Source: a virus
Taxonomy: Duplodnaviria; Heunggongvirae; Uroviricota; Caudoviricetes
DNA length: 25,729 nt
Strand: one strand, 5' to 3'
Virus record (IMG/VR): IMGVR_UViG_2585427783_000006
Coordinates: 1-25,729 of that record
Shown here: piece by piece, positions 1 to 25,729 of the stretch
Position numbering within the stretch: position 1 is the stretch's first letter
How the letters are laid out: each line of letters starts with the position of its first letter
The notes under the pieces: generated by a model
What the model saw: the letters and a program-made list of their open reading frames with translations, nothing else
Databases searched by the model: none
Told to the model about the DNA's origin: nothing
Made by a program: the position numbers and the translations under genes

Positions 1-267
1 TTACTCTGCAGGTGAAGTCGGCCACTCAATATCAGGTGCGGTTGATGTATCAACACGGTTCAGCAACACCCGATACTTCTTCCAGGCTTCCAGCAACGAG
101 TTTTCTTCCTCCGTTGCGATCTCCAGATCTACAGCATCCTGAAGTGGCGCAATATGCTCACTGAATTCCTGGATGTAGAACTGTGTGGTGACGGTCTTCC
201 AGCCATTCGGCTCCTGCTGTATCGAAGCATACCAGGCTATTTCAATATCGCTATGCTGCGGCAGCAT
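1..267 (-). CDS. Short tail fibre assembly (Tfa)-like protein or fragment, 88 aa
   Basis: The C-terminal ~50 aa ([36 protein letters not shown]...EWP) align with the C-terminus of the intact Tfa at 2522-3049; the N-terminal 35 aa are unrelated. Stop codon is at 1-3. Confidence 0.5.
20..92. repeat. 73-bp direct repeat copy A (tfa 3' end); partner at 1069-1141
   Basis: Direct comparison: 71 of 73 nt identical to 1069-1141, same orientation. Confidence 0.9.
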
Positions 268-323
268 TTAACCCCTTGTAATTCATCGCCATAATTGATT
301 TAATTCATAAACAAAACTATAAC

Positions 324-992
324 ATGGTGAAACTAATGAAAAAAAACACACATGATGGGGCTAAAATTTACACACCACTTACCCTAAAGCTTTATGACTG
401 GTGGGTTTTGGGAGTATCAAATCGTCTTGCATGGGGATGTCCTACAAAGGAACACCTTCTTCCACACTTTCTGGAACATTTAGGTAACAACCATCTGGAT
501 ATTGGTGTTGGAACTGGGTTTTACCTTACTCACGTACCTGAGAGTAGTCTGATATCTTTAATGGATTTGAACGAAGCTAGCCTGAACGCGGCATCTACAA
601 GGGCTGGGGAATCAAAAATTAAACATAAAATTAGCCATGATGTTTTTGAACCTTATCCCGCGGCGTTACATGGTCAATTTGATTCCATTTCCATGTTTTA
701 CCTTCTTCACTGCCTGCCTGGAAATATATCTACAAAAAGCTGTGTAATACGCAATGCTGCGCAGGCCTTAACTGACGATGGAACTCTATACGGAGCCACA
801 ATTCTTGGCGATGGAGTTGTGCACAATAGCTTCGGTCAAAAACTGATGCGCATTTACAATCAGAAAGGCATCTTTTCAAACACAAAAGATTCCGAAGAAG
901 GCTTAACACATATACTCTCAGAGCATTTCGAGAATGTTAAAACCAAGGTTCAAGGTACTGTAGTAATGTTTTCCGCTTCAGGGAAAAAATAG
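324..992 (+). CDS. Class I SAM-dependent methyltransferase (moron), 222 aa; substrate unknown
   Basis: Glycine-rich motif I (LDIGVGTGFY) typical of Rossmann-fold SAM methyltransferases. The gene is AT-rich relative to flanking tail genes and sits on the opposite strand between tfa remnants. Alternative start ATG at 337. Confidence 0.65.
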   Translation: MVKLMKKNTHDGAKIYTPLTLKLYDWWVLGVSNRLAWGCPTKEHLLPHFLEHLGNNHLDIGVGTGFYLTHVPESSLISLMDLNEASLNAASTRAGESKIKHKISHDVFEPYPAALHGQFDSISMFYLLHCLPGNISTKSCVIRNAAQALTDDGTLYGATILGDGVVHNSFGQKLMRIYNQKGIFSNTKDSEEGLTHILSEHFENVKTKVQGTVVMFSASGKK

Positions 993-1046
993 CATCCAAC
1001 CGCAGCACGTTCTTGCTTAAGACGTGCTGCGGCATAATCCCAATGA

Positions 1047-1373
1047 TTACTCCCTGACAGGGTTCGTAGGCCACTCAATATCAGGTGCAGTTGATGTATC
1101 AACACGGTTCAGCAACACCCGATACTTTTTCCAGGCTTCCACCACCAGCACGACAAGATGCCGCATACAGTGACCCAGTCAGTCCAGTTTCCAGACAACT
1201 AGTGCGTCACCTTTTTGAAGGCGCTTTAAAGCACGTTTTAATCCAGGTCGGCCTGTCCTTGTTCCGCTTAATTTATCTTCAAATATTTGTTCACATCCTG
1301 CACAAACAAGAGCGTTTCGTTGCAGGTCTGTATTCTGGTCATTTGTTGATACCCTTACATAGCCAATCAGCAC
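1047..1373 (-). pseudogene. pin: Pin/Gin/Hin-family serine DNA invertase remnant: premature TGA after codon ~72, then in-frame fusion to a tfa 3' end
   Basis: The N-terminus (GTG start at 1373, LIGYVRVSTNDQNTDLQRNAL...VVWKLD) matches the invertase catalytic domain including the active-site Ser in YVRVS. TGA at 1179-1181 sits where Arg is expected. The frame continues [13 protein letters not shown] and then switches to [23 protein letters not shown] (Tfa C-terminus). The resolvase core and C-terminal HTH are absent. Confidence 0.8.
1069..1141. repeat. 73-bp direct repeat copy B (tfa 3' end fused to the pin remnant)
   Basis: 71 of 73 nt identical to 20-92. Confidence 0.9.
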
Positions 1374-1427
1374 GCTGAATCTCCCGTCCAAAAGCACAAA
1401 TCATGCCATGCAGGCCAGAAACGGCCA

Positions 1428-1453
1428 TTATCTAAAACCTCGGTTTACAGGAA
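1428..1453. other. Inversion crossover site (gix/pix-like), left
   Basis: TTATCTAAAACCTCGGTTTACAGGAA matches the remembered Gin/Pin recombination site consensus; an inverted copy lies at 3208-3233. Confidence 0.75.
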
Positions 1454-1477
1454 ACGGTAAACAGGGCCAGGAACGCC

Positions 1478-2518
1478 GTGCAAAAGAATGGCGATACCTT
1501 GTCCGGTGGGCTTACTTTTGCAAACGACTCAATCCTTGCCTGGATTAGAAATACTGACTGGGCGAAGATTGGATTTAAAAATGATGCCGACAGCGATACT
1601 GATTCATACATGTGGTTTGAAACAGGCGACAACGGCAATGAATATTTCAAATGGAGAAGCCGCCATGGCACCACAACAAAAGACCTGATGAATCTTAAAT
1701 GGGGTGCTTTGTATGTTCTTGTTAAAGCCCTTTTCGGCAGTGAAGTAAAAATATCGACAGTCAATGCACTGAGGATTTTTAATTCATCCTTTGGTGCTAT
1801 TTTTCGCCGTTCTGAAGAACACCTGCATATCATCCCTACACGAGAAAATGAGGGTGAAAATGGAGATATTGGGCCATTAAGGCCATTCAACATCAACTTA
1901 AGAACAGGAGTTGTGTCTGTTGGTAATGGTGCCAGGATTGATGGCGGGCTGGCACTTGGCACGAATAACGCGTTGGGTGGGAACTCAATTGTTCTTGGTG
2001 ATAATGATACCGGATTTAAACAGAATGGTGATGGTATTCTTGATGTTTACGCTAATAGTCAGCGAGTATTCCGCTTTCAGAATGGAGTGGCTATTGCTTT
2101 TAAAAACATTCAGGCAGGTGATAGTAAAAAATTCTCGCTATCCAGCTCCAACAACTCCACGAAGAACGTAGGGTTTAATTTATGGGGCACTTCATCAAGA
2201 CCAACTGTTGCAGAGCTTGGTGATGATTCAGGCTGGCATTTCTATAGTCAGCGAAATACAGATAACTCAGTAACATTTGCTGTTAACGGTCAGATACAGC
2301 CCAGCAACTGGGGGAATTTTGATTCCCGCTATGTGAAAGATGTTCGCCTGGGTACGCGTGTTGTTCAATTGATGGCGCGTGGTGGTCGTTATGAAAAAGC
2401 CGGACACGCAATTACCGGATTAAGAATCATTGGTGAAGTAGATGGCGATGATGAAGCCATCTTCAGGCCAATACAAAAATACATCAATGGCACATGGTAT
2501 AACGTCGTACAGGTGTAA
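1478..2518 (+). CDS. stf: Side tail fibre variable C-terminal cassette (Sv'), promoterless; coding continues upstream to the crossover site
   Basis: QKNGDTLSGGLTFANDSILAWIRNTDWAKIGFKNDAD...GTWYNVVQV matches the C-terminal receptor-binding part of lambda Stf. It lies immediately after the left crossover site and inside the invertible segment. Confidence 0.8.
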   Translation: MQKNGDTLSGGLTFANDSILAWIRNTDWAKIGFKNDADSDTDSYMWFETGDNGNEYFKWRSRHGTTTKDLMNLKWGALYVLVKALFGSEVKISTVNALRIFNSSFGAIFRRSEEHLHIIPTRENEGENGDIGPLRPFNINLRTGVVSVGNGARIDGGLALGTNNALGGNSIVLGDNDTGFKQNGDGILDVYANSQRVFRFQNGVAIAFKNIQAGDSKKFSLSSSNNSTKNVGFNLWGTSSRPTVAELGDDSGWHFYSQRNTDNSVTFAVNGQIQPSNWGNFDSRYVKDVRLGTRVVQLMARGGRYEKAGHAITGLRIIGEVDGDDEAIFRPIQKYINGTWYNVVQV

Positions 2519-2521
2519 TTT

Positions 2522-3049
2522 ATGCAGCATTTAAAAAATATTAAGTCTGGAAATCCAAAAACAAAAGAACAATATCAGCTAACAAAGAATTTTGATGTTA
2601 TCTGGTTATATACAGAAGACGGTAAAAACTGGTATGAGGAAGTGAAAAACTTTCAGCCAGACACAATAAAGATTGTTTACGATGCAAATAATATTATTGT
2701 CGCCATCACCAAAGATGCCTCCACGCTTAACCCTGAAGGTTATAGCGTCGTTGAGGTTCCAGATATTACAGCCAACCGCCGCGCTGATGATTCCGGTAAG
2801 TGGATGTTTAGGGACGGAGCTGTGGTTAAACGGATTTATACGGCAGACGAGCAACAACAACAGGCCGAATCACAAAAGGCCGCATTGCTTTCCGAAGCTG
2901 AATCAGTCATCCAACCGCTGGAACGCGCTGTCAGGCTGAATATGGCAACAGACGAGGAACGCACACGACTGGAAGCATGGGAACGCTACAGTGTTCTGGT
3001 CAGCCGTGTGGATACGGCAAATCCTGAATGGCCACAAAAACCAGAGTAA
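2522..3049 (+). CDS. tfa: Tail fibre assembly protein Tfa, 175 aa
   Basis: Directly follows the Sv' cassette; Tfa-like C-terminus ([32 protein letters not shown]). Confidence 0.8.
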
Positions 3050-5037
3050 AAATTAAGGCCCGATGTCCAGACCTGACTATCGCCACCAATATTCAGCCAT
3101 GAGCTATATGCGCGGCAGGCACCAATATTTTTGGTGAAGGTATCTTTTCCTGGAATATCTGCGCCGTTCTGGTTTTTCTGTAATGCGCCAGAAGCCTGAC
3201 TTACCGTTTCCTGTAAACCGAGGTATTCGATAACAGCGGCAACGGTCGATTTCGCAAGAATATCCCGCCCGACTTTTGTCAGGGTTGCCAGGCTGGCGAC
3301 ATCATTCCCCGTAAAATACGGAAACCTGTCTGCCGCAGTAGCAAGCCCGGCCAGCGCCGTCAGGGTGGCATCTTTCGGTTGCTTACCCGCAAGCGCGTTA
3401 GTCATGGTGGTCGCAAAATTCGGGTCGTTTCCCAGCGCCGCCGCCAGCTCGTTCAGCGTATTCAGTGCGTCAGGCGACGAGTCTACAAGTGCGGCAATCG
3501 CGGCCATCACATAAGCCGTGCTTGCGATCTGAGTATTATTAGTCCCTTTTGGCGCAGTTGGCGTTGTTGGCGTTCCGGTCAGCGCAGGACTGTTTAAAGG
3601 CGCTTTCTTGTTCGTTTCATCCATTACCGCCTTAACCGCTTTTGGTGTCGCAGCCAGCGTTTCAGACGGGCTGTTAGTGGCGCTACTGAGCTGAACTATC
3701 CCTTTTCGTGCCGTCGTTGCATCCTGAGCGGTATATTTTGCGTTAGCAAGGTCATATGCTGCCTTTACTGCCTTTGGTGTTGCCGCCAGTGACTCGGAAG
3801 TGCTGTTGGTCGCACTGCTGAGCTGAACCACACCTTTTTTCGTCGTGCTCGCATCTTCCAGAGATACGGCATCAGCAATATCCTCTGCCCGTTTTGCTGC
3901 TGTTTCGGCACGCGTTGCCGCGGATTCAGCAGCAACTTTGCTCTGAGATGCAGCCGTCGCACTGCCTGCCGCCTCTGATGCTTTCGTTGTTGCTGTCGTG
4001 GCACTACCTTTCGCTGCTGACGCTTGTCTGGTCGCCTCATCTTTTGAAGCAGACGCAGATGATGCCGATGACGCCGCTGAACCAGCGGACGATGCGGCTG
4101 CCGCCTTAGAGGAAGCAGCATTGTCTGCTGAAGTCTTTGCATTTGTTTCAGAGGTTTTTGCTGCAGAAGCAGACCTCGCTGCTGCAGTGGCTTGCTTAGT
4201 GGCTTCGCCAGCCTTCGTTGTGGCTGTTGAAGCGGATGATGCGGCGCTTTCTGCCGATTTTCCGGCGGCGGTGGCACTGGCTGAGGCCTGCCCGGCACTT
4301 GTTGACGCGGCACTGGCCGACGATGCAGCCGCTGTTTTTGAACCTGCCGCAGCTGAGGCACTCTGTGCTGCTGCCGTTTCAGAAGACTTAGCGTTTGTCT
4401 CAGACGTCTTTGCCGCCTTCGCGGAATTTCCTGCCGCCGTTGCCGAGGAAGCTGCACTACTGGCACTTGATGATGCATTCGTTTCTGATGATTTCGCTGC
4501 CTCTTTTGAGGCCGCCGCCCCCCGTGCCGAGGTGGCAGCTTCTGACGCCTTCGTGGTCGCTGTGGATGCAGAAGTGGCTGCCGATTTTTGTGATGCTGCG
4601 GCATTCGTTTCTGACGTTTTCGCGGCACTGGCGCTGGTAGCTGCCGCGCTTTTTGATGACTCTGCAGCAGCAGCACTTTTCGCTGCTTCACTGGCCTTTG
4701 TCGATGCCGTTCCTGCGCTGGAAGACGCTGACTGAGCCGACGACGCGGCCTGTCCGGCTGACGTGCTGGCTGCGCGTGCTGAGCCTGCAGCATCAGTCGC
4801 ATGGGTTGCCGCCTCACGGGCTGATGTGCTGGCATCACTGGCTGACTTCTTCGCGGCTGCCGTGTTCTGTGCCACTGCGGACGCGTTACGCGCCACCTCT
4901 TCCACCATCAGTTCAAAACGGCGCAGTGCCTCCGGACGGGCATCATCCTCCGTCATGGCACCGAGAAAATCATTCAGCGTACCGGGTCGGGAATCTTCAT
5001 ACACGGTGATGGTCCCGGCATGTGACGGCGGGAATCC
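2986..5037 (-). pseudogene. stf: Side tail fibre Stf constant region, N-terminally truncated by the J-stf deletion and currently joined to a non-homologous C-terminal stub
   Basis: GFPPSHAGTITVYEDS...long Ala/Ser-rich repeats...AVIEYLGLQETV matches lambda Stf from about residue 60 to the crossover point. After the crossover the frame reads antisense through the tfa 3' end. Confidence 0.8.
3208..3233. other. Inversion crossover site (gix/pix-like), right, inside the stf reading frame
   Basis: TTCCTGTAAACCGAGGTATTCGATAA is the inverted partner of 1428-1453 (16 bp identical in one half-site). It encodes ...IEYLGLQE... at the constant/variable junction of the tail fibre. Confidence 0.75.
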
Positions 5038-7165
5038 GGAACGATACCGACGCCGGATCGCCCTGCTGTCCCCATGCATTTACTGCCCGGACTGTCAGCC
5101 TGTAGTTCCCCAGAGCCAGTTGTGTGAAGCGGTAAGTGGTTTCCGTCGTCCGGGCCGTGCTGACCAGCCGCTCACTGCCGTCATCCGCTGCCACGGTCAG
5201 GCGAAGCATAAAGCTCACCCCCTTCACCACCTTCGGCGTGTCCCAGCGGGCCAGCACCTGGTATTCCCCGCTGTCTGCGGTGACTTCGGCGGTCAGATGC
5301 TGCACTGCTGGCGGCGTGACACCATTCACCGTGCCGCTCTGGTTACCGTCAAAGTGCGCCCCGTTATCCACGATGGCTTCTTTCTCCGGTACATGCTGCA
5401 CTGCAGTGATGGCATACGTACCGTCGTCGTTCTCACGGATACTCACACAGCGGAACAGGCGCTGGCGCAGCGTCGGCAGCTTCAGCCCCCACACGCTGTA
5501 CTCGGCAACGCCGTCAGGAACCCGGCTCACTTTCACCTTCACGCCGTCGGTGATGGACTGGACCTCCACGCTGACCGGATTGCCACTTCCGTCAACCAGG
5601 CTTATCAGCGTGGTGCCGGAGGATGGCAGCGTGATTTCACGGTCGAGCGTCAGCGTCCGGGTCTGGCTGTTCACCGCCAGCACGCGCCCGCCGGTGCTGA
5701 TACCGGCATAGTCATCATCGCAGATTTCAATGACATCGCCCGGTACATGGCGAAGCCCTTCGGCACCCACGCTGAAGTCCACGGTCTGCGTCTCCAGCAG
5801 TTCTGTTTTAATCAGCCACAGCCCGGCGCGGTGTGCCTGCCCCCGGCTGGTACAGCCAAAAGCATCCATCTTCGTGACGTTACGGCCGTAACGGGCAATG
5901 GCCTGCGTGTCCTCCACAAGCTCTGTCGCCGTCTCCCAGCCGTTGTTCGGGTCAATCCAGTTCACCTCAACGGCATTATGGCGGTCCTTCAGGGCGCTGA
6001 AGCTGTAGCGGAACGGCGCGCCATCATCCGGCATCACCACATTACTGCGGTTATAGGTCCACACCTTATCTGATGGTCGGTCCTGCACGAACGTCAGCGT
6101 CTGCCCGTTCCATACCGGCATACAGCGCATCGCCGAGCAGAAATCACTGAGCACATCCCACGCCTTGCGCTGTGTGGTCAGGTACGCATTACAGGTGATG
6201 CGCGGCTCCGTGCCGCCAAAGCCGTCCGGCACTGACTGGTCGCAGTACTGGCCGATAACATACAACGCCCATTTATCCACATCCGCCGCACCAAGACGTT
6301 TCCCCATGCCGTAGCGCGGATGGGTCAGCATATCCCACAGACACCAGGCCATGTTGTTGCTGTATGCCGGTTTAAACGTTCCGTCCCAGATACCGCTGTA
6401 TTGCCGCGTCTGCGGGTTATAATTCGACGGCACCTGCAGAATACGCCCGCGCAGATGATAATTACGGCTCACCTGCTGGCTGCCGAACTGCTCCGAGTCC
6501 ACCTGCACGCCGACCAGTACCGTGTTCGGGTAGCACTGTTTCACATCGATAATTTCGGTGTATGACGACCAGAGCGTTTTGTTCTGCAGCTGGTCTGTGG
6601 TGCTGTCCGGCGTCATCCTGCGCATCCGGATACTGAACGGGCGCGGCGGCAGGTTATCCACCACCACCGAGGCCAGATACTGTGAAGTGGTTTTACCCTT
6701 AATGGTGATGTCTTTTTCCGTCACCCAGCCACCGTTACGCTGGATCTGAACCAGCAGGCGGACTTCCGACGGATTCCTGTCCCCCTTTGAGGTGGTTTCC
6801 ACCAGTGCCTGCACGCCGAAGGTAAAACGCAGTCGGTCAATGTTTGCCGACGTGATGGTCCGGGTGATCGGCGTGTCGTATTTCACTTCCGTACCCAGCA
6901 CCGTCTCGGAGCCGGAGGATTCAAATCCCTCCGGCGGTGTCTGCTCCTGCTCACCGGCCCGGAACACCACCGTGACGCCGGATATATTGGTATTCCCCTC
7001 ACTGTCCAGCACCGGCGTACTGTTCAGCAGCACGCTTTTTAATCCATCCACCGGACCTTCAACCGGCCCTTCGCTGATAGCATCGATCACACTCAGCAGC
7101 TGCGTGGACTTCAGGTTGTCCTTCGCTTCGCGCGGGGTATGCCCCTTACTGCTGCCTTTACCCAT
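4997..7165 (-). pseudogene. J: Host specificity protein J, truncated after about residue 716; C-terminal receptor-binding region deleted
   Basis: MGKGSSKGHTPREAKDNLKSTQLLSVIDAISEGP... is near-identical to lambda J through ...ASVSFRI, then 11 unrelated codons and a stop. Full J is remembered as about 1130 aa. Confidence 0.85.
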
Positions 7166-7225
7166 TCGTCATGCTCCATAAACGATAAAACCGCCCGGAG
7201 GCGGTTTCACATAAAACGTTTTTCA

Positions 7226-7897
7226 TCAGCGACCAATCACCACAACCTGACCACCGTCCCCTTCGTCTGCCGTGCTGATCTCCTGAGAAACCACACGTGA
7301 TCCCACGCGCATTTCACCGTACAGAACGGGCAGAACATTGCCCTAGGCAACCATGTTATCCAGTGAGGAGAAATAGGTGTTTTGTTTGCCGTTATCCGTT
7401 GTCTGTGTACGGGGAGTTCTGGCTTTCGGTGCCAGCATCTGGGCCACACCACCGAGCACCATACTGGCACCGAGAGAAAACAGGATGCCGGTCATACCAC
7501 CGGCCCCAATGGCTGCCCCCCATGCTGCAAGGGTGGCTCCGGCAGTAAAGAATGATCCGGCAATGGCGGCTGCTCCCAGGACAATCTGGAATACGCCACC
7601 TGACTTGGCCCCGGCGACTCTGGGAACAATATGAATCACAGCGCCATCAGGCAGAGTCTCATGTAACTGCGCCGTCAACCCGGACGTGCTGACGTCCCGC
7701 CCGGCAATCCGTACCTGATACCAGCCATCGCTCAGTTTCTGACGAAACGCCGGGAGCTGTGTGGCCAGCGCCCGGATGGCTTCAGCCCCCGTTTTCACAC
7801 GAAGGTCGATGCGGCGGCCAAATCGTTGTAAATCCCCGTAAAGGCAGATGCGTGCCATGCCCGGTGACGCCAGAGGGAGTGTGTGCGTCGCTGCCAT
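7226..7897 (-). pseudogene. I: Tail assembly protein I with an in-frame amber (TAG) codon at 7343-7345
   Basis: MAATHTLPLASPGMARICLYGDL...SSLDNMVA then TAG where lambda has Gln. The same frame continues GNVLPVLYGEMRVGSRVVSQEISTADEGDGGQVVVIGR to a stop at 7226-7228. Confidence 0.8.
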
Positions 7898-8538
7898 TTT
7901 TCGGTATACCTCTCTCGTTTGCTCAGTTGTTCAGGAATATGGTGCAGCAGCTCGCCGTCACCACAGTAAATGGCGGCATGATTCGGCACCGATGAACCAA
8001 AACAGCACAGCAGCACATCGCCCGGCTGCGCCGCTGACAACGGCACCTGATACAGCCCTGTGGCCTCCAGATTATCCAGATAGAGATTCTGACCGTTACG
8101 CCACCAGTCATCCTCACGATGAAAATCCGGCATCTCAATCCCCGCCAGATGGTAAGCATCCCGGAACAGCGTGTAACAGTCCGTCACCCCGTGCTCAAAG
8201 CGCCGCCCGGTGAGATGCGGCACACAGCGGAATTTATGAATCGCCCCCCGGCAGACCAGCCACCACGGCAAATCACTCTGCACCTGCAACCGCCGGTCAG
8301 CCTCACTCAGCCAGGGCAGACCACCGGGGTGACTGTGGACCAGCGCCACAATCTCACCCTGCATTTCTGCCTGCAGCCAGTCCTCCGGAGCCATCCGGAA
8401 ATAATCCTCCGGCTCACCGGAAATATTCACGCCGGGAAAATATCTTTCCCCCTCCGGCGTTCTCACCACGAAGCCGCACGACTCCGCTGGCGCACATCGC
8501 CGGGCGTGCGCCAGGATCGCTGATTCTGTCTCTGTCAT
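7795..8538 (-). CDS. K: Tail assembly protein K (JAMM/MPN plus NlpC/P60-like)
   Basis: MTETESAILAHARRCAPAESCGFVV...HSHPGG... Start chosen at the ATG at 8538; the longer ORF listed in the track is an upstream extension overlapping L. Confidence 0.8.
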   Translation of the reverse strand: MTETESAILAHARRCAPAESCGFVVRTPEGERYFPGVNISGEPEDYFRMAPEDWLQAEMQGEIVALVHSHPGGLPWLSEADRRLQVQSDLPWWLVCRGAIHKFRCVPHLTGRRFEHGVTDCYTLFRDAYHLAGIEMPDFHREDDWWRNGQNLYLDNLEATGLYQVPLSAAQPGDVLLCCFGSSVPNHAAIYCGDGELLHHIPEQLSKRERYTEKWQRRTHSLWRHRAWHASAFTGIYNDLAAASTFV

Positions 8539-8542
8539 GGGA

Positions 8543-9241
8543 TTACTGCGAAAGTTTGTTAATGGAAAGGAAGCCGCCAAAGTTGCCGACGTTATTGCGA
8601 AACTTACAGCCACTCAGGCATTTGCTGCATTTATCCTTCGTGATATCGGACGTCGGCTGGTCATATTCATCCGCGACAGCCGGACCGCTATAACCGCACT
8701 CGTCACCGCGATAGGTCCAGGTGCAGGTGTTGGCCAGCATGATACGTCCCGGAAAAACAGCGCCATCCGTTTCCGTCGGCGTGGACAGTACAAAAGAGGC
8801 ACTGACTGCGCTCAGTTCGCTGCACTGCTCGATGCGCCAGCGGCTGATCACCTCCTGCTCCGGATCGGCGTCTCTGTTTCCGTTGACGAAGTTCACCGCA
8901 TCCAGAAAACGGGCGTAAACCTTACGCCGGACCACCGTTCCGCCGACCAGACTCTGCAGATCTTCCGCCATCCCGGTGACCATACCGTACAGGTTAGAAA
9001 CCGTCAGCGTGGGGCGCGTACTGGTGCCTTTGCCATTCAGTTCAAAACCACTCCCCTGAATGGGATACGGCTGATACTGTCGCCCCTGCCAGGTGACCGG
9101 CTCACCTTTTTCGTTCTGCTCATTACAGAAAAAATAACGTTCTCCACCGACCTCTGTCAGGTCGATTTCCCAGAGCACCACGCTGGCCGACTGCTCCGCA
9201 CGGGTGCATTCATTCAGTGTTTCCTGCCGGATATCCTGCAT
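8543..9241 (-). CDS. L: Tail tip protein L, 232 aa
   Basis: MQDIRQETLNECTRAEQSASVVLWEIDLTEVGGERYFFCNEQNEKGEPVTWQGRQYQPYPIQ... lambda L-like, in lambda synteny. Confidence 0.85.
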   Translation of the reverse strand: MQDIRQETLNECTRAEQSASVVLWEIDLTEVGGERYFFCNEQNEKGEPVTWQGRQYQPYPIQGSGFELNGKGTSTRPTLTVSNLYGMVTGMAEDLQSLVGGTVVRRKVYARFLDAVNFVNGNRDADPEQEVISRWRIEQCSELSAVSASFVLSTPTETDGAVFPGRIMLANTCTWTYRGDECGYSGPAVADEYDQPTSDITKDKCSKCLSGCKFRNNVGNFGGFLSINKLSQ

Positions 9242-9570
9242 CAGTTCACCACCTGTTCAAACTCTGCGCTGAACTCAACACGCAGCATACTGACCCGCGA
9301 CGACCATTTTGCGCAGGTCACCTTTATCTGCCGCCACTCATAAGGCGGCGTCCACAGAAAGGCTTTCCAGCCCCCGTGCTCAGCCAGAAACGACTCCAGC
9401 GCCGTGGCCTCCTCACGGGAGACAGACAGCGTCACGCTGTACGTTTTCAGGTCAGCGTTCAGCCCGGCAGGCGCTCGCTGAGAATAGCCATCACCAAAGC
9501 GCACCTTTCTTACGGAAGGGGCCGAAGCCACATCCATACCGGGTTTCGCTTTCCAGCGGAAGGTCTTCAT
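9241..9570 (-). CDS. M: Tail protein M, 109 aa
   Basis: MKTFRWKAKPGMDVASAPSVRKVRFGDGYSQRAPAGLNADLKTYSVTL... lambda M-like, in lambda synteny. Confidence 0.85.
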   Translation of the reverse strand: MKTFRWKAKPGMDVASAPSVRKVRFGDGYSQRAPAGLNADLKTYSVTLSVSREEATALESFLAEHGGWKAFLWTPPYEWRQIKVTCAKWSSRVSMLRVEFSAEFEQVVN

Positions 9571-12041
9571 CGTCCACCTCCGGAGAACAGACCACCATCG
9601 CGCATCTGTGCCTGAATTTCATCACGGGCCCCCTTACGGGCCATGTCATACACTGCCTTCATCATCTGTGGACCTGGCAGACCATTCGTACCGTCGTTCT
9701 GAATCACCACGTGATTGTTCTGATTAAAATTAATGCCTTCCGCCCGCCGCATCTGCGCCGGACTTCCGGCACCGCCCACATAACCACCTTCCGCATAGCC
9801 GCGCATCAGCCGGTAGAGATTTCCCACGCCAATCCGGCTGGTTGCCTCCTTCGTGAAGACAAATTCACCACGGTGAACAATCCCCGCTGGCTCATATTTG
9901 CCGCCAGTTCCCGTAAATCCCCCGGTCGCAAAATGGAATTTTGCCGCAGCAGCCTGAATGGCTGTACCGCCTGACACTGATGCGCCACCACCGGCAGCAC
10001 CGCCAATGGCGCTGCCGATACTCCCGACAATTCCCACCATTGCCTGCTTAAGCAGAATTTCTGTCATCATGGACAGCACGGAACGGGTGAAGCTGCGCCA
10101 GTTCTGCTCACTGCCGGTCAGCATCGCCGCCATATTCTGTGCAATACCATCAAAGGTCTGCGTGGCAGCACTTTTAACCTGCGACATACTGTCCGTGGCG
10201 CTCTCTTTCCACTCACTCCAGCCTGACCTGAGGCCTGCCATCCAGCTCCCGCGAAGCTGGTCTTCAGCTGCCCAGGTCTTTTTCTGCTCTGACATGACGT
10301 TATTCAGCGCCAGAGGATTATCGCCATACTGTTCCTTCAGGCGCTGTTCCGTGGCTTCCCTCGCTGCCTGCCGGTCAGTCAGCCCCCGGTTTTTCGCATC
10401 AATGGCGGCCCGTTTTGCCCGTTGCTGCTGTGCGAATTTATCCGCCTGCTGTGCCAGCGCGTTCAGGTGTTCCTGATAGGTGACCTTGTCGCCAAGTGCA
10501 GCCAGCTGGCGTTTGTACTCCAGCGTCTCATCTTTATGCGCCAGCAGGGATTTCTCCTGTGCAGACAGCTGGCGACGTTGCGCCGCCTCCTCCAGTACCG
10601 CGAACTGACTCTCCGCCTTCCACAAATCCCGGCGCTGCTGGCTGATTTTTTCATTCGCTCCACTATGCTGCTCAAGCATTTTTAGTTCAGCTTGTAACGC
10701 AAGAAGAGCTGCATGTGCTCGATCTTCCTGACGCTCTCCCGCAGCGGACTGCTTCGGCTTTTTCAGCGTCGCTTCATAGTCCTTTTTCGCCGCCGCCATC
10801 AGCGTGTTGTAATCTGCCTGCAGGATTTTCCCGTCTTTCAGTGCCTTGTTCAGTTCTTCCTGACGAGCGGTATATTTCTCCAGCGGCGTCTGCAGGCGTT
10901 CGTAAGCCTTCTGCGCCTCTTCGGTATATTTCAGCCGTGATGCCTCAGACTCGGCCCAGTCCTTTGCTGCCATCTCTCTGGCCTTTTCAAGATCGGCCTG
11001 CAACGTGGCGGCTGAAAGCCCAAGTTGCGCATTCGCTCTGTCCTCCCATGCTCCCCGGAGATTGGCAAGAAATGCTGAGGTTTTACCGCGCCGGTGGCTC
11101 CGGCTCTGATACCACTGCCATTTTTTGTCCGCCTCATCAAAAGCCTTTTCTGCTTTCTCCAGCATTCCCTGGGCAGTGTCCGGGCGACCAATATCCAGCA
11201 CCGCATCCCACATGGATTTGAATGCCCGTGCTGTCCTGTCTGCCCAGGTCTCCAGCGTGCCCATGTTCTCTTTCAGGCGGAGGGTCTGGTCATCAAACCC
11301 TTTCGTTGCGGCCTCGTTCGCCGCCTGCAATGCCCCGGCTTCATCTCCGGAACGCTGCAACTGAGCAACATACGCAATCTGCTCCGCCGTCACGTTATGG
11401 AACTGACGTGCCATCGCTGTCAGTCCCGACGTCGGGTCTGTGGTCAGCTTCCCGAAGGCTTCAGCGACCTTGTCCACCTCCACGCCGGATGCAGAGGAGA
11501 AACGCGCCACACTCTGGCTGATCGCCTCAAACTGCTCACCACCACGCACACCGGCATTCACCAGCGCCGTCAGTGACTCGCTGGTCTGGTTAAACGTCAG
11601 CCCTGCCGCCTGCCCGGCTCTGGACAGGACCAGCATACGATCTGCCGTCAGTCCCGCCTGATTGCCGGAAAGGACCAGCGTTTTGTTGAAATCGGACAGG
11701 GTTGAGTTGCCCTGATACCAGGCATACGCCAGCGCACCGGTCGCCACCGCCAGCGAGGTGGCCCCCACCATCGGCAGGGTGATCGCACCGGCAAGCCCCC
11801 TGAACATGGGGATCATCCCGCCGAAGGAGTCCTTCACCTGACCACCCTGTTGCAGCAGGATCAGCCACGGACTTTGCCCGCCTGCAAGCTGCGTGGCCAC
11901 GTCAGTGAACTGTGCAGGCAGCATACGCATGGCGGCTTTATACTGTCCGACGGAAATGGCCATTGCGGCGGCACCGGGCACCGCCGTTCTGCTGATACGG
12001 CTGAGGTTTTCAACGGCCTGCTCAAGACCTTTTATGGCCAT
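9567..12041 (-). CDS. H: Tape measure protein H carrying the N-terminal ~29 codons of tail gene Z (in-frame Z'-'H deletion fusion), 824 aa
   Basis: The N-terminus MAIKGLEQAVENLSRISRTAVPGAAAMAI matches the remembered lambda Z start; from SVGQYKAAMRMLPAQFTDVATQLAGG onward it matches lambda H. The gene begins 12 nt after the FII stop, where Z should sit. Confidence 0.75.
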   Translation of the reverse strand: MAIKGLEQAVENLSRISRTAVPGAAAMAISVGQYKAAMRMLPAQFTDVATQLAGGQSPWLILLQQGGQVKDSFGGMIPMFRGLAGAITLPMVGATSLAVATGALAYAWYQGNSTLSDFNKTLVLSGNQAGLTADRMLVLSRAGQAAGLTFNQTSESLTALVNAGVRGGEQFEAISQSVARFSSASGVEVDKVAEAFGKLTTDPTSGLTAMARQFHNVTAEQIAYVAQLQRSGDEAGALQAANEAATKGFDDQTLRLKENMGTLETWADRTARAFKSMWDAVLDIGRPDTAQGMLEKAEKAFDEADKKWQWYQSRSHRRGKTSAFLANLRGAWEDRANAQLGLSAATLQADLEKAREMAAKDWAESEASRLKYTEEAQKAYERLQTPLEKYTARQEELNKALKDGKILQADYNTLMAAAKKDYEATLKKPKQSAAGERQEDRAHAALLALQAELKMLEQHSGANEKISQQRRDLWKAESQFAVLEEAAQRRQLSAQEKSLLAHKDETLEYKRQLAALGDKVTYQEHLNALAQQADKFAQQQRAKRAAIDAKNRGLTDRQAAREATEQRLKEQYGDNPLALNNVMSEQKKTWAAEDQLRGSWMAGLRSGWSEWKESATDSMSQVKSAATQTFDGIAQNMAAMLTGSEQNWRSFTRSVLSMMTEILLKQAMVGIVGSIGSAIGGAAGGGASVSGGTAIQAAAAKFHFATGGFTGTGGKYEPAGIVHRGEFVFTKEATSRIGVGNLYRLMRGYAEGGYVGGAGSPAQMRRAEGINFNQNNHVVIQNDGTNGLPGPQMMKAVYDMARKGARDEIQAQMRDGGLFSGGGR

Positions 12042-12052
12042 ACATCCCCCTT

Positions 12053-12406
12053 TCAGCGGCGACGGTTAACGGCAGGCGGTACGCCCCGCCCAAGCCAGAG
12101 ATGACAGCTTCCGCCATCATCCGGCGAAATCCGGTCTATCCAGAAGTTTTCCTCACCGATGGTCAGCGTGTCGCCGCGCCGCAGCTGCCGCACATCATCA
12201 GTCCGGACAAACAGGGACGGGCTGGAGCCTTCAACGCGCACGCCCTGTCCGGCATAGCTGATATTTTCAGGGTCATCAAAAACACCACGTATCACAGCAC
12301 CGGACTGCTCACCGGATGTCATGGTGGCTGACGTTCCCATGTACCCGCGTATCGTTTCATCGGCGCAGGCAATGGCAGCATCGAACAGGTTATCGAAATC
12401 AGCCAC
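12053..12406 (-). CDS. FII: Head-tail joining protein FII, 117 aa
   Basis: MADFDNLFDAAIACADETIRGYMGTSATMTSGEQSGAVIRGVFDDPENISYAGQGVRVEG... lambda FII-like. Confidence 0.8.
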   Translation of the reverse strand: MADFDNLFDAAIACADETIRGYMGTSATMTSGEQSGAVIRGVFDDPENISYAGQGVRVEGSSPSLFVRTDDVRQLRRGDTLTIGEENFWIDRISPDDGGSCHLWLGRGVPPAVNRRR

Positions 12407-12417
12407 AGCGCCTCCCG

Positions 12418-12813
12418 TTATTGCATTCTGGCCAGGCCACGTTCTGTCATTTCGGCTGCCACACCGGCAGAGACACGAAACGCCGTTCCCGGCAGCACAA
12501 ATGCCACAGGTTCATCCCGCGTGGCGTGAAGTGCATCGGTATGCAGCGTCACCAGTGCCACAACCGTGACCAGAGCAGCCGTATCAGTCACGGTATCCGT
12601 CTGTGCTGATACCACCTCATTTTCATGTCCGGTCAGCGAATTTTCCGGGCTGACAGACGTGTCCTGACCGGCTGCGTCATCCGTGTCATCAAGCTCCTCT
12701 TCCAGCTCTGCCACACGGAGCGCCAGTTCTTCTTTCGTCCCCGTCAGGCTGACATCACGGTTCAGTTGCTCACCCAGCGACCGGAGACGGGCAATCAGTT
12801 CATCTTTCGTCAT
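12418..12813 (-). CDS. FI: DNA packaging protein FI, 131 aa
   Basis: MTKDELIARLRSLGEQLNRDVSLTGTKEELALRVAELEEELDD... lambda FI-like. Start at the ATG at 12813, preceded by a GGAGGAG Shine-Dalgarno sequence. Confidence 0.8.
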   Translation of the reverse strand: MTKDELIARLRSLGEQLNRDVSLTGTKEELALRVAELEEELDDTDDAAGQDTSVSPENSLTGHENEVVSAQTDTVTDTAALVTVVALVTLHTDALHATRDEPVAFVLPGTAFRVSAGVAAEMTERGLARMQ

Positions 12814-12854
12814 GGACTCCTCCACAGAGAGACAATGGCCCCGAAGGGCCATGA

Positions 12855-13880
12855 TTACGCCAGTTGAACGGACACGAACTCATCAGGATCAGCCAGCAGC
12901 ATCAGCGGTGCTGACTGAATCATGGTGAACTCTCGCGCCGGATCGCCGGATGTCTTCCAGTTTTTCGGATAACGGGGAGACGCATTAATACCCTCACTCA
13001 ATGCATCCGCATCCTGAATACAGCCATAGGTGCGCAGACCGCGTGCATGAGTGTTCCCCAGCACCATCGTGTTGTCCGGCAGGAAGTTCTTTTTGACGCC
13101 GTTTTCCACGTACTGTCCGGAATACACGACGATGGCCACATCGCCATACATTCCCTTATAAGACACCGCTTTGCCCAGGTCTTTTACCGCTGTCTCCAGT
13201 TCGGAATGAGAGCCGCGACGGGTATCCAGCTTCTCCCTGACGGCTTTGAAGGAACGGAACAGCGCCCAGCCTTTCGGGTCAAACACGATGATATTCACCA
13301 CGCCGCTGGCGTTCAGCGCGTAGGCTTCGATATCGTCGGTCGGGTCATACGTGGACTTGTCACGCTTGCTCCACTCCGTGCCGCCGGACTGCGTGATGTT
13401 GTTCGCCGCACTGCGGCCCATATCCACCTCGACCGGATCGAAGGCTTCACCGGTCATGGTGTATTTGCCCTTGAGCACGGCAGAAACGGCCTGCATCTCT
13501 TCGACCTGAGCAATGGCCTGCTCTTCGTCACGCATGTTCTGCATGATGATGCGACGGCGGCGGTAAGCCGGGTCCGCCAGATTCTGTGGATCTTCATCCG
13601 GCAGGCGACGCAGGGTCATCTGCGGATTCACCTCATGCTTCGGCTTGACATATCCCGGCGTAAATTCGGAGGTGGAGCCGCCACGGGAGCGGATAACCTC
13701 ACCGGAAACAATCGGCGAAACGTACAGCGCCATATTTACCAATCCCGGAATTTGTGAGAGATAGACTTTCTCCGTGGTGAAGGGATAGCTTTCACGGAAA
13801 AAGAGACGCAGAAACAGCGGATCAAACTTAAATTTCTGCTCATTTGCCGCCAGCAGCTGGGCGGTTGTGTACATCGACAT
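12855..13880 (-). CDS. E: Major capsid protein E, 341 aa
   Basis: MSMYTTAQLLAANEQKFKFDPLFLRLFFRESYPFTTEKVYLSQIPGLVNMALYVSPIVSGEVIRSRGGSTSEFTPGYVKPKHEV... near-identical to remembered lambda E. Start at the ATG at 13880. Confidence 0.9.
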   Translation of the reverse strand: MSMYTTAQLLAANEQKFKFDPLFLRLFFRESYPFTTEKVYLSQIPGLVNMALYVSPIVSGEVIRSRGGSTSEFTPGYVKPKHEVNPQMTLRRLPDEDPQNLADPAYRRRRIIMQNMRDEEQAIAQVEEMQAVSAVLKGKYTMTGEAFDPVEVDMGRSAANNITQSGGTEWSKRDKSTYDPTDDIEAYALNASGVVNIIVFDPKGWALFRSFKAVREKLDTRRGSHSELETAVKDLGKAVSYKGMYGDVAIVVYSGQYVENGVKKNFLPDNTMVLGNTHARGLRTYGCIQDADALSEGINASPRYPKNWKTSGDPAREFTMIQSAPLMLLADPDEFVSVQLA

Positions 13881-14248
13881 AAAAAAATCCCGTAAAAAAA
13901 GCCGCACACCAGCGATGCAATATCCTGCTGGTGGATGAACGACAGAATCTTCACCGACACCACCGATACCAGCACCGCACACAGCGCATCTGCCGATGTA
14001 CCGTCATACCCTGTTTTTGATGCAATCCAGGCTGACAGCACACGCGCTCCCAGCACGCCGACAATAAACGACACCAGAAAATGCGCCACCACGCGCCAGA
14101 CTGAAAGTGACTGCGGCATCGTTGCCACAAATAACGCCCCGGCGAACGCGCCAAACACAATCCCGAAATCCATCCCGGTAAACAGCCCGAATACCGTCGC
14201 GCCACCCAGCGCCGCAGCCGTGCCGGAACCGGATAAGGGTTCAGACAT
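13736..14248 (-). CDS. Predicted 3-TM membrane protein (holin-like?); its 3' end reads into the E start region and is probably disrupted
   Basis: MSEPLSGSGTAAALGGATVFGLFTGMDFGIVFGAFAGALFVA... has three hydrophobic helices in the first ~125 aa. The last ~45 codons are low-complexity (CRCTQPPSCWRQ...) and overlap the E start by about 145 nt. Confidence 0.45.
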   Translation of the reverse strand: MSEPLSGSGTAAALGGATVFGLFTGMDFGIVFGAFAGALFVATMPQSLSVWRVVAHFLVSFIVGVLGARVLSAWIASKTGYDGTSADALCAVLVSVVSVKILSFIHQQDIASLVCGFFYGIFLCRCTQPPSCWRQMSRNLSLIRCFCVSFSVKAIPSPRRKSISHKFRDW

Positions 14249-14340
14249 ACTTCCTCCTGAAAATAAAAAAAGGGCCACCAGCGACCCGTAAAAAAACACC
14301 CCGTCAAAGGCACCCGCAGATGCCTTTTGTGTGATGTTAT

Positions 14341-14493
14341 TCAGATTTTCGCAGTAAAGGCCGGAGCACGATCAGCGCCATCGCCACCAGCACACCATCT
14401 GCCAGCACTGACATCAGTCGTCCGGTGAAATCCACCATCACTACCAGAAACAACAGGATGACAGCCAGCACAAGGCGCGCACTTTTCACAGGT
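14341..14493 (-). CDS. Possible small hydrophobic protein (~50 aa, GTG start overlapping the upstream stop)
   Basis: My translation gives VKSARLVLAVILLFLVVMVDFTGRLMSVLADGVLVAMALIVLRPLLRKSE; the GTG overlaps the TGA of the 74-aa ORF (cTGTGa). The ORF track lists a different frame of this region. Confidence 0.3.
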   Translation of the reverse strand, partial: TCEKCAPCAGCHPVVSGSDGGFHRTTDVSAGRWCAGGDGADRAPAFTAKI

Positions 14494-14710
14494 ACTGCTC
14501 CAGCGGCAACTGCAGCGCCTGCGCAATTTTCTTCAGTTGCGCTTCTTCTTCCTGACCGATACCGTCCTGGTCAGCGATATCCAGACACAGACACAGCACA
14601 TTCACAGTATCATCAGTATCTGCAACATCAGTCAGCTGACGAAGGGCTTCAGCATTAGCAGAACGCGGTGGCGCTTCATAACGGGCGCGGATATGAAAAA
14701 GGCCCGCCAA
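14486..14710 (-). CDS. Hypothetical acidic protein, 74 aa
   Basis: ORF starts 23 nt downstream of a tRNA 3' end; no recognised family. Confidence 0.3.
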   Translation of the reverse strand: MAGLFHIRARYEAPPRSANAEALRQLTDVADTDDTVNVLCLCLDIADQDGIGQEEEAQLKKIAQALQLPLEQYL

Positions 14711-14732
14711 AGCGAGCCTGGAAAAATAAGCG

Positions 14733-14809
14733 TGGCGCGTTGTACTGGATTCGAACCAGTGACCGATTGCTTAGAAGGCAATTGCTCTGTCCGGCTGAGC
14801 TAACAACGC
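14733..14809 (-). tRNA. argN: tRNA-Arg (anticodon UCU; argN/argU-like)
   Basis: Folded by hand: 7-bp acceptor stem GCGTTGT/ACAACGC, D-arm GCTC/GAGC, anticodon loop CTTCTAA, T-loop GGTTCGAATCC, 3' GCCA. Confidence 0.85.
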
Positions 14810-14822
14810 ATAATGCAGATAA

Positions 14823-14899
14823 TGGATTGCCATCGGGGACCCGAGCCCCACACAGCCAGTTTCGAAAGCTGGCACTCTCTGTCGATGAGCTAATGGCGG
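14823..14899 (-). tRNA. Degenerate tRNA-like element, possibly argO-like tRNA-Arg (UCG)
   Basis: Sits in the 97-bp gap between two good tRNAs. It has an anticodon-type stem-loop (CCAGC-TTTCGAA-ACTGG) and a GC-rich T-like stem, but two mismatches at the acceptor end and a non-canonical T-loop (CTCGGGT). Confidence 0.3.
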
Positions 14900-14906
14900 T
14901 ATGTGA

Positions 14907-14982
14907 TGGTGGCCCTTGCTGGATTTGAACCAGCGACCTGGCGATTATGAGTCGCTCGCTCTCACCACTGAGCTAAAGGGCC
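14907..14982 (-). tRNA. ileZ: tRNA with CAU anticodon, ileX/ileZ-like (tRNA-Ile2 reading AUA; could alternatively be tRNA-Met)
   Basis: Sequence closely resembles remembered E. coli ileX. Acceptor stem GGCCCTT/AAGGGCC, anticodon loop CTCATAA, T-loop GGTTCAAATCC, CCA encoded. Confidence 0.8.
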
Positions 14983-15031
14983 GGGAGCAGAATAATAATG
15001 GTGCGTAATTAATTCTGCAATCTCATCCGTT

Positions 15032-16081
15032 TCAAACGATTAAATCCTGAACTTCCCTGACTGTCTGTTCAAAACGTCCTGTCTCCAGCTCAACACCAAT
15101 CGCACAACGCCCCAGTGCCATCGCCGCTTTTACCGTTGAACCTGAACCCATAAAAAAATCTGCAACCAGGTCTCCCGGACGACTGCTCGCGTTGATTATC
15201 TGCTGCAGCATTTCTGCCGGTTTTTCGCACGGATGTTTTCCTGGATAGTACTGCACCGGTTTATGCGTCCAGACATCGGTGTACGGAACCTGCGCCGTCA
15301 CACCGAAATACCGCCGCAAATTTTTATATTCACTCAGCAGTTCCGTGTACTGCCGGTTCAGCTCACTGTATGTGCTGACCAGCTGGTGGTGTGGCTTTTC
15401 CAGTTCCCCGCGCTGATGTTTTTCTGCCGCAACACGCGCAAACAACGCCTGCAATTTGTTGTAATCACCCTCGTTCGGTAACTGCCACTGACTGGTACCA
15501 AACCAGTGCGAAGCCATGTTTTTCTTTCCGGTGGCTTCCGCTATCTGTTTTGACGTTATTCCCAGTGATTTACGCGCATCACGAAAGTAAGAAATCAGCG
15601 GGGCCATGACGTGCTGTTTTAGCTCGCGCCCCTGTGCCACATAGCCATCATCTTTCGGGCGATACGGTCCCTGATAATGTTCTGCAAACAGAATGCGCTC
15701 TGTTGCCGGAAAATACGCCCGCAGACTTTCCTTATTGCACCCGTTCCAGCGTCCGGACGGCTTCGCCCAGATAATGTGGTTCAGCACATTAAAGCGCTCA
15801 CGCATCATGATTTCGGTGTCAGATGCCAGGCGATGACCACAGAACAGGTAAAGACTTCCGGTAGGCTTCAGTACCCGCCAGAACTGCGCCAGACACTGGT
15901 CCAGCCATTTCAGGTAATCATCGTCGCCCTCCCACTGGTTATCCCAGCCCTCGGGCTTCACTTTAAAGTATGGCGGGTCTGTGACTATCAGATCGACAGA
16001 ATTTTCCGGTAAGGTCTGGATAAACTCCAGGCAATCAGCGTTGATTAACTCACAACTGGATATTTTTACAGTATTAATCAT
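15032..16081 (-). CDS. Orphan DNA methyltransferase (N6-adenine or N4-cytosine, beta-class), 349 aa
   Basis: DPPY motif IV near the N-terminus (LIVTDPPYF) and motif I (FFMGSGST) near the C-terminus. No adjacent restriction endonuclease gene. Confidence 0.8.
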   Translation of the reverse strand: MINTVKISSCELINADCLEFIQTLPENSVDLIVTDPPYFKVKPEGWDNQWEGDDDYLKWLDQCLAQFWRVLKPTGSLYLFCGHRLASDTEIMMRERFNVLNHIIWAKPSGRWNGCNKESLRAYFPATERILFAEHYQGPYRPKDDGYVAQGRELKQHVMAPLISYFRDARKSLGITSKQIAEATGKKNMASHWFGTSQWQLPNEGDYNKLQALFARVAAEKHQRGELEKPHHQLVSTYSELNRQYTELLSEYKNLRRYFGVTAQVPYTDVWTHKPVQYYPGKHPCEKPAEMLQQIINASSRPGDLVADFFMGSGSTVKAAMALGRCAIGVELETGRFEQTVREVQDLIV

Positions 16082-16231
16082 AGATCAATAAGCACTTCTC
16101 TGATAGGCTCATACCGCTTTTGCGCAAAGCAGATGGGCCTGAGGTTTGCTTGTGACCCCAACGCATGAGCAGATGGCTGGCAGGTGCCGCTAACACCCCC
16201 CAGCCGCCCATTACCACAAATTAAAAAGCCT

Positions 16232-16411
16232 TCACTGCGGAAGGCGTCTGTAACAACCGAACTGATAATCTGCCAGACCCGCCATAACAAGCTGAGTCAG
16301 TATTAACTGGCAGCGTTCGCGTGAAAGGTAAGTATTCTGCGCAATTTCCCCGACGGTCGCCGGTTCGGTGATGCTTAATTCATTAAACACCACTCTGGCG
16401 GTTTCGGTCAT
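16232..16411 (-). CDS. Hypothetical small protein, first gene after tR'; start uncertain (ORF extends to 16552)
   Basis: A CAGGA Shine-Dalgarno sequence precedes the ATG at 16411 (MTETARVVFNELSITEPATVGEIAQNTYLSRERCQLILTQL...). Confidence 0.35.
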   Translation of the reverse strand: MTETARVVFNELSITEPATVGEIAQNTYLSRERCQLILTQLVMAGLADYQFGCYRRLPQ

Positions 16412-16550
16412 ATCCTGCTGTTTTAGCATGCCTTTTTCCCTTTCCCAGTTAACGTGACATACCAATACCTCTTGTCGAAAAAGCCAGCAAGCTGAAAGAC
16501 CGGCATTCGCAACCACCAGCGCATTTAACGTCCTGTACCGCTTTTCGGGC

Positions 16551-16578
16551 ACAAAAAAACCCGCATAAAGCGGGTTCT
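16551..16578 (-). terminator. Rho-independent terminator, candidate tR' (target of Q antitermination)
   Basis: On the minus strand: AACCCGC-TTTAT-GCGGGTT hairpin followed by TTTTTTT, about 85-110 nt downstream of the Q stop. Confidence 0.7.
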
Positions 16579-16660
16579 TTCAGGTGTCCATGTCTGCTAT
16601 TCGCCTCGCGGTATAGCTTTGCGAAGCGTAGCTGGATTGAAACAGTTTATGCGTAAAAAA

Positions 16661-17215
16661 TCAAGACATTTTTTGAGCAAACGATTCTCGCATAGGGATG
16701 TATAGCGCATATTCAGCAACAGCTAACCAATTAGCAATTCGCTTTTCGCATGTACTAAAACACCATTCCGGGTGCACCTCATTCAACAATTCAGCCATTT
16801 TGCGTTTACTCATCCCCCGCCCTTCGTACCTTTGCCGCAGGATATCAATCAATCCAGGATAACGTGCAAGCGCTTTACTTATCACCCCATCAATGCGTAA
16901 CGCCTCTGCATCAGTACAGTGAGACAACCAGCTCTTCTGTCTGCCAGCGATCATCTCTCGCAAGAATGCTTCCAGCTCTGGTTTATCAATCCCTGACTCC
17001 CTGATTCTACGCAGGGCTTCATTGATTGCGGTTTTTGTCAGTTTTTTGGATGCCAGCAACTGATTGAACATATTTCCTGGTTTGCCACCACCTATATACG
17101 ACCAACGCCCCCACATCCGTAATTTCCCCTGGATCCAGACGGCTTCCAGCGTTTTTAGACGTAAATGCTCGCCGCTTTTGCCTGTAATTTCCGGGTATAT
17201 CATATTTACGATCAC
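16661..17215 (-). CDS. Q: Antitermination protein Q (late gene regulator), 184 aa
   Basis: Immediately downstream of rusA with start/stop overlap, as in other lambdoid prophages; followed by a promoter-like region and terminator. Family assignment from synteny and weak motif resemblance (KLRMWGRW). Confidence 0.6.
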   Translation of the reverse strand: MIVNMIYPEITGKSGEHLRLKTLEAVWIQGKLRMWGRWSYIGGGKPGNMFNQLLASKKLTKTAINEALRRIRESGIDKPELEAFLREMIAGRQKSWLSHCTDAEALRIDGVISKALARYPGLIDILRQRYEGRGMSKRKMAELLNEVHPEWCFSTCEKRIANWLAVAEYALYIPMRESFAQKMS

Positions 17216-17577
17216 TCACTCTCAATTTTGTAAATCTTCACGCCCAGCCGCCCCCCAGGAACGCGCTGACCGCGCACAATATTGATTTCATCAAACTGCT
17301 CGTCGTCTATGAGAAGTCCGGCATGCGTCAGCGCATCCAGTGGTGCTTTCAGGATATTGTCCAGGTCACGACGACGTTTATCCGGTGGCTCTGCAATAAT
17401 CTTTATCGCCAGCCTTCCGGACAGGTTTAATTTCAGCCGCTGCTGGCGAACAATAAGCGCCACATCACGGCGATAACGCTCACCGGCTTTTGATACAAAA
17501 TATGTGCTGCCACGACGTCGCCAGTAAGTGTTCACCGTTGGCGGGTAAGGCAAAACAAATTCTATGCGTTCAGTCAT
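17212..17577 (-). CDS. rusA: Holliday junction resolvase RusA, 121 aa
   Basis: Size and motifs (PPDKRRRDLDNILKAPLDALTHAGLLIDDEQ) match the RusA family. Confidence 0.8.
   Translation of the reverse strand: MTERIEFVLPYPPTVNTYWRRRGSTYFVSKAGERYRRDVALIVRQQRLKLNLSGRLAIKIIAEPPDKRRRDLDNILKAPLDALTHAGLLIDDEQFDEINIVRGQRVPGGRLGVKIYKIESE

Positions 17578-25729: not shown

Follow-up and report, generated by a model that had tools for sequence, protein, structure and literature searches.

A virus-derived stretch of DNA of 25,729 nucleotides (IMG/VR record IMGVR_UViG_2585427783_000006, analyzed here as a whole and called the window) carries near one end a methyltransferase gene between two nearly identical blocks of sequence in the same orientation. 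This arrangement raises the question of whether the gene is a cassette that was captured between the two blocks and that can leave by recombination between them. Our answer, to which we give a probability of about 80%, is that the right end of a defective lambdoid prophage beside potB carries two tfa remnants, different from each other and both non-functional, whose 3' ends are the repeats, that these bracket a ybcY-type cargo gene of cellular origin, and that the module circulates among lambdoid phages by recombination in the tfa block. The repeat-flanked arrangement is ordinary phage mosaicism, a scar of lambdoid gene shuffling. The features on which this answer is based are collected in Table 1.

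Table 1. Features of the locus in window coordinates, with the basis on which each was assigned (a dot marks features without a strand).
Feature	Position	Strand	Basis or remark
Outer tfa' relic, 88-aa ORF, C-terminal part of a tail-fiber assembly protein only	1..267	-	Caudo_TAP, phrog_2341
Outer direct-repeat copy, conserved tfa 3' block	17..95	.	75/79 identical to 1066-1144
Divergent spacer between tfa' and the methyltransferase gene	268..323	.	One sigma-70-like site at 268-295, plus strand
Class I SAM-dependent methyltransferase, intact, 222 aa, K-12 ybcY ortholog, cargo (moron) gene	324..992	+	Pfam Methyltransf_12/23/25/11
GC-rich hairpin where the methyltransferase and tfa'' converge	1000..1032	.	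Folding energy; possible bidirectional terminator
Inner tfa'' stump, last ~32 codons and stop of lambda-type tfa	1047..1141	-	Translation; full-length tfa match in PhiR26_1
Inner direct-repeat copy	1066..1144	.	75/79 identical to 17-95
Illegitimate in-frame junction tfa''/pin', TTCC microhomology (GGAA on the coding strand)	1137..1141	.	Three-way nucleotide alignment
Truncated serine invertase gene, pin/gin type	1142..1397	-	Pfam Resolvase N-terminal domain, positions 2-73 of 145
Crossover site (inverted repeat) next to pin', invertible tail-fiber segment	1428..1460	.	33-nt arm, 94% complementary to 3201-3233
Partner inverted repeat, in the constant part of the stf gene	3201..3233	.	94% complementary to 1428-1460

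The repeat itself is real. The first-pass annotation had reported 71 of 73 identical positions between 20-92 and 1069-1141 in direct orientation, and we reproduced this count and extended the match without gaps to 79 bp (95% identical), within which the runs of perfect identity are 2, 20, 38, 13, and 2 bp long. When the 73-mer was searched against the whole window with up to 3 mismatches allowed, these two sites were the only ones found, and the number expected by chance was 0.00 (100 dinucleotide-preserving shuffles), which rules out a chance origin. The further proposal that the repeats are tfa 3' ends was borne out, as each copy makes up the final ~26 codons of a minus-strand Caudo_TAP (tfa) reading frame. 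The two copies part ways in their last 5-6 codons, reading ...EWPTSPAE* in the outer and ...EWPTNPVRE* in the inner copy. Across the loci that we compared, the tfa repeats span 75-196 bp at 87-96% identity and lie within coding sequence. In those loci that have a full inner tfa, the outer and inner repeats are merely 87-90% identical over 75-196 bp and their tails differ, which indicates two alleles and no duplication. A recent tandem duplication is ruled out, since the tails differ and the 5' part of the outer copy has no homology to lambda-type tfa.

The outer copy matches profile positions 75-131 only of the Pfam Caudo_TAP model (the last 57 of 131), and its SNP pattern is chimeric, with approximately positions 1-163 resembling the resident lambda-type tfa and positions 164-267 being of the tfaX type. 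Because the 3' ~163 bp are of the functional lambda type, the outer copy is 95-97% identical to the inner one, while about 100 bp of tfaX-specific sequence have no counterpart in the inner tfa. One could suppose that the outer ORF is a functional short Tfa-like gene that forms a divergent pair with the methyltransferase, and that the repeat is there because two working genes are conserved at the protein level. The ORF is indeed intact in the window, it has a Shine-Dalgarno-like motif (AAGGGG) 4 nt upstream of the ATG, it matches phrog_2341, an 88-residue phage family, from end to end, and in K-12 the tfaX side has a listed constitutive promoter (PMC3946193). However, the ORF is interrupted in 6 of the 12 loci compared, its coverage of Caudo_TAP is partial, and the inner copy is certainly not a coding gene. 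The lesions are varied: in H10407 codon 4 is a stop, L012 and 2G7b have a frameshift, and DLP12 and Kati have stops; the ORF is also truncated in Ayreon/AR434, its C-terminus is altered in PhiR26_1, and PGAP annotates relatives as a partial pseudogene. We consider two working genes very improbable, and a functional mini-Tfa was rejected on the decay of the ORF in relatives. Neither the outer nor the inner tfa copy has a full-length Caudo_TAP domain in a conserved intact ORF. Judged by its sequence, the outer tfa is a chimera and a relic in decay.

The inner tfa'' aligns throughout with the 3' end of tfa from PhiR26_1, where this gene is full length. The copy in the window has been cut to 105 bp, and the PGAP annotation of relatives has a partial tfa pseudogene at the equivalent position. 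The inner tfa is full length in L005, L013, and L014, and the window does not share this long inner tfa of the DLP12-type module. We mapped the junction at which the stump ends by aligning three nucleotide sequences, the window, the complete invertase gene of phage 503458, and the complete tfa of PhiR26_1; positions 1183-1500 are 95.6% identical to the invertase region of phage 503458. The pin' ORF runs from 1397 to 1179, encodes 72 aa, and is terminated by an in-frame TGA (1179-1181). Beyond this TGA about 12 further pin codons are recognizable as far as the junction, across which the translation reads ...|AWKKY. The inner tfa'' sits behind the stop codon in this pin' fusion. Among 5,426 complete E. 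coli genomes, 536 have the pin'::tfa'' junction with identical structure; it is spread over several integration sites, and the modules downstream of it vary.

Next to pin' lies an invertible tail-fiber segment. Matches to sibling strains break exactly at the inverted repeat beside pin', and the segment has opposite orientations in E8 and E54, so that inverted crossover sites and both natural orientations are present, but an intact invertase is not. One Sv/tfa set has been deleted from the segment in the window. That a serine invertase gene fragment adjoins the inner repeat is the point that favors reading the repeats as target-site-like duplications or as recognition sites of a recombinase such as Pin that inserted the methyltransferase. 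Against this, the repeats are coding 3' ends of tfa with the variable lengths and identities given above, unlike short exact target duplications; the crossover sites of Pin are the separate 33-nt inverted repeats, which have no similarity to the tfa block; and the pin gene is truncated and contains a stop. We also found no transposase or integrase ORF within positions 1-1150, and no terminal inverted repeats. We regard this explanation as next to impossible, and a site-specific or transposon origin is ruled out by the nature of the repeats and by the lack of a transposase or integrase in 1-1150.

The gene between the repeats had been described as an AT-rich methyltransferase on the strand opposite to tfa, and this description holds, with a GC content of 40.7% as compared to 51.4% for the window. 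The protein belongs to phrog_2132, for which PHROG lists the function as unknown, no NCBIfam equivalog was found for it, and UbiG and juvenile-hormone acid methyltransferase, the closest proteins of solved structure, match it at E-values of about 1e-3 only. A DNA methyltransferase of the restriction-modification or anti-restriction type is unsupported, as the protein matches only generic methyltransferase domains of the small-molecule type. It is intact and nearly identical in 9 of the 10 loci compared, a near-invariance that contrasts with the repeated lesions of the outer ORF. In Salmonella and Enterobacter, homologs that share 56-65% identity occur on the chromosome as stand-alone genes, and such chromosomal ybcY homologs in other Enterobacterales fit a captured cargo gene of cellular origin. 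Our literature search on ybcY/tfaX returned mentions in promoter catalogues and deletion lists only and no functional study.

Signals for independent expression of the gene are suggestive. The sigma-70-like site in the divergent spacer matches at 9 of 12 positions, which is no better than chance for the region, while PMC3946193 lists for the K-12 ybcY/tfaX spacer an H-NS site as well as constitutive RpoD promoters in divergent orientation. At the other end of the gene, the 66 nt from 985 to 1050, which include the hairpin, have a folding energy of -23.9 kcal/mol on the plus strand (z -5.6) and -28.5 kcal/mol on the minus strand (z -4.3). A scan for consensus terminators did not call the hairpin, which has no adjacent T-run; it is a possible bidirectional terminator.

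The combination of methyltransferase and flanking tfa sequences is found far beyond this prophage. Positions 21-1141 are 97.1% identical to K-12 DLP12 over 1,121 bp, the match to PhiR26_1 is 98.2% identical over 1,099 bp, and from 21 or 43 to 1141 the window is colinear at 97-98% with tfaX-ybcY-tfaD of DLP12 and with PhiR26_1 and 2G7b, both viable lambdoid phages that carry tfa-ybcY-tfa'. The methyltransferase segment was found in 3,934 of the 5,426 complete E. coli genomes (~73%), at many integration sites; all of our genome counts depend on BLAST coverage thresholds. The phage collection has no record with the pin'::tfa''-ybcY arrangement (best coverage 75%). As far as genome comparison tells, tfa-ybcY-tfa' is an old, very widespread unit and no local novelty.

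Comparison with related prophages, which the first-pass annotation had proposed as a check, revealed a presence/absence polymorphism at the potB prophage end. The site is filled in 823 genomes, counted as those with the flank, the outer tfa', and the ybcY spacer, and empty in 47 genomes, counted with a 481-nt query. The empty alleles, which include E2348/69, O104:H4 2009EL-2071, and TUM9757, read J-lom-stf-tfa(full)-231 bp-potB and have no methyltransferase. Filled alleles have a full tfa in L014 and pin'::tfa'' in 409 genomes. In one genome that we examined, EHEC strain 2014C-3051, the same end has a 150-bp tfa relic with T3SS effector genes after it. Resident-type sequence gives way to tfaX-type sequence at approximately window positions 25-58 in L012 and L014 and at approximately 150-165 in the window and in H10407; crossovers were mapped at the nucleotide level in about a dozen loci. 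The differing switch points could instead be due to later gene conversion. The 47 empty alleles could be ancestral or could be products of recombination between inner and outer copies, two origins that look the same for an outer copy of the window type.

Since the boundaries lie inside the tfa 3' block at varied positions, homologous recombination in tfa appears to join and separate the module and the phage arms. The idea that the segment was inserted or captured by recombination between tfa copies is in this respect supported; it is not supported for capture between this prophage's own tfa copies, because the unit is old and widespread and its two tfa ends are different alleles.

The prediction that the repeats allow excision was not borne out in the genomes. 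A synthetic query for the predicted product, consisting of the potB flank, a hybrid repeat, and pin', had no match at a coverage of at least 80% in any of the 5,426 genomes, as against 409 with the full arrangement. Methyltransferase-less relatives that share the pin'::tfa'' junction, AR434 and phage Ayreon, have loss endpoints at 294/957, outside the repeats, and have kept the 3' end of the methyltransferase gene. These observations count against a cassette that was captured between the prophage's own tfa copies, is excised by recombination between the 73-79-bp repeats, and can re-insert into any tfa. In favor of such a cassette, the repeats are 95-97% identical and their longest perfect run of 38 bp exceeds the roughly 25 bp usually quoted as the minimum for RecA-dependent recombination in E. 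coli, the empty alleles at the potB site are bounded by the tfa block, and the inner tail (NPVRE plus hairpin) always accompanies ybcY whereas the outer tail follows the downstream arm, as in a Campbell-type insertion. However, single crossovers between whole phage genomes give the same outcome without a circular cassette, the tfaX-specific part of the outer copy is missing from the inner tfa, and the module sits at many integration sites in nearly three quarters of the genomes. We consider a cassette of this kind quite unlikely. In principle the repeat pair could delete a 1,049-bp unit, yet nothing points to a detectable rate.

Returning to a module that circulates among lambdoid phages, we infer from the homologies, junctions, polymorphism, and relic decay seen in these genomes an order and direction of events, with homologous exchange of the RecA or Red type. 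The circulating module consists, in order, of a tfa 3' block, the NPVRE tail, the hairpin, ybcY, the promoter spacer, the 5' part of tfaX, and a second tfa 3' block. The tfaX outer remnant may be the relic of an ancient illegitimate join that set a tfa-ybcY segment before a truncated tfa; the one observation that points to this original event is that the 5' part of tfaX has no homology to the inner tfa. Later moves between phage arms would have taken place by ordinary homologous recombination in the conserved tfa 3' block. A donor tfaX relic probably recombined, in this lineage, with the resident full-length tfa of the potB phage, giving the chimeric outer copy. In what would have been a separate event, the once full-length inner tfa was reduced to its present length, and a Mu/P2-type invertible tail-fiber cassette was presumably joined to it in frame by an illegitimate event at 4 bp of microhomology inside pin. 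In laboratory work, lambda takes up DNA from two prophages, Rac and Qin, at about 2e-6, through homologous recombination in regions of stf-tfa identity; Red-beta drives this exchange on short, diverged homology (PMC3945230).

A more far-reaching reading, which we offer tentatively and regard as unlikely, is that the two tfa 3' blocks serve as built-in homology arms. This would make ybcY a portable moron that a single unequal crossover can move to a new phage together with either the left (tail-fiber) or the right (att/int) arm. Such a reading is compatible with the varied crossover points at potB and with the several partners that the pin'::tfa'' stump has. If it were true, every lambda-type tfa would be a target, the block being common to all, and the otherwise useless outer relic would persist by hitch-hiking as a homology arm.

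The case documents the shuffling of cargo at the right end of lambdoid prophages through the conserved tfa end and has little wider weight, but it illustrates that several unrelated joins can leave behind what looks, in one sequence taken alone, like a repeat-flanked cassette. A widespread dead pin::tfa fusion, present in 536 genomes and split by annotation pipelines into three small features, also came to light. The role of the ybcY-type methyltransferase for the lysogen is a question of some weight, given that the gene is strongly conserved and present in so many complete E. coli genomes.

Several known systems resemble parts of this locus. The Gin/Cin/Pin segments (Mu G, P1 C, e14 P) share with the window the 33-nt inverted repeats, the Sv/tfa sets, and the adjacent serine invertase gene, and Mu-like and P2-like phages have invertase genes 93-96% identical to that of the window. 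They differ in that the invertase here is a dead 72-codon stump fused to tfa'' and the direct tfa repeats lie outside the inversion system. In EHEC lambdoid prophages, cargo loci downstream of tail-fiber genes have been termed exchangeable effector loci, a term for which our literature search returned no usable match. The effector genes of 2014C-3051 lie after a tfa relic at the same position of the same potB prophage end, although the cargo is different and the join is at window position ~150, outside the shared 79-bp block.

In lambdoid phages, an extra cargo gene is called a moron (Hendrix/Juhala). The methyltransferase is like a moron in several ways: its GC content deviates, it lies on the opposite strand between the conserved genes of the late region and the attachment site, close relatives lack it at the same position (47 vs 823), its protein sequence is conserved, and there are homologs in cellular genomes. 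A moron would also have a promoter and a terminator of its own for expression from the repressed prophage; for this gene both are only suggested.

The closest relative is tfaD-ybcY-tfaX of K-12 DLP12, which has the same gene order and orientation, the tfa 3' end, the convergent methyltransferase, the divergent spacer, and the truncated outer tfa. In K-12, however, ybcY is frameshifted and tfaD keeps 438 bp, whereas the methyltransferase of the window is intact and its shortened inner tfa is fused to a pin fragment. The outer arm is appY-ompT in K-12, while the window has a relic with a resident-type 3' end and the potB attR. Finally, the relaxed homologous recombination that forms mosaics of temperate phages and defective prophages (De Paepe et al. 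2014, PMC3945230) likewise has its exchange points in short, diverged stf-tfa homology. Exchange was measured in that system and is deduced from comparisons in ours, where the homology block occurs twice, in direct orientation, around a cargo gene, and where crossovers in or out of register may decide whether the cargo joins the left or the right arm.

The 73-bp direct repeats reported in the first-pass annotation are real: 20-92 and 1069-1141 agree at 71/73 positions, the ungapped extension (17-95/1066-1144) is 75/79 identical with a longest perfect run of 38 bp, and no comparable match was present in 100 dinucleotide-preserving shuffles. They had correctly been taken for tfa sequence, each copy covering the penultimate ~26 codons of the Caudo_TAP (tfa) frame on the minus strand, with frames ending ...EWPTSPAE* in the outer copy (tfa') and ...EWPTNPVRE* in the inner copy (tfa''). 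The AT-rich methyltransferase gene lies between them on the opposite strand, also as annotated. A 45-aa minus-strand ORF (937-1074) overlapping its 3' end and the adjacent hairpin, labelled 'hypothetical protein' or 'nucleocapsid protein' in RefSeq (WP_001309429.1, WP_071592174.1), is in all likelihood an artefact of gene prediction.

Features of the repeat region and the rest of the prophage, in window coordinates
Feature	Position	Strand	Remarks
Remainder of outer tfa ORF	up to 267	minus	between repeat copies
Spacer			56 bp, between outer tfa ORF and methyltransferase gene
Predicted class I SAM methyltransferase	324-992	plus	intact, 222 aa; 40.7% GC (window 51.4%)
Strong hairpin	1000-1032		between methyltransferase gene and inner copy
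In-frame TGA in pin'	1179-1181	minus	
Pin/Gin-type serine invertase N-terminus (pin')	from 1397	minus	Resolvase profile positions 2-73
Inverted repeats of invertible tail-fibre segment	1428-1460/3201-3233		33 nt each, upstream of pin'
N6/N4 DNA methylase	15032-16081		between tape-measure and Q
DUF968/HNH protein	17578-18705		between tape-measure and Q
DUF6731 protein	19679-20593		between tape-measure and Q
Q antiterminator gene	21094-21630		

At DNA level pin', the truncated invertase gene, shows 95.6% identity with phage 503458 over the latter's invertase region. About 12 more recognisable pin codons follow its in-frame TGA before an in-frame switch, at a TTCC/GGAA microhomology (1137-1140), to the final 32 codons of a lambda-type tfa (the translation, 20 residues before the junction and 29 after it, is not shown here). 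Since the switch occurs at this microhomology behind the stop codon, the inner repeat is the sole remainder of a tfa gene, joined illegitimately to a dead invertase gene. The junction is found in 536/5,426 complete E. coli genomes and the complete pin'::tfa''-ybcY-tfa' arrangement (ybcY is the K-12 methyltransferase ortholog) in 409, so that about 130 have different downstream DNA; these and our other genome counts vary with the BLAST coverage thresholds. In strain 13C1065T (att-lambda site), homology stops at 1060, and the tfa stump has a third type of tail (...GPIIE*) followed by a diguanylate cyclase gene.

Window positions 21-1141 are colinear with tfaX - ybcY - tfaD of the K-12 prophage DLP12 (97% identity), and the module is 98% identical in the viable lambdoid phages PhiR26_1 and 2G7b, where the order is J-lom-stf-tfa(full)-ybcY(opposite strand)-tfa'(fragment)-cargo-int. 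The methyltransferase segment occurs in 3,934 of the 5,426 genomes, commonly in multiple copies per genome. Where the inner tfa is still full-length, the outer and inner copies match over 75-196 bp at only 87-90% identity, and about 100 bp at the 5' end of the outer relic (beginning with 35 residues not shown here) find no equivalent in the inner tfa; for both reasons the copies are different tfa alleles rather than a duplication. A prophage at the ompW/trp site of NMBU-W12E19 has an outer relic with an NPVRE-type tail and a second copy of the hairpin found downstream of that tail; its direct repeat around ybcY is 196 bp at 90% identity (3001-3216 vs 4071-4265 of that locus).

The outer ORF is broken in H10407, L012 (another potB-end locus), DLP12, Kati, 2G7b and Ayreon/AR434, and its C-terminus is altered in PhiR26_1. 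Because it is repeatedly interrupted while the methyltransferase protein stays intact and almost invariant in 9/10 loci compared, these alignments mark the outer tfa as a relic and the methyltransferase as selected cargo. Salmonella and Enterobacter carry homologs with 56-65% identity as stand-alone chromosomal genes, which fits a captured cellular gene; these genes (at 5001-5663 in each locus) lie beside cybB/hrpA-like genes in Salmonella and a liv-type ABC transporter in Enterobacter, outside any prophage context. The methyltransferase matches phrog_2132, a family without assigned function, has no NCBIfam equivalog, and is weakly similar to UbiG and juvenile-hormone acid methyltransferases, with nothing stronger.

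As judged from the near-identical genomes of ETEC E8 (99.97% identity to the window) and H10407, the prophage adjoins potB, with 231 bp between position 1 and the potB end. Comparison of relatives for presence or absence of the segment, as the first-pass annotation proposed, revealed a polymorphism: 823 genomes have the 231-bp flank, outer tfa' and ybcY spacer, and 47 have J-lom-stf-tfa(full, ...SPAE*)-231 bp-potB with no intervening DNA, a difference that may reflect either gain or loss. The empty genomes include EPEC E2348/69, O104:H4 2009EL-2071, porcine ETEC strains and TUM9757. At the same end, strain Z1323PEC0013 has full tfa-ybcY-tfa', and in EHEC 2014C-3051 the T3SS effector genes espM2, espW and nleG-family genes (4232-8381 of its locus) take the place of ybcY behind a tfa relic of 150 bp; one spot therefore holds different cargo by pathotype.

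Site-by-site alignment of about a dozen loci places the change from resident (E2348/69-like) to tfaX-type sequence in the outer copy at ~163 in the window and H10407, and already at ~25-58 in the filled loci L012 and L014. These differing switch points suggest that the module was joined to the potB phage arm by homologous recombination within the tfa block, at more than one point. The proposed capture by recombination between tfa copies stands to that extent; that the copies are different alleles and the arrangement old and widespread speaks against the rest. Excision across the repeats is physically possible, yet none of the 5,426 genomes matched a constructed deletion-product sequence (potB flank + hybrid repeat + pin'). 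AR434 (prfC site) and phage Ayreon have lost the methyltransferase ORF through a deletion whose endpoints (294/957) fall outside the repeats and which spares the final 36 bp of the gene.

The locus comprises two distinct tfa remnants, one illegitimate pin::tfa join and a conserved cargo gene; the tfa block delimits its polymorphism, and the crossovers fall at varying points. An ancient illegitimate join would have produced tfa-ybcY-tfaX, whose conserved tfa 3' block would then have served as a crossover site for exchange among lambdoid (pro)phages; lambda x Rac/Qin exchange across stf-tfa has been measured at about 2e-6 and is Red-beta dependent (PMC3945230). Because the block flanks ybcY on both sides, in-register or out-of-register crossovers could let the cargo travel with either arm or stay behind. 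The unusually high copy identity in the window probably reflects an outer 3' part derived from a functional resident tfa and an inner copy of which just the 79 best-conserved bp are left. To a more novel reading, in which the twin tfa blocks would work as homology arms and turn ybcY into a portable moron, we give a probability of roughly one in five.

Elsewhere in the prophage, the segment 1428-3233 is flipped between the sibling ETEC isolates E8 and E54, with flanks 99.9% identical. Given that both orientations occur next to a pin gene reduced to a 72-codon stump, an invertase from another part of the genome must act, or must once have acted, in trans. Compared with E8, the window is missing 1,350 bp in one clean deletion (3049-3201 vs 9065-10414 of the E8 locus). 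The loss comprises a tfa gene and the greater part of an alternative fibre-tip exon, so that in ORF 2986-5079 the constant stf part continues through the inverted repeat and ends in a short tail foreign to its context. A deletion has also taken away the J C-terminus, lom and the stf N-terminus, all of which E8 and H10407 retain: the J ORF (4997-7165; 722 aa, only N-terminal domains) overlaps the stf ORF start at 4997-5079, and the N-terminal domain of stf lacks its first ~64 positions. The prophage is grossly defective (9567-21630); its tape-measure ORF starts with a GpZ-like N-terminus, and the ORFs scanned between the tape-measure and Q antiterminator genes included none for head, terminase or lysis functions.

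Our literature search found no treatment of the pin'::tfa'' fusion or the potB-end empty/filled polymorphism; as far as we found, both the widespread fusion and the polymorphism are undescribed, yet new cases of known processes. The invertible segment is of the same kind as Mu G, P1 C and e14 P, and the inversion system beside the repeats belongs, in degenerate form, to the Gin/Cin/Pin class. The window arrangement is a derived form of K-12 tfaD-ybcY-tfaX, and the repeat-flanked methyltransferase fits both the concept of a moron and the model in which phage mosaicism arises by relaxed homologous recombination.

Follow-up and report, generated by a model that had tools for sequence, protein, structure and literature searches.

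The gene at positions 324-992 (+) of the window (the whole stretch of DNA analysed, 25,729 nucleotides) is an intact copy, or orthologue, of Escherichia coli ybcY, which is already annotated as ybcY, as PHROG 2132 and in RefSeq, and its product is a class I (Rossmann-fold) SAM-dependent methyltransferase. It is carried in an AT-rich unit of ~1.1 kb that has repeats at its borders and that unrelated prophages also contain, at 97% identity. Such a unit is of an already known kind, namely a moron of classical architecture, and the feature itself is ordinary. On balance, we consider it likely that ybcY is a stand-alone moron for a small-molecule or lipid methyltransferase, probably with its own H-NS-sensitive sigma-70 promoter, whose substrate is present in every host; within this reading we hold the identity of the gene and the moron architecture with high confidence and the substrate class with moderate confidence. 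The enzyme is conserved and under purifying selection, and roughly three quarters of complete E. coli genomes as well as active lambdoid phages have the gene, yet it has received little study, possibly in part because ybcY is a pseudogene in the reference strain K-12.

ORF calling on the window gives a 222-aa plus-strand frame from the first ATG (324-992), in which the motif I sequence LDIGVGTGFY is encoded at 495-524. The protein scores above the gathering score of four Pfam class I methyltransferase models (score/gathering score: Methyltransf_12, 37.6/30; Methyltransf_23, 28.8/27; Methyltransf_25, 27.7/27; Methyltransf_11, 24.6/21.2), which together with the motif confirms the enzyme class proposed in the initial annotation of this DNA. 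An alignment of 31 sequences, drawn from several genera, has 59 invariant columns, including Y12, Y20-D21-W22-W23, N29, W33, C35, H53-D55-G57-G59-T60-G61 (G57, G59 and G61 being the glycines of the glycine-rich motif I, GxGxG), D77, H101-D102, D116-S117, H125-C126 and a KGIFSN block. D77 closes a predicted strand (72-77), and we infer that it is the acidic residue, located where strand 2 ends, that contacts the ribose of SAM. The AF2 model of the protein (pLDDT 91.2) contains seven strands and two N-terminal lid helices, and a search with this model returned more than 1400 structural matches to PDB methyltransferases at E <=0.001. As for the identity of the gene, PHROG 2132 ('unknown function') is matched with an E-value of 4e-156 over profile positions 1-218 of 218, the RefSeq record for the gene (WP_122996854.1, 'class I SAM-dependent methyltransferase') is annotated from ATG 324 (222 aa), and pairwise alignment of the window with K-12 ybcY (b0562) finds the DNA ~98.5% identical from the spacer through the gene to the hairpin. 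The initial annotation was sound but had overlooked this identity with ybcY and PHROG 2132, as well as the start-codon problem and the K-12 H-NS site described below.

The features of the ybcY unit and of the DNA next to it are as follows:

1-267, minus strand: tfaX-like ORF of 88 aa, divergent from the methyltransferase gene (PHROG 2341, E 2e-59).
17-95, no strand assigned: left copy of the 79-nt repeat, a module boundary (repeat family D1; homology limits).
268-335, plus strand: divergent spacer of 68 nt with 27.9% GC and two candidate sigma-70 promoters (sequence, promoter scan, GC).
336-992, plus strand: ybcY coding sequence from its probable true start, 218 aa plus stop (ORF, Pfam, PHROG 2132, homologue alignment).
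339-346, plus strand: A8 run directly after ATG 336 (columns 70-80 of the pairwise DNA alignment).
1000-1032, no strand assigned: stable, terminator-like hairpin of 14 pairs between the convergent ends of ybcY and the tail-fibre-assembly fragment (folding).
1047-1151, minus strand: 3' fragment of a tail-fibre-assembly gene, holding the right repeat at 1066-1144 (RefSeq pseudogene, 7047-7151 there and 1047-1151 in the window; repeat D1).
1179-1397, minus strand: truncated Pin/Gin-type DNA invertase of 72 aa (PHROG 8275 and 125, DNA invertase, at 20-84 of 254 profile positions; named 'Recombinase family protein' by RefSeq).

From left to right, the module comprises left repeat, tfaX-like ORF with an IS009 match, 68-nt spacer, ybcY, hairpin and right repeat. 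The two direct repeats (17-95 and 1066-1144) are 95% identical and flank ybcY, each copy being the 3' end of a tail-fibre-assembly gene on the minus strand. Homology to DLP12 of K-12 (97%) spans 21-1144 and homology to the active phage 2G7b (97.5%) spans 43-1141, and the shared unit therefore stops at the 79-nt repeats. The 88-aa ORF at the left end has tfaX as its K-12 counterpart and ends in ~57 aa that correspond to a tail-fibre-assembly C-terminus (PHROGs 105, 188 and 136 on residues 29-87). It overlaps a full-length match to the Rfam family IS009 (RF02111) at 41-244 (-), with a score of 129 bits (gathering score, 117); this stretch could function as RNA or encode a chimeric peptide resembling tail-fibre-assembly proteins, or do neither.

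In lambdoid phages, a moron in the sense of Hendrix and colleagues is an autonomous cargo unit. Its hallmarks are seen here both in the deviant base composition (40.8% GC and 34.7% GC3 in the ybcY coding sequence, compared with 55.8% GC in the structural genes at 3000-19000, in agreement with the earlier description of the gene as AT-rich) and in the patchy occurrence of the unit as a discrete insertion with sharp limits.

The window itself is an E. coli lambdoid prophage and, judging from near-identical genomes, its position 1 lies ~230 bp beyond potB. The truncated invertase is a context marker of a decayed invertible tail-fibre segment; to its right, spare tail-fibre and assembly cassettes occupy 1478-3049, and beyond these follow tail, tape-measure and head-fragment genes on the minus strand. 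The gene had been placed in a tail-fibre locus, and it does lie among tail-fibre-assembly fragments, the truncated Pin-type invertase and the spare cassettes. It had also been assigned to the lysogen-expressed strand, which holds in the sense that ybcY shares the strand of the cI-like repressor gene (24646-25284, +) and runs antiparallel to the tail and head genes. In phage 2G7b, ybcY comes after J-lom-stf-tfa and before an alpha/beta hydrolase gene, ompT and int, a position that is the cargo region adjoining the attachment site. Signs of prophage decay are found at 1179-1397 (-), 2986-5079 (-) and 12855-13982 (-), and a major-head-protein fragment lies unusually near the tail genes. Near 3064-3100, ~1.35 kb of strain E8 is absent from the window, probably covering a minus-strand tail-fibre-assembly gene and the C-terminal part of a side tail fibre, and none of the window ORFs that were scanned was recognised as a terminase, portal or lysis gene. 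Several other elements of the prophage were noted. A second AT-rich island (19679-21088, +; GC 0.34-0.37) with unknown-function ORFs of 304 aa (PHROG 7651) and 159 aa (PHROG 8552) has a Q-like antiterminator gene on either side (16661-17215 and 21094-21630, both -) and is a candidate for another moron or defence locus. An Rfam match to the sok antitoxin RNA (RF01794, 108.7 bits) at 19225-19399 (-) points to a toxin-antitoxin locus of the hok/sok type. A typical phage DNA methyltransferase gene, distinct from ybcY, is located at 15032-16081 (-; PHROG 6025 and 67, E ~1e-105), and downstream of it, on the same strand, are two tRNA genes (RF00005, 70 and 72 bits) at 14736-14809 and 14910-14982.

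The 222-aa frame of the initial annotation is present at 324-992, but the true start is probably ATG 336, which gives a protein of 218 aa. This start is the more likely because PHROG 2132 covers residues 5-222 of the 222-aa ORF, most homologues are 218 aa long and start at the second methionine, a Shine-Dalgarno-like GGTGA (326-330) is positioned 5 nt before ATG 336, and the K-12 ybcY annotation ends at the position equivalent to ATG 336. The same site is damaged in K-12, where 2 bp (GA) are deleted at the ATG-A8 start (window 336-346). The deletion destroys ATG 336 and also shifts the frame from ATG 324, hence the pseudogene status of b0562, whereas the window copy is intact. The A8 tract at 339-346 could be a mutational hot spot.

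Two candidate sigma-70 promoters can be read in the spacer. The first consists of TTGATT (295-300) and TATAAC (318-323) with a gap of 17 nt. Its -10 hexamer abuts ATG 324, so that a transcript would start near 330, which excludes ATG 324 as its start codon and leaves a leader of ~6 nt for ATG 336. The second, TTAACC (268-273) and CATAAT (290-295) with a gap of 16 nt, would give a leader of ~34 nt. A consensus promoter scan returned one site, compared with 2.8 expected from shuffled sequence, and this site is TTAACC-16-CATAAT (268-295); the TTGATT-TATAAC pair is not listed because the last base of TATAAC, position 6 of the -10 element, is not T. In a genomic-SELEX study with the RpoD holoenzyme (Shimada et al. 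2014, PMC3946193), the K-12 region ybcY<>tfaX was classed as a type-A spacer and bound the holoenzyme in vitro, TTGATT-17-TATAAC was assigned computationally to ybcY, and the spacer was flagged as carrying an H-NS site. The K-12 and window spacers differ at three positions in the alignment, none of them within the hexamers. Of the promoter-like sequence in the initial annotation, the hexamers are exact and the same as those listed in PMC3946193, but the scan does not rise above chance, and support for a promoter therefore comes from the published in vitro binding of the K-12 spacer and not from the sequence. Taken together, a promoter inside the 268-335 spacer is plausible. Because of the H-NS site in the K-12 spacer, expression in the lysogen is not assured, and silencing by H-NS is likely.

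At the other end of the gene, the hairpin stretch folds with a minimum free energy of -23.9 kcal/mol (z -5.6) on the plus strand and -28.5 kcal/mol (z -4.3) on the minus strand, and it is kept in K-12, with a single C-to-T change that retains a G-U pair. There is no adjacent U tract on the plus strand, and the terminator scan reported no intrinsic terminator; on the minus strand, a U6 run follows ~10 nt downstream, and the hairpin may thus end a late transcript too.

The DNA corresponding to 268-1065 is present in 3934 of 5426 complete E. coli genomes (~73%), K-12 derivatives among them, mostly at 95-99% identity and in up to five copies per genome, which amounts to 5671 genomic copies overall. 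Among 50,697 phage records, 14-15 carry ybcY, all with a single E. coli allele of at least 98.6% protein identity. The presence of one allele in isolated phages makes it likely that a bacterial gene was captured once and then spread within the E. coli lambdoids. An exhaustive profile search gave 411 clusters (representatives) at E <1e-30; of the 150 matches listed, the majority cover nearly the full profile and have lengths of ~215-240 aa, and the sampled clusters, from Cedecea, Francisella, Francisellaceae and Spartinivicinus, bear only the names 'class I SAM-dependent methyltransferase' or the automatic 'UbiE'. Values of dN/dS are 0.19 relative to a Citrobacter copy (90% amino acid identity), 0.12 relative to the chromosomal gene of Enterobacter hormaechei, with dS near saturation, and 0.09 relative to phage 2G7b, with few changes. 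The range of 0.09-0.19 indicates a functional protein, and these comparisons of coding sequences indicate that ybcY is under purifying selection. They also bear on the idea that ybcY is a functionless hitch-hiker, retained within a recombination-prone module of tail-fibre-assembly repeats. The K-12 pseudogene, the occurrence of truncated variants (e.g. a cluster of 161 aa with 445 members), the flagged H-NS binding and the decayed state of the host prophage would all fit this idea, but the dN/dS values, the full length of the dominant E. coli cluster (6589 members) and the full-length conservation in the 411 clusters, which include chromosomal copies in Salmonella, Enterobacter and Francisella, make it very improbable.

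The initial annotation held that the target of the enzyme could not be read from the sequence, and profile, structure and context searches indeed assigned none. In NCBIfam, all hits fell below the cut-off (CpaM, RquA, Legionella-type PmtA, BioC, UbiE/MenG, UbiG and NodS; 15-36 bits compared with cut-offs of 103-390), and this sub-threshold pattern is common to the window protein and nine of ten distant relatives, the tenth having no hit. Sequence and profile searches against the PDB align the SAM-binding core alone, with JHAMT best (6e-6), followed by UbiG. In Foldseek, the top hit is the bacterial phosphatidylethanolamine (PE) N-methyltransferase PmtA (8ys9; E 1.5e-12, TM 0.61-0.67), followed by JHAMT, PfPMT, SgvM, CysG(N-16) and Coq5. 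The structure-based check that had been proposed thus places the ybcY product among small-molecule and lipid methyltransferases (PmtA, JHAMT, UbiG/UbiE, BelI), in no specific family, and the parallel check for housekeeping homology found no homologous housekeeping enzyme of known function. A small-molecule or lipid substrate is the most likely.

Macromolecules were also weighed as targets. Methylation of an rRNA or tRNA nucleotide, or of a protein, could alter translation or give resistance to an antibiotic or toxin. The 218 aa of YbcY correspond, however, to approximately a Rossmann core with an N-terminal lid, no RNA-binding or other extra domain is present, and the hits to RNA and protein methyltransferases are weaker than those to small-molecule enzymes and far under their cut-offs, so that we regard a macromolecular target as unlikely. 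The substrate of CmoA itself is a small molecule (SAM to Cx-SAM).

Defence functions had been suggested for the gene from its position. Prophage cargo positions are where defence genes often lie, and the best PADLOC match of the ybcY product is a weak one to mad2 (E 0.0031, 14.4 bits), but nothing among the PADLOC-DB defence models was significant and no nuclease or other partner gene was found in any context examined; this suggestion of the initial annotation found no support. With regard to DNA methylation, a regular-expression search of the protein found neither (D/N/S)PP(Y/F/W) nor PCQ motifs, there is no target-recognition domain and no room for one in 218 aa, no DNA methyltransferase is found among the top 50-60 structural neighbours, and the prophage has a separate, typical DNA methyltransferase gene (15032-16081). 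The DNA methyltransferase reading was rejected on the basis of motifs and fold neighbours, and a role for YbcY as a DNA methyltransferase or as a component of phage defence or anti-restriction is, as a whole, highly improbable.

Gene context was compared in eight taxa, and in none of them was a conserved partner gene found, the ybcY-family gene being monocistronic. In Salmonella, STM1638 lies between a GT-C glycosyltransferase gene and rydC/cybB. The homologue of Enterobacter ludwigii is on a genomic island, and that of E. hormaechei is chromosomal and is followed by an alpha/beta hydrolase gene. In Erwinia the homologue is divergent from a carboxylesterase gene, in Yersinia it is near a GDSL-lipase autotransporter gene, and in Aeromonas it lies among IS elements. 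Further homologues, in Salmonella and Citrobacter, are found at prophage ends, and the Francisella homologue comes after a pair of small ORFs, close to lipoprotein genes and a CFA-synthase-like cluster. Neighbours of lipase, esterase or envelope type are met repeatedly across taxa, with different genes each time. The Francisella philomiragia locus (5584-7337 in the Francisella sequence) is the sole operon-like context and could be used for substrate finding: a 133-aa ORF ends 15 nt before the homologue, an LpoB-like lipoprotein gene comes next, and divergently upstream are a two-component system and an amine-oxidase/DUF1365/CFA-synthase-like cluster. YmfD of e14 was considered as a possible homologue and rejected (BLASTP E = 15). 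Our literature searches found no functional study of ybcY and nothing relevant on b0562, and STM1638 appears solely as a landmark adjoining rydC. A study of Hha saw no phenotype for a K-12 ybcY mutant.

A narrower view of the substrate starts from the fold. YbcY could be a membrane-associated lipid methyltransferase, for example one with PmtA-like N-methylation of phosphatidylethanolamine or another envelope lipid, which would remodel the lysogen membrane beside the Lom, OmpT and Bor cargo. PmtA is the top structural neighbour, and the curated PmtA family NF045882 gives 15.6 bits against a cut-off of 390; one study of methylated phospholipids in E. coli gives LplT/Aas, rather than a methyltransferase, as the endogenous route. 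We rate this possibility as low. We give an equally small chance to the tentative proposal that YbcY is a lysogenic-conversion enzyme methylating a membrane lipid or another hydrophobic substrate of envelope or xenobiotic origin, e.g. by N-methylation of PE. If such a lipid or hydrophobic substrate were the true one, the majority of wild E. coli would be able to produce a modified lipid or metabolite that would have been missed in K-12 owing to the pseudogene, and the promoter region may be silenced by H-NS.

The broader reading that we prefer, a stand-alone methyltransferase moron, can be outlined as follows. The gene for an enzyme of ~24 kDa is carried past the tail-fibre genes in the cargo region of a lambdoid prophage that is decayed and adjoins potB, and it would be transcribed autonomously from a sigma-70 promoter in the spacer, with H-NS probably dampening its expression. 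The 79-nt repeats would allow homologous recombination to shuttle the module between lambdoid phages. The enzyme would methylate a small molecule or lipid-like substrate that is already available in any host, as suggested by the fact that no partner gene travels with ybcY, and its role would be in host fitness or lysogenic conversion and not in DNA modification or phage defence. Identification of the substrate would add a new lysogenic-conversion activity and reveal the function of the wider family in Salmonella (STM1638), Enterobacter and Francisella.

Among known systems, the closest is ybcY of the cryptic prophage DLP12 in K-12, with which the window module shares the tail-fibre-assembly flanks (tfaD / tfaX) and the promoter hexamers. 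The K-12 gene differs in being a pseudogene that adjoins appY-ompT, whereas the window module is in another prophage, by potB and the pin remnant. STM1638 of Salmonella Typhimurium and the members from Enterobacter, Erwinia, Yersinia and Francisella form a full-length family with 56-67% identity. The chromosomal members share the N-terminal motif YDWWV...SN..AW as well as the motifs HCLPG and KGIFSN and are annotated only as putative SAM-dependent methyltransferases; unlike ybcY, chromosomal and island-borne members are not phage-borne and have no tail-fibre-assembly repeats. PmtA of Rubellimicrobium thermophilum (8ys9) has the class I fold and a similar size (207-217 aa compared with 218 aa for YbcY), and both enzymes have an N-terminal lid helix with conserved aromatics and a conserved His after strand 4. 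Y12, Y20 and H125 of YbcY are candidate counterparts of Tyr10, His117 and Ser120 in Rt-PmtA, which provide the catalytic Tyr of the N-terminal helix and the His/Ser phosphate-binding loop. For JHAMT, UbiG, UbiE/Coq5 and the BelI/CysG carboxyl O-methyltransferases, the match is limited to the SAM-binding core (profile 41-163), and a quinone or isoprenoid pathway context is absent around ybcY. As a unit, the module resembles the cargo genes lom, bor, ompT and mcrA of e14 in its location beyond tail-fibre and invertase genes near the attachment site, its deviant composition, a candidate promoter region of its own and its patchy presence among related phages. The products of the classical cargo genes, envelope proteins or a restriction enzyme, have known roles, however, whereas ybcY encodes a cytoplasmic enzyme.

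Follow-up and report, generated by a model that had tools for sequence, protein, structure and literature searches.

The closest described systems are the Gin invertase of phage Mu with its G segment and the PinE invertase of the K-12 e14 element with its P segment. Both enzymes belong to the Din subfamily (Gin/Pin/Hin/Cin) of serine DNA invertases. A complete invertase of this subfamily has about 185–195 amino acids, and in gin and hin a Fis-dependent recombinational enhancer lies within the 5' ~230 nt of the gene. The Mu G-segment architecture, which comprises the constant part of stf, an invertible segment carrying a pair of alternative fibre ends and a pair of tfa-type genes, and the invertase, is matched by the locus described here, and the locus shares with e14 PinE both the Din invertase family and an association with tail-fibre switching. 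The window, that is, the whole stretch of 25,729 nt that was analysed, comes from a Caudoviricetes record (IMGVR_UViG_2585427783_000006) and carries near its left end an invertase gene that stops prematurely and is fused to part of a tail fibre assembly (tfa) gene.

The position of this fusion brings in a second body of work. Starting at a double-strand end, RecBCD degrades DNA up to a Chi that it approaches from the 3' side of the octamer. The cut that follows lies 4–6 nt to the 3' side of Chi, or the final cut falls at Chi itself, and the 3' strand bearing Chi is spared (PMC5041463; PMC3375238). A favourable 3' flank has A or G at nt 4–7 after the octamer (PMC5041463). Chi protects linear DNA, and illegitimate joints formed in E. 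coli by homology-facilitated illegitimate recombination (HFIR) show 0–1 nt of homology (PMC3240628).

Results

A truncated Din-type invertase

The invertase sequence occupies the minus strand and comprises the following features:

1179–1373, minus strand: 5' remnant of a gin/pin-type serine DNA invertase, with a GTG start at 1373, 64 codons and then TGA
1179–1181, minus strand: premature TGA in place of Arg65 of the DRLGR motif (CGA, CGG or CGC in intact homologues)
1142–1178, minus strand: patch of e14-pin type that ends at the junction and carries three more substitutions (GGT, CAC and TGT)

From the GTG at 1373, the frame reads VLIGYVRVSTNDQNTDLQRNALVCAGCEQIFEDKLSGTRTGRPGLKRALKRLQKGDALVVWKLD up to the TGA (1181 to 1179), beyond which it stays open to a TAA (1049 to 1047). 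Residues 1–65 give a Pfam match to the Resolvase N-terminal domain (PF00239; E=1.2e-18; profile positions 2–73 of 145), and the motif of the nucleophilic serine (YVRVST) is kept as GYVRVSTNDQ. At the DNA level, the 5' part of the remnant shows 93–96% identity to P2-like invertases and to the gin genes of Mu, D108 and SfMu. The same stretch is labelled a recombinase family protein in the RefSeq annotation of strain E8, and the NCBI pipeline already annotates the truncated invertase as two partial genes.

Lesions were mapped against intact K-12 pinE, a second e14-type pin and the gin-like gene of a P2-like prophage (alignment A1). Both catalytic arginines of the DRLGR motif are lost, Arg65 to TGA and Arg68 to His (CAC), while all intact homologues have Arg at both positions. 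The serine that follows the second arginine is Cys, which turns G-R-S into G-H-C. The match to intact invertases stops at nt 232 (residue 77), and a search downstream of the joint for the rest of the gene found none of it, so that the long dimerisation helix and the C-terminal helix-turn-helix DNA-binding domain are missing. The gene stretch equivalent to the enhancer-bearing 5' ~230 nt is still present. On its sequence, the remnant is a non-functional member of the Din invertase subfamily, which cannot work because it lacks Arg65, Arg68, everything after residue 77 and the DNA-binding domain.

The original prediction, whose coordinates and peptides agree with a direct reading of the minus strand, had described an invertase gene killed twice, by a TGA where Arg is expected and by truncation with fusion to tfa. 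The TGA does lie in frame at the codon that specifies Arg65 in intact homologues (CGA, CGG or CGC), and both the nonsense codon and the truncation/fusion stand; "twice" understates the damage, since Arg68 to His and Ser to Cys come besides.

The joint between pin and tfa

The point at which invertase sequence gives way to tfa sequence is defined by three features:

1141/1142, minus strand: illegitimate joint, pin ...GCTGGTGG / TGGAAGCCTGG... tfa, from alignment with intact pin and intact tfa (alignment A2)
1142–1149, minus strand (read from 1149 to 1142): exact Chi octamer, 5'-GCTGGTGG-3', at pin nt 225–232
1047–1141, minus strand: 3' end of a tail fibre assembly gene (31 codons and TAA; PF02413), fused in frame

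In alignment A2, the pin side reads ...CATCTTGTCGTGCTGGTGG and then A[A/G]GAGTTGCGC, the tfa side reads ...ACCTCATTGC and then TGGAAGCCTGGAAAAAG, and the window across the joint reads ...CATCTTGTCGTGCTGGTGG/TGGAAGCCTGGAAAAAG. The breakpoint is thereby placed to the base, with the last pin-derived base at 1142 and the first tfa-derived base at 1141. The fused tfa piece is identical across the aligned stretch to the intact tfa 3' end of strains DA33137 and WP7-S18-ESBL-09; it matches Caudo_TAP (PF02413) at profile positions 104–130 of 131 (E=5e-13), and the full-length chaperone domain is absent. The predicted in-frame switch from invertase to the Tfa C-terminus is thus borne out by the alignments with both parents.

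No base at the joint is common to pin and tfa in register, although TGG occurs on both sides. The true junction string is GCTGGTGG/TGGAAGCC. It had earlier been quoted as GTCGTGCTGGTGGAAGCC, which is 3 nt short; the actual sequence is GTCGTGCTGGTGGTGGAAGCC, giving LVVLVVEAW and not LVVLVEAW. The three omitted bases matter, because the quoted string would be a clean crossover in the microhomology TGGAAG and the real joint is not. Better microhomologies between pin and tfa, namely TGCTGG or, in one allele, TGGAAG, went unused; crossovers within them would have given GTGCTGGAAGCC or GCTGGTGGAAGCC. We also considered a microhomology crossover followed by triplet expansion and rejected it: a synthetic joint without the extra TGG (GCTGGTGGAAGCC) is matched exactly in none of 5,426 complete E. 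coli genomes, where all full-length matches to it show a 3-nt gap. Any intact tfa allele reading ...GCTGGTGGTGGAAGCC... would turn the joint into a homologous crossover.

Chi at the joint

The original prediction had also set the deletion endpoint at Chi, and pin-derived DNA does end exactly on the last base of the octamer, the final G at 1142 (plus-strand reading at 1142–1149, CCACCAGC). The octamer is native to this codon position in e14-type pin: in K-12 pinE and its relatives, nt 223–234 specify Val-Leu-Val-Glu by GTG CTG GTG GAG, which places Chi at nt 225–232. Among 81 further intact invertases, fetched by a conserved 5' motif, none has the octamer at nt 225–232; their alleles read CTGATAGA, CTCGTCGG, CTGGTTGA and others in its place. 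As judged by the alleles compared, Chi predates the join and is native to e14-type pin only, being absent from the other pin/gin allele groups. Many e14-type alleles (for example, those at loci L032 and L069) carry a second co-oriented Chi at nt 171–178, 54 nt upstream (ACG CTG GTG GTC), and none of the sampled pin loci showed a truncation ending there.

The window contains 12 Chi octamers (eight on the minus strand), where dinucleotide shuffles lead one to expect 0.95. With Chi so frequent, the presence of one somewhere near is unremarkable, and it is the exact ending at the junction that is unusual. A high Chi density is typical of E. coli-adapted DNA, yet it is notable for prophage structural genes. 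On the Chi strand, the pin DNA that was kept lies 5' of the octamer and the pin DNA that was lost lay 3' of it, which is the orientation met by a RecBCD enzyme degrading from the lost side. In intact e14-type pin the ancestral 3' flank is AGGAGTTG or AAGAGTTG, with purines at positions 4–5 and the disfavoured T at positions 6–7.

Mosaic structure of the invertase sequence

Two allele types meet within the remnant. Its first ~218 nt are ~95% identical to gin-type genes (Mu, D108, SfMu and P2-like prophages), with an identity to pinE of only ~75% over the first ~200 nt, whereas the last 25 nt before the joint agree in every base with K-12 pinE and with the pin gene of locus L005 and differ from the gin/P2-type allele. 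An intact parent allele with a gin-type 5' part and an e14-type remainder was sought in the E. coli collection with a chimeric query, which returned only ordinary pinE at 89%. A mosaic invertase for which no intact parent of the same structure was found implies a history of more than one step.

Four substitutions fall within 13 nt of the minus strand (window 1167–1181): CGA to TGA, GGG to GGT, CGC to CAC and AGT to TGT. They occur in neither parental allele type and lie 25–40 nt inside the joint; such a cluster could represent the scars of break-associated error-prone or repair synthesis.

Cassette boundaries and resident module

Comparison with a potB prophage that has no cassette explains the wider setting. 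This relative matches the window at 1–1144 (97.8%) and at 3764–5037 (93.8%, inside stf), and nothing matches between. As only the two flanks match, the cassette has taken the place of most of tfa and of the distal half of stf. By its layout, the locus sits at the right-hand margin of an invertible tail-fibre cassette of the Mu-G/e14-P kind, carried by a lambdoid prophage beside potB. Besides the invertase, the cassette is made up of variable fibre ends, two tfa genes and inverted crossover sites of 33 bp.

The module that received the cassette reads stf, tfa, a small ORF, a SAM methyltransferase on the opposite strand and a tfa remnant ('tfaX). Its parts at the left end of the window are:

324–992, plus strand: ybcY-like class I SAM-dependent methyltransferase with Pfam methyltransferase domains, cargo of the resident module
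1–267, minus strand: tfaX-like tfa 3' remnant beside the prophage/potB boundary, bases 17–95 of which repeat 1066–1144

Without an invertase, the same module adjoins potB in strains DA33137 and WP7-S18-ESBL-09, and it is found in decayed form as tfaD'-ybcY'-tfaX' in K-12 DLP12. The direct repeat (17–95 and 1066–1144, 95% identical) consists of tfa 3' ends that flank the methyltransferase at 324–992, the layout also seen in tfaD'-ybcY'-tfaX' of DLP12. This conserved 3' end of tfa seems to act as a recombination linker through which cargo is exchanged.

The two boundaries of the cassette differ in kind: the left one lies in homologous stf (93.8% from 3764), and the right one is abrupt and without homology (pin nt 232 against tfa). 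We infer that this is the boundary layout of HFIR. The earlier description of the joint as a deletion endpoint therefore needs revision; the endpoint at Chi stands, yet it is where a grafted cassette ends illegitimately, with homology at the opposite end, and not the edge of a local deletion.

Distribution of the fusion

The fusion is present with an identical joint in 531–585 of 5,426 complete E. coli genomes, about a tenth, and in many IMG/VR contigs, again always identical; the joint is absent from all 50,697 isolated-phage records. Three or more chromosomal sites carry it (potB, trpA/ompW and ybhB/bioA), and at least four different sequences follow the tfa stop, several downstream contexts being expected if the conserved tfa 3' end works as a recombination linker. 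Among 31 sampled copies, 30 have the TGA and one has TGG, and His-Cys is present in all. Some copies also show an IS insertion or further stops, TGG to TGA in the pin part and TGG to TAG in the tfa part. The copy at locus L018 holds an insertion-element end (TGAACCGCCCCGGG...) within its tfa remnant, which we take, from its terminal repeats, to be of the IS3 family.

A single old event is shown by the recurrence of one joint and one set of lesions in about a tenth of E. coli genomes, in several downstream contexts and at several sites. Window 1000–1480 (481 bases) is 100% identical in the independent assembly of strain E8, and window 1142–1400 (259 bases) is so in eleven assemblies. The suspicion that the TGA might be a sequencing error is refuted by these identical assemblies and by the 30 of 31 copies, which show it to be both real and old. 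The TGA, the other substitutions and the truncation are shared by essentially every copy, which gives no order of events.

Crossover sites and segment orientation

Upstream of the remnant lies the segment on which an invertase of this family would act:

1428–1460, unstranded: gix/pix-like crossover site at the right (minus strand, TTCCTGTAAACCGAGGTTTTAGATAA), a short distance upstream of the invertase
3201–3233, unstranded: left crossover site, in stf at the boundary of its constant and variable parts, from an inverted-repeat search
1461–3200, unstranded: invertible tail-fibre segment, with an alternative fibre C-terminus (1478–2518, plus strand) and its tfa (2522–3049, plus strand)
2986–5079, minus strand: stf tail-fibre gene, the truncated variable part of which reads into antisense tfa

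A search with the core AAACC-NN-GGTTT matched only the site at 1428, and the repeat search supplied its partner at 3201–3233; the two are 33-nt inverted repeats with 94% complementarity. Strain 504838 (locus L236, 2076–5231) carries the same potB prophage with the identical dead invertase and the segment in the opposite orientation, with flanks that are 99.9–100% identical and inversion endpoints inside the 33-bp repeats. As all copies descend from a single fusion event, the segment must have flipped after the invertase had been truncated.

Invertases that act on the segments of other prophages have been described, namely PinQ, PinR, PinE and Fin (PMC12529663). Because carrier chromosomes hold 1–6 pin-like loci and such cross-prophage inversion is documented, the segment probably still flips, most likely in trans by means of invertases encoded elsewhere in the genome. 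The flip could also have come about by exchange with a relative in the other orientation, with no trans-acting invertase.

The switch is further damaged in this window. A window-specific deletion of 1,350 bp at 3064 (relative to locus L001, 3067–4416), whose ends show no evident microhomology and no Chi, removed one variable fibre end and its tfa, and stf consequently now runs into the antisense of the other tfa; a complete fibre gene would be restorable only by the other orientation of the segment. A second deletion, of ~2.27 kb at ~5028–5038 (relative to L236, 7036–9304), fused the J region to the 5' end of stf with loss of lom; it has a 6-bp microhomology (AATCCG) and no Chi at its ends.

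Origin of the joint

How did pin come to end on the last base of Chi? The original prediction had invoked a RecBCD-stimulated illegitimate event. In a form that accommodates the cassette boundaries, a linear donor fragment would have recombined illegitimately with homology at one end. RecBCD would have entered the donor's right end and degraded it up to the correctly oriented Chi native to e14-type pin, so that the surviving 3' end was set at Chi. This end would then have been joined into tfa without homology, and the in-frame outcome would be due to chance. The orientation of Chi and the exactness of the endpoint are consistent with such a course, as is one independent replicate, described below, whereas nine truncations of pin at other positions and the two Chi-free deletions in the window speak against attaching too much weight to it. 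RecBCD/Chi causation of the joint is thus plausible and specific, but circumstantial, resting on two coincident endpoints, and unproven.

The replicate was found by scanning IMG/VR with a 19-mer that ends in this Chi. Its matches comprise intact genes, the joint of the window's type and a second truncation, in which an e14-type pin (95% identical to pinE) is cut immediately after GCTGGTGGA, that is, at Chi+1. The retained side is again 5' of Chi. This truncation belongs to a different defective prophage and is carried by three IMG/VR contigs and 12 E. coli genomes (loci L032, L039, L139 and L131, the last from strain H1827/12, locus 6837–7073). Its partner is unrelated AT-rich cargo DNA encoding hypothetical proteins, of which an unfused form was sought and not found. 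Scans of IMG/VR for more joints at the Chi edge (Chi followed by C or G; by T and then not G; by A and then C or T) returned only this known second type, and a scan of species-representative genomes for Chi-edge joints gave nothing new.

Nine other independent pin truncations, from a 5'-motif-anchored set pooled with loci fetched earlier, end at about nt 49, 110, 118, 128, 146, 201, 267, 293 and 470. The window's own joint was treated as hypothesis-generating and left out of the probability calculation, which considers the ten other events: the probability that at least one of them falls 0–1 nt from the Chi edge is about 4%, and about 13% if the range is widened to 0–6 nt. Support from the replicate for Chi causation is therefore suggestive (p≈0.04–0.13). 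The two joints lie at Chi+0 and Chi+1 and not at the +4 to +6 nick positions seen in vitro, for which reason trimming must be assumed.

The strongest alternative is an ordinary illegitimate joint, made by random break-and-join or by template switching, whose position at Chi is coincidental; we regard it as a serious contender that falls somewhat short of an even chance. The join may have been aided by TGG/CTGG repeats common to pin (GTGCTGGTGG) and tfa (TTGCTGGAAG), and Chi would be present only because common E. coli Leu-Val codons (CTG GTG) spell the octamer. Much agrees with this reading: Chi is very frequent (12 in 25.7 kb), pin is truncated at many positions, the other deletions in the window formed without Chi, TGG stands on either side of the joint, and the finding was picked post hoc for its motif. 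In addition, the locus L232 (minus strand, pin start at 4656 of the reverse complement) holds an unrelated pin::tfa fusion, of pin nt ~105 to a different tfa. That fusion is out of frame, has CAG microhomology and formed without Chi; joins of invertase to tfa are thus recurrent. Coincidence accounts less readily for an endpoint that is exact to the base with Chi in the productive orientation, for the second independent truncation at Chi+1, and for the neglect of the best microhomologies (TGCTGG and TGGAAG), the product of the latter (GCTGGTGGAAGCC) being absent from 5,426 genomes.

It is very improbable that the joint was instead selected for an expressed product, either a 39-aa protein with a Tfa C-terminus that starts at an internal ATG at 1166 or an original Pin(1–77)-Tfa hybrid. 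In favour of such a product, the reading frame continues across the fusion, the C-terminus of Caudo_TAP is matched by the 39-aa ORF, and the joint is kept in hundreds of genomes. However, chance puts one join in three in frame, extra stops or an IS insertion interrupt the fragment in many copies, and an intact-looking tfa nearby makes a 31-residue tail redundant. More improbable still is truncation by the invertase itself or a relative acting site-specifically at a secondary crossover site inside pin. Din-family invertases do occasionally use pseudo-sites, and the gene adjoins a crossover site, but neither side of the joint resembles the AAACC-NN-GGTTT core, and invertase-mediated deletion was rejected since a core search and alignment A2 revealed no gix-like core there. 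An assembly or sequencing artefact, with an unreal TGA or joint, deserves practically no credence, as the identical sequence occurs in many independent complete assemblies and in IMG/VR contigs.

Returning to the RecBCD reading, we consider the account as a whole about evenly poised between right and wrong: a dead invertase at a cassette graft, made in one old event with an end limited by Chi and RecBCD, next to a segment now inverted in trans.

Discussion

Most of what the locus displays is ordinary prophage decay; it may in addition mark where RecBCD stopped degrading incoming DNA. It offers a checkable natural case, with one replicate, of an illegitimate junction at the base where RecBCD would stop. 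The origin of the boundaries in phage mosaics is debated, and oriented Chi at junction edges can be defined as a test across the pangenome.

A broader proposal, which we advance tentatively and think rather doubtful, is that illegitimate joints in E. coli prophages arise repeatedly from RecBCD ends arrested at Chi. If it holds, the end pasted in when incoming or broken DNA meets no homologue would be the survivor of degradation, set by the first correctly oriented Chi; Chi octamers would mark a class of mosaic and pseudogene boundaries, of which nature's first known cases would be the two independent pin truncations, at Chi+0 and Chi+1.

The opposite orientation of the segment in strain 504838 carries a separate message. 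An invertible tail-fibre switch can outlive its own recombinase, apparently by means of the invertases of other prophages, which bears on the prediction of phase-variable host range and of phage-defence phenotypes from genome sequence.

Relation to known systems

The Mu Gin/G-segment system (with D108, SfMu and P2-like elements such as P88) is closest in the first ~215 nt of the invertase and in the crossover site, which are 93–96% identical. Unlike Gin, the window's invertase stops at residue 64, is truncated at 77 and has no DNA-binding domain; its last ~37 nt before the joint are of e14-pin type, and the element that hosts it is a lambdoid prophage and not Mu. With PinE and the P segment of K-12 e14, the locus shares the 25 nt up to the joint without a difference, including Chi at pinE nt 225–232. 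In contrast, pinE is intact in K-12, and the window gene is ~75% identical to it over the first 200 nt.

The module to the right of the joint resembles, at 97–98% identity, tfaD'-ybcY'-tfaX' of K-12 DLP12 and the potB prophages without a cassette. Those elements have a complete or 5'-truncated tfa and no invertase, whereas in the window tfa is cut at the 31st codon from its end and joined to pin. Parallels to HFIR and to RecBCD/Chi end protection in E. coli (PMC3240628; PMC5041463) are one homologous and one illegitimate boundary, a homology-free joint and a correctly oriented Chi at the retained donor end; in contrast to those experiments, the process is here inferred from a natural product, and the joint lies at Chi+0 and not at +4 to +6. 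Finally, pinH and other decayed pin pseudogenes of E. coli are likewise truncated serine-invertase remnants in defective prophages, although they break at other positions, and a pinH-like fragment in strain GF3-3 spans pinE nt 124–270 and does not end at Chi. The locus adds one more case to a familiar class of object, the decayed prophage invertase situated at a mosaic joint.

Follow-up and report, generated by a model that had tools for sequence, protein, structure and literature searches.

A long inverted repeat lies near the start of the window, by which we mean the whole 25,729-nucleotide stretch of DNA that was analysed. Its two arms, at 1428-1460 and 3201-3233, are 33 nt long with two mismatches and are separated by 1,740 nt; the runner-up inverted repeat in the same 6 kb was 28 nt at 75%. 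The arms enclose tail-fibre genes and are bordered by the remnant of an invertase gene on one side and by a side-tail-fibre gene, stf, on the other. The features of the region are as follows.

1067-1178, minus strand: tfa 3' end that continues the frame of the gin remnant and stands in place of gin beyond about codon 77
1179-1373, minus strand: gin pseudogene; 96.9% identity to Mu Gin over codons 1-64, then TGA (1179-1181, codon 65)
1253-1373, minus strand: block with 100% identity to the gin DNA of Mu; offset from the gix core, 68-188
1428-1460: left arm of the repeat, with a gix-type 26-bp site at 1428-1453 (TC crossover dinucleotide at 1440-1441; 25/26 with Mu gixL)
1454-2518, plus strand: Sv, the variable tail-fibre part of the intact cassette; first ~280 nt 95% identical to Mu Sv; PF21446
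2522-3049, plus strand: tfa, the tail-fibre assembly chaperone (U type) of the intact cassette; 175 aa, 93% identical to Mu U; PF02413
3064-3065: junction of a 1,350-bp deletion; relative to strain E8, chaperone U' and ~800 nt of the S'v 3' part are missing
3065-3200, minus strand: 5' remnant of S'v, from a second variable cassette; 95.9% nucleotide and 88% protein identity to the start of Mu S'v
3201-3233: right arm of the repeat, with a gix-type 26-bp site at 3208-3233 (GA crossover dinucleotide at 3220-3221; 24/26 with Mu gixR)
3234-5038, minus strand: constant part (Sc) of stf, lambda Stf-like, ~75-81% identical to lambda orf-401/orf-314; PF08400 and PF03406
5028-5038: 2.27-kb deletion junction; lost are ~440 codons at the C-terminal end of J, the whole of lom and the stf 5' end; 11-nt overlap of the aligned pieces
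4997-7165, minus strand: truncated tail-tip gene J; an ORF of 722 aa, as compared with 1159 aa in strain E1433, running out of frame into stf

The left site (1428-1453) reads TTATCTAAAACC-TC-GGTTTACAGGAA and the right site (3208-3233) reads TTCCTGTAAACC-GA-GGTATTCGATAA. The TC and GA cores are reverse complements, and the two sites are inverted with matching central dinucleotides. The pair of inverted 26-bp gix/pix-like sites reported in a first-pass annotation of this DNA is thus present, and both sites align with the validated sites of Mu, the right one showing two differences from gixR. The boundary of the Mu G segment, as annotated, coincides with the same core dinucleotide. Besides one hit at chance level, the window contains no further AAACCNNGGTTT-type core. 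Homology to Mu takes in gixL, Sv, U, S'v, gixR and gin at 90–96% nucleotide identity. The likeness to the G segment and Gin of Mu is seen in the sites (25/26 and 24/26, with the same GA/TC core), in U, the opening parts of Sv and S'v, and codons 1-64 of gin (90–97% identity), and in the gene order, where a site falls within the fibre ORF and one of the sites adjoins the gene for the invertase; the full 3.1-kb segment with two cassettes is found in sister strains. In contrast to Mu, where the N-terminus of S is 170 aa, the constant part in the window is a lambda-type Stf of ~620 aa, and the Sv tip resembles P2 gpH, with ~89% protein identity to the gpH C-terminus. Further differences are the deletion of one cassette, the decay of gin to a pseudogene and the location in a dead lambdoid prophage. 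The element is of a known kind, and its mechanism is the textbook one of Mu Gin and gix.

The two fusions that the sites allow were examined. Sc is at present joined in frame to S'v, and inversion of 1440-3221 in silico joined it in frame to Sv, the site lying inside the fibre ORF. The flipped product is a Stf of 978 aa with the sequence ...VIEYLGLQETVNRARNAVQKNGDTLSGG..., in agreement with the fusion predicted earlier from the stf constant region and the left-site half, and the U-type chaperone starts 3 nt later. Unless joined to Sc, Sv is without a start of its own. The match to lambda Stf that the first-pass annotation had read across this junction was rejected: the lambda-like sequence extends as far as ...EYLG (Stf residue 624) and breaks off exactly at the gix site, and Mu S fits from there on, LGLQETVNRARNAVQKNGDTLSGG being identical to Mu S residues about 179-202. 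The window tfa matches lambda Tfa over the last 65 residues only, at 45%. Exact look-ups of the 697-, 978- and 938-aa versions of Stf gave no match, because gene callers take an internal start. With that start both products are on record, the present one as 212 aa and the flipped one as 493 aa; the contigs recorded for the flipped product differ in length from those recorded for the truncated J, so that other strains with a disrupted stf may be the source of the 493-aa entry.

The locus had been described as a single-cassette switch. There is indeed one complete Sv–tfa cassette, on the plus strand, but this is not a design; it is the product of the 1,350-bp deletion in a normal two-cassette G segment. 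The two-cassette version is kept in E8, L1_E925 and E1433, at 99.7–100% identity. Two complete, opposed cassettes of tip and chaperone are therefore a property of the sister strains and not of the window, which retains only Sv–U in full, with S'v broken off after ~52 codons and U' gone. The sequence at the 3064 junction is AAGGCCCGAT up to the join and GTCCAGACC after it. The deletion ends share 1 nt of microhomology, and the hairpin between the cassettes has been cut through. Deletion by an invertase at a pseudo-site was ruled out, as there is no gix-like core near either endpoint, and the event is for this reason treated as illegitimate recombination. The S'v remnant is now fused to Sc, and the frame continues antisense into tfa up to a stop at 2986-2988. 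The stub was previously given as 80 codons antisense to tfa. It has ~77 codons, and the description holds for the last 21; the first ~52 (3220 down to 3065) are the true 5' end of S'v. The earlier view of the present orientation, in which stf ends in a truncated variable part without a cognate chaperone, is nevertheless correct.

Neither the 1,350-bp nor the 2.27-kb deletion junction was present in 5,426 complete E. coli genomes or in a metagenome scan, as might be expected if the single-cassette structure were an assembly artefact, produced by collapse or a mis-join at the invertible repeat. However, both junctions lie within 14.2 kb that is 100% identical in two NCBI assemblies, GCA_000714095.1 and GCA_049987545.1, and an independent read assembly (ERR568862) is 100% identical over the 12.4 kb of its contig. 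The 3064 junction, moreover, is inside unique sequence, away from the repeats. With the same structure in three independent assemblies, an artefact is hardly credible and was discarded.

The cognate invertase has been inactivated, as the first-pass annotation had stated. Its reading frame meets TGA at codon 65, and homology to Gin stops at about codon 77, from which point the tfa 3' end is fused. Pfam recognized the Resolvase domain (PF00239) at positions 2-73 of 145 only, and neither an E-helix nor a DNA-binding domain was detected in the remnant. The catalytic Ser9 motif, VRVSTNDQ, is retained; S9 of Gin has been described as catalytic (PMC3575834). A 76-nt copy of the tfa 3' end is also found at 17-92, and in sister genomes the fusion is annotated as a partial tail fiber assembly protein. 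No second Gin homologue is present within the window. With the cognate gin dead, a flip needs an invertase in trans, in line with the earlier proposal. The block at 1253-1373 contains G-N13-C motifs 48 bp apart. For hin, a Fis-dependent recombinational enhancer has been described, with its size and its distance to the site (about 100-165 bp) (PMC3798978). The block in the window spans the position of the hin enhancer, and it may have the same role here.

These observations fit a scheme in which the normal form, as it occurs in the sister strains, is a 3.1-kb segment between inverted gix sites that holds two opposed cassettes, Sv–U and S'v–U'. A serine invertase would cut at the central dinucleotide of both sites, aided by Fis at an enhancer within the invertase gene, near its 5' end, and rotation of the segment would join the stf constant part to one variable tip or the other. 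The copy in the window shows three lesions. The illegitimate 1,350-bp deletion took away U' together with most of S'v, so that one cassette is left; gin has become a pseudogene, with its stop at codon 65 and the tfa 3' end fused from about codon 77; and the second deletion fused the truncated J to stf at codon 65, with the loss of lom. Both gix sites, and the gin 5' DNA in which the enhancer would be expected, are still intact. A flip of the deletion variant would alternate between the Sc–S'v stub and Sc–Sv followed by U.

Orientation was compared among genomes that share the dead invertase gene. At least 155 complete E. coli genomes carry an identical gin'::tfa pseudogene; 97 of them have one orientation and 58 the other, although these genomes are not independent events. 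The same difference is seen between near-identical enterotoxigenic (ETEC) strains, five of which (E8, E1648, E1654, E1739 and E1316) are opposed to three (E54, E1433 and E1620), and ten tfa-anchored loci divided 5 to 5. In a comparison of GCA_040813135.1 with GCA_040813155.1, the flanks were 100% and 99.96% identical and the inversion breakpoints fell inside the 33-nt repeats. That genomes sharing one inactive gin show both orientations, and that the breakpoints fall within the repeats, indicates that the full-length segment is still inverted by an invertase encoded elsewhere. It implies that an invertase would act in trans on the full-length form of this lineage. The first-pass annotation had called the switch apparently locked; at the level of the lineage this is contradicted by the 97 and 58 complete genomes and by the five and three ETEC strains, while the single-cassette variant itself has been recovered across both sites in one orientation (n = 3 assemblies).

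This last point bears on a reading in line with the first-pass annotation, that the segment is frozen in the source strain, with gin dead, no compatible invertase expressed and the stub orientation permanent. The state of gin is consistent with this, and all three of the assemblies that span the single-cassette variant share the orientation of the window. In addition, the carriers 504239, AR434, F5656C1, 2011EL-1370-2 and FMU073332 have no other gin-like sequence on the chromosome. Against it stand the two orientations behind one and the same pseudogene, even in near-identical strains and with breakpoints in the repeats, and the intact sites and enhancer zone. A flipped Sc–gix–Sv junction was also found in a read-assembly contig (L011) of the same J–stf-deletion sublineage, with the same truncated J; the contig stops 6 nt past the repeat and is hence silent on the 1,350-bp deletion. 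Near-identical sister chromosomes, furthermore, have 3-5 places each that resemble the 5' part of gin, 2-4 of them beyond the locus of the window type. A chimeric query gave 2-3 extra places for the gin 3' half in these chromosomes, a number that methyltransferase paralogues may confound. These are counts of similar sequences only, and no intact trans-acting invertase was located among them in the sister genomes. An apparent methyltransferase–recombinase neighbourhood in KUEC74 proved to be two abutting prophages. We consider a permanently frozen segment unlikely.

Inversion without any site-specific invertase, by rare RecA-dependent homologous recombination between the 33-nt repeats, was also considered. 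The repeats have a perfect stretch of 24 nt in common, and breakpoints within them would look alike under either mechanism. A stretch of 24 nt is at the lower limit for RecA-mediated exchange, so that such events should be very rare, but orientation differs repeatedly among near-identical strains (5 to 3, and 97 to 58). The repeats are, moreover, bona fide gix sites, with 24–25 of 26 positions shared with Mu, and inversion in trans by enzymes of the Pin family has been demonstrated in cryptic prophages (PMC12529663). The RecA route is accordingly a very improbable source of the orientation differences. We conclude with good confidence that the window holds a decayed Mu-type G segment, that is, a Gin-family invertible tail-fibre region, joined to a side-tail-fibre gene of the lambda type, that the lambdoid prophage around it is in decay and adjoins potB in an enterotoxigenic E. 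coli lineage, and that the full-length form of the segment is still flipped by an invertase, probably of the Gin/Pin family, whose gene lies elsewhere in the genome. The element is an ordinary relic and is unlikely to be a locked switch; its deletion variant may likewise continue to flip.

The state of the prophage determines what a flip could achieve. As a result of the J–stf deletion, stf is without its first 65 codons, and it has no ribosome-binding site; PF08400 is matched in Sc at positions 65-134 of 134 only, with the PF03406 shaft repeats present. J breaks off at about residue 712 of 1159. The prophage has also lost most head and lysis genes, and different strains show different deletions across it. 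Because stf, J and most head and lysis genes are damaged or gone, a phage could make use of neither orientation. With the prophage dead, a flip in the deletion variant is without consequence for virion production. The term 'non-productive orientation', used in the first-pass annotation, is misleading in that it implies a productive alternative, when in either orientation stf is without its start, J is truncated and most head and lysis genes are missing.

A dead prophage could still be of use to its host. The orphan segment might have been taken over, its flipping in the deletion variant serving as an ON/OFF switch, driven in trans, for a Stf-derived protein, for example against adsorption of other phages; such interference has been reported for StfE2 of e14 (PMC12529663), which provides a precedent. 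The gin'::tfa–gix–G segment module has been kept in at least 155 complete genomes with its orientation still variable, which is consistent with this possibility. However, the stf start, the first 65 codons and the upstream genes have been lost, and the promoter and terminator scan gave nothing above shuffles, with no promoter-like site upstream of stf. The strain-specific deletions across the same prophage are the pattern expected of neutral decay. We therefore regard host takeover as very improbable. An equally doubtful extension would have many E. coli lineages retain the module as an orphan switch run by the invertases of other prophages, a node in a network of inversion between prophages, with the single-cassette variant as a trans-controlled switch for a host-beneficial Stf-derived protein that blocks phage adsorption.

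The decayed G segment has a close parallel in the P segment of e14, a cryptic prophage of E. coli K-12; PinQ flips this P segment in trans (Kirigo et al. 2025, PMC12529663). Like the segment in the window, it measures ~1.8 kb, lies in a cryptic lambdoid prophage and has its inverted sites within opposed tail-fibre genes; the enzyme that inverts it comes from another prophage, and either orientation is common among sequenced genomes (PMC12529663). PinE still works in e14, whereas in the window the cognate enzyme is inactive and one of the fusions yields a truncated stub. The e14 sites (TTCTCCCAAACC-AA) differ in their core from those of the window, and they match the window half-sites at only ~8 of 12 positions. 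As a tail-fibre switch the locus carries no weight for phage biology, the prophage being dead and the mechanism textbook. Its value, a modest one, is comparative, as an invertible segment that has outlived its own invertase and whose orientation still changes across near-identical genomes. An orphan segment of this kind supports the idea that the invertases of one prophage act on the segments of another, as recently shown for PinQ and e14. For annotation and assembly, the orientation and the gene content of the locus vary among otherwise identical ETEC genomes, so that differences in 'tail fibre' genes at this place reflect flips and decay rather than gene acquisition.

Two other known systems are close to the element. 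The lambda genes for Stf and Tfa (orf-401/orf-314/orf-194) resemble it in the constant part, up to ...EYLG, and in the order J–lom–stf–tfa found in sister strains; in contrast to the window, lambda has no invertible segment, and the chaperone in the window is of the Mu U type. P2-like E. coli prophages, such as that of strain 13KWH46, have nearly the same gix–S'v–U'–U module beside a 195-aa recombinase, the N-terminus of which matches the gin fragment of the window; unlike the window, they have an intact invertase, two cassettes and a constant part of the P2 H type.

When the first 6 kb of the window was scanned for inverted repeats, one pair stood out, at 1428-1460 and 3201-3233, with arms of 33 nt that carry two mismatches and are separated by 1,740 nt; the runner-up was 28 nt long at 75%. 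The central dinucleotides of the two 26-bp sites are reverse complements of each other, and no match to the palindromic core AAACCNNGGTTT was returned other than these sites and a chance-level one at 940. That match (940-951, AAACCAAGGTTC) resembles a hix/pix core but for one mismatch and lies inside a methyltransferase gene; its adjacent half-sites are unlike gix or hix, and the match count is within chance, three hits being reached in 4 of 100 shuffles.

Sites and reading frames of the segment (window coordinates)
1428-1453, left 26-bp site, TTATCTAAAACC-TC-GGTTTACAGGAA
3208-3233, right 26-bp site, TTCCTGTAAACC-GA-GGTATTCGATAA
1454-2518, plus strand, C-terminal part of the tail fibre (Sv), PF21446, 346-354 codons
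2522-3049, plus strand, tail-fibre assembly protein (chaperone), PF02413, 175 aa
2986-5079, minus strand, stf ORF, 697 codons, crossing the right-hand site into the segment

Inversion of 1440-3221 in silico generated a 978-aa ORF containing ...VIEYLGLQETVNRARNAVQKNGDTLSGG..., with the chaperone gene beginning 3 nt past its stop. The repeat scan and this ORF bear out the site coordinates and the in-frame join predicted by the first-pass annotation. Two long alternative-frame ORFs inside the Ala/Ser-rich repeat shaft of stf (3998-4735, plus strand, 245 codons; 3765-4838, minus strand, 357 codons) are probably compositional artefacts; public assemblies include the 245-aa ORF among their called genes, and a comparable antisense orf206b is annotated in lambda, inside orf-401.

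Nucleotide comparison was made with phage Mu (NC_000929).

Matches to Mu (window coordinates, nucleotide identity)
1183-1465, 5' end of gin and gixR, 93.3%
1428-1732, gixL and start of Sv, 94.8%
2520-3064, U, 90.5%
3064-3233, start of S'v and gixR, 95.9%

The sites match Mu gixL at 25 of 26 positions and gixR at 24 of 26, which supports their proposed gix-type identity, and the annotated G-segment boundary of Mu coincides with their core dinucleotide. The encoded chaperone shares 93% of its residues with Mu U, and protein identity between the recombinase fragment and Gin residues 1-64 is 97%. In stf, the constant part (Sc) is ∼75-81% identical to lambda orf-401/orf-314, and this likeness stops at ...EYLG (residue 624); beyond it the flipped protein is Mu S-like, with the peptide LGLQETVNRARNAVQKNGDTLSGG identical to Mu S. 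The earlier statement of a lambda Stf match spanning the junction is therefore wrong. At its distal tip, Sv resembles the C-terminus of P2 gpH (∼89% identity). Judged by these identities, the locus is a mosaic in which a Mu G segment and a P2-type tip are joined to a lambda Stf shaft.

What is left of gin begins at 1373 and is interrupted at codon 65 by a TGA (1179-1181); homology to gin runs to about codon 77, followed by an in-frame fusion with the 3' end of a tfa gene (gin'::tfa). Pfam recognized half a Resolvase domain (positions 2-73 of 145) and found no DNA-binding domain in the remnant, confirming that the cognate invertase is inactivated. The motif of Ser9, which is catalytic in Gin (PMC3575834), is retained; despite this, such a protein cannot function. 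No second Gin homologue was found encoded in the window. Direct 76-nt copies of the tfa 3' end (17-92 and 1066-1141, 96% identical) flank a class I SAM-dependent methyltransferase gene (324-992, 222 aa), which in other lambdoid prophages, e.g. KUEC74, follows a complete stf-tfa pair. This suggests that the fusion arose by recombination between two prophage tail ends.

The window is part of a lambdoid prophage adjoining potB in an enterotoxigenic E. coli (ETEC) lineage. Sister strains E8 and L1_E925, 99.7-100% identical to it at the locus, keep a classic two-cassette segment, in which one strand carries stf (989 aa, Sc+S'v) with U' and the opposite strand U and Sv, followed by gix and the truncated recombinase. 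Alignment showed that 1,350 bp of E8 (5166-6515 of its locus sequence), comprising U' and ∼800 nt of S'v, are absent from the window; the junction (3064/3065) shows microhomology of 1 nt and interrupts the inter-cassette hairpin. Thus the window does hold one complete cassette, as annotated, but by deletion from two. Likewise, the 80-codon stub described as antisense to tfa is mostly the genuine 5' end of S'v (running from 3220 to 3065, with 88% protein identity to Mu S'v); its tail is 25 out-of-context codons, of which the final 21 are indeed antisense to tfa. Neither this junction nor a second one at 5028-5038 was found in 5,426 complete E. coli genomes or in a metagenome scan. An assembly artefact is excluded in practice: 14.2 kb of the window is matched at 100% in GCA_000714095.1 and GCA_049987545.1, as are the 12.4 kb contained in a contig of read assembly ERR568862.

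Orientation was assessed with 701-nt diagnostic queries running from the gin'::tfa fusion across gix into the initial 240 nt of one or the other cassette, for which at least 80% coverage is attainable solely by genomes sharing the gin'::tfa pseudogene. Complete genomes were divided between the window-like (97) and the opposite (58) orientation. Among near-identical ETEC chromosomes, E8, E1648, E1654, E1739 and E1316 are oriented as in the window, and E54, E1433 and E1620 the opposite way; the annotated stf of E1433 is a 1029-aa Sc-Sv fusion adjoining a 64-aa recombinase fragment identical to that of E8. Ten loci anchored on an identical chaperone were split five to five. GCA_040813135.1 and GCA_040813155.1, with flanks 100% and 99.96% identical, differ in that 3,157 bp are inverted, and the breakpoints fall within the 33-nt repeats. 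At the level of the lineage, these data contradict the proposal that the segment is locked. RecA-dependent exchange between the repeats could also change orientation, but this is highly improbable, as they have merely 24 perfect nt in common and orientation differs too often.

In the truncated-J sublineage, the sequence of one Logan contig (SRR31865360) passes from Sc across the half-site on that side to ACAGGG, where Sv begins. This is the flipped junction, and the contig ends 6 nt later at the expected 31-mer graph branch point. Such an end (locus 10932-10971), 6 nt beyond the repeat's inner edge on the Sc side, would be expected if the reads contained both ...TACC... and ...AACC... predecessors of a shared k-mer, which would mean that the population is mixed in orientation or that the genome has a second G-type segment. 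All assemblies of the single-cassette variant that span both sites show the window orientation, so that for this exact variant we can only infer flipping; that the segment is truly static in the window strain is unlikely.

Both orientations lie behind the same gin'::tfa pseudogene, which implies that inversion has recurred since the death of gin and that it needed an enzyme in trans. By similarity counts, sister chromosomes carry 2-4 extra gin-5'-like sequences and 2-3 extra matches to the gin 3' half. Mutual complementation is established among Gin, Cin, Pin and Hin. The putative Fis-enhancer zone (offsets 68-188) is 100% identical to Mu; in hin the enhancer lies ∼100-165 bp from the site (PMC3798978). 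Experimentally, PinQ inverts the e14 segment in trans, a cryptic-prophage segment served by the invertase of another prophage (PMC12529663).

The 5028-5038 junction (11-nt overlap) marks a second deletion, of 2.27 kb, which removed the C-terminal ∼440 codons of J, the whole of lom, and the first 65 codons and start of stf. In stf, the N-terminal fibre domain is recognized by Pfam from position 65 to 134 only, and J stops after its first Ig domain. Relative to E1433, most head and lysis genes are missing from the prophage too. Given these losses, neither orientation can be of use to a virion, and the label 'non-productive orientation', implying a productive alternative, does not hold. A host function, in the form of a Stf-derived protein switched ON/OFF and comparable to StfE2, is disfavoured: the stf start is lost, no promoter-like site was found and the deletions differ from strain to strain.

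The element descends from the Mu G/Gin system and works alike, having its sites, homology and in-frame join. It lacks an intact adjacent invertase and two complete cassettes, and is therefore a degenerate, non-functional member of this known kind, categorically nothing new. The e14 P segment, in a cryptic lambdoid prophage and flippable in trans, is a close parallel, as are the G-type modules of P2-like prophages, which have intact invertases. The first-pass observation thus largely stands and its interpretation does so in part; the value of the locus lies in clean comparative evidence of an orphan segment still flipped in trans.

Decay of this prophage is unusually fast and varies between strains that are 99.7-100% identical. 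E8 lacks J-N to L, L1_E925 lacks tail genes and E1433 the tape-measure gene; from the window J-C, lom and stf-N are missing, as are head and lysis genes, and in GCA_017762125.1 a join ∼400 bp upstream of Sv brings in the tape-measure gene. The prophage also carries, on the minus strand, tRNA-Arg(tct) and a CAT-anticodon tRNA (14733-14809 and 14907-14982), the latter called tRNA-Met by ARAGORN and tRNA-Ile in the RefSeq annotation of E1433.

Follow-up and report, generated by a model that had tools for sequence, protein, structure and literature searches.

Gene organization of the tail fibre region

The window analysed in this study is the whole stretch of 25,729 nt of IMG/VR virus record IMGVR_UViG_2585427783_000006 (positions 1 to 25,729). 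A minus-strand open reading frame of 697 aa at 2986-5079 was identified as the lambda-type side tail fibre gene stf by its matches to PF03406 and to the distal half of PF08400. The constant part of this gene lies at 3234..5079 on the minus strand. It contains PF03406 and only profile positions 65-134 of PF08400, and it is 100% identical to the corresponding part of locus L003, the same prophage in strain L1_E925 (NZ_LR883050.1).

A pair of 33-nt inverted repeats with 94% complementarity was found at 1428-1460 and 3201-3233. The left repeat (IR-L) agrees at every position with the gin-proximal inverted repeat of phage D108, and the right repeat (IR-R), which is located inside the stf frame, differs from the D108 G-segment repeat at 2 positions. 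Both are gix-like. Each repeat encodes the peptide LGLQETV, which on the left is in frame with the variable fibre part Sv and on the right with stf and Sv'; the frame on the left-repeat side reads NLGLQETVNRARNAVQKNGDTLSGG. The crossover site therefore sits inside the fibre frame and separates the constant N-terminal part from the alternative C-terminal parts, in frame on both sides. The presence of the repeat pair indicates that the right crossover site is real. Paired short inverted sites with a gix/cix-type core are the mark of segments served by the Din family (Gin, Cin, Pin and Hin), and window 1428-3233 is a tail fibre segment of the invertible Mu G / P1 C type.

Between the repeats, one variable cassette has survived. 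Sv is a plus-strand frame of 346 aa at 1478..2518 with a PF21446 (Gp34_trimer) match. It encodes a variable C-terminal fibre part that is not joined to stf at present, and no stop interrupts its frame from the crossover site (about 1437) onward. The tfa gene follows directly downstream at 2522..3049 on the plus strand (175 aa; PF02413 Caudo_TAP, E = 1e-37). Its domain and its position behind a variable fibre part identify it as the Tfa/U-type tail fibre assembly chaperone of this cassette. The 3' end of Sv (from window 2400) and the adjacent tfa are 93-96% identical to S-U of P1 and to Sv'-U' of P7. Sv is joined to stf in the sister strains ATCC 43896 and E1433.

Two complete and opposed Sv-chaperone cassettes were looked for in the window; only Sv-tfa and a 46-codon Sv' stub are present, and tfa' is absent. 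Beyond IR-R, stf encodes SQASGALQKNQNGADIPGKDTF...DSQVWT and then 25 junk residues. From EYLG to VWT, 55 of 55 residues are identical to the 989-aa fibre of L003, which has 266 further residues. This identity to a full-length sister fibre indicates that the resemblance of the stub to a variable domain is not due to chance. The original prediction had described 2986-3207 as a remnant in which the stf frame starts like a variable domain and then enters tfa antisense sequence, and both parts of this description hold. The interval is resolved into an authentic Sv' remnant at 3064..3201 (minus strand; 46 codons, stf residues 627-672; 100% DNA identity to L003 from 8143 onward) and a read-through tail at 2986..3063 (minus strand; 25 non-native codons and a stop). 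The tail is made of spacer followed by antisense tfa, and its final 64 nt (2986-3049) are antisense to the plus-strand tfa 3' end.

The invertase gene beside the segment is truncated

An intact serine invertase was searched for beside the segment, and only a remnant (pin'/gin') was found there, at 1179..1397 on the minus strand. It is a frame of 72 codons that ends in TGA, beyond which the sequence is joined to a 3' fragment of tfa. The match to PF00239 is confined to the N-terminal half of the profile (positions 2-73 of 145). For sequence comparison, D108 gin and P1 cin were chosen. Identity to D108 gin is 97% over the first 191 nt and complete over the first 120 nt. Positions of about 1284-1355 are collinear with the annotated 72-bp enhancer of P1 cin, with 14/14 and 28/32 matches, and may represent its homologue.

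Within window 1145-1397 (minus strand), a TGA stands at the position of a Gin Arg codon, about 12 in-frame codons follow, and the sequence is then fused to C-terminal codons of tfa. The remnant and its tfa fragment are also present in the Rac-type prophage of strain PSJ-23, which indicates that the fusion junction is old and widespread. No alignment was obtained between the remnant and the PSJ-23 gene annotated as 'pinR'. Further to the left, a class I SAM-dependent methyltransferase gene (324-992; 222 aa) occupies the place expected for the rest of the invertase gene. It is bracketed by 79-nt direct repeats (95% identical) at 17-95 and 1066-1144, which are copies of the tfa 3' end.

Alignment with intact segments identifies a 1,350-bp deletion

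As a direct test, the window was aligned to the intact segments of sister prophages adjoining potB. The potB-side prophage was found in six complete ETEC genomes (L1_E925, ATCC 43896, E1433, E54, E1648 and E1654) at near identity (99.7-100%), with the order Sv-tfa-terminator-tfa'-Sv' intact. In L003, the prophage end beside potB carries Sv, tfa, a convergent tfa' (177 aa) and the 989-aa fibre. The flanking genes are as in the window, namely a tfa remnant, the SAM methyltransferase, a tfa fragment and a truncated recombinase. Annotated relatives have a tfa' of 177 aa and a fibre of 989-1029 aa, and the intact segment measures 3,157 bp from repeat to repeat. The PSJ-23 Rac-type prophage, which gave the first two-piece match, was discarded as a comparator since it is a different and separately decayed locus.

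Window 1-3064 aligns to L003 3729-6792 with 99.74% identity (8 SNPs), and window 3064-5038 aligns to L003 8143-10117 with 100% identity. L003 6793-8142, exactly 1,350 bp, is missing from the window. The junction lies at 3064..3065, where the T at 3064 can be assigned to either side. The missing piece is present at the same position and at 100% identity in 6/6 sister potB loci. It contains tfa' in full (177 aa) and the final 266 codons of Sv'. The loss comprises tfa', one half of the terminator and 85% of Sv', from its C-terminal end. Five of the 8 SNPs fall within 77 nt at the start of Sv (1521-1597). E1648 and E1654 have the allele of the window there (99.97%), which points to a short stretch of recombination or conversion in L003.

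The original prediction held that the second Sv-tfa cassette of a two-cassette segment had been deleted and had left a stub, and that related prophages with the same short sequence would speak against it. The six relatives carry the full two-cassette segment instead, and the alignment to intact related segments that had been proposed as a check fixed the endpoints to the base. The prediction is thus supported, with a deletion of 1,350 bp against six relatives. It is refined in one respect: the second cassette was not lost as a whole, and 46 codons of Sv' remain.

The short form was rare in all collections searched. An uninterrupted tfa/tfa' junction occurs in 662 genomes, and in 454 genomes Sv' runs unbroken through the right deletion endpoint. 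Window 2400-3700 was spanned by 0 of 5,426 complete E. coli genomes, every match breaking at 3064. Exact-match scans with the 35-nt deletion junction gave no hit among GTDB species representative genomes and none among JGI metagenome contigs. An exact look-up of the 697-aa product returned a single contig, JOQM01000038.1 (GCA_000714095.1), reported in 3 samples; a literature search on the WGS accession JOQM00000000 found no paper. The junction counts and the single-contig look-up indicate that the short form is a private, derived allele. The second cassette is incomplete in the window and complete in all six sister loci, so the window is a degenerate derivative of this class of segment and not an intact member.

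The deletion endpoints and the terminator hairpin

In the relatives, the spacer between tfa and tfa' folds into a perfect hairpin, AAGGCCCG-ATAG-CGGGCCTT (-19 kcal/mol, z = -5.2). The D108 record has rho-independent terminators annotated on both strands at the equivalent place. Of this bidirectional terminator, the window keeps only the left stem arm (AAGGCCCG) at 3055..3062; the hairpin is lost, and the fold reaches -6.6 kcal/mol (z = -1.3). The left endpoint of the deletion, GGCCCGAT|AGCG, lies in the loop of this hairpin. The right endpoint, GCGCGGTT|GTCC, lies inside Sv'. The microhomology between the two is 1 nt (T), which indicates illegitimate recombination and not an invertase event. 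We infer replication slippage or end joining as the mechanism. The hairpin might have favoured the deletion, a speculation built on the position of one endpoint.

Comparison with known fibre switches

The intact segment of the relatives resembles the G segment of Mu and D108, with a crossover site in the fibre gene, convergent S(v)-U and S'(v)-U' cassettes, a bidirectional terminator and an invertase beside one repeat. With the D108 G segment it is collinear, at 94% identity over 2,278 nt and at 91-94% over most of the 3.1-kb segment. In place of Mu S, the constant part is a Stf of the lambda type (PF08400 and PF03406), and the prophage is lambdoid. The window also differs from Mu and D108 in that its U'-S'v cassette is mostly deleted and its invertase is a 72-codon remnant.

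A similar likeness was found with the C segment of P1 and P7 and its cin gene, which has the order Sc | cix | Sv-U-U'-Sv' | cix | cin with the enhancer within the invertase 5' end. The intact segment is collinear with the P1 C segment at 90% over 2.2 kb. The P1 record has cix sites annotated inside a 4,256-bp C segment, whereas only the 33-nt repeats are found here. The P1 segment and cin are intact, but their counterparts in the window are decayed.

The closest parallels in setting are the P segment of e14 (pinE) and the B segment of S. boydii (pinB), where a Din-type fibre switch also lies in a defective lambdoid prophage. The B segment was reportedly described by Tominaga et al. in 1991 as G-like but placed on a different constant region. 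The window presents the same situation with respect to its constant region. The e14 and S. boydii elements have a working invertase and two readable alternatives, whereas the window has one cassette and a stub and lacks an intact local invertase. Inversion within a defective prophage has a precedent in e14, which still flips in culture (PMC4272514).

Origin of the short form

The locus is very probably the decayed form of a Mu G / P1 C-type switch that closes a cryptic lambdoid E. coli prophage beside potB, and a single illegitimate deletion of 1,350 bp has shortened it. Under this reading, the ancestor would have had a 3,157-bp segment with convergent Sv-tfa and Sv'-tfa' cassettes and a bidirectional terminator hairpin between them. 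Inversion between the two gix-like sites in stf would have placed Sv or Sv' on the constant shaft. In one step, the deletion would then have taken away the distal terminator arm, the entire tfa' gene and the final 266 codons of Sv'. The outcome would be the 46-codon Sv' stub fused to stf and followed by 25 junk codons antisense to tfa.

Other origins of the junction were weighed. The source strain might be intact, with 1,350 bp skipped by a short-read assembler. The window does come from a draft WGS contig, JOQM01000038.1. A related O6:H16 strain (L009) carries a stf/Sv'/tfa' block at 99.5-100% identity in another prophage, close to ompW, and the source genome may thus contain more than one copy of the region. 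Against this, the junction joins two unique points with 1 nt in common. The right endpoint lies within the possible repeat and not at its edge, and repeat collapse does not give such a junction. Three other deletions with clean microhomology are present on the same contig, which was reported in 3 samples, and the sister genomes, which are complete and derived from long reads, have comparable independent deletions in this prophage. An assembly artefact is accordingly very unlikely. It is even less probable that the one-cassette form is ancestral and that an insertion or the capture of a cassette brought tfa' and the C-terminus of Sv' into the relatives. Tail fibre cassettes do undergo horizontal exchange, and the left endpoint coincides with a module boundary at the tfa/tfa' terminator. 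However, the window retains half of a perfect 8-bp hairpin, and its Sv' fragment ends in the middle of a domain and runs into antisense sequence. The full arrangement is common to Mu/D108, P1 and hundreds of E. coli genomes while the short junction is unique, and the flanks are 99.7-100% identical to the intact loci.

The least credible origin is an invertase-mediated deletion, in which Pin or Gin would have joined a crossover site to a directly oriented pseudo-site and excised the cassette. Serine invertases can use pseudo-sites, and a different deletion in E1648 and E1654 has one endpoint inside IR-R. However, both endpoints of the 1,350-bp deletion are well away from the crossover sites, and neither inverted repeat is damaged. 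No AAACC-NN-GGTTT core and no gix-like half-sites were found at GGCCCGAT|AGCG or GCGCGGTT|GTCC. Endpoints of this kind beside two intact repeats do not fit invertase chemistry. The illegitimate deletion remains the preferred origin, and the loss of 1,350 bp is ordinary prophage decay within a well-known type of system.

Orientation of the segment and inversion in trans

Both orientations of the segment were found among the sister strains. The orientation is window-like in L003, L006 and L008 and flipped in L004, L005 and L007. The breakpoints fall exactly within the inverted repeats, including the one that corresponds to IR-L at 1428..1460. The genome of the window itself provides one assembled orientation. 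The invertase is truncated in 6/6 sister loci. Both orientations together with a truncated local invertase point to inversion in trans, which implies that another Din invertase probably flips these segments. RecA exchange between the 33-nt repeats is a less likely cause of the flipping among the sisters. The occurrence of both orientations despite a dead local invertase is natural evidence for trans inversion.

The window keeps both crossover sites and the enhancer-homologous 5' end of the invertase gene, and its segment could therefore presumably still be flipped in trans. In the present orientation, the fibre lacks a receptor-binding tip and its chaperone and is probably non-functional. After a flip, stf would continue into the intact Sv-tfa cassette, which is the state seen in ATCC 43896 and E1433. 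It is conceivable that the deletion turned a two-state host-range switch into a one-cassette ON/OFF switch flipped in trans, and separately that stf 5034-5038 is a genuine recombination hot spot; we consider this reading unlikely.

A second prophage presents a different loss. L009 (NZ_CP024232.1 4795329-4798952), near ompW/trp in an O6:H16 ETEC strain, has a tfa'-Sv'-stf block that is 99.5-100% identical to the potB prophage. It lacks Sv, IR-L, the invertase and part of tfa. This pattern is a complementary way to freeze the switch.

Other deletions in the prophage

The 1,350-bp deletion is one of four in the prophage of the window, and the three others have clean microhomology. The second was defined against L003 and ATCC 43896. 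It removed 2,278 bp at the junction 5028-5038, with microhomology of CGGATT plus CCGC, and the stf N-terminus, lom and the J C-terminus are gone. This left J (4997-7165, 722 aa) overlapping stf in a different frame. Loss of the stf N-terminus in this deletion is also the reason that the PF08400 match starts at profile position 65. A complete lambda-type Stf, with the PF08400 N-terminus, PF03406 and a receptor-binding C-terminus, is thus absent from the window, where the C-terminal domain is cut after 46 residues. With its N-terminus lost and its C-terminal domain cut, the gene is a pseudogene of the lambda-type Stf family.

The other two deletions were defined against ATCC 43896. At 11955-11957, 2,655 bp are missing, from the tape-measure N-terminus through the tail tube region. 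At 13902-13908, the missing 10.65 kb held head, portal and terminase genes, an IS66 copy and part of the lysis genes. Deletions have therefore hit J, the stf N-terminus, lom, the tail tube and tape-measure region, head, terminase and lysis genes, which indicates that the prophage is dead regardless of its fibre switch. Among the sister ETEC strains, the deletions in this prophage differ from one strain to the next.

Taken alone, the 1,350-bp loss carries little weight, as one more pseudogenising deletion, and the gene is best annotated as a truncated stf with a lost tfa'. As a base-resolved example of the decay of an invertible fibre switch, it has modest value. It also belongs to a closely related ETEC group in which the same prophage is found both intact and variously deleted.

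Rearrangement junctions in the stf N-terminal codons

Three independent rearrangement junctions were found within about 5 nt of each other, in the stf codons for V-D-G-F-P-P (window 5034-5038; site GGACGGATT|CCCGCC). One is the J-stf deletion of the window at 5034-5038. Another is a 1,818-bp deletion in E1648 and E1654 (L006/L008, about 8167-8172), whose other end lies inside the gix-like IR-R. The third, at 7971 of L009, belongs to the prophage on the ompW side in 2014EL-1346-6 and links stf to a different fragment of J. An invertase-mediated origin of the E1648/E1654 deletion was considered and rejected, since its junction reads CGGATTACAGG and not CGGTTTACAGG, as expected from central-dinucleotide exchange.

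The stf N-terminal codons may be a hot spot of illegitimate recombination. If so, they would represent a sequence-directed route of prophage decay. When a 200-nt probe from the stf N-terminus was compared with all E. coli genomes, counting only the best place per record, a full-length copy was found in 4,800 of 4,820 records.

Follow-up and report, generated by a model that had tools for sequence, protein, structure and literature searches.

In the 25,729-nt stretch of DNA analysed here (the window), the first part of a lambda-type J gene runs out of frame into what is left of an stf gene. The junction between the two is very probably a pseudogene-forming deletion scar, produced by one illegitimate event during the ordinary erosion of a cryptic lambdoid prophage that lies beside potB in a clone of enterotoxigenic E. 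coli (ETEC). This reading draws on observed breakpoints, a short microhomology, missing domains, inheritance of the junction in several isolates and further deletions in the same prophage. The features at the centre of the analysis are the following:

4997..7165, minus strand: truncated J (tail-tip/host-specificity) pseudogene, hereafter J′ (translation, comparison with the parental gene, Pfam)
5028..5038, minus strand: deletion junction (three-way alignment with both parental sites in L005, overlapping BLAST blocks)
2986..5079, minus strand: truncated stf frame, its product hereafter Stf′ (translation, comparison with parental Stf, Pfam)
5077..5079, minus strand: candidate ATG for an N-terminally truncated Stf (anti-SD pairing, promoter scan)

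A megablast search of the 25 kb against 5,426 complete E. coli genomes recovered the same prophage beside potA-potB in ETEC strains. The copy next to potB in ATCC 43896 (ETEC; L005) is almost intact, an IS66 in the large terminase gene being its sole disruption, and carries a J of 3480 nt (1159 aa), an Ail/Lom gene of 600 nt, an stf of 3090 nt (1029 aa) and a tfa. The window matches it in blocks of 99.9-100% identity. In sister strains the prophage occupies an identical site and still has J (1159 aa) and stf (1029 aa) at full length together with lom, so that the J of the window is not a naturally shorter variant, the outcome that would have spoken against an earlier reading of this DNA made from the sequence alone.

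Compared with the intact sister prophage, 2267 bp (L005 8374-10640) are absent from the window. The BLAST block that pairs L005 6536-8373 with window 3201-5038 and the block that pairs L005 10641-17570 with window 5028-11957 overlap at the junction, with J sequence upstream and stf sequence downstream. Both flanks are colinear with the prophage of ATCC 43896, E1433 and E8 and approximately 100% identical to it (comparisons with L003, L004 and L005). A perfect 6-bp microhomology, CGGATT (5038-5033), is present at both parental breakpoints, of which one copy was kept, and an imperfect one, CGGATT[G/C]CCGC (CGGATTSCCGC; 10/11), reaches 5028. The three-way alignment of the junction, which contains no inserted or filler DNA, reads:

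J parental site: TCGTTCCGGATTGCCGCACC
stf parental site: GTGGACGGATTCCCGCCGTC
window: TCGTTCCGGATTCCCGCCGTC

Because 2267 is 2 mod 3, J and stf are joined out of frame, as the sequence-only reading had proposed. What was found is a break in homology; as no statistical pattern is involved, the question of chance does not arise. Alignment of the region with the J-lom-stf genes of lambda, which the same reading had called for, was run by blastn (NC_001416 15000-23500) and gave two blocks that meet at the junction with the proposed coordinates and frames: window 7400->5028 corresponds to lambda 15270-17642 (J, 95% identity) and window 5038->4325 to lambda 19844-20557 (stf/orf-401, 84% identity). 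The end of J similarity at ...SVSFRI and the onset of Stf similarity at GFPPSHAG in a different frame were placed correctly, the I711 codon occupying 5035-5033 and the G15 codon starting at 5037. The material removed consists of the last 448 J codons, the entire lom, which is present in the ATCC 43896 parent and had rightly been reported as missing, and stf codons 1-65. The losses from J and stf were likewise recognised, with sizes that need revision against the parent (448 residues instead of about 400, and 65 codons instead of about 60).

The J-like ORF (7165->4997) encodes 722 aa. Its residues 1-711 are identical to those of the 1159-aa J of ATCC 43896, and after ...GDPASVSFRI the protein continues out of frame for 11 residues, PAVTCRDHHRV, up to a stop codon at 4999-4997. 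In Pfam searches J′ retains FNIII-A_GpJ, Phage-tail_3 and the first Ig_J (E-values 1e-41 to 1e-43) and no longer contains Ig_J_second, Phage_Tail_Tip or the receptor-binding Ig_GpJ_C, all of which are found in the parent. Without these C-terminal domains, J′ is classed from its domain content as a truncated pseudogene of the lambda-type TipJ family, a presumably non-functional member. Translational coupling at the J′ stop was also considered and rejected: the ATG in GTATGA (5001-4999) lies in the third frame and opens an ORF of just 9 codons.

The stf-like ORF (5079->2986) encodes 697 aa counted from ATG 5079. It begins with MHGDSRAIRRRYRS, its first 14 codons being J sequence in another frame, and continues with Stf sequence, GFPPSHAG and GFPPSHAGTITVYEDS; from residue 15 it is identical to parental Stf residues 66-677. 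Of PF08400 (prophage tail fibre N-terminal; 134 profile positions), the domain that anchors the fibre to the tail, Stf′ retains positions 65-134 only, and its own start is missing. The central fibre repeats (Phage_fiber_2, PF03406, E = 4e-36, two stretches) and the Ala/Ser-rich shaft are present, and Gp34_trimer was not detected in Stf′ by Pfam. Further downstream the frame meets two other features of the region:

3201..3233, unstranded: right crossover site, a gix/pix-like inverted repeat (pairs with 1428-1460; 33 nt, 94% complementary; I1)
3064, unstranded: second deletion junction, 1350 bp, inside the invertible segment (BLAST blocks against L003, L004 and L005; junction alignment)

The constant part of stf ends at the crossover site. 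Beyond it (3233-3201) the frame covers 137 nt of one variable segment, passes over the junction of the 1350-bp deletion at 3064 and terminates at 2986 in antisense tfa sequence. In its present orientation, Stf′ has neither a C-terminal receptor-binding part nor a tfa on the same strand. An intact alternative stf C-terminus (1478-2518, plus strand) and its tfa (2522-3049, plus strand) are present, inverted in the window, and the segment has the opposite orientation in E1433 and ATCC 43896. Since it lacks the defining N-terminal features of its family, Stf′ is likewise assigned, from its sequence, to the pseudogenes.

The suggestion that the ATG at 5077-5079 could start a truncated Stf describes something possible that the evidence does not favour. 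This ATG lies 83 nt inside the J′ ORF, and the anti-SD duplex in the 20 nt upstream of it reaches -3.1 kcal/mol, as against -6.0 for the native stf start, -7.1 for lom and -5.6 for J. A scan of 4700-5700 found no sigma-70-like promoter or terminator-like site, and the C-terminus of the product is lost. The open frame that follows the ATG is nevertheless long, at 697 aa, and is called as a gene in one deposited assembly, which runs against non-expression; the exact 697-aa sequence is absent from the protein collection.

The J-stf deletion is one of four that separate the window from L005. The 1350-bp deletion at 3064 accounts for the loss of one tail-fibre-assembly gene and of the greater part of one alternative stf C-terminus. 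At 11955-11957 a deletion of 2655 bp, with a 3-bp overlap, took out T and G as well as the tail tube gene and U, and left Z codons 1-29 fused in frame with the tape-measure gene. The largest, of 10,653 bp at 13902-13908, joins the end of the major capsid gene to a holin gene and takes the head decoration protein, protease, portal, terminase and endolysin. Most of Z and the holins are missing as well relative to L005, and a chaperone is among the losses from these three deletions. The other three junctions in the prophage show 1-3 bp of perfect homology. With genes for particle formation and for lysis lost, the prophage is, judged by its gene content, defective (cryptic).

The distribution of these junctions among sister strains (99.9-100% identical) fits a tree without homoplasy. 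Junction 22179|32833 is common to the window, E1433 and E1620, and junction 17570|20226 to the window, E8 and E1648; junctions 11153|14780, 20613|24037 and 25582|33123 are confined to E8 and E1648. The J-stf junction (8373|10641) occurs only in the lineage of the window. This nested pattern without homoplasy makes the J-stf deletion a late, lineage-specific step of erosion.

The sequence of events proposed here begins with illegitimate recombination between two CGGATT copies, at J codons 710-711 and stf codons 65-66, with the loss of 2267 bp. The deletion probably arose by replication slippage or by microhomology-mediated joining of a break, a mechanism that we infer from the scar; a microhomology of 6 bp is suggestive, and fits slippage, break repair and Red/RecET-type recombination alike. 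Given the length of the deletion, J′ enters stf in the wrong frame, reads 11 codons and stops, and the stf remainder is left without its native start, promoter or ribosome-binding site. In the stepwise erosion of the prophage, this deletion is the most recent, lineage-specific step. Neither J′ nor Stf′ is expected to be able to build a tail, and we infer from the sequence that the remnants are neither expressed nor functional.

An alternative origin for the junction itself would be a chimeric join or a collapse, during assembly, among the several lambdoid prophages of the genome. J and stf are indeed multi-copy in E. coli (at 4 places in the median genome and at 8 in ATCC 43896), and the contiguous junction occurs in none of the 5,426 complete E. 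coli genomes; five places with at least 80% query coverage proved to be two-piece matches spanning 1.25-1.65 kb in unrelated arrangements, for example a Qin-type remnant. An exact 34-mer over the junction had no match in genome_contigs and none in metagenome_contigs, and no record of the phage collection covers the junction, J homology there ending at query position 473 (window 5028). The exact 722-aa J′ is, however, deposited in GenBank as KEL32154.1 ('phage tail family protein', E. coli 5-366-08_S4_C2), and 7 contigs (15-52 kb) encode it, drawn from independent samples, assemblies and assemblers, which include NCBI GCA_000714095.1, NCBI GCA_049987545.1 and the Logan assembly of SRR31865360. 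These contigs cross the junction and are 100% identical there. L006 and L007 match the window over 1-13165 at 100% identity; over 3201-13165, L008 differs from it by one mismatch. The remaining deletions are nested and phylogenetically consistent, and the overlap of 6-11 bp is too short for an assembler to use: de Bruijn and overlap assemblers cannot join on it. Recovery of the same junction across independent assemblies makes an artefact extremely unlikely, and the junction is restricted to the sublineage of the window. A literature search found no specific description of strain 5-366-08_S4_C2 or of the deletion, and the main text of PMC4462620 makes no mention of the strain by that name.

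A real junction could also have been made by a Pin/Gin-type invertase acting at a secondary site or by an IS-adjacent deletion, since a Gin/Pin-type invertible segment lies 1.8 kb away and IS elements occur in related prophages, as does the IS66 of the ATCC 43896 copy. But the intact prophage contains only two gix-like sites, both at the borders of the invertible segment and neither near a breakpoint of the J-stf deletion, on which ground invertase-mediated deletion was rejected; the local invertase gene, moreover, is truncated to 72 codons. The three-way alignment leaves no IS sequence or terminal repeat at the junction, and no IS is annotated at the parental breakpoints (L005 8374 and 10640). 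The invertible segment is not the cause of the junction, and a site-specific or transposition-linked origin as a whole is exceedingly improbable. Microhomology with nothing inserted and with neither a gix-like site nor an IS at the breakpoints is the signature of an illegitimate, microhomology-mediated deletion. It is very unlikely, too, that the remnants still serve the host, through a truncated Stf made from ATG 5079 or another internal start, or through a +1 frameshift within the 83-nt overlap that would yield a J(1-711)-Stf fusion. The persistence of the 697-aa frame and its annotation as a gene would favour such a use, and the stf frame is indeed +1 relative to J′, with a junction (ATT CCC G) whose proline codon could slip in principle. 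No recognised frameshift stimulator was found, however, and the weak SD and lack of a promoter-like site speak against initiation at ATG 5079. Half of the N-terminal domain of Stf is gone, its C-terminal domain and chaperone are also lost in this orientation, and particle formation is precluded by the deletion of tail tube, chaperone and head genes.

A deletion scar of this kind has close counterparts. The J-lom-stf region of phage lambda (NC_001416 15505-21973) holds homologous genes in the same order (95% DNA identity in J and 84% in orf-401/stf), and in the intact sister prophage J, lom, stf and tfa are arranged exactly as in lambda. The window differs in lacking the equivalent of lambda 17643-19843, and with it the receptor-binding end of J, lom and the stf start; its Stf also has an invertible C-terminal segment, which lambda does not. 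That segment resembles the Gin/Cin/Pin/Hin segments (Mu G, P1 C, e14 P) in its 33-nt inverted repeats with AAACCTCGGTTTACAGGAAAC, and in its alternative fibre C-termini, each with its own tfa, which are found in both orientations among sister strains; it departs from them in its truncated invertase gene and in the deletion, in the window, of one of its halves. In the Qin-type prophage of strain 2017-03-3CC, as in the window, fragments of J and stf adjoin each other following internal deletions; there they are annotated 'incomplete; partial in the middle of a contig', and the breakpoints differ from those of the window and are independent of them. K-12 likewise has cryptic lambdoid prophages with truncated J/stf remnants in Qin and Rac. 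A general model of prophage decay by deletion, reportedly put forward by Bobay, Touchon & Rocha in 2014, accommodates the window. The clean junction, the short direct repeats with one copy retained and the absence of filler are those of microhomology-mediated illegitimate deletions in bacterial chromosomes, from which no feature of the window distinguishes it.

The event is thus of a kind already known from the classical cryptic lambdoid prophages, and implies no new system and no departure from known biology. The one mildly notable point is how many different deletions have accumulated in sister prophages that are otherwise nearly identical: at least eight internal ones were found among the near-identical copies (the window, E1433, E8, E1620 and E1648, each compared with ATCC 43896 at 99.8-100% nucleotide identity, and counted as six). 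This might suggest that the potB prophage is eroding unusually fast, and in parallel, in one ETEC clone, owing to an active deletion-promoting process or to strong selection against expression of tail, Lom or lysis genes, in place of neutral decay. We regard this as unlikely; if true, the J-lom-stf deletion would be a selected event, removing for example the Lom outer-membrane protein or a toxic J or Stf product.

As an ordinary erosion scar, the junction has consequences mainly for annotation and for strain typing. The label 'phage tail family protein' suits neither ORF; both should be annotated as pseudogenes ('incomplete; partial in the middle of a contig'), and the prophage should be scored as defective, its lineage having lost this lom, a member of the Ail/Lom outer-membrane protein family. 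The J-stf junction offers a clean clonal marker for this ETEC sublineage, and, together with the other nested deletions, it could serve to order recent divergence among otherwise identical isolates.

Besides the J-stf junction, three others in the window mark internal deletions relative to the almost intact copy of the same prophage in ETEC ATCC 43896 (L005).

13902-13908: junction of a 10.65-kb deletion, with a truncated holin gene now abutting the sequence that immediately follows the major capsid gene
9567-12041, minus strand: fused Z-tape-measure ORF of 824 aa, with its deletion junction at 11955-11957
3064: site of a 1350-bp deletion within an invertible segment; the missing sequence is 3582-4931 of L005

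The 10.65-kb deletion cost the prophage its decoration protein, protease, portal, terminase and endolysin, and its junction is common to the window, E1433 and E1620. In the tail region, a 2655-bp in-frame deletion removed T, G, the tail tube gene and U, leaving a tape-measure gene that now carries Z codons 1-29. This junction is also found in E8 and E1648. The third deletion, with a junction homology of only 1-2 bp, eliminates one of the tfa genes together with the greater part of a variable stf C-terminus. It lies in a tail-fibre segment of the Gin/Pin/Cin type, in which inverted repeats bracket alternative stf C-termini and tfa genes.

1428-1460 and 3201-3233: 33-nt inverted repeats of the segment, containing AAACCTCGGTTTACAGGAAAC
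1478-2518, plus strand: intact alternative stf C-terminus, inside the segment
2522-3049, plus strand: tfa gene of that C-terminus, inside the segment
1179-1397, minus strand: resolvase-family invertase ORF, truncated to 72 aa, adjoining the segment

Among the sister prophages, E8 has the segment intact, without the 1350-bp loss, and oriented as in the window; in E1433 and ATCC 43896 it is inverted relative to these two. Since the local invertase ORF is truncated, any switching of the segment would depend on an invertase provided in trans. The Logan contig that carries the window's J-stf junction (L008) stops exactly at the crossover repeat, at window position 3201, as expected if assembly was confused either by the coexistence of both orientations or by the repeat.

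Further ORFs and RNA genes are found along the window.

324-992, plus strand: gene for a class I SAM-dependent methyltransferase, with a tfa fragment on either side, at the end of the prophage
3998-4735, plus strand: 245-aa ORF antisense to the Ala/Ser-rich stf shaft
14733-14809 and 14907-14982, minus strand: tRNA-Arg(tct) and a CAT-anticodon tRNA
19225-19399, minus strand: sok antitoxin RNA, adjoining hokD
41-244, minus strand: Rfam match to IS009 RNA, overlapping what is left of tfa at the end facing potB

The methyltransferase gene is kept in all sister strains and is likely a cargo (moron) gene. The antisense ORF, an analogue of lambda orf206b, is annotated as a gene in deposited assemblies; it is probably a by-product of repetitive, GC-rich codon composition rather than a gene. 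The CAT-anticodon tRNA is assigned to Met by ARAGORN, whereas RefSeq annotates it as Ile in sister strains.

Sister ETEC isolates of Moroccan, Bangladeshi, Argentinian and Indonesian origin were compared together with the window. Against L005, these five copies (L003, L004, L009, L010 and the window) show a nested arrangement of eight or more distinct internal deletions. E1648 also carries a large deletion within stf, which measures 1152 nt there. The five copies share 99.8-100% identity with that of ATCC 43896, and the deletion polymorphism is unusually rich for so little point divergence.

Follow-up and report, generated by a model that had tools for sequence, protein, structure and literature searches.

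Cryptic lambdoid prophages of E. coli, such as Qin, Rac and DLP12 of K-12 and the defective pool of O157 Sakai, have lost virion and lysis genes by internal deletions, and truncated or fused ORFs are left behind. In phage lambda (NC_001416), the tail genes Z (7977-8555) and H (10542-13103) are kept apart by the rest of Z and by U, V, G and T, a distance of approximately 2.65 kb. According to lambda genetics, a tail can be neither polymerised nor completed when V, U, G/G-T and Z are missing. The "protein ruler" experiments of Katsura and Hendrix are said to have shown that in-frame deletions within lambda H shorten the tail, and the mutants, in which Z, U, V, G and T were reportedly all present, are said to have gone on making tails. 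The stretch of viral DNA analysed here (25,729 nucleotides, called the window) carries a prophage in which Z and H are joined in one ORF. Like the H mutants, it has lost part of H in frame and has a shortened tape-measure ORF. Unlike them, it has lost the tube, terminator and chaperone genes, and the N-terminus of H is swapped for 29 residues of Z. We regard the fusion, with high confidence, as the scar of a one-off deletion in a decaying prophage that has since been inherited, the chimera being most likely a non-functional by-product.

When complete E. coli genomes were searched with the window by megablast, an undeleted sibling prophage was identified in E. coli ATCC 43896 (NZ_CP024278.1), and this prophage (called L003 here) was used as the reference. 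It measures 42.6 kb, lies at the same integration site adjoining potB, and supplies both parents of the chimera exactly. The late genes of L003 run in the order Nu1, A, W, portal, protease, D, E, FI, FII, Z, U, V, G, T, H, M, L, K, I, J, lom and stf. The large terminase gene A is broken by an IS66-family element, which inactivates this prophage; it retains the 2,658 bp missing from the window and all other virion and lysis genes. The window matches L003 in six pieces, with an identity of 99.95-100% over all shared blocks. The likeness to the cryptic prophages extends to the early region, which has dicB, hokD, ydaT, DUF968 and rusA as Qin and Rac do. The window prophage differs from the cryptic prophages in being young: there is near-zero point divergence from an undeleted sibling, and several states of decay can be compared.

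The coordinates of the chimera, its neighbours and the lesions are collected in the table below. The translation of the fused ORF opens with MAIKGLEQAVENLSRISRTAVPGAAAMAI and continues with SVGQYKAAMRMLPAQFTDVATQLAGG. The native Shine-Dalgarno sequence of Z is retained ahead of the ATG (AAAGGGGGATGT). Eleven nucleotides follow the FII stop codon and the ATG is the twelfth base, which agrees with the spacing of 12 nt given in a preliminary description made from the sequence. As that description also held, the product begins as Z and goes on as H from about residue 60. Residues 1-29 of lambda Z correspond to residues 1-29 of the chimera (28/30 identities over residues 1-30 by BLASTP), and the remainder, with 86% identity, corresponds to lambda H from Ile60/Ser61 through to its C-terminal end. 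Against L003 the protein is an exact string match to Z[1-29] plus H[61-855]. The Pfam profiles give the same picture. Minor_tail_Z (PF06763) scores 25 bits against a cut-off of 23.9 and covers profile positions 1-34 of 190 only, so that the whole-profile match seen with L003 Z (positions 1-190, 273.7 bits) is lacking. TMP_2 (PF06791) matches residues 24-225 (E = 1.4e-69) and Tape_meas_lam_C (PF09718) residues 598-672 (E = 5.2e-21). Both domains of gpH are thus present, and two other features of gpH are missing: the native N-terminus (residues 1-59), as the alignment to H begins at residue 60, and the position downstream of the G and G-T chaperones and the major tube gene, as the upstream neighbor is FII. 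On the other side, M overlaps the stop codon of the chimera, the same as in lambda.

Table. Features of the chimeric locus and lesions of the window prophage. Positions are those of the window.
Feature	Position	Strand	Description
Chimeric Z'-'H ORF	9567..12041	-	ATG start, 824 aa, single open frame
FII (head-tail joining protein)	12053..12406	-	Intact, 117 aa; directly upstream of chimera; 100% identity to L003 FII (tblastn)
Z' (start codon and codons 1-29 of Z)	11955..12041	-	Nucleotide-identical to L003 27320-27406; start of Minor_tail_Z profile
'H (codon 60 to stop, 796 codons)	9567..11957	-	100% over 796 aa to L003 H residues 60-855
M (tail tip assembly)	9241..9570	-	Intact, 109 aa; 100% identity to L003 M
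Z-H deletion junction (ATT)	11955..11957	-	Z codon 29 (Ile) / H codon 60 (Ile); 3-nt microhomology; blocks overlap by 3 nt
Second deletion junction, holin' (residues 1-118) to just upstream of E	13902..13908 (ORF 13895-14299)	-	From comparison with L003 blocks
Third deletion junction, J (residues 1-713) to stf (from about residue 66)	5028..5038	-	Out of frame; from comparison with L003
Nonsense codon in I, CAG to TAG, codon 152	7343..7345	-	SNP at L003 34674 (C>T)

The junction was placed by block mapping. Window 13908..11955 corresponds to L003 25453-27406, and window 11957..5028 corresponds to L003 30062-36991. In a three-way alignment of the window and both L003 flanks, the trinucleotide ATT is the sole sequence common to the end points. 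Longer homology or repeats were looked for there and rejected, since ATT alone is shared; homologous or site-specific recombination is therefore not indicated. The deletion is 2,658 nt long (3 x 886). The preliminary description had the frame preserved across an 824-aa chimera, and the reason is now clear: Z and H lie in one reading frame in the undeleted genome, and the number of bases lost is divisible by three. The prior chance of an in-frame outcome is approximately 1 in 3. An overlap of at least 3 nt is expected at a random junction with a chance of approximately 0.05, and at this chance expectation the microhomology says little about mechanism. Neither the in-frame result nor the overlap needs a special explanation.

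In L003 coordinates, the 2,658 bp absent from the window correspond to Z from codon 30 to codon 192, the whole of U, V, G and T, and H codons 1-59/60. When the L003 proteins were searched against the window by tblastn, V and T gave no match at E < 1, and U and G gave noise only (E of 0.24 and 0.49). In the same search Z matched over residues 1-30 only and H over residues 60-855 only, and E, FI, FII, M, L and K were found full-length at 99-100% identity. The absence of V, U, G and T claimed earlier is thus borne out for the window. FI, FII, M, L, K, I and J keep the lambda order, and what the window holds falls short of a functional lambda-type tail module (Z, U, V, G, T, H, M, L, K, I and J). 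By analogy with lambda genetics, we infer that the element cannot make a tail tube.

The statement in the preliminary description that the prophage "cannot build tails" understates the damage. The prophage is far more degraded than was described, and at least four other lesions accompany the Z'-'H fusion: compared with L003, there are four deletions in all and a nonsense codon in I. The second deletion removes 10.65 kb (L003 14800-25452), comprising the rest of the holin, a second holin, the endolysin, Nu1, A, W, portal, protease and D; at its junction the two ends overlap by 3 nt without mismatch, or by 7 nt if a single mismatch is allowed. The third removes 2.27 kb (L003 36992-39258) including lom, with a microhomology of CGGATT (6 nt exact, or 11 nt with one mismatch). 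The truncated J ORF (4997..7165, minus strand) terminates in nine foreign residues, and the ORF on the stf side spans 2986-5079 on the minus strand. The fourth deletion, of approximately 1.35 kb, lies inside the invertible tail-fibre segment near position 3064. The version of the prophage in the window would therefore lack heads, packaging and lysis functions as well. A prophage gene order in the chromosome combined with the loss of virion-essential genes makes this a defective (cryptic) prophage.

Several further features of the window were recorded. The segment encoding the C-terminus of the tail fibre (approximately 1428-3233) is inverted with respect to ATCC 43896 and is flanked by inverted repeats of approximately 33 nt. 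The recombinase ORF beside it is only 72 aa long (1179-1397), yet both orientations are found among the relatives, and the inversion may thus be catalysed in trans by another Pin-type invertase. The interval from the DNA methyltransferase to the holin remnant contains two phage tRNA genes on the minus strand (14733-14809 and 14907-14982); one is an Arg tRNA (anticodon tct), and the other has a cat anticodon and is called Met by ARAGORN and Ile by RefSeq. There are also two Q-type antiterminator-like genes, DUF1133 (quuQ-like) and Phage_antitermQ (16661-17215 and 21094-21630, minus strand), accompanied by a Qin/Rac-like early region with hokD, DUF968, rusA and ydaT. The pair of Q-type genes together with this early region suggests a composite or tandem prophage origin.

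The carriers of the Z-H junction have at least three deletion architectures, and the Z-H deletion is the only lesion common to all of them. Type A comprises the window and three further loci (L005, L006 and L010), which besides Z-H have the holin'-E, J-stf and tail-fibre deletions and the nonsense codon in I; the SNP behind this codon is confined to type A and is absent from type C and L003. Type B comprises the locus of strain E8 (L001) with L007, L008, L009 and L012, and L004 is a further derivative of it. The type B loci lack L003 14510-22046, 23596-27018 and 32853-36478; the second of these deletions joins portal' to 'FII, and the third joins L' to 'J. In type C (L011 and L013), L003 6096-20902 is deleted, from the replication gene to terminase A. 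This type retains W through FII and, within the reach of the two loci, also M to at least I/J. ATCC 43896 and the deleted, near-identical copies thus represent alternative decay paths with almost no point divergence.

Types A and B have one potB flank haplotype in common. Beyond the prophage end this haplotype differs from ATCC 43896 at 33 sites, against a handful of SNPs within the prophage. The type C loci stop short of potB and are tied to types A and B only by two SNPs in the prophage, at L003 3086 and 26722. From parsimony among loci that are a few SNPs apart, the Z-H junction is probably the oldest lesion of the lineage; it could also have spread by recombination between sibling prophages. 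The chromosomal flank of L001, L004, L005 and L007 (potB, potA and pepT; L003 45978-48588) is approximately 1.3% divergent from that of ATCC 43896, against an identity of at least 99.95% for the prophage. One prophage thus occupies one site in chromosomes of differing background, via recent acquisition or recombination.

An alternative to a scar is that Z'-'H, or the M-L-K remnant together with it, has been domesticated and kept for a benefit to the host. The chimera is in frame, with a ribosome-binding site and both tape-measure Pfam domains, and it is whole in every architecture, while I, J, L, portal and FII have each been hit in some lineage. Against this, an in-frame outcome has the prior chance given above, and both halves are pseudogenes in RefSeq. 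In all carriers the ORF is unbroken and the same, but the carriers as a whole are at least 99.9% identical. Substitutions in the H part number 0-2 across the loci, with none in types B and C. The carriers are too similar for the intactness of the ORF to carry any information on selection. A consensus scan found no sigma-70-like promoter in window 9400-17300, and expression of the chimera would thus depend on upstream read-through. We consider domestication very unlikely. If it were true, the chimera might poison tail assembly, or DNA injection or entry, of superinfecting lambdoid phages. The stronger form of the idea, in which the Z'-'H deletion was the founding lesion and the chimera (with M, L and K) is an exapted gene rather than a scar, seems to us similarly improbable; if it held, the near-identical and differently decayed copies would form a natural time series of prophage domestication.

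We also considered whether the junction could be an assembly artefact, a Z-H misjoin or a collapsed repeat in a genome with a full tail module. Misassembly was suspected because the records CM180506-CM180514, which come from one project, are closely related and approximately 100% identical and nevertheless differ in their sets of deletions. It was rejected on the occurrence of the exact product elsewhere. An exact-sequence look-up found the 824-aa protein in 45 blocks of public assemblies. Several independent NCBI (Illumina) drafts and the complete chromosome CP024266.1 are among them, as are a metagenome scaffold from ENA and Logan assemblies of the raw reads ERR568862, ERR049156 and ERR3899718. 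The same product was therefore obtained by unrelated projects and methods, three independent read sets among them, and the junction must be present in the organisms. The junction was found in 6 of the 5,426 complete E. coli genomes, the six being from one project, and it is base-identical in all 12 loci compared. A 301-nt query spanning FII-Z'-'H matched a single place in each of the six complete carrier genomes. Thus there is no second copy to collapse, and the single match argues against a second tail module, as far as closely related modules are concerned. An artefact is accordingly extremely improbable.

Equally negligible is the reading of the ORF as a natural mosaic variant, that is, a genuine tape-measure gene with a Z-like N-terminus from a phage with another tail-gene order: lambdoid phages are mosaics and GenBank submitters used the name "phage tail tape measure protein, lambda family", but the FII-Z spacer and the first 87 nt of the ORF agree with the Z start of L003 at every nucleotide, the rest is identical to H from codon 60, the window has no tube, terminator or chaperone gene, and none of 50,697 phage records has the Z and H halves adjacent (in the records listed, the halves match as separate places). 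The earlier assignment of the N-terminus to Z, and not to a variant of H, therefore stands, as the profile match to Minor_tail_Z also indicates.

The deletion scar can be placed in the following history. The element is a prophage adjoining potB, with a Qin/Rac-like early region and lambda-like virion genes. A single illegitimate deletion of 2,658 bp, at the level of microhomology, occurred in its late operon, with its ends at the ATT of Z codon 29 and H codon 60. In this step the prophage lost most of Z, the genes for the terminator (U), the tube protein (V) and the chaperones (G and G-T), and the part of H that encodes residues 1-59. The lesion appears to have arisen once, early, in one E. 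coli lineage, and to have been inherited from then on. Its descendants would later have lost other parts of the prophage independently. If the chimera is made at all, this would be by Q-dependent late transcription running through holin', E, FI and FII, and the product is presumed to have no function.

The annotation of the locus is divided. For strain E8, RefSeq PGAP labels one half "phage tail protein, missing C-terminus" and the other "phage tail tape measure protein, missing N-terminus", and the name given to the fused ORF by NCBI/GenBank submitters is "phage tail tape measure protein". A full-text search of the literature for this prophage or deletion returned nothing relevant. The Z-H junction is a common type of deletion scar, such as textbooks describe for cryptic lambdoid prophages, and its practical use is confined to correcting the annotation and possibly to marking a lineage. 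The 824-aa ORF is a fusion of two pseudogene fragments for which the tape-measure label is unsuitable, and defective is the proper category for the prophage. As a clean clonal marker, present in the six complete genomes and in some dozens of further assemblies, the junction could serve for lineage typing. The sibling copies have a single deletion in common and many that are private, at almost no point divergence, and they illustrate that prophages of E. coli decay mainly by deletion, a principle that is already established.

Follow-up and report, generated by a model that had tools for sequence, protein, structure and literature searches.

In E. coli, cryptic lambdoid prophages (DLP12, Rac and Qin, for example) lose their lysis, packaging and structural genes stepwise by internal deletion, a decay that leaves behind gene fragments and fusion ORFs like those found in the 25,729-nt stretch of phage DNA analysed here in its entirety (hereafter the window). 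Such cryptic ('grounded') E. coli lambdoid prophages are reviewed in PMC6379469. Unlike DLP12, Rac and Qin, the prophage in the window is very young, being at least 99.9% identical to an intact sibling, and it is met in three decay states in three strains. The lambda head cluster, Nu1-A-W-B-C/Nu3-D-E-FI-FII, is represented in the window by FI and FII (identified by Pfam) and by what is left of the D-E terminator, its 3' arm and T run; over the first 381 nt of E and the 28 nt upstream, lambda and the window have 97.8% DNA identity. In contrast to lambda, Nu1 through D are missing and the break runs through the loop of the terminator hairpin. The annotated holin region of the Stx2e phage phiP27 has ~85% DNA identity to the window holin. 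Holins of the Phage_holin_8/PHROG 198 type share with it the N-terminal 114 residues and every hydrophobic segment, whereas in the window the last 15 residues and the partner genes are gone and 56 unrelated residues have been added. A literature search on the Phage_holin_8 (PF16931) holin family yielded an unrelated phage genome paper and no experimental work.

Intact sibling prophages are present in the enterotoxigenic E. coli (ETEC) strains ATCC 43896 (NZ_CP024278.1, about 2,448,600-2,482,800) and 504838 (NZ_CP025856.1). They resemble the window in gene content, integration site and accessions of E and FII (with DNA identity of 99.9-100% for ATCC 43896 in the tail, head and late-regulatory segments), but unlike the window they keep the 7,953 bp that separate holin codon 114 from the D-E spacer and the 2,658 bp from Z to H. 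Their gene order is tRNA-Ile, tRNA-Arg, TerB remnant, DUF3927, holin (129 aa), second holin (91 aa, PHROG 217), M15 endolysin (PHROG 465), small ORFs, Nu1, A, W, B, C, D, E, FI, FII, Z, U, V, G, T and H, and in ATCC 43896 an IS66 element lies inside the large terminase gene. BLAST aligns the window with ATCC 43896 in three colinear blocks (100%, 99.95% and 99.93% identity) that are interrupted precisely at the two scars described below; against 504838 the early and late-regulatory part is 99.96% identical and the head segment 96.3%. Recombination between prophages, considered on account of this 96.3%, was dropped once ATCC 43896 was found to be at least 99.9% identical on both sides. The prophage lies downstream of potA-potB in both ATCC 43896 and the junction-bearing strain E1620, and positions 1-1460 of the window match the DNA directly after potB in E1620. 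Given this shared potB-adjacent position, the window, the junction-bearing and the intact prophages are alleles of one prophage at one site. As in defective prophages, the window occupies the site of an intact relative and has lost essential genes through internal deletions. With a probability of roughly 95%, we read the region between the holin and E as the junction of an ~8-kb illegitimate-recombination deletion in a lambda-like prophage by potB in an enterotoxigenic E. coli lineage.

Genes around the holin-E junction

Every gene in the E-to-holin part of the window is on the minus strand (Table 1). The first-pass annotation described a head module reduced to E-FI-FII, with no D, Nu3, C, portal or terminase upstream of E, and this description stands. 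Each of the three genes is full length, and D, C/Nu3, portal, W and terminase are absent across the whole window according to the ORF list, Pfam and contig annotation, so that only E, FI and FII of a complete lambda-type head and packaging module are present. Terminase and portal genes, for which a search had been proposed, are found in the 504838 and ATCC 43896 prophages. The E protein (WP_032327490.1) is annotated in the junction-bearing strains E1433 and E1620 and in undeleted ATCC 43896, the FII accession (WP_000752960.1) is annotated in undeleted relatives, and the DNA of E1433 and E1620 is 100% identical to the window across the compared parts. In the gene that follows FII, the first ~30 codons of Z are joined in frame to the tape-measure gene H.

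On the other side of the junction, the TerB remnant is labelled 'incomplete, missing N-terminus' in RefSeq, is full length in other strains and abuts tRNA-Arg. Since the same truncation occurs in intact prophages, it predates the holin-E deletion. The tRNA-Arg(tct) at 14733-14809 is accompanied by a tRNA with anticodon CAT at 14907-14982, called Met by ARAGORN and tRNA-Ile by RefSeq, a pair that resembles the ileZ-argN/argO tRNA genes lying upstream of lysis and stx in Stx phages. Farther along the window, hokD and a Q-family antiterminator are separated by two plus-strand genes (19679-21088) inserted against the direction of the late-regulatory genes, one for a DUF6731 protein (304 aa) and one for a hypothetical protein of 159 aa; both are possibly cargo or defence genes. 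The prophage has two Q-like genes, at 16661-17215 (DUF1133) and 21094-21630 (Q family).

Table 1. Features of the E-to-TerB part of the prophage, in window coordinates
Feature	Position	Strand	Evidence or remark
Z'-'H in-frame fusion, 824 aa	9567-12041	minus	Minor_tail_Z 1-34/190 + TMP_2 + Tape_meas_lam_C
FII head-tail joining protein, 117 aa, intact	12053-12406	minus	Phage_attach E 2e-19
FI, 131 aa, intact	12418-12813	minus	Pfam Packaging_FI E 3e-51; RefSeq CDS coordinates
E, major capsid protein, 341 aa, intact	12855-13880	minus	Phage_cap_E E 1.4e-72; ATG at 13880
Chimeric/overlap ORF	13736-14299	minus	187 aa counted from GTG at 14299 (ORF list)
Novel tail of chimeric ORF, 56 codons + stop	13736-13906	minus	D-E spacer remnant, then E in wrong frame
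D-E spacer remnant, 28 nt	13881-13908	minus	3' arm GCGGC, T7 run, ACGGGATTTTTTT, then E ATG
Native holin portion, codons 1-114 of 129	13907-14248	minus	identical to WP_001695854.1 aa 1-114
Terminator-like hairpin	14272-14296	minus	GGGTCGCTGGTGGCCC + T7; terminator scan; directly upstream of holin ribosome-binding site
DUF3927 small membrane protein, intact, upstream neighbour of holin	14337-14489	minus	DUF3927 E 1e-14; PHROG 1470
TerB-family remnant, N-terminus missing	14486-14689	minus	PHROG 632 'tellurite resistance', profile 73-143/143

The ORF that overlaps E

A membrane-protein ORF had been reported to read about 145 nt into E, and the overlap is indeed exactly 145 nt (13736-13880), with the two genes in different frames ((14248-13880) mod 3 = 2). 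Its coding start is the ATG at 14248, which has AGGAGG in front of it and gives a product of 170 aa. The GTG start of the ORF list was dropped because intact homologues begin at the ATG and the AGGAGG precedes the ATG; it is also disfavoured by the public protein collection, which has the 170-aa form without the 187-aa form. A Kyte-Doolittle scan of the product finds three strong hydrophobic stretches at approximately aa 25-46, 47-77 and 85-107 and a weaker N-terminal one at 19-35, in keeping with the several transmembrane segments of a small holin and with the original description as a 3-TM protein.

The ORF matches Phage_holin_8 (PF16931) in Pfam with 77.8 bits against a gathering cutoff of 26.4, the curated threshold of the family (E 9.8e-22, profile 1-108/121), and the PHROG 198 holin family with E 1.8e-39 (profile positions 1-116/125). 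Of the two identities suggested by the first-pass annotation, holin remnant or cargo, the latter was dropped because of these matches, and the membrane protein is predicted from them to be a holin cut off at its C-terminus. Divergence from the intact holin begins past residue 114 (CGFFYGIFLCRC...), and the last 15 residues (SGVFSRLRGGGGNVK) and the stop codon are missing from the window copy. The gene is accordingly not full length: residues 115-129, the basic C-terminal tail, are replaced by a 56-residue tail with 10 K+R and one additional hydrophobic stretch. The statement that there is no recognisable lysis cassette needs correction in this light, as the membrane protein is itself the first gene of that cassette and only the remainder is gone. 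A holin of this type opens a lysis cassette beside an endolysin gene; in the window that setting has been lost, and E comes after the holin fragment. Most likely, the 170-aa chimera is a non-functional by-product.

Junction, missing DNA and repeated motifs

Megablast of positions 13500-14750 of the window against 5,426 complete E. coli genomes splits the query at its positions 403-409, and the holin side and the E side each match thousands of genomes separately. BLAST segments of the window against the intact prophages overlap at 13902-13908, where six of seven bases are microhomologous (CCGcACA vs CCGgACA). Three-way alignments with the flanks of the 504838 and ATCC 43896 loci (L002 and L003, respectively; L001 and L004 are those of E1433 and E1620) place the deletion junction at ACA, 13906-13908, which is common to both parental sequences. 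The break falls after codon 114 of 129 on the holin side and 28 nt upstream of the ATG on the E side. Missing at this point relative to strain 504838 are 7,953 bp with the second holin, the M15 endolysin, small ORFs, cos, Nu1, A, W, B, C and D. The junction, its parentage and the gene losses are read directly from these alignments. They uphold the first-pass view of the region as a deletion scar: instead of a full-length membrane-protein gene overlapping E, the intact relatives have a 129-aa holin gene that ends normally ~8 kb from E, and parentage in the window switches at 13906-13908. A second scar at 11955-11957, with an overlap of ~3 nt at the junction, lacks 2,658 bp relative to ATCC 43896, comprising the rest of Z, U, V, G, T and the start of H.

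The E-side breakpoint lies within the loop of the rho-independent terminator hairpin between D and E, the 5' arm of which is deleted. The intact D-E spacer folds as GCCGC-CUGU-GCGGC followed by a U run (-12.2 kcal/mol), whereas in the window version a stable hairpin is lacking (centroid 0, z = 0.46). In phage HK629 this element, likewise between D and E, carries the annotation 'rho-independent terminator'. Short motifs on both sides of the holin fragment had been proposed as possible recombination endpoints, and their recurrence is real. The 12-mer CCCGTAAAAAAA occurs in exact copies at 13889-13900 and 14285-14296, 396 nt apart, and has three matches with at most one mismatch against 0.15 expected, a number reached in 0 of 100 shuffles. 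CCAGCGA occurs at 13909 and 14278 and at eight further sites in the window (10 in total vs 3.8 expected). Their proposed role as endpoints did not hold, as both 12-mer copies and the junction-side CCAGCGA sit at their own positions in undeleted relatives and the break is at ACA, which falls between the first-pair copies of the two motifs. The 12-mer copy at 13889 is part of the D-E spacer and consists, on the coding strand, of the terminator T run followed by ACGGG. Written on that strand it is TTTTTTTACGGG, and its copy at 14285-14296 leads into the hairpin ahead of the holin. This hairpin contains the second copies of both motifs, and its region is unbroken and 99.9% identical in undeleted relatives. 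The simplest reading of the T7-ACGGG shared by two terminator-like elements is coincidence.

Sibling alleles, alternative readings and consequences

The junction is present in two of the 5,426 complete E. coli genomes, E1433 (Morocco) and E1620 (Argentina), both from diarrhoeal stool; these are 2 of the 3,337 complete genomes with any match by megablast. It is also found in the draft assembly GCA_000714095.1 on contig JOQM01000038.1, the gene content of which is that of the window, including the 824-aa Z-H fusion. The exact 34-nt junction has no match in species-representative genomes and none in JGI metagenome contigs, a result that indicates rarity only and is otherwise uninformative. RefSeq labels the gene 'putative holin, incomplete, missing C-terminus' in E1433 and E1620. 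In GenBank, KEL32163.1 (E. coli 5-366-08_S4_C2) is exactly the 170-aa chimera and is named 'putative phage major capsid protein E', a misannotation due to the overlap of the chimera with E. The junction is no new gene arrangement but an ordinary, previously annotated pseudogene junction in a defective prophage of young age.

The holin-E scar is common to the window, E1433 and E1620, and the parts downstream of it differ. The window retains E-FI-FII-Z'H-M-L-K-I and has a further junction at 5028-5038 with an 11 nt overlap, where ~2.26 kb of E1433/E1620 is missing. Lost there are the C-terminal part of J, lom and the N-terminal part of a tail-fibre gene, leaving ORFs at 4997-7165 and 2986-5079. 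E1433 retains J and lacks the counterparts of window 8769-8965 and of 9470-12042, the latter comprising the whole of Z'H and the beginning of M. In this strain (L001 11824-12545), L is also frameshifted. E1620 (L004 12746-14381) lacks window 7771-12787, which has produced an FI'-'I fusion of the first ~21 FI codons to tail gene I and has left E as the sole remaining head gene. As the scar is present in all three alleles while the downstream deletions differ, the holin-E deletion is ancestral to the three and the later deletions arose independently. Identity among the junction-bearing alleles, and between them and the intact relative, is at least 99.9% (one difference in 1,954 nt against the latter), and E is intact in three of three.

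Separately from these losses, the segment at 1428-3233 of the window, comprising a tail-fibre tip and tail-fibre-assembly region, is inverted relative to E1433 and E1620, and an alternative cassette of ~1.35 kb is absent. A 'recombinase family protein' beside this segment is only 64-72 aa long in relatives, because of which the segment looks like a decayed invertible host-range switch.

Several other readings of the holin-E region were weighed. A native compact layout, with E naturally beginning inside a conserved, full-length membrane protein gene, could draw on the length of the uninterrupted ORF (170-187 aa) and on the listing of KEL32163.1 as a protein in one GenBank record. However, the last 56 residues have no holin-family counterpart, the Pfam and PHROG matches end at the junction, and RefSeq treats the chimera gene as a pseudogene. 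In the protein collection the intact 129-130-aa holin is encoded on hundreds of contigs and the chimera on one, and just 2 of 3,337 matching genomes carry the junction. Already refuted by the intact relatives, such a layout has a negligible probability. Deletion by recombination between the CCCGTAAAAAAA or CCAGCGA repeats, with the motifs as endpoints, is suggested by the exact, above-chance duplication of the 12-mer and by one copy of each motif lying within 10 nt of the junction. Exchange between direct repeats would leave a single copy, but both 12-mers persist at their ancestral positions; moreover the motifs flank the surviving holin fragment rather than the deleted DNA, the ACA at which parentage switches is outside both of them, and CCAGCGA is found 10 times in the window. 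The three-way alignment had already refuted this route, and we regard it as extremely improbable.

That the junction instead joins two different prophages, or is a chimera of assembly, is equally hard to credit. The contrast between the head segment and the early region of 504838 (96.3% and 99.96% identity, respectively) does point to mosaicism among relatives, but ATCC 43896 carries both flanks at 99.9-100% in one contiguous prophage, with the same order, orientation and potB site. The junction is common to three independent assemblies, and it is no assembly artefact since two of these are independently finished genomes, the third being the draft. A further alternative is domestication, with the chimeric holin kept by selection as a membrane-active toxin or the retained E as a capsid interfering with superinfecting lambda-like phages. 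It would account for the survival of E in all three decayed alleles, and as the only head gene of E1620, while independent deletions took DNA downstream of E and reached FI in E1620, and for the retention of every hydrophobic segment of the holin. On the other hand, the alleles descend from one common ancestor and differ from the intact relative by one in 1,954 nt, so that intactness is expected without selection. The junction is also very rare, and the basic C-terminal tail of the holin has been swapped for out-of-frame sequence. Domestication is therefore very unlikely. The intactness of E in three alleles is no evidence of selection, because shared ancestry leaves too little divergence and time. 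It is similarly doubtful, to a high degree, that E, alone or with the chimeric holin, is being selectively kept in the ETEC lineage while the late region erodes; a retained E might act on superinfecting lambda-like phages as a decoy or as a poison subunit.

Under the preferred reading, a single deletion, the ancestral late region ran from the tRNAs through the TerB remnant, DUF3927, holin, second holin, M15 endolysin and small ORFs to cos/Nu1 and A onward. One deletion within this single prophage brought holin codon 114 to within 28 nt of the E start, using 3 bp (6/7) of microhomology and with the E-side break in the loop of the D-E terminator hairpin. The holin frame, minus its last 15 codons and its stop, now continues across what remains of the spacer and, out of frame, over 145 nt of E to give the 170-aa chimera. 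The same event removed the remaining lysis cassette and all packaging and head-assembly genes but E, FI and FII. RecA-independent illegitimate events are the usual origin of such scars, and we infer a mechanism of replication slippage or of some other RecA-independent joining at microhomology, possibly favoured by the hairpin. A prophage undergoing 'grounding' is expected to shed its lethal lysis functions, and loss of the lethal lysis genes was probably neutral or advantageous for the host. With the rest of the lysis cassette and the packaging and head genes save E, FI and FII deleted, the prophage is predicted from its gene content to be unable to finish lysis, package DNA or form particles.

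The locus provides a base-resolved case of one microhomology deletion disarming a lambda-like prophage, with endolysin, cos, terminase, portal, protease and decoration genes gone at once. It matters little beyond annotation, where the leftover fusion ORF can mislead gene callers. Together with the two sibling strains, the window forms a small natural series of stepwise ETEC prophage decay, of potential use as a lineage marker or in teaching.

Follow-up and report, generated by a model that had tools for sequence, protein, structure and literature searches.

A probable argN pseudogene between two functional-looking tRNA genes in the ileZ-argN-argO island of a defective Escherichia prophage

Main finding

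The tRNA cluster analyzed here lies in a window of 25,729 nucleotides (the window being the whole stretch of viral DNA that was analyzed) and is very probably a late-operon island in which two functional-looking tRNA genes enclose an argN pseudogene, the latter being an old allele moved by recombination. Judging by homology and gene order, the cluster belongs to the ileZ-argN-argO islands already known from lambdoid prophages of Escherichia, with the middle element (hereafter psi-argN) as its decayed middle gene. This middle element was read as an argN pseudogene that is almost certainly non-functional. It combined homology to argN at the orthologous position with apparently relaxed constraint, the two features by which a tRNA pseudogene is recognized; evidence for the relaxed constraint was moderately strong, given the small sample.

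Layout of the island and its outer tRNAs

Across the 25.7 kb of the window, ARAGORN called two minus-strand tRNAs, and both exceeded the gathering score (29) of the Rfam tRNA model RF00005 (70.1 bits for the argO-type and 72.5 bits for the ileZ-type tRNA). The interval between them was exactly 97 bp (14810-14906), in agreement with the sequence-only reading, made before any database search, which had described two well-formed tRNAs flanking a 97-bp element. The units followed each other in tandem on one strand, in the order CAU - UCG - UCU, with spacers 7 nt and 13 nt long between them:

14907-14982, minus strand: ileZ-type tRNA gene, anticodon CAU, CCA encoded (ARAGORN, Rfam, PGAP)
14900-14906, minus strand: 7-nt spacer between ileZ and the argN relic, UCACAUA (sequence and alignment)
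14823-14899, minus strand: psi-argN, 77-nt decayed tRNA-Arg(UCG) gene, CCA retained (sub-threshold Rfam match, argN homology)
14810-14822, minus strand: 13-nt spacer between the argN relic and argO, UUAUCUGCAUUAU (sequence and alignment)
14733-14809, minus strand: argO-type tRNA-Arg gene, anticodon UCU, CCA encoded (ARAGORN, Rfam, PGAP)

In the alignment, the ileZ-type tRNA was identical to ileZ of Stx2a_F765, and its exact sequence was found in 116 of the 124 sampled loci (119 IMG/VR loci, the window and four reference loci). The argO-type tRNA showed a single difference from Stx2a argO, at position 37. The 13-nt spacer was identical to that of Stx2a and differed at 4 positions from that of strain IrN.

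The CAU tRNA was labelled Met by ARAGORN, from the anticodon only, and tRNA-Ile by PGAP for the identical sequence in RefSeq, the tRNA caller of PGAP presumably being tRNAscan-SE with isotype models. It has C4-G69 and C5-G68 pairs, which we take to be determinants for TilS, and was read as a tRNA-Ile2 that would decode AUA after putative lysidine modification. The argO-type tRNA is predicted to read AGA, and AGG weakly. As far as can be judged from their sequences, both outer tRNAs look functional.

Prophage context

The region 12043-25729 was 99.99% identical to a prophage located next to potB in the enterotoxigenic E. coli (ETEC) strain E1433. Along the minus strand, ileZ was preceded by RusA, a DUF1133/Q-like antiterminator, a small ORF and an N6/N4 DNA methylase, in that order, and past argO came a terminator-like hairpin, a small truncated ORF, the DUF3927 gene and a holin gene, also truncated. 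Toxin genes were lacking after argO, as had been noticed from the sequence at the outset. The elements bearing on transcription of the island were the following:

15032-16081, minus strand: N6/N4 DNA methyltransferase gene, directly preceding the island (PF01555, E = 6.5e-45)
16661-17203, minus strand: DUF1133/Q-like antiterminator gene (PF06576, E = 5.9e-103; PF06530 Phage_antitermQ, 28.4 bits for a cut-off of 26)
14700-14719, minus strand: intrinsic-terminator-like hairpin, 13 nt past argO (consensus match only)

The hairpin at 14700-14719 consisted of 8 bp (6 of them G-C) closing a loop of 4 and followed by UUUUU. Because no sigma-70 promoter was detected for the island in a simple scan, its transcription unit was deduced from gene order. 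By this gene order the island would belong to a late, Q-dependent unit, and it occupies the site of stx in Stx phages.

About 85 nt after the DUF1133 stop, at 16557-16575 on the minus strand, a strong hairpin with a T7 run behind it was recognized by eye and absent from the terminator scan; it is likely a tR'-like terminator. Two different Q-type antiterminator genes were present 4 kb apart, at 16661-17203 (DUF1133/Q-like) and 21094-21618 (PF06530), with inserted plus-strand DUF6731 and hypothetical genes between them, and the late-regulatory region looks composite.

The window prophage was of the ETEC type and defective. With strain 504838 as reference, 7.9 kb of its prophage was deleted, which joined the truncated holin gene to the capsid gene at 13902-13908, with a 7-bp overlap at the breakpoint, and removed the genes for endolysin, terminase, portal, protease and decoration. 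Frameshifts were present in the cro/cI-type gene and in a DUF4406 gene, and the left half of the window was rearranged relative to both 504838 and E1433. Within that half, a segment of the tail-fibre region (1428-3064) was inverted compared with E1433 and adjoined a small recombinase-family gene, an arrangement resembling an invertible switch of tail fibres (host range). A match to the Rfam family IS009 (129.2 bits, above its gathering score) was found at 41-244 on the minus strand, in a region of tail-fibre-assembly remnants. The segment 19075-19399 harbored the toxin gene hokD together with a full-length sok antisense RNA (RF01794, 108.7 bits, 19225-19399).

Known relatives of the island

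A 501-nt query taken around the cluster matched 289 phage records, nearly all from Stx-converting phages, and about 90% identity over 417 nt including the trio was obtained to 244 phage records. The Stx2a_F765 annotation names the three genes ileZ, argN and argO and places stx2A/B immediately after them, and the 933W record also annotates the homologous middle gene as argN. Three tRNAs have been described as adjoining stx2a (PMC7946995). The initial suggestion that the cluster mirrors an ileZ-argN-argO arrangement was therefore borne out by this identity and by the synteny with 933W-type phages.

The window shared with 933W and other Stx2 lambdoid phages (AF125520, AP012534) the gene order, the strand, spacers of 7-9 and 13 nt and the encoded CCA ends, as well as the position of the island after a Q-type antiterminator (and a methylase in several records) and before the lysis genes. 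Unlike in those phages, the middle gene of the window was decayed and fell below the tRNA threshold, the prophage itself was defective, and the hairpin, the truncated small ORF and the DUF3927 gene followed argO instead of stx.

Further relatives were found among non-STEC prophages, two of which were aligned (those of strains IrN and 203740, with three annotated tRNAs each). IrN (NZ_CP187535) displayed the same methylase-tRNA-DUF3927-holin context and matched the window at 99.4% identity over about 2.2 kb around the island, and 203740 displayed the same gene order with a more diverged methylase side. The difference resided in the middle, which in these prophages was a 56-bit, PGAP-annotated tRNA-Arg(UCG), the 97-bp middle differing from that of the window at 19 positions. 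Outside Escherichia, the island turned up among GTDB species representatives only in two doubtful MAG contigs.

Structure of the middle element

The ARAGORN run that the sequence-only reading had suggested called the two outer tRNAs in the window and none at the middle element, which was also missing from the whole-window search at the RF00005 gathering threshold. When the segment 14790-14930 (141 nt) was searched alone, the Rfam tRNA model matched the minus strand at 14826-14899 with 23.7 bits (E = 0.0037), below the 29-bit gathering threshold and far from a high-scoring canonical tRNA. Intact argN genes reached 56.0 bits in IrN and 54.8 bits in Stx2a with the same model, a common intermediate allele 43.4 bits, and the alleles closest to that of the window 26.4 bits (H10407) and 22.2 bits (MBT-5).

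Written by structural segments, the psi-argN RNA reads CCGCCAU UA GCUC AUCGACAGA GAGU G CCAGC UUUCGAA ACUGG in its first part and CUGUG UGGGG CUCGGGU CCCCG AUGGCAA U CCA in the remainder. Its anticodon loop UUUCGAA gives the anticodon UCG, which had at first been proposed only conditionally. The element retained, along with this anticodon, U33, a 7-nt anticodon loop, a 5-bp acceptor helix, the T-stem, the CCA end and a length of 77 nt, and its D and T stems pair, G-U wobbles included.

Mismatches affected the two outermost acceptor pairs (C1·A72 and C2·A71) and the anticodon stem (C31·A39), and the same three pairs were marked as non-standard by Rfam. The T-loop was CUCGGGU in place of UUCGAGU, corresponding to T54C and A58G with loss of the conserved T54-A58 pair. 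The D-loop (AUCGACAGA) was devoid of GG, so that G18G19, which contact the T-loop, were lost. The mismatched acceptor end and the non-canonical T-loop pointed out earlier were thus both recovered, with the tRNA-derived part of the 97-bp interval refined to 77 nt.

Overall, psi-argN departed from a canonical tRNA in its score, in the 7-bp acceptor stem and paired anticodon stem, and in the conserved tertiary nucleotides. The minimum-energy structure was still cloverleaf-like and four-way, and was not more stable than the folds of shuffled sequence (z = -0.40). From these features it appears very unlikely that psi-argN folds into the L-shape or is charged.

Homology and substitutions

In blastn searches the middle element aligned with annotated argN, including that of 933W and other Stx2 phages, over all 97 nt, at 84-87% identity (E ~1e-23) and in the same slot. 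A chance resemblance to a tRNA was considered and rejected: the E value of 0.0037 from Rfam would be unconvincing alone, though the homology to argN was unambiguous. The element is more than chance because of this homology and the conserved synteny, not because of the weak model score.

Aligned with Stx2a argN, psi-argN differed at 13 of 77 positions. The changes comprised G18A, G19C, one more in the D-loop, C25U, C32U, G39A, one in the variable loop, C49U, U54C, A58G, U63C, G71A and G72A. Transitions accounted for 11 of the 13, mostly from GC to AT (4 C>T and 3 G>A). Over the same four-way alignment (window, Stx2a_F765, IrN and 203740), ileZ showed 0 differences and argO 0-1. The view of the middle member as degenerate was upheld in the form of an argN homologue with 13 changes, a less decayed version of which (the H10407 allele) is still called by a lenient caller.

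Among the six stem substitutions, 3 keep the pairing through wobble and 3 break it, the same split that random transitions would give. Structure-preserving evolution of psi-argN therefore found no support in this 3:3 split or in the folding energy (z = -0.40), and no covariation was observed.

The window-type allele family and its distribution

The window-type allele family was detected in 87 of 5,426 complete E. coli genomes, its carriers including human and porcine ETEC, STEC of the O26/O111 type and the EPEC strain E2348/69. It consisted of five or six alleles with 11 derived changes common to all. The alleles of ETEC H10407, STEC MBT-5 and EPEC E2348/69 shared with the window these 11 changes, including both acceptor mismatches, C31·A39, T54C and A58G, and were likewise unannotated in RefSeq; they differed by 1-3 private changes each, the H10407 type keeping the D-loop GG. 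Private changes were G18A and C25U in the window (the latter turning a D-stem G-C pair into G-U), U55C in MBT-5 and E2348/69, G52A in locus L123 and a CCA end changed to CUA in locus L063. Damage continues to accumulate within the family, and ileZ and argO were invariant across its five aligned loci (including the window, H10407, MBT-5 and 7_11_88A).

Annotation of these alleles varied with the tool used. ARAGORN called the H10407-type and L123 alleles tRNA-Arg(tcg) and did not call the window and MBT-5 types, while RefSeq (PGAP) displayed three tRNAs at islands with intact argN and only two at those of the window-type family, with no psi-argN annotation in 60 carrier genomes among the matches listed. 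Counts of prophage tRNAs consequently depend on the caller, since some psi-argN relics are called by ARAGORN and none by PGAP. For the window, two annotated tRNAs with nothing in the gap between them is the correct annotation. RefSeq locus tags skip one number at psi-argN both in H10407 (RS06620 to RS06630) and in E2348/69 (RS06605 to RS06615), which suggests that an earlier annotation at this position was subsequently withdrawn.

Sequences resembling argN, with 80-90% identity to the element of the window, were found in about 1,460 genomes. No intermediate alleles occurred in the 90-95% identity band, both records in that band being E2348/69, with the same 77-nt core as MBT-5. The window-type allele was not found in deposited phage genomes, where the best match reached 87.6%. 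Searches with the gene names ileZ, argN and argO returned only noise, and no published description of the psi-argN allele was found, although well-studied genomes, H10407 and E2348/69 among them, have shown it for years.

Mosaic origin of the middle allele

The window and IrN shared a closely related block of 2.25 kb, in which the flanks were 99.4% identical and the middle 80%, with 19 differences in the 97-bp middle (20%) and 13 in the surrounding 2.15 kb (0.6%). Compared with H10407, 3 differences were counted in 77 nt and 15 in about 3.7 kb. The downstream flanks of the window-type allele were of at least two unrelated kinds, and intact, window-type or 80-nt alleles occurred on the same flank haplotypes, which constitutes a four-gamete violation. 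Simple decay in place since the split from relatives with intact argN was rejected on account of the contrast between 99.4% and 80% and of the shared flank haplotypes.

The most economical reading of these patterns is that psi-argN is an old allele which homologous recombination has passed from prophage to prophage. Homology arms for such exchange could be provided by the invariant flanking tRNA genes, 76-77 nt long, and conserved tRNA genes may in this way promote mosaicism between prophages. E. coli genomes carrying argN-like sequences had a median of 2 copies and up to 7, and partners for exchange are therefore available.

Local hypermutation, for instance by transcription-associated deamination in a strongly transcribed segment free of selection, could alternatively have produced the 13 changes in place, which would account for the approximately 30-fold excess of differences in the middle over the 2 kb of flanks, for the 11 transitions out of 13, mostly GC to AT, and for the 3 differences in 77 nt against 15 in about 3.7 kb in the comparison with H10407. 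This origin appears unlikely, given that the same allele occurs on at least two unrelated downstream flanks and that the same flanks carry intact alleles. Moreover, the changes were about equal on both strands (4 C>T and 3 G>A), and the excess relative to H10407 was not significant when only synonymous-like flank sites were counted as neutral.

Codon use and proposed working of the island

Codon counts, made on the 20 intact CDSs in 12053-25729, gave 14.2 ATA, 8.3 AGA, 6.8 AGG and 8.9 CGA per 1000. E. coli averages per 1000 are about 4-5 for ATA, 2-3 for AGA, 1-2 for AGG and 3.5-4 for CGA, so that the window uses these codons roughly two to four times as often. The enrichment was found mainly in regulatory genes upstream of the tRNAs, while the few late genes downstream were host-like. 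Concerning the earlier claim that the trio serves rare codons, the anticodons CAU, UCG and UCU were indeed present, and the role itself would follow from the codon counts and earlier literature.

By its position and by analogy with the Stx-phage literature, Q-mediated antitermination would allow the late transcript starting at pR' to run through the island. The ileZ and argO tRNAs would then be excised from this transcript and matured, the former reading AUA after lysidine formation and the latter AGA. AUA and AGA depend on scarce host tRNAs (ileX/ileY and argU), and both outer tRNAs would supplement these decoders for codons enriched about threefold in the regulatory genes of the prophage. 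The psi-argN relic is most likely cotranscribed and inert, and may keep some weak residual function.

CGA is read through inosine by the abundant, multi-copy host tRNA-Arg(ICG). Since CGA is already read in this way, selection on the middle slot would be weak, and this coverage by the host tRNA is probably the reason for the decay of argN. E. coli lacks a tRNA gene with the Watson-Crick anticodon for CGA, i.e., a UCG tRNA gene (PMC4032129, Table 1).

Possible retained functions of psi-argN

A tRNA-Arg(UCG) that is charged and serves on the ribosome in spite of its non-canonical acceptor end and T-loop would be consistent with the retained anticodon, U33, 7-nt anticodon loop, complete T-stem, CCA and 77-nt length, with the ARAGORN calls of tRNA-Arg(tcg) for the H10407 and L123 alleles, and with the persistence of the family in 87 genomes of several pathotypes. 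We regard it as very improbable, considering the two terminal C·A mismatches, C31·A39, the missing D-loop GG and the loss of the T54-A58 pair, together with a score of 23.7 bits against 55-56 for intact argN. Sister alleles also add U55C or lose the CCA end, PGAP annotates the gene in none of the 60 carrier genomes among the matches listed, and the fold was no more stable than that of shuffled sequence.

Psi-argN could also be kept as a tRNA-like RNA without decoding function, for instance as a folded spacer guiding RNase P/RNase E processing of both adjoining tRNAs or as a decoy for a host nuclease that targets tRNAs. Its window-type family was free of indels and its minimum-energy fold cloverleaf-like and four-way, the slot was never found deleted in at least 120 loci (though the search pattern demanded a gap of 85-115 nt), and the common 80-nt family in the same slot also keeps the acceptor and T stems. 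The absence of deletions was, however, imposed by the search pattern and carries no weight. Pairs showed neither covariation nor a bias toward preservation, damaging changes continue in the family, and we know of no mechanism that requires such a folded spacer. There is thus very little probability in a retained role of this kind, and an inert argN pseudogene is the preferred reading.

The middle slot across IMG/VR loci

Scanning IMG/VR with a pattern that fixed only the ileZ 3' end and the argO 5' end (exact matches over 22 nt in ileZ and 17 nt in argO, with a gap of 85-115 nt) returned at least 120 loci. Among the matches listed, the middle slot was occupied as follows:

43 of 120 loci (36%): middle slot flawless by canonical criteria
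24 of 120 loci: allele with acceptor mismatch, T-stem mismatch and A58G
7 of 120 loci: window type
33 of 120 loci: 80-nt element with replaced anticodon arm
13 of 120 loci: argN-like alleles with other defects

ARAGORN called a middle tRNA in 83 of the 120 loci listed. By the same criteria, 117 of 119 listed loci had an intact ileZ and 101 of 119 an intact argO, a comparison biased toward ileZ and argO by the anchoring of the pattern and drawn from IMG/VR entries that are not independent lineages. The contrast was large despite this bias, and the middle slot appears to be generally under weak selection. Lambdoid prophages of Escherichia thus keep their AUA and AGA decoders near-invariant, the CGA decoder between them being flawless in about one third of the loci sampled. 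Such a slot, in which at least two further degenerate forms occur, may be regarded as a natural experiment on which phage-borne tRNAs are kept by selection.

The least ordinary observation was made outside the window and concerns the 80-nt tRNA-like element in the argN slot (family C, e.g., L015:2716-2818), which the window does not carry. Its acceptor and T stems were intact, its anticodon arm was replaced by unrelated sequence, and its T-arm contained a run of G varying from 5 to about 14. Family C was present in 1,729 of 5,426 complete E. coli genomes; it had no Rfam match, was not called a tRNA, and was annotated in none of 15 genomes among the matches listed. It shares with psi-argN the location between ileZ and argO and the absence of a tRNA call, and its acceptor-stem sequence is that of argN; it differs from psi-argN in its replaced anticodon arm, variable T-arm G-run, lack of an Rfam match and much higher frequency. 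It is most improbable that the middle slot is a recombination cassette site maintaining non-decoding tRNA-like RNAs (the window-type relic and, above all, family C), which would then be kept as scaffolds for processing of the flanking tRNAs or as decoys or sensors for tRNA-targeting defence nucleases of the host.

The commonest argN allele type still called as a tRNA (L012, L021 and others) displayed mismatches in the acceptor stem (A6·A67) and the T-stem (A52·C62) as well as A58G and scored 43.4 bits, and many annotated argN genes may be impaired. In four IMG/VR loci, argO ended in ...CTTCTAAGCAGCTGTGGTTGCACTCC just past the anticodon loop and continued into unrelated sequence, so that the tRNA may have suffered a deletion or may contain a recombination breakpoint. 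At one further IMG/VR locus (L026, allele m19), the middle anticodon was UCU instead of UCG, and the gene would be a second AGA reader.
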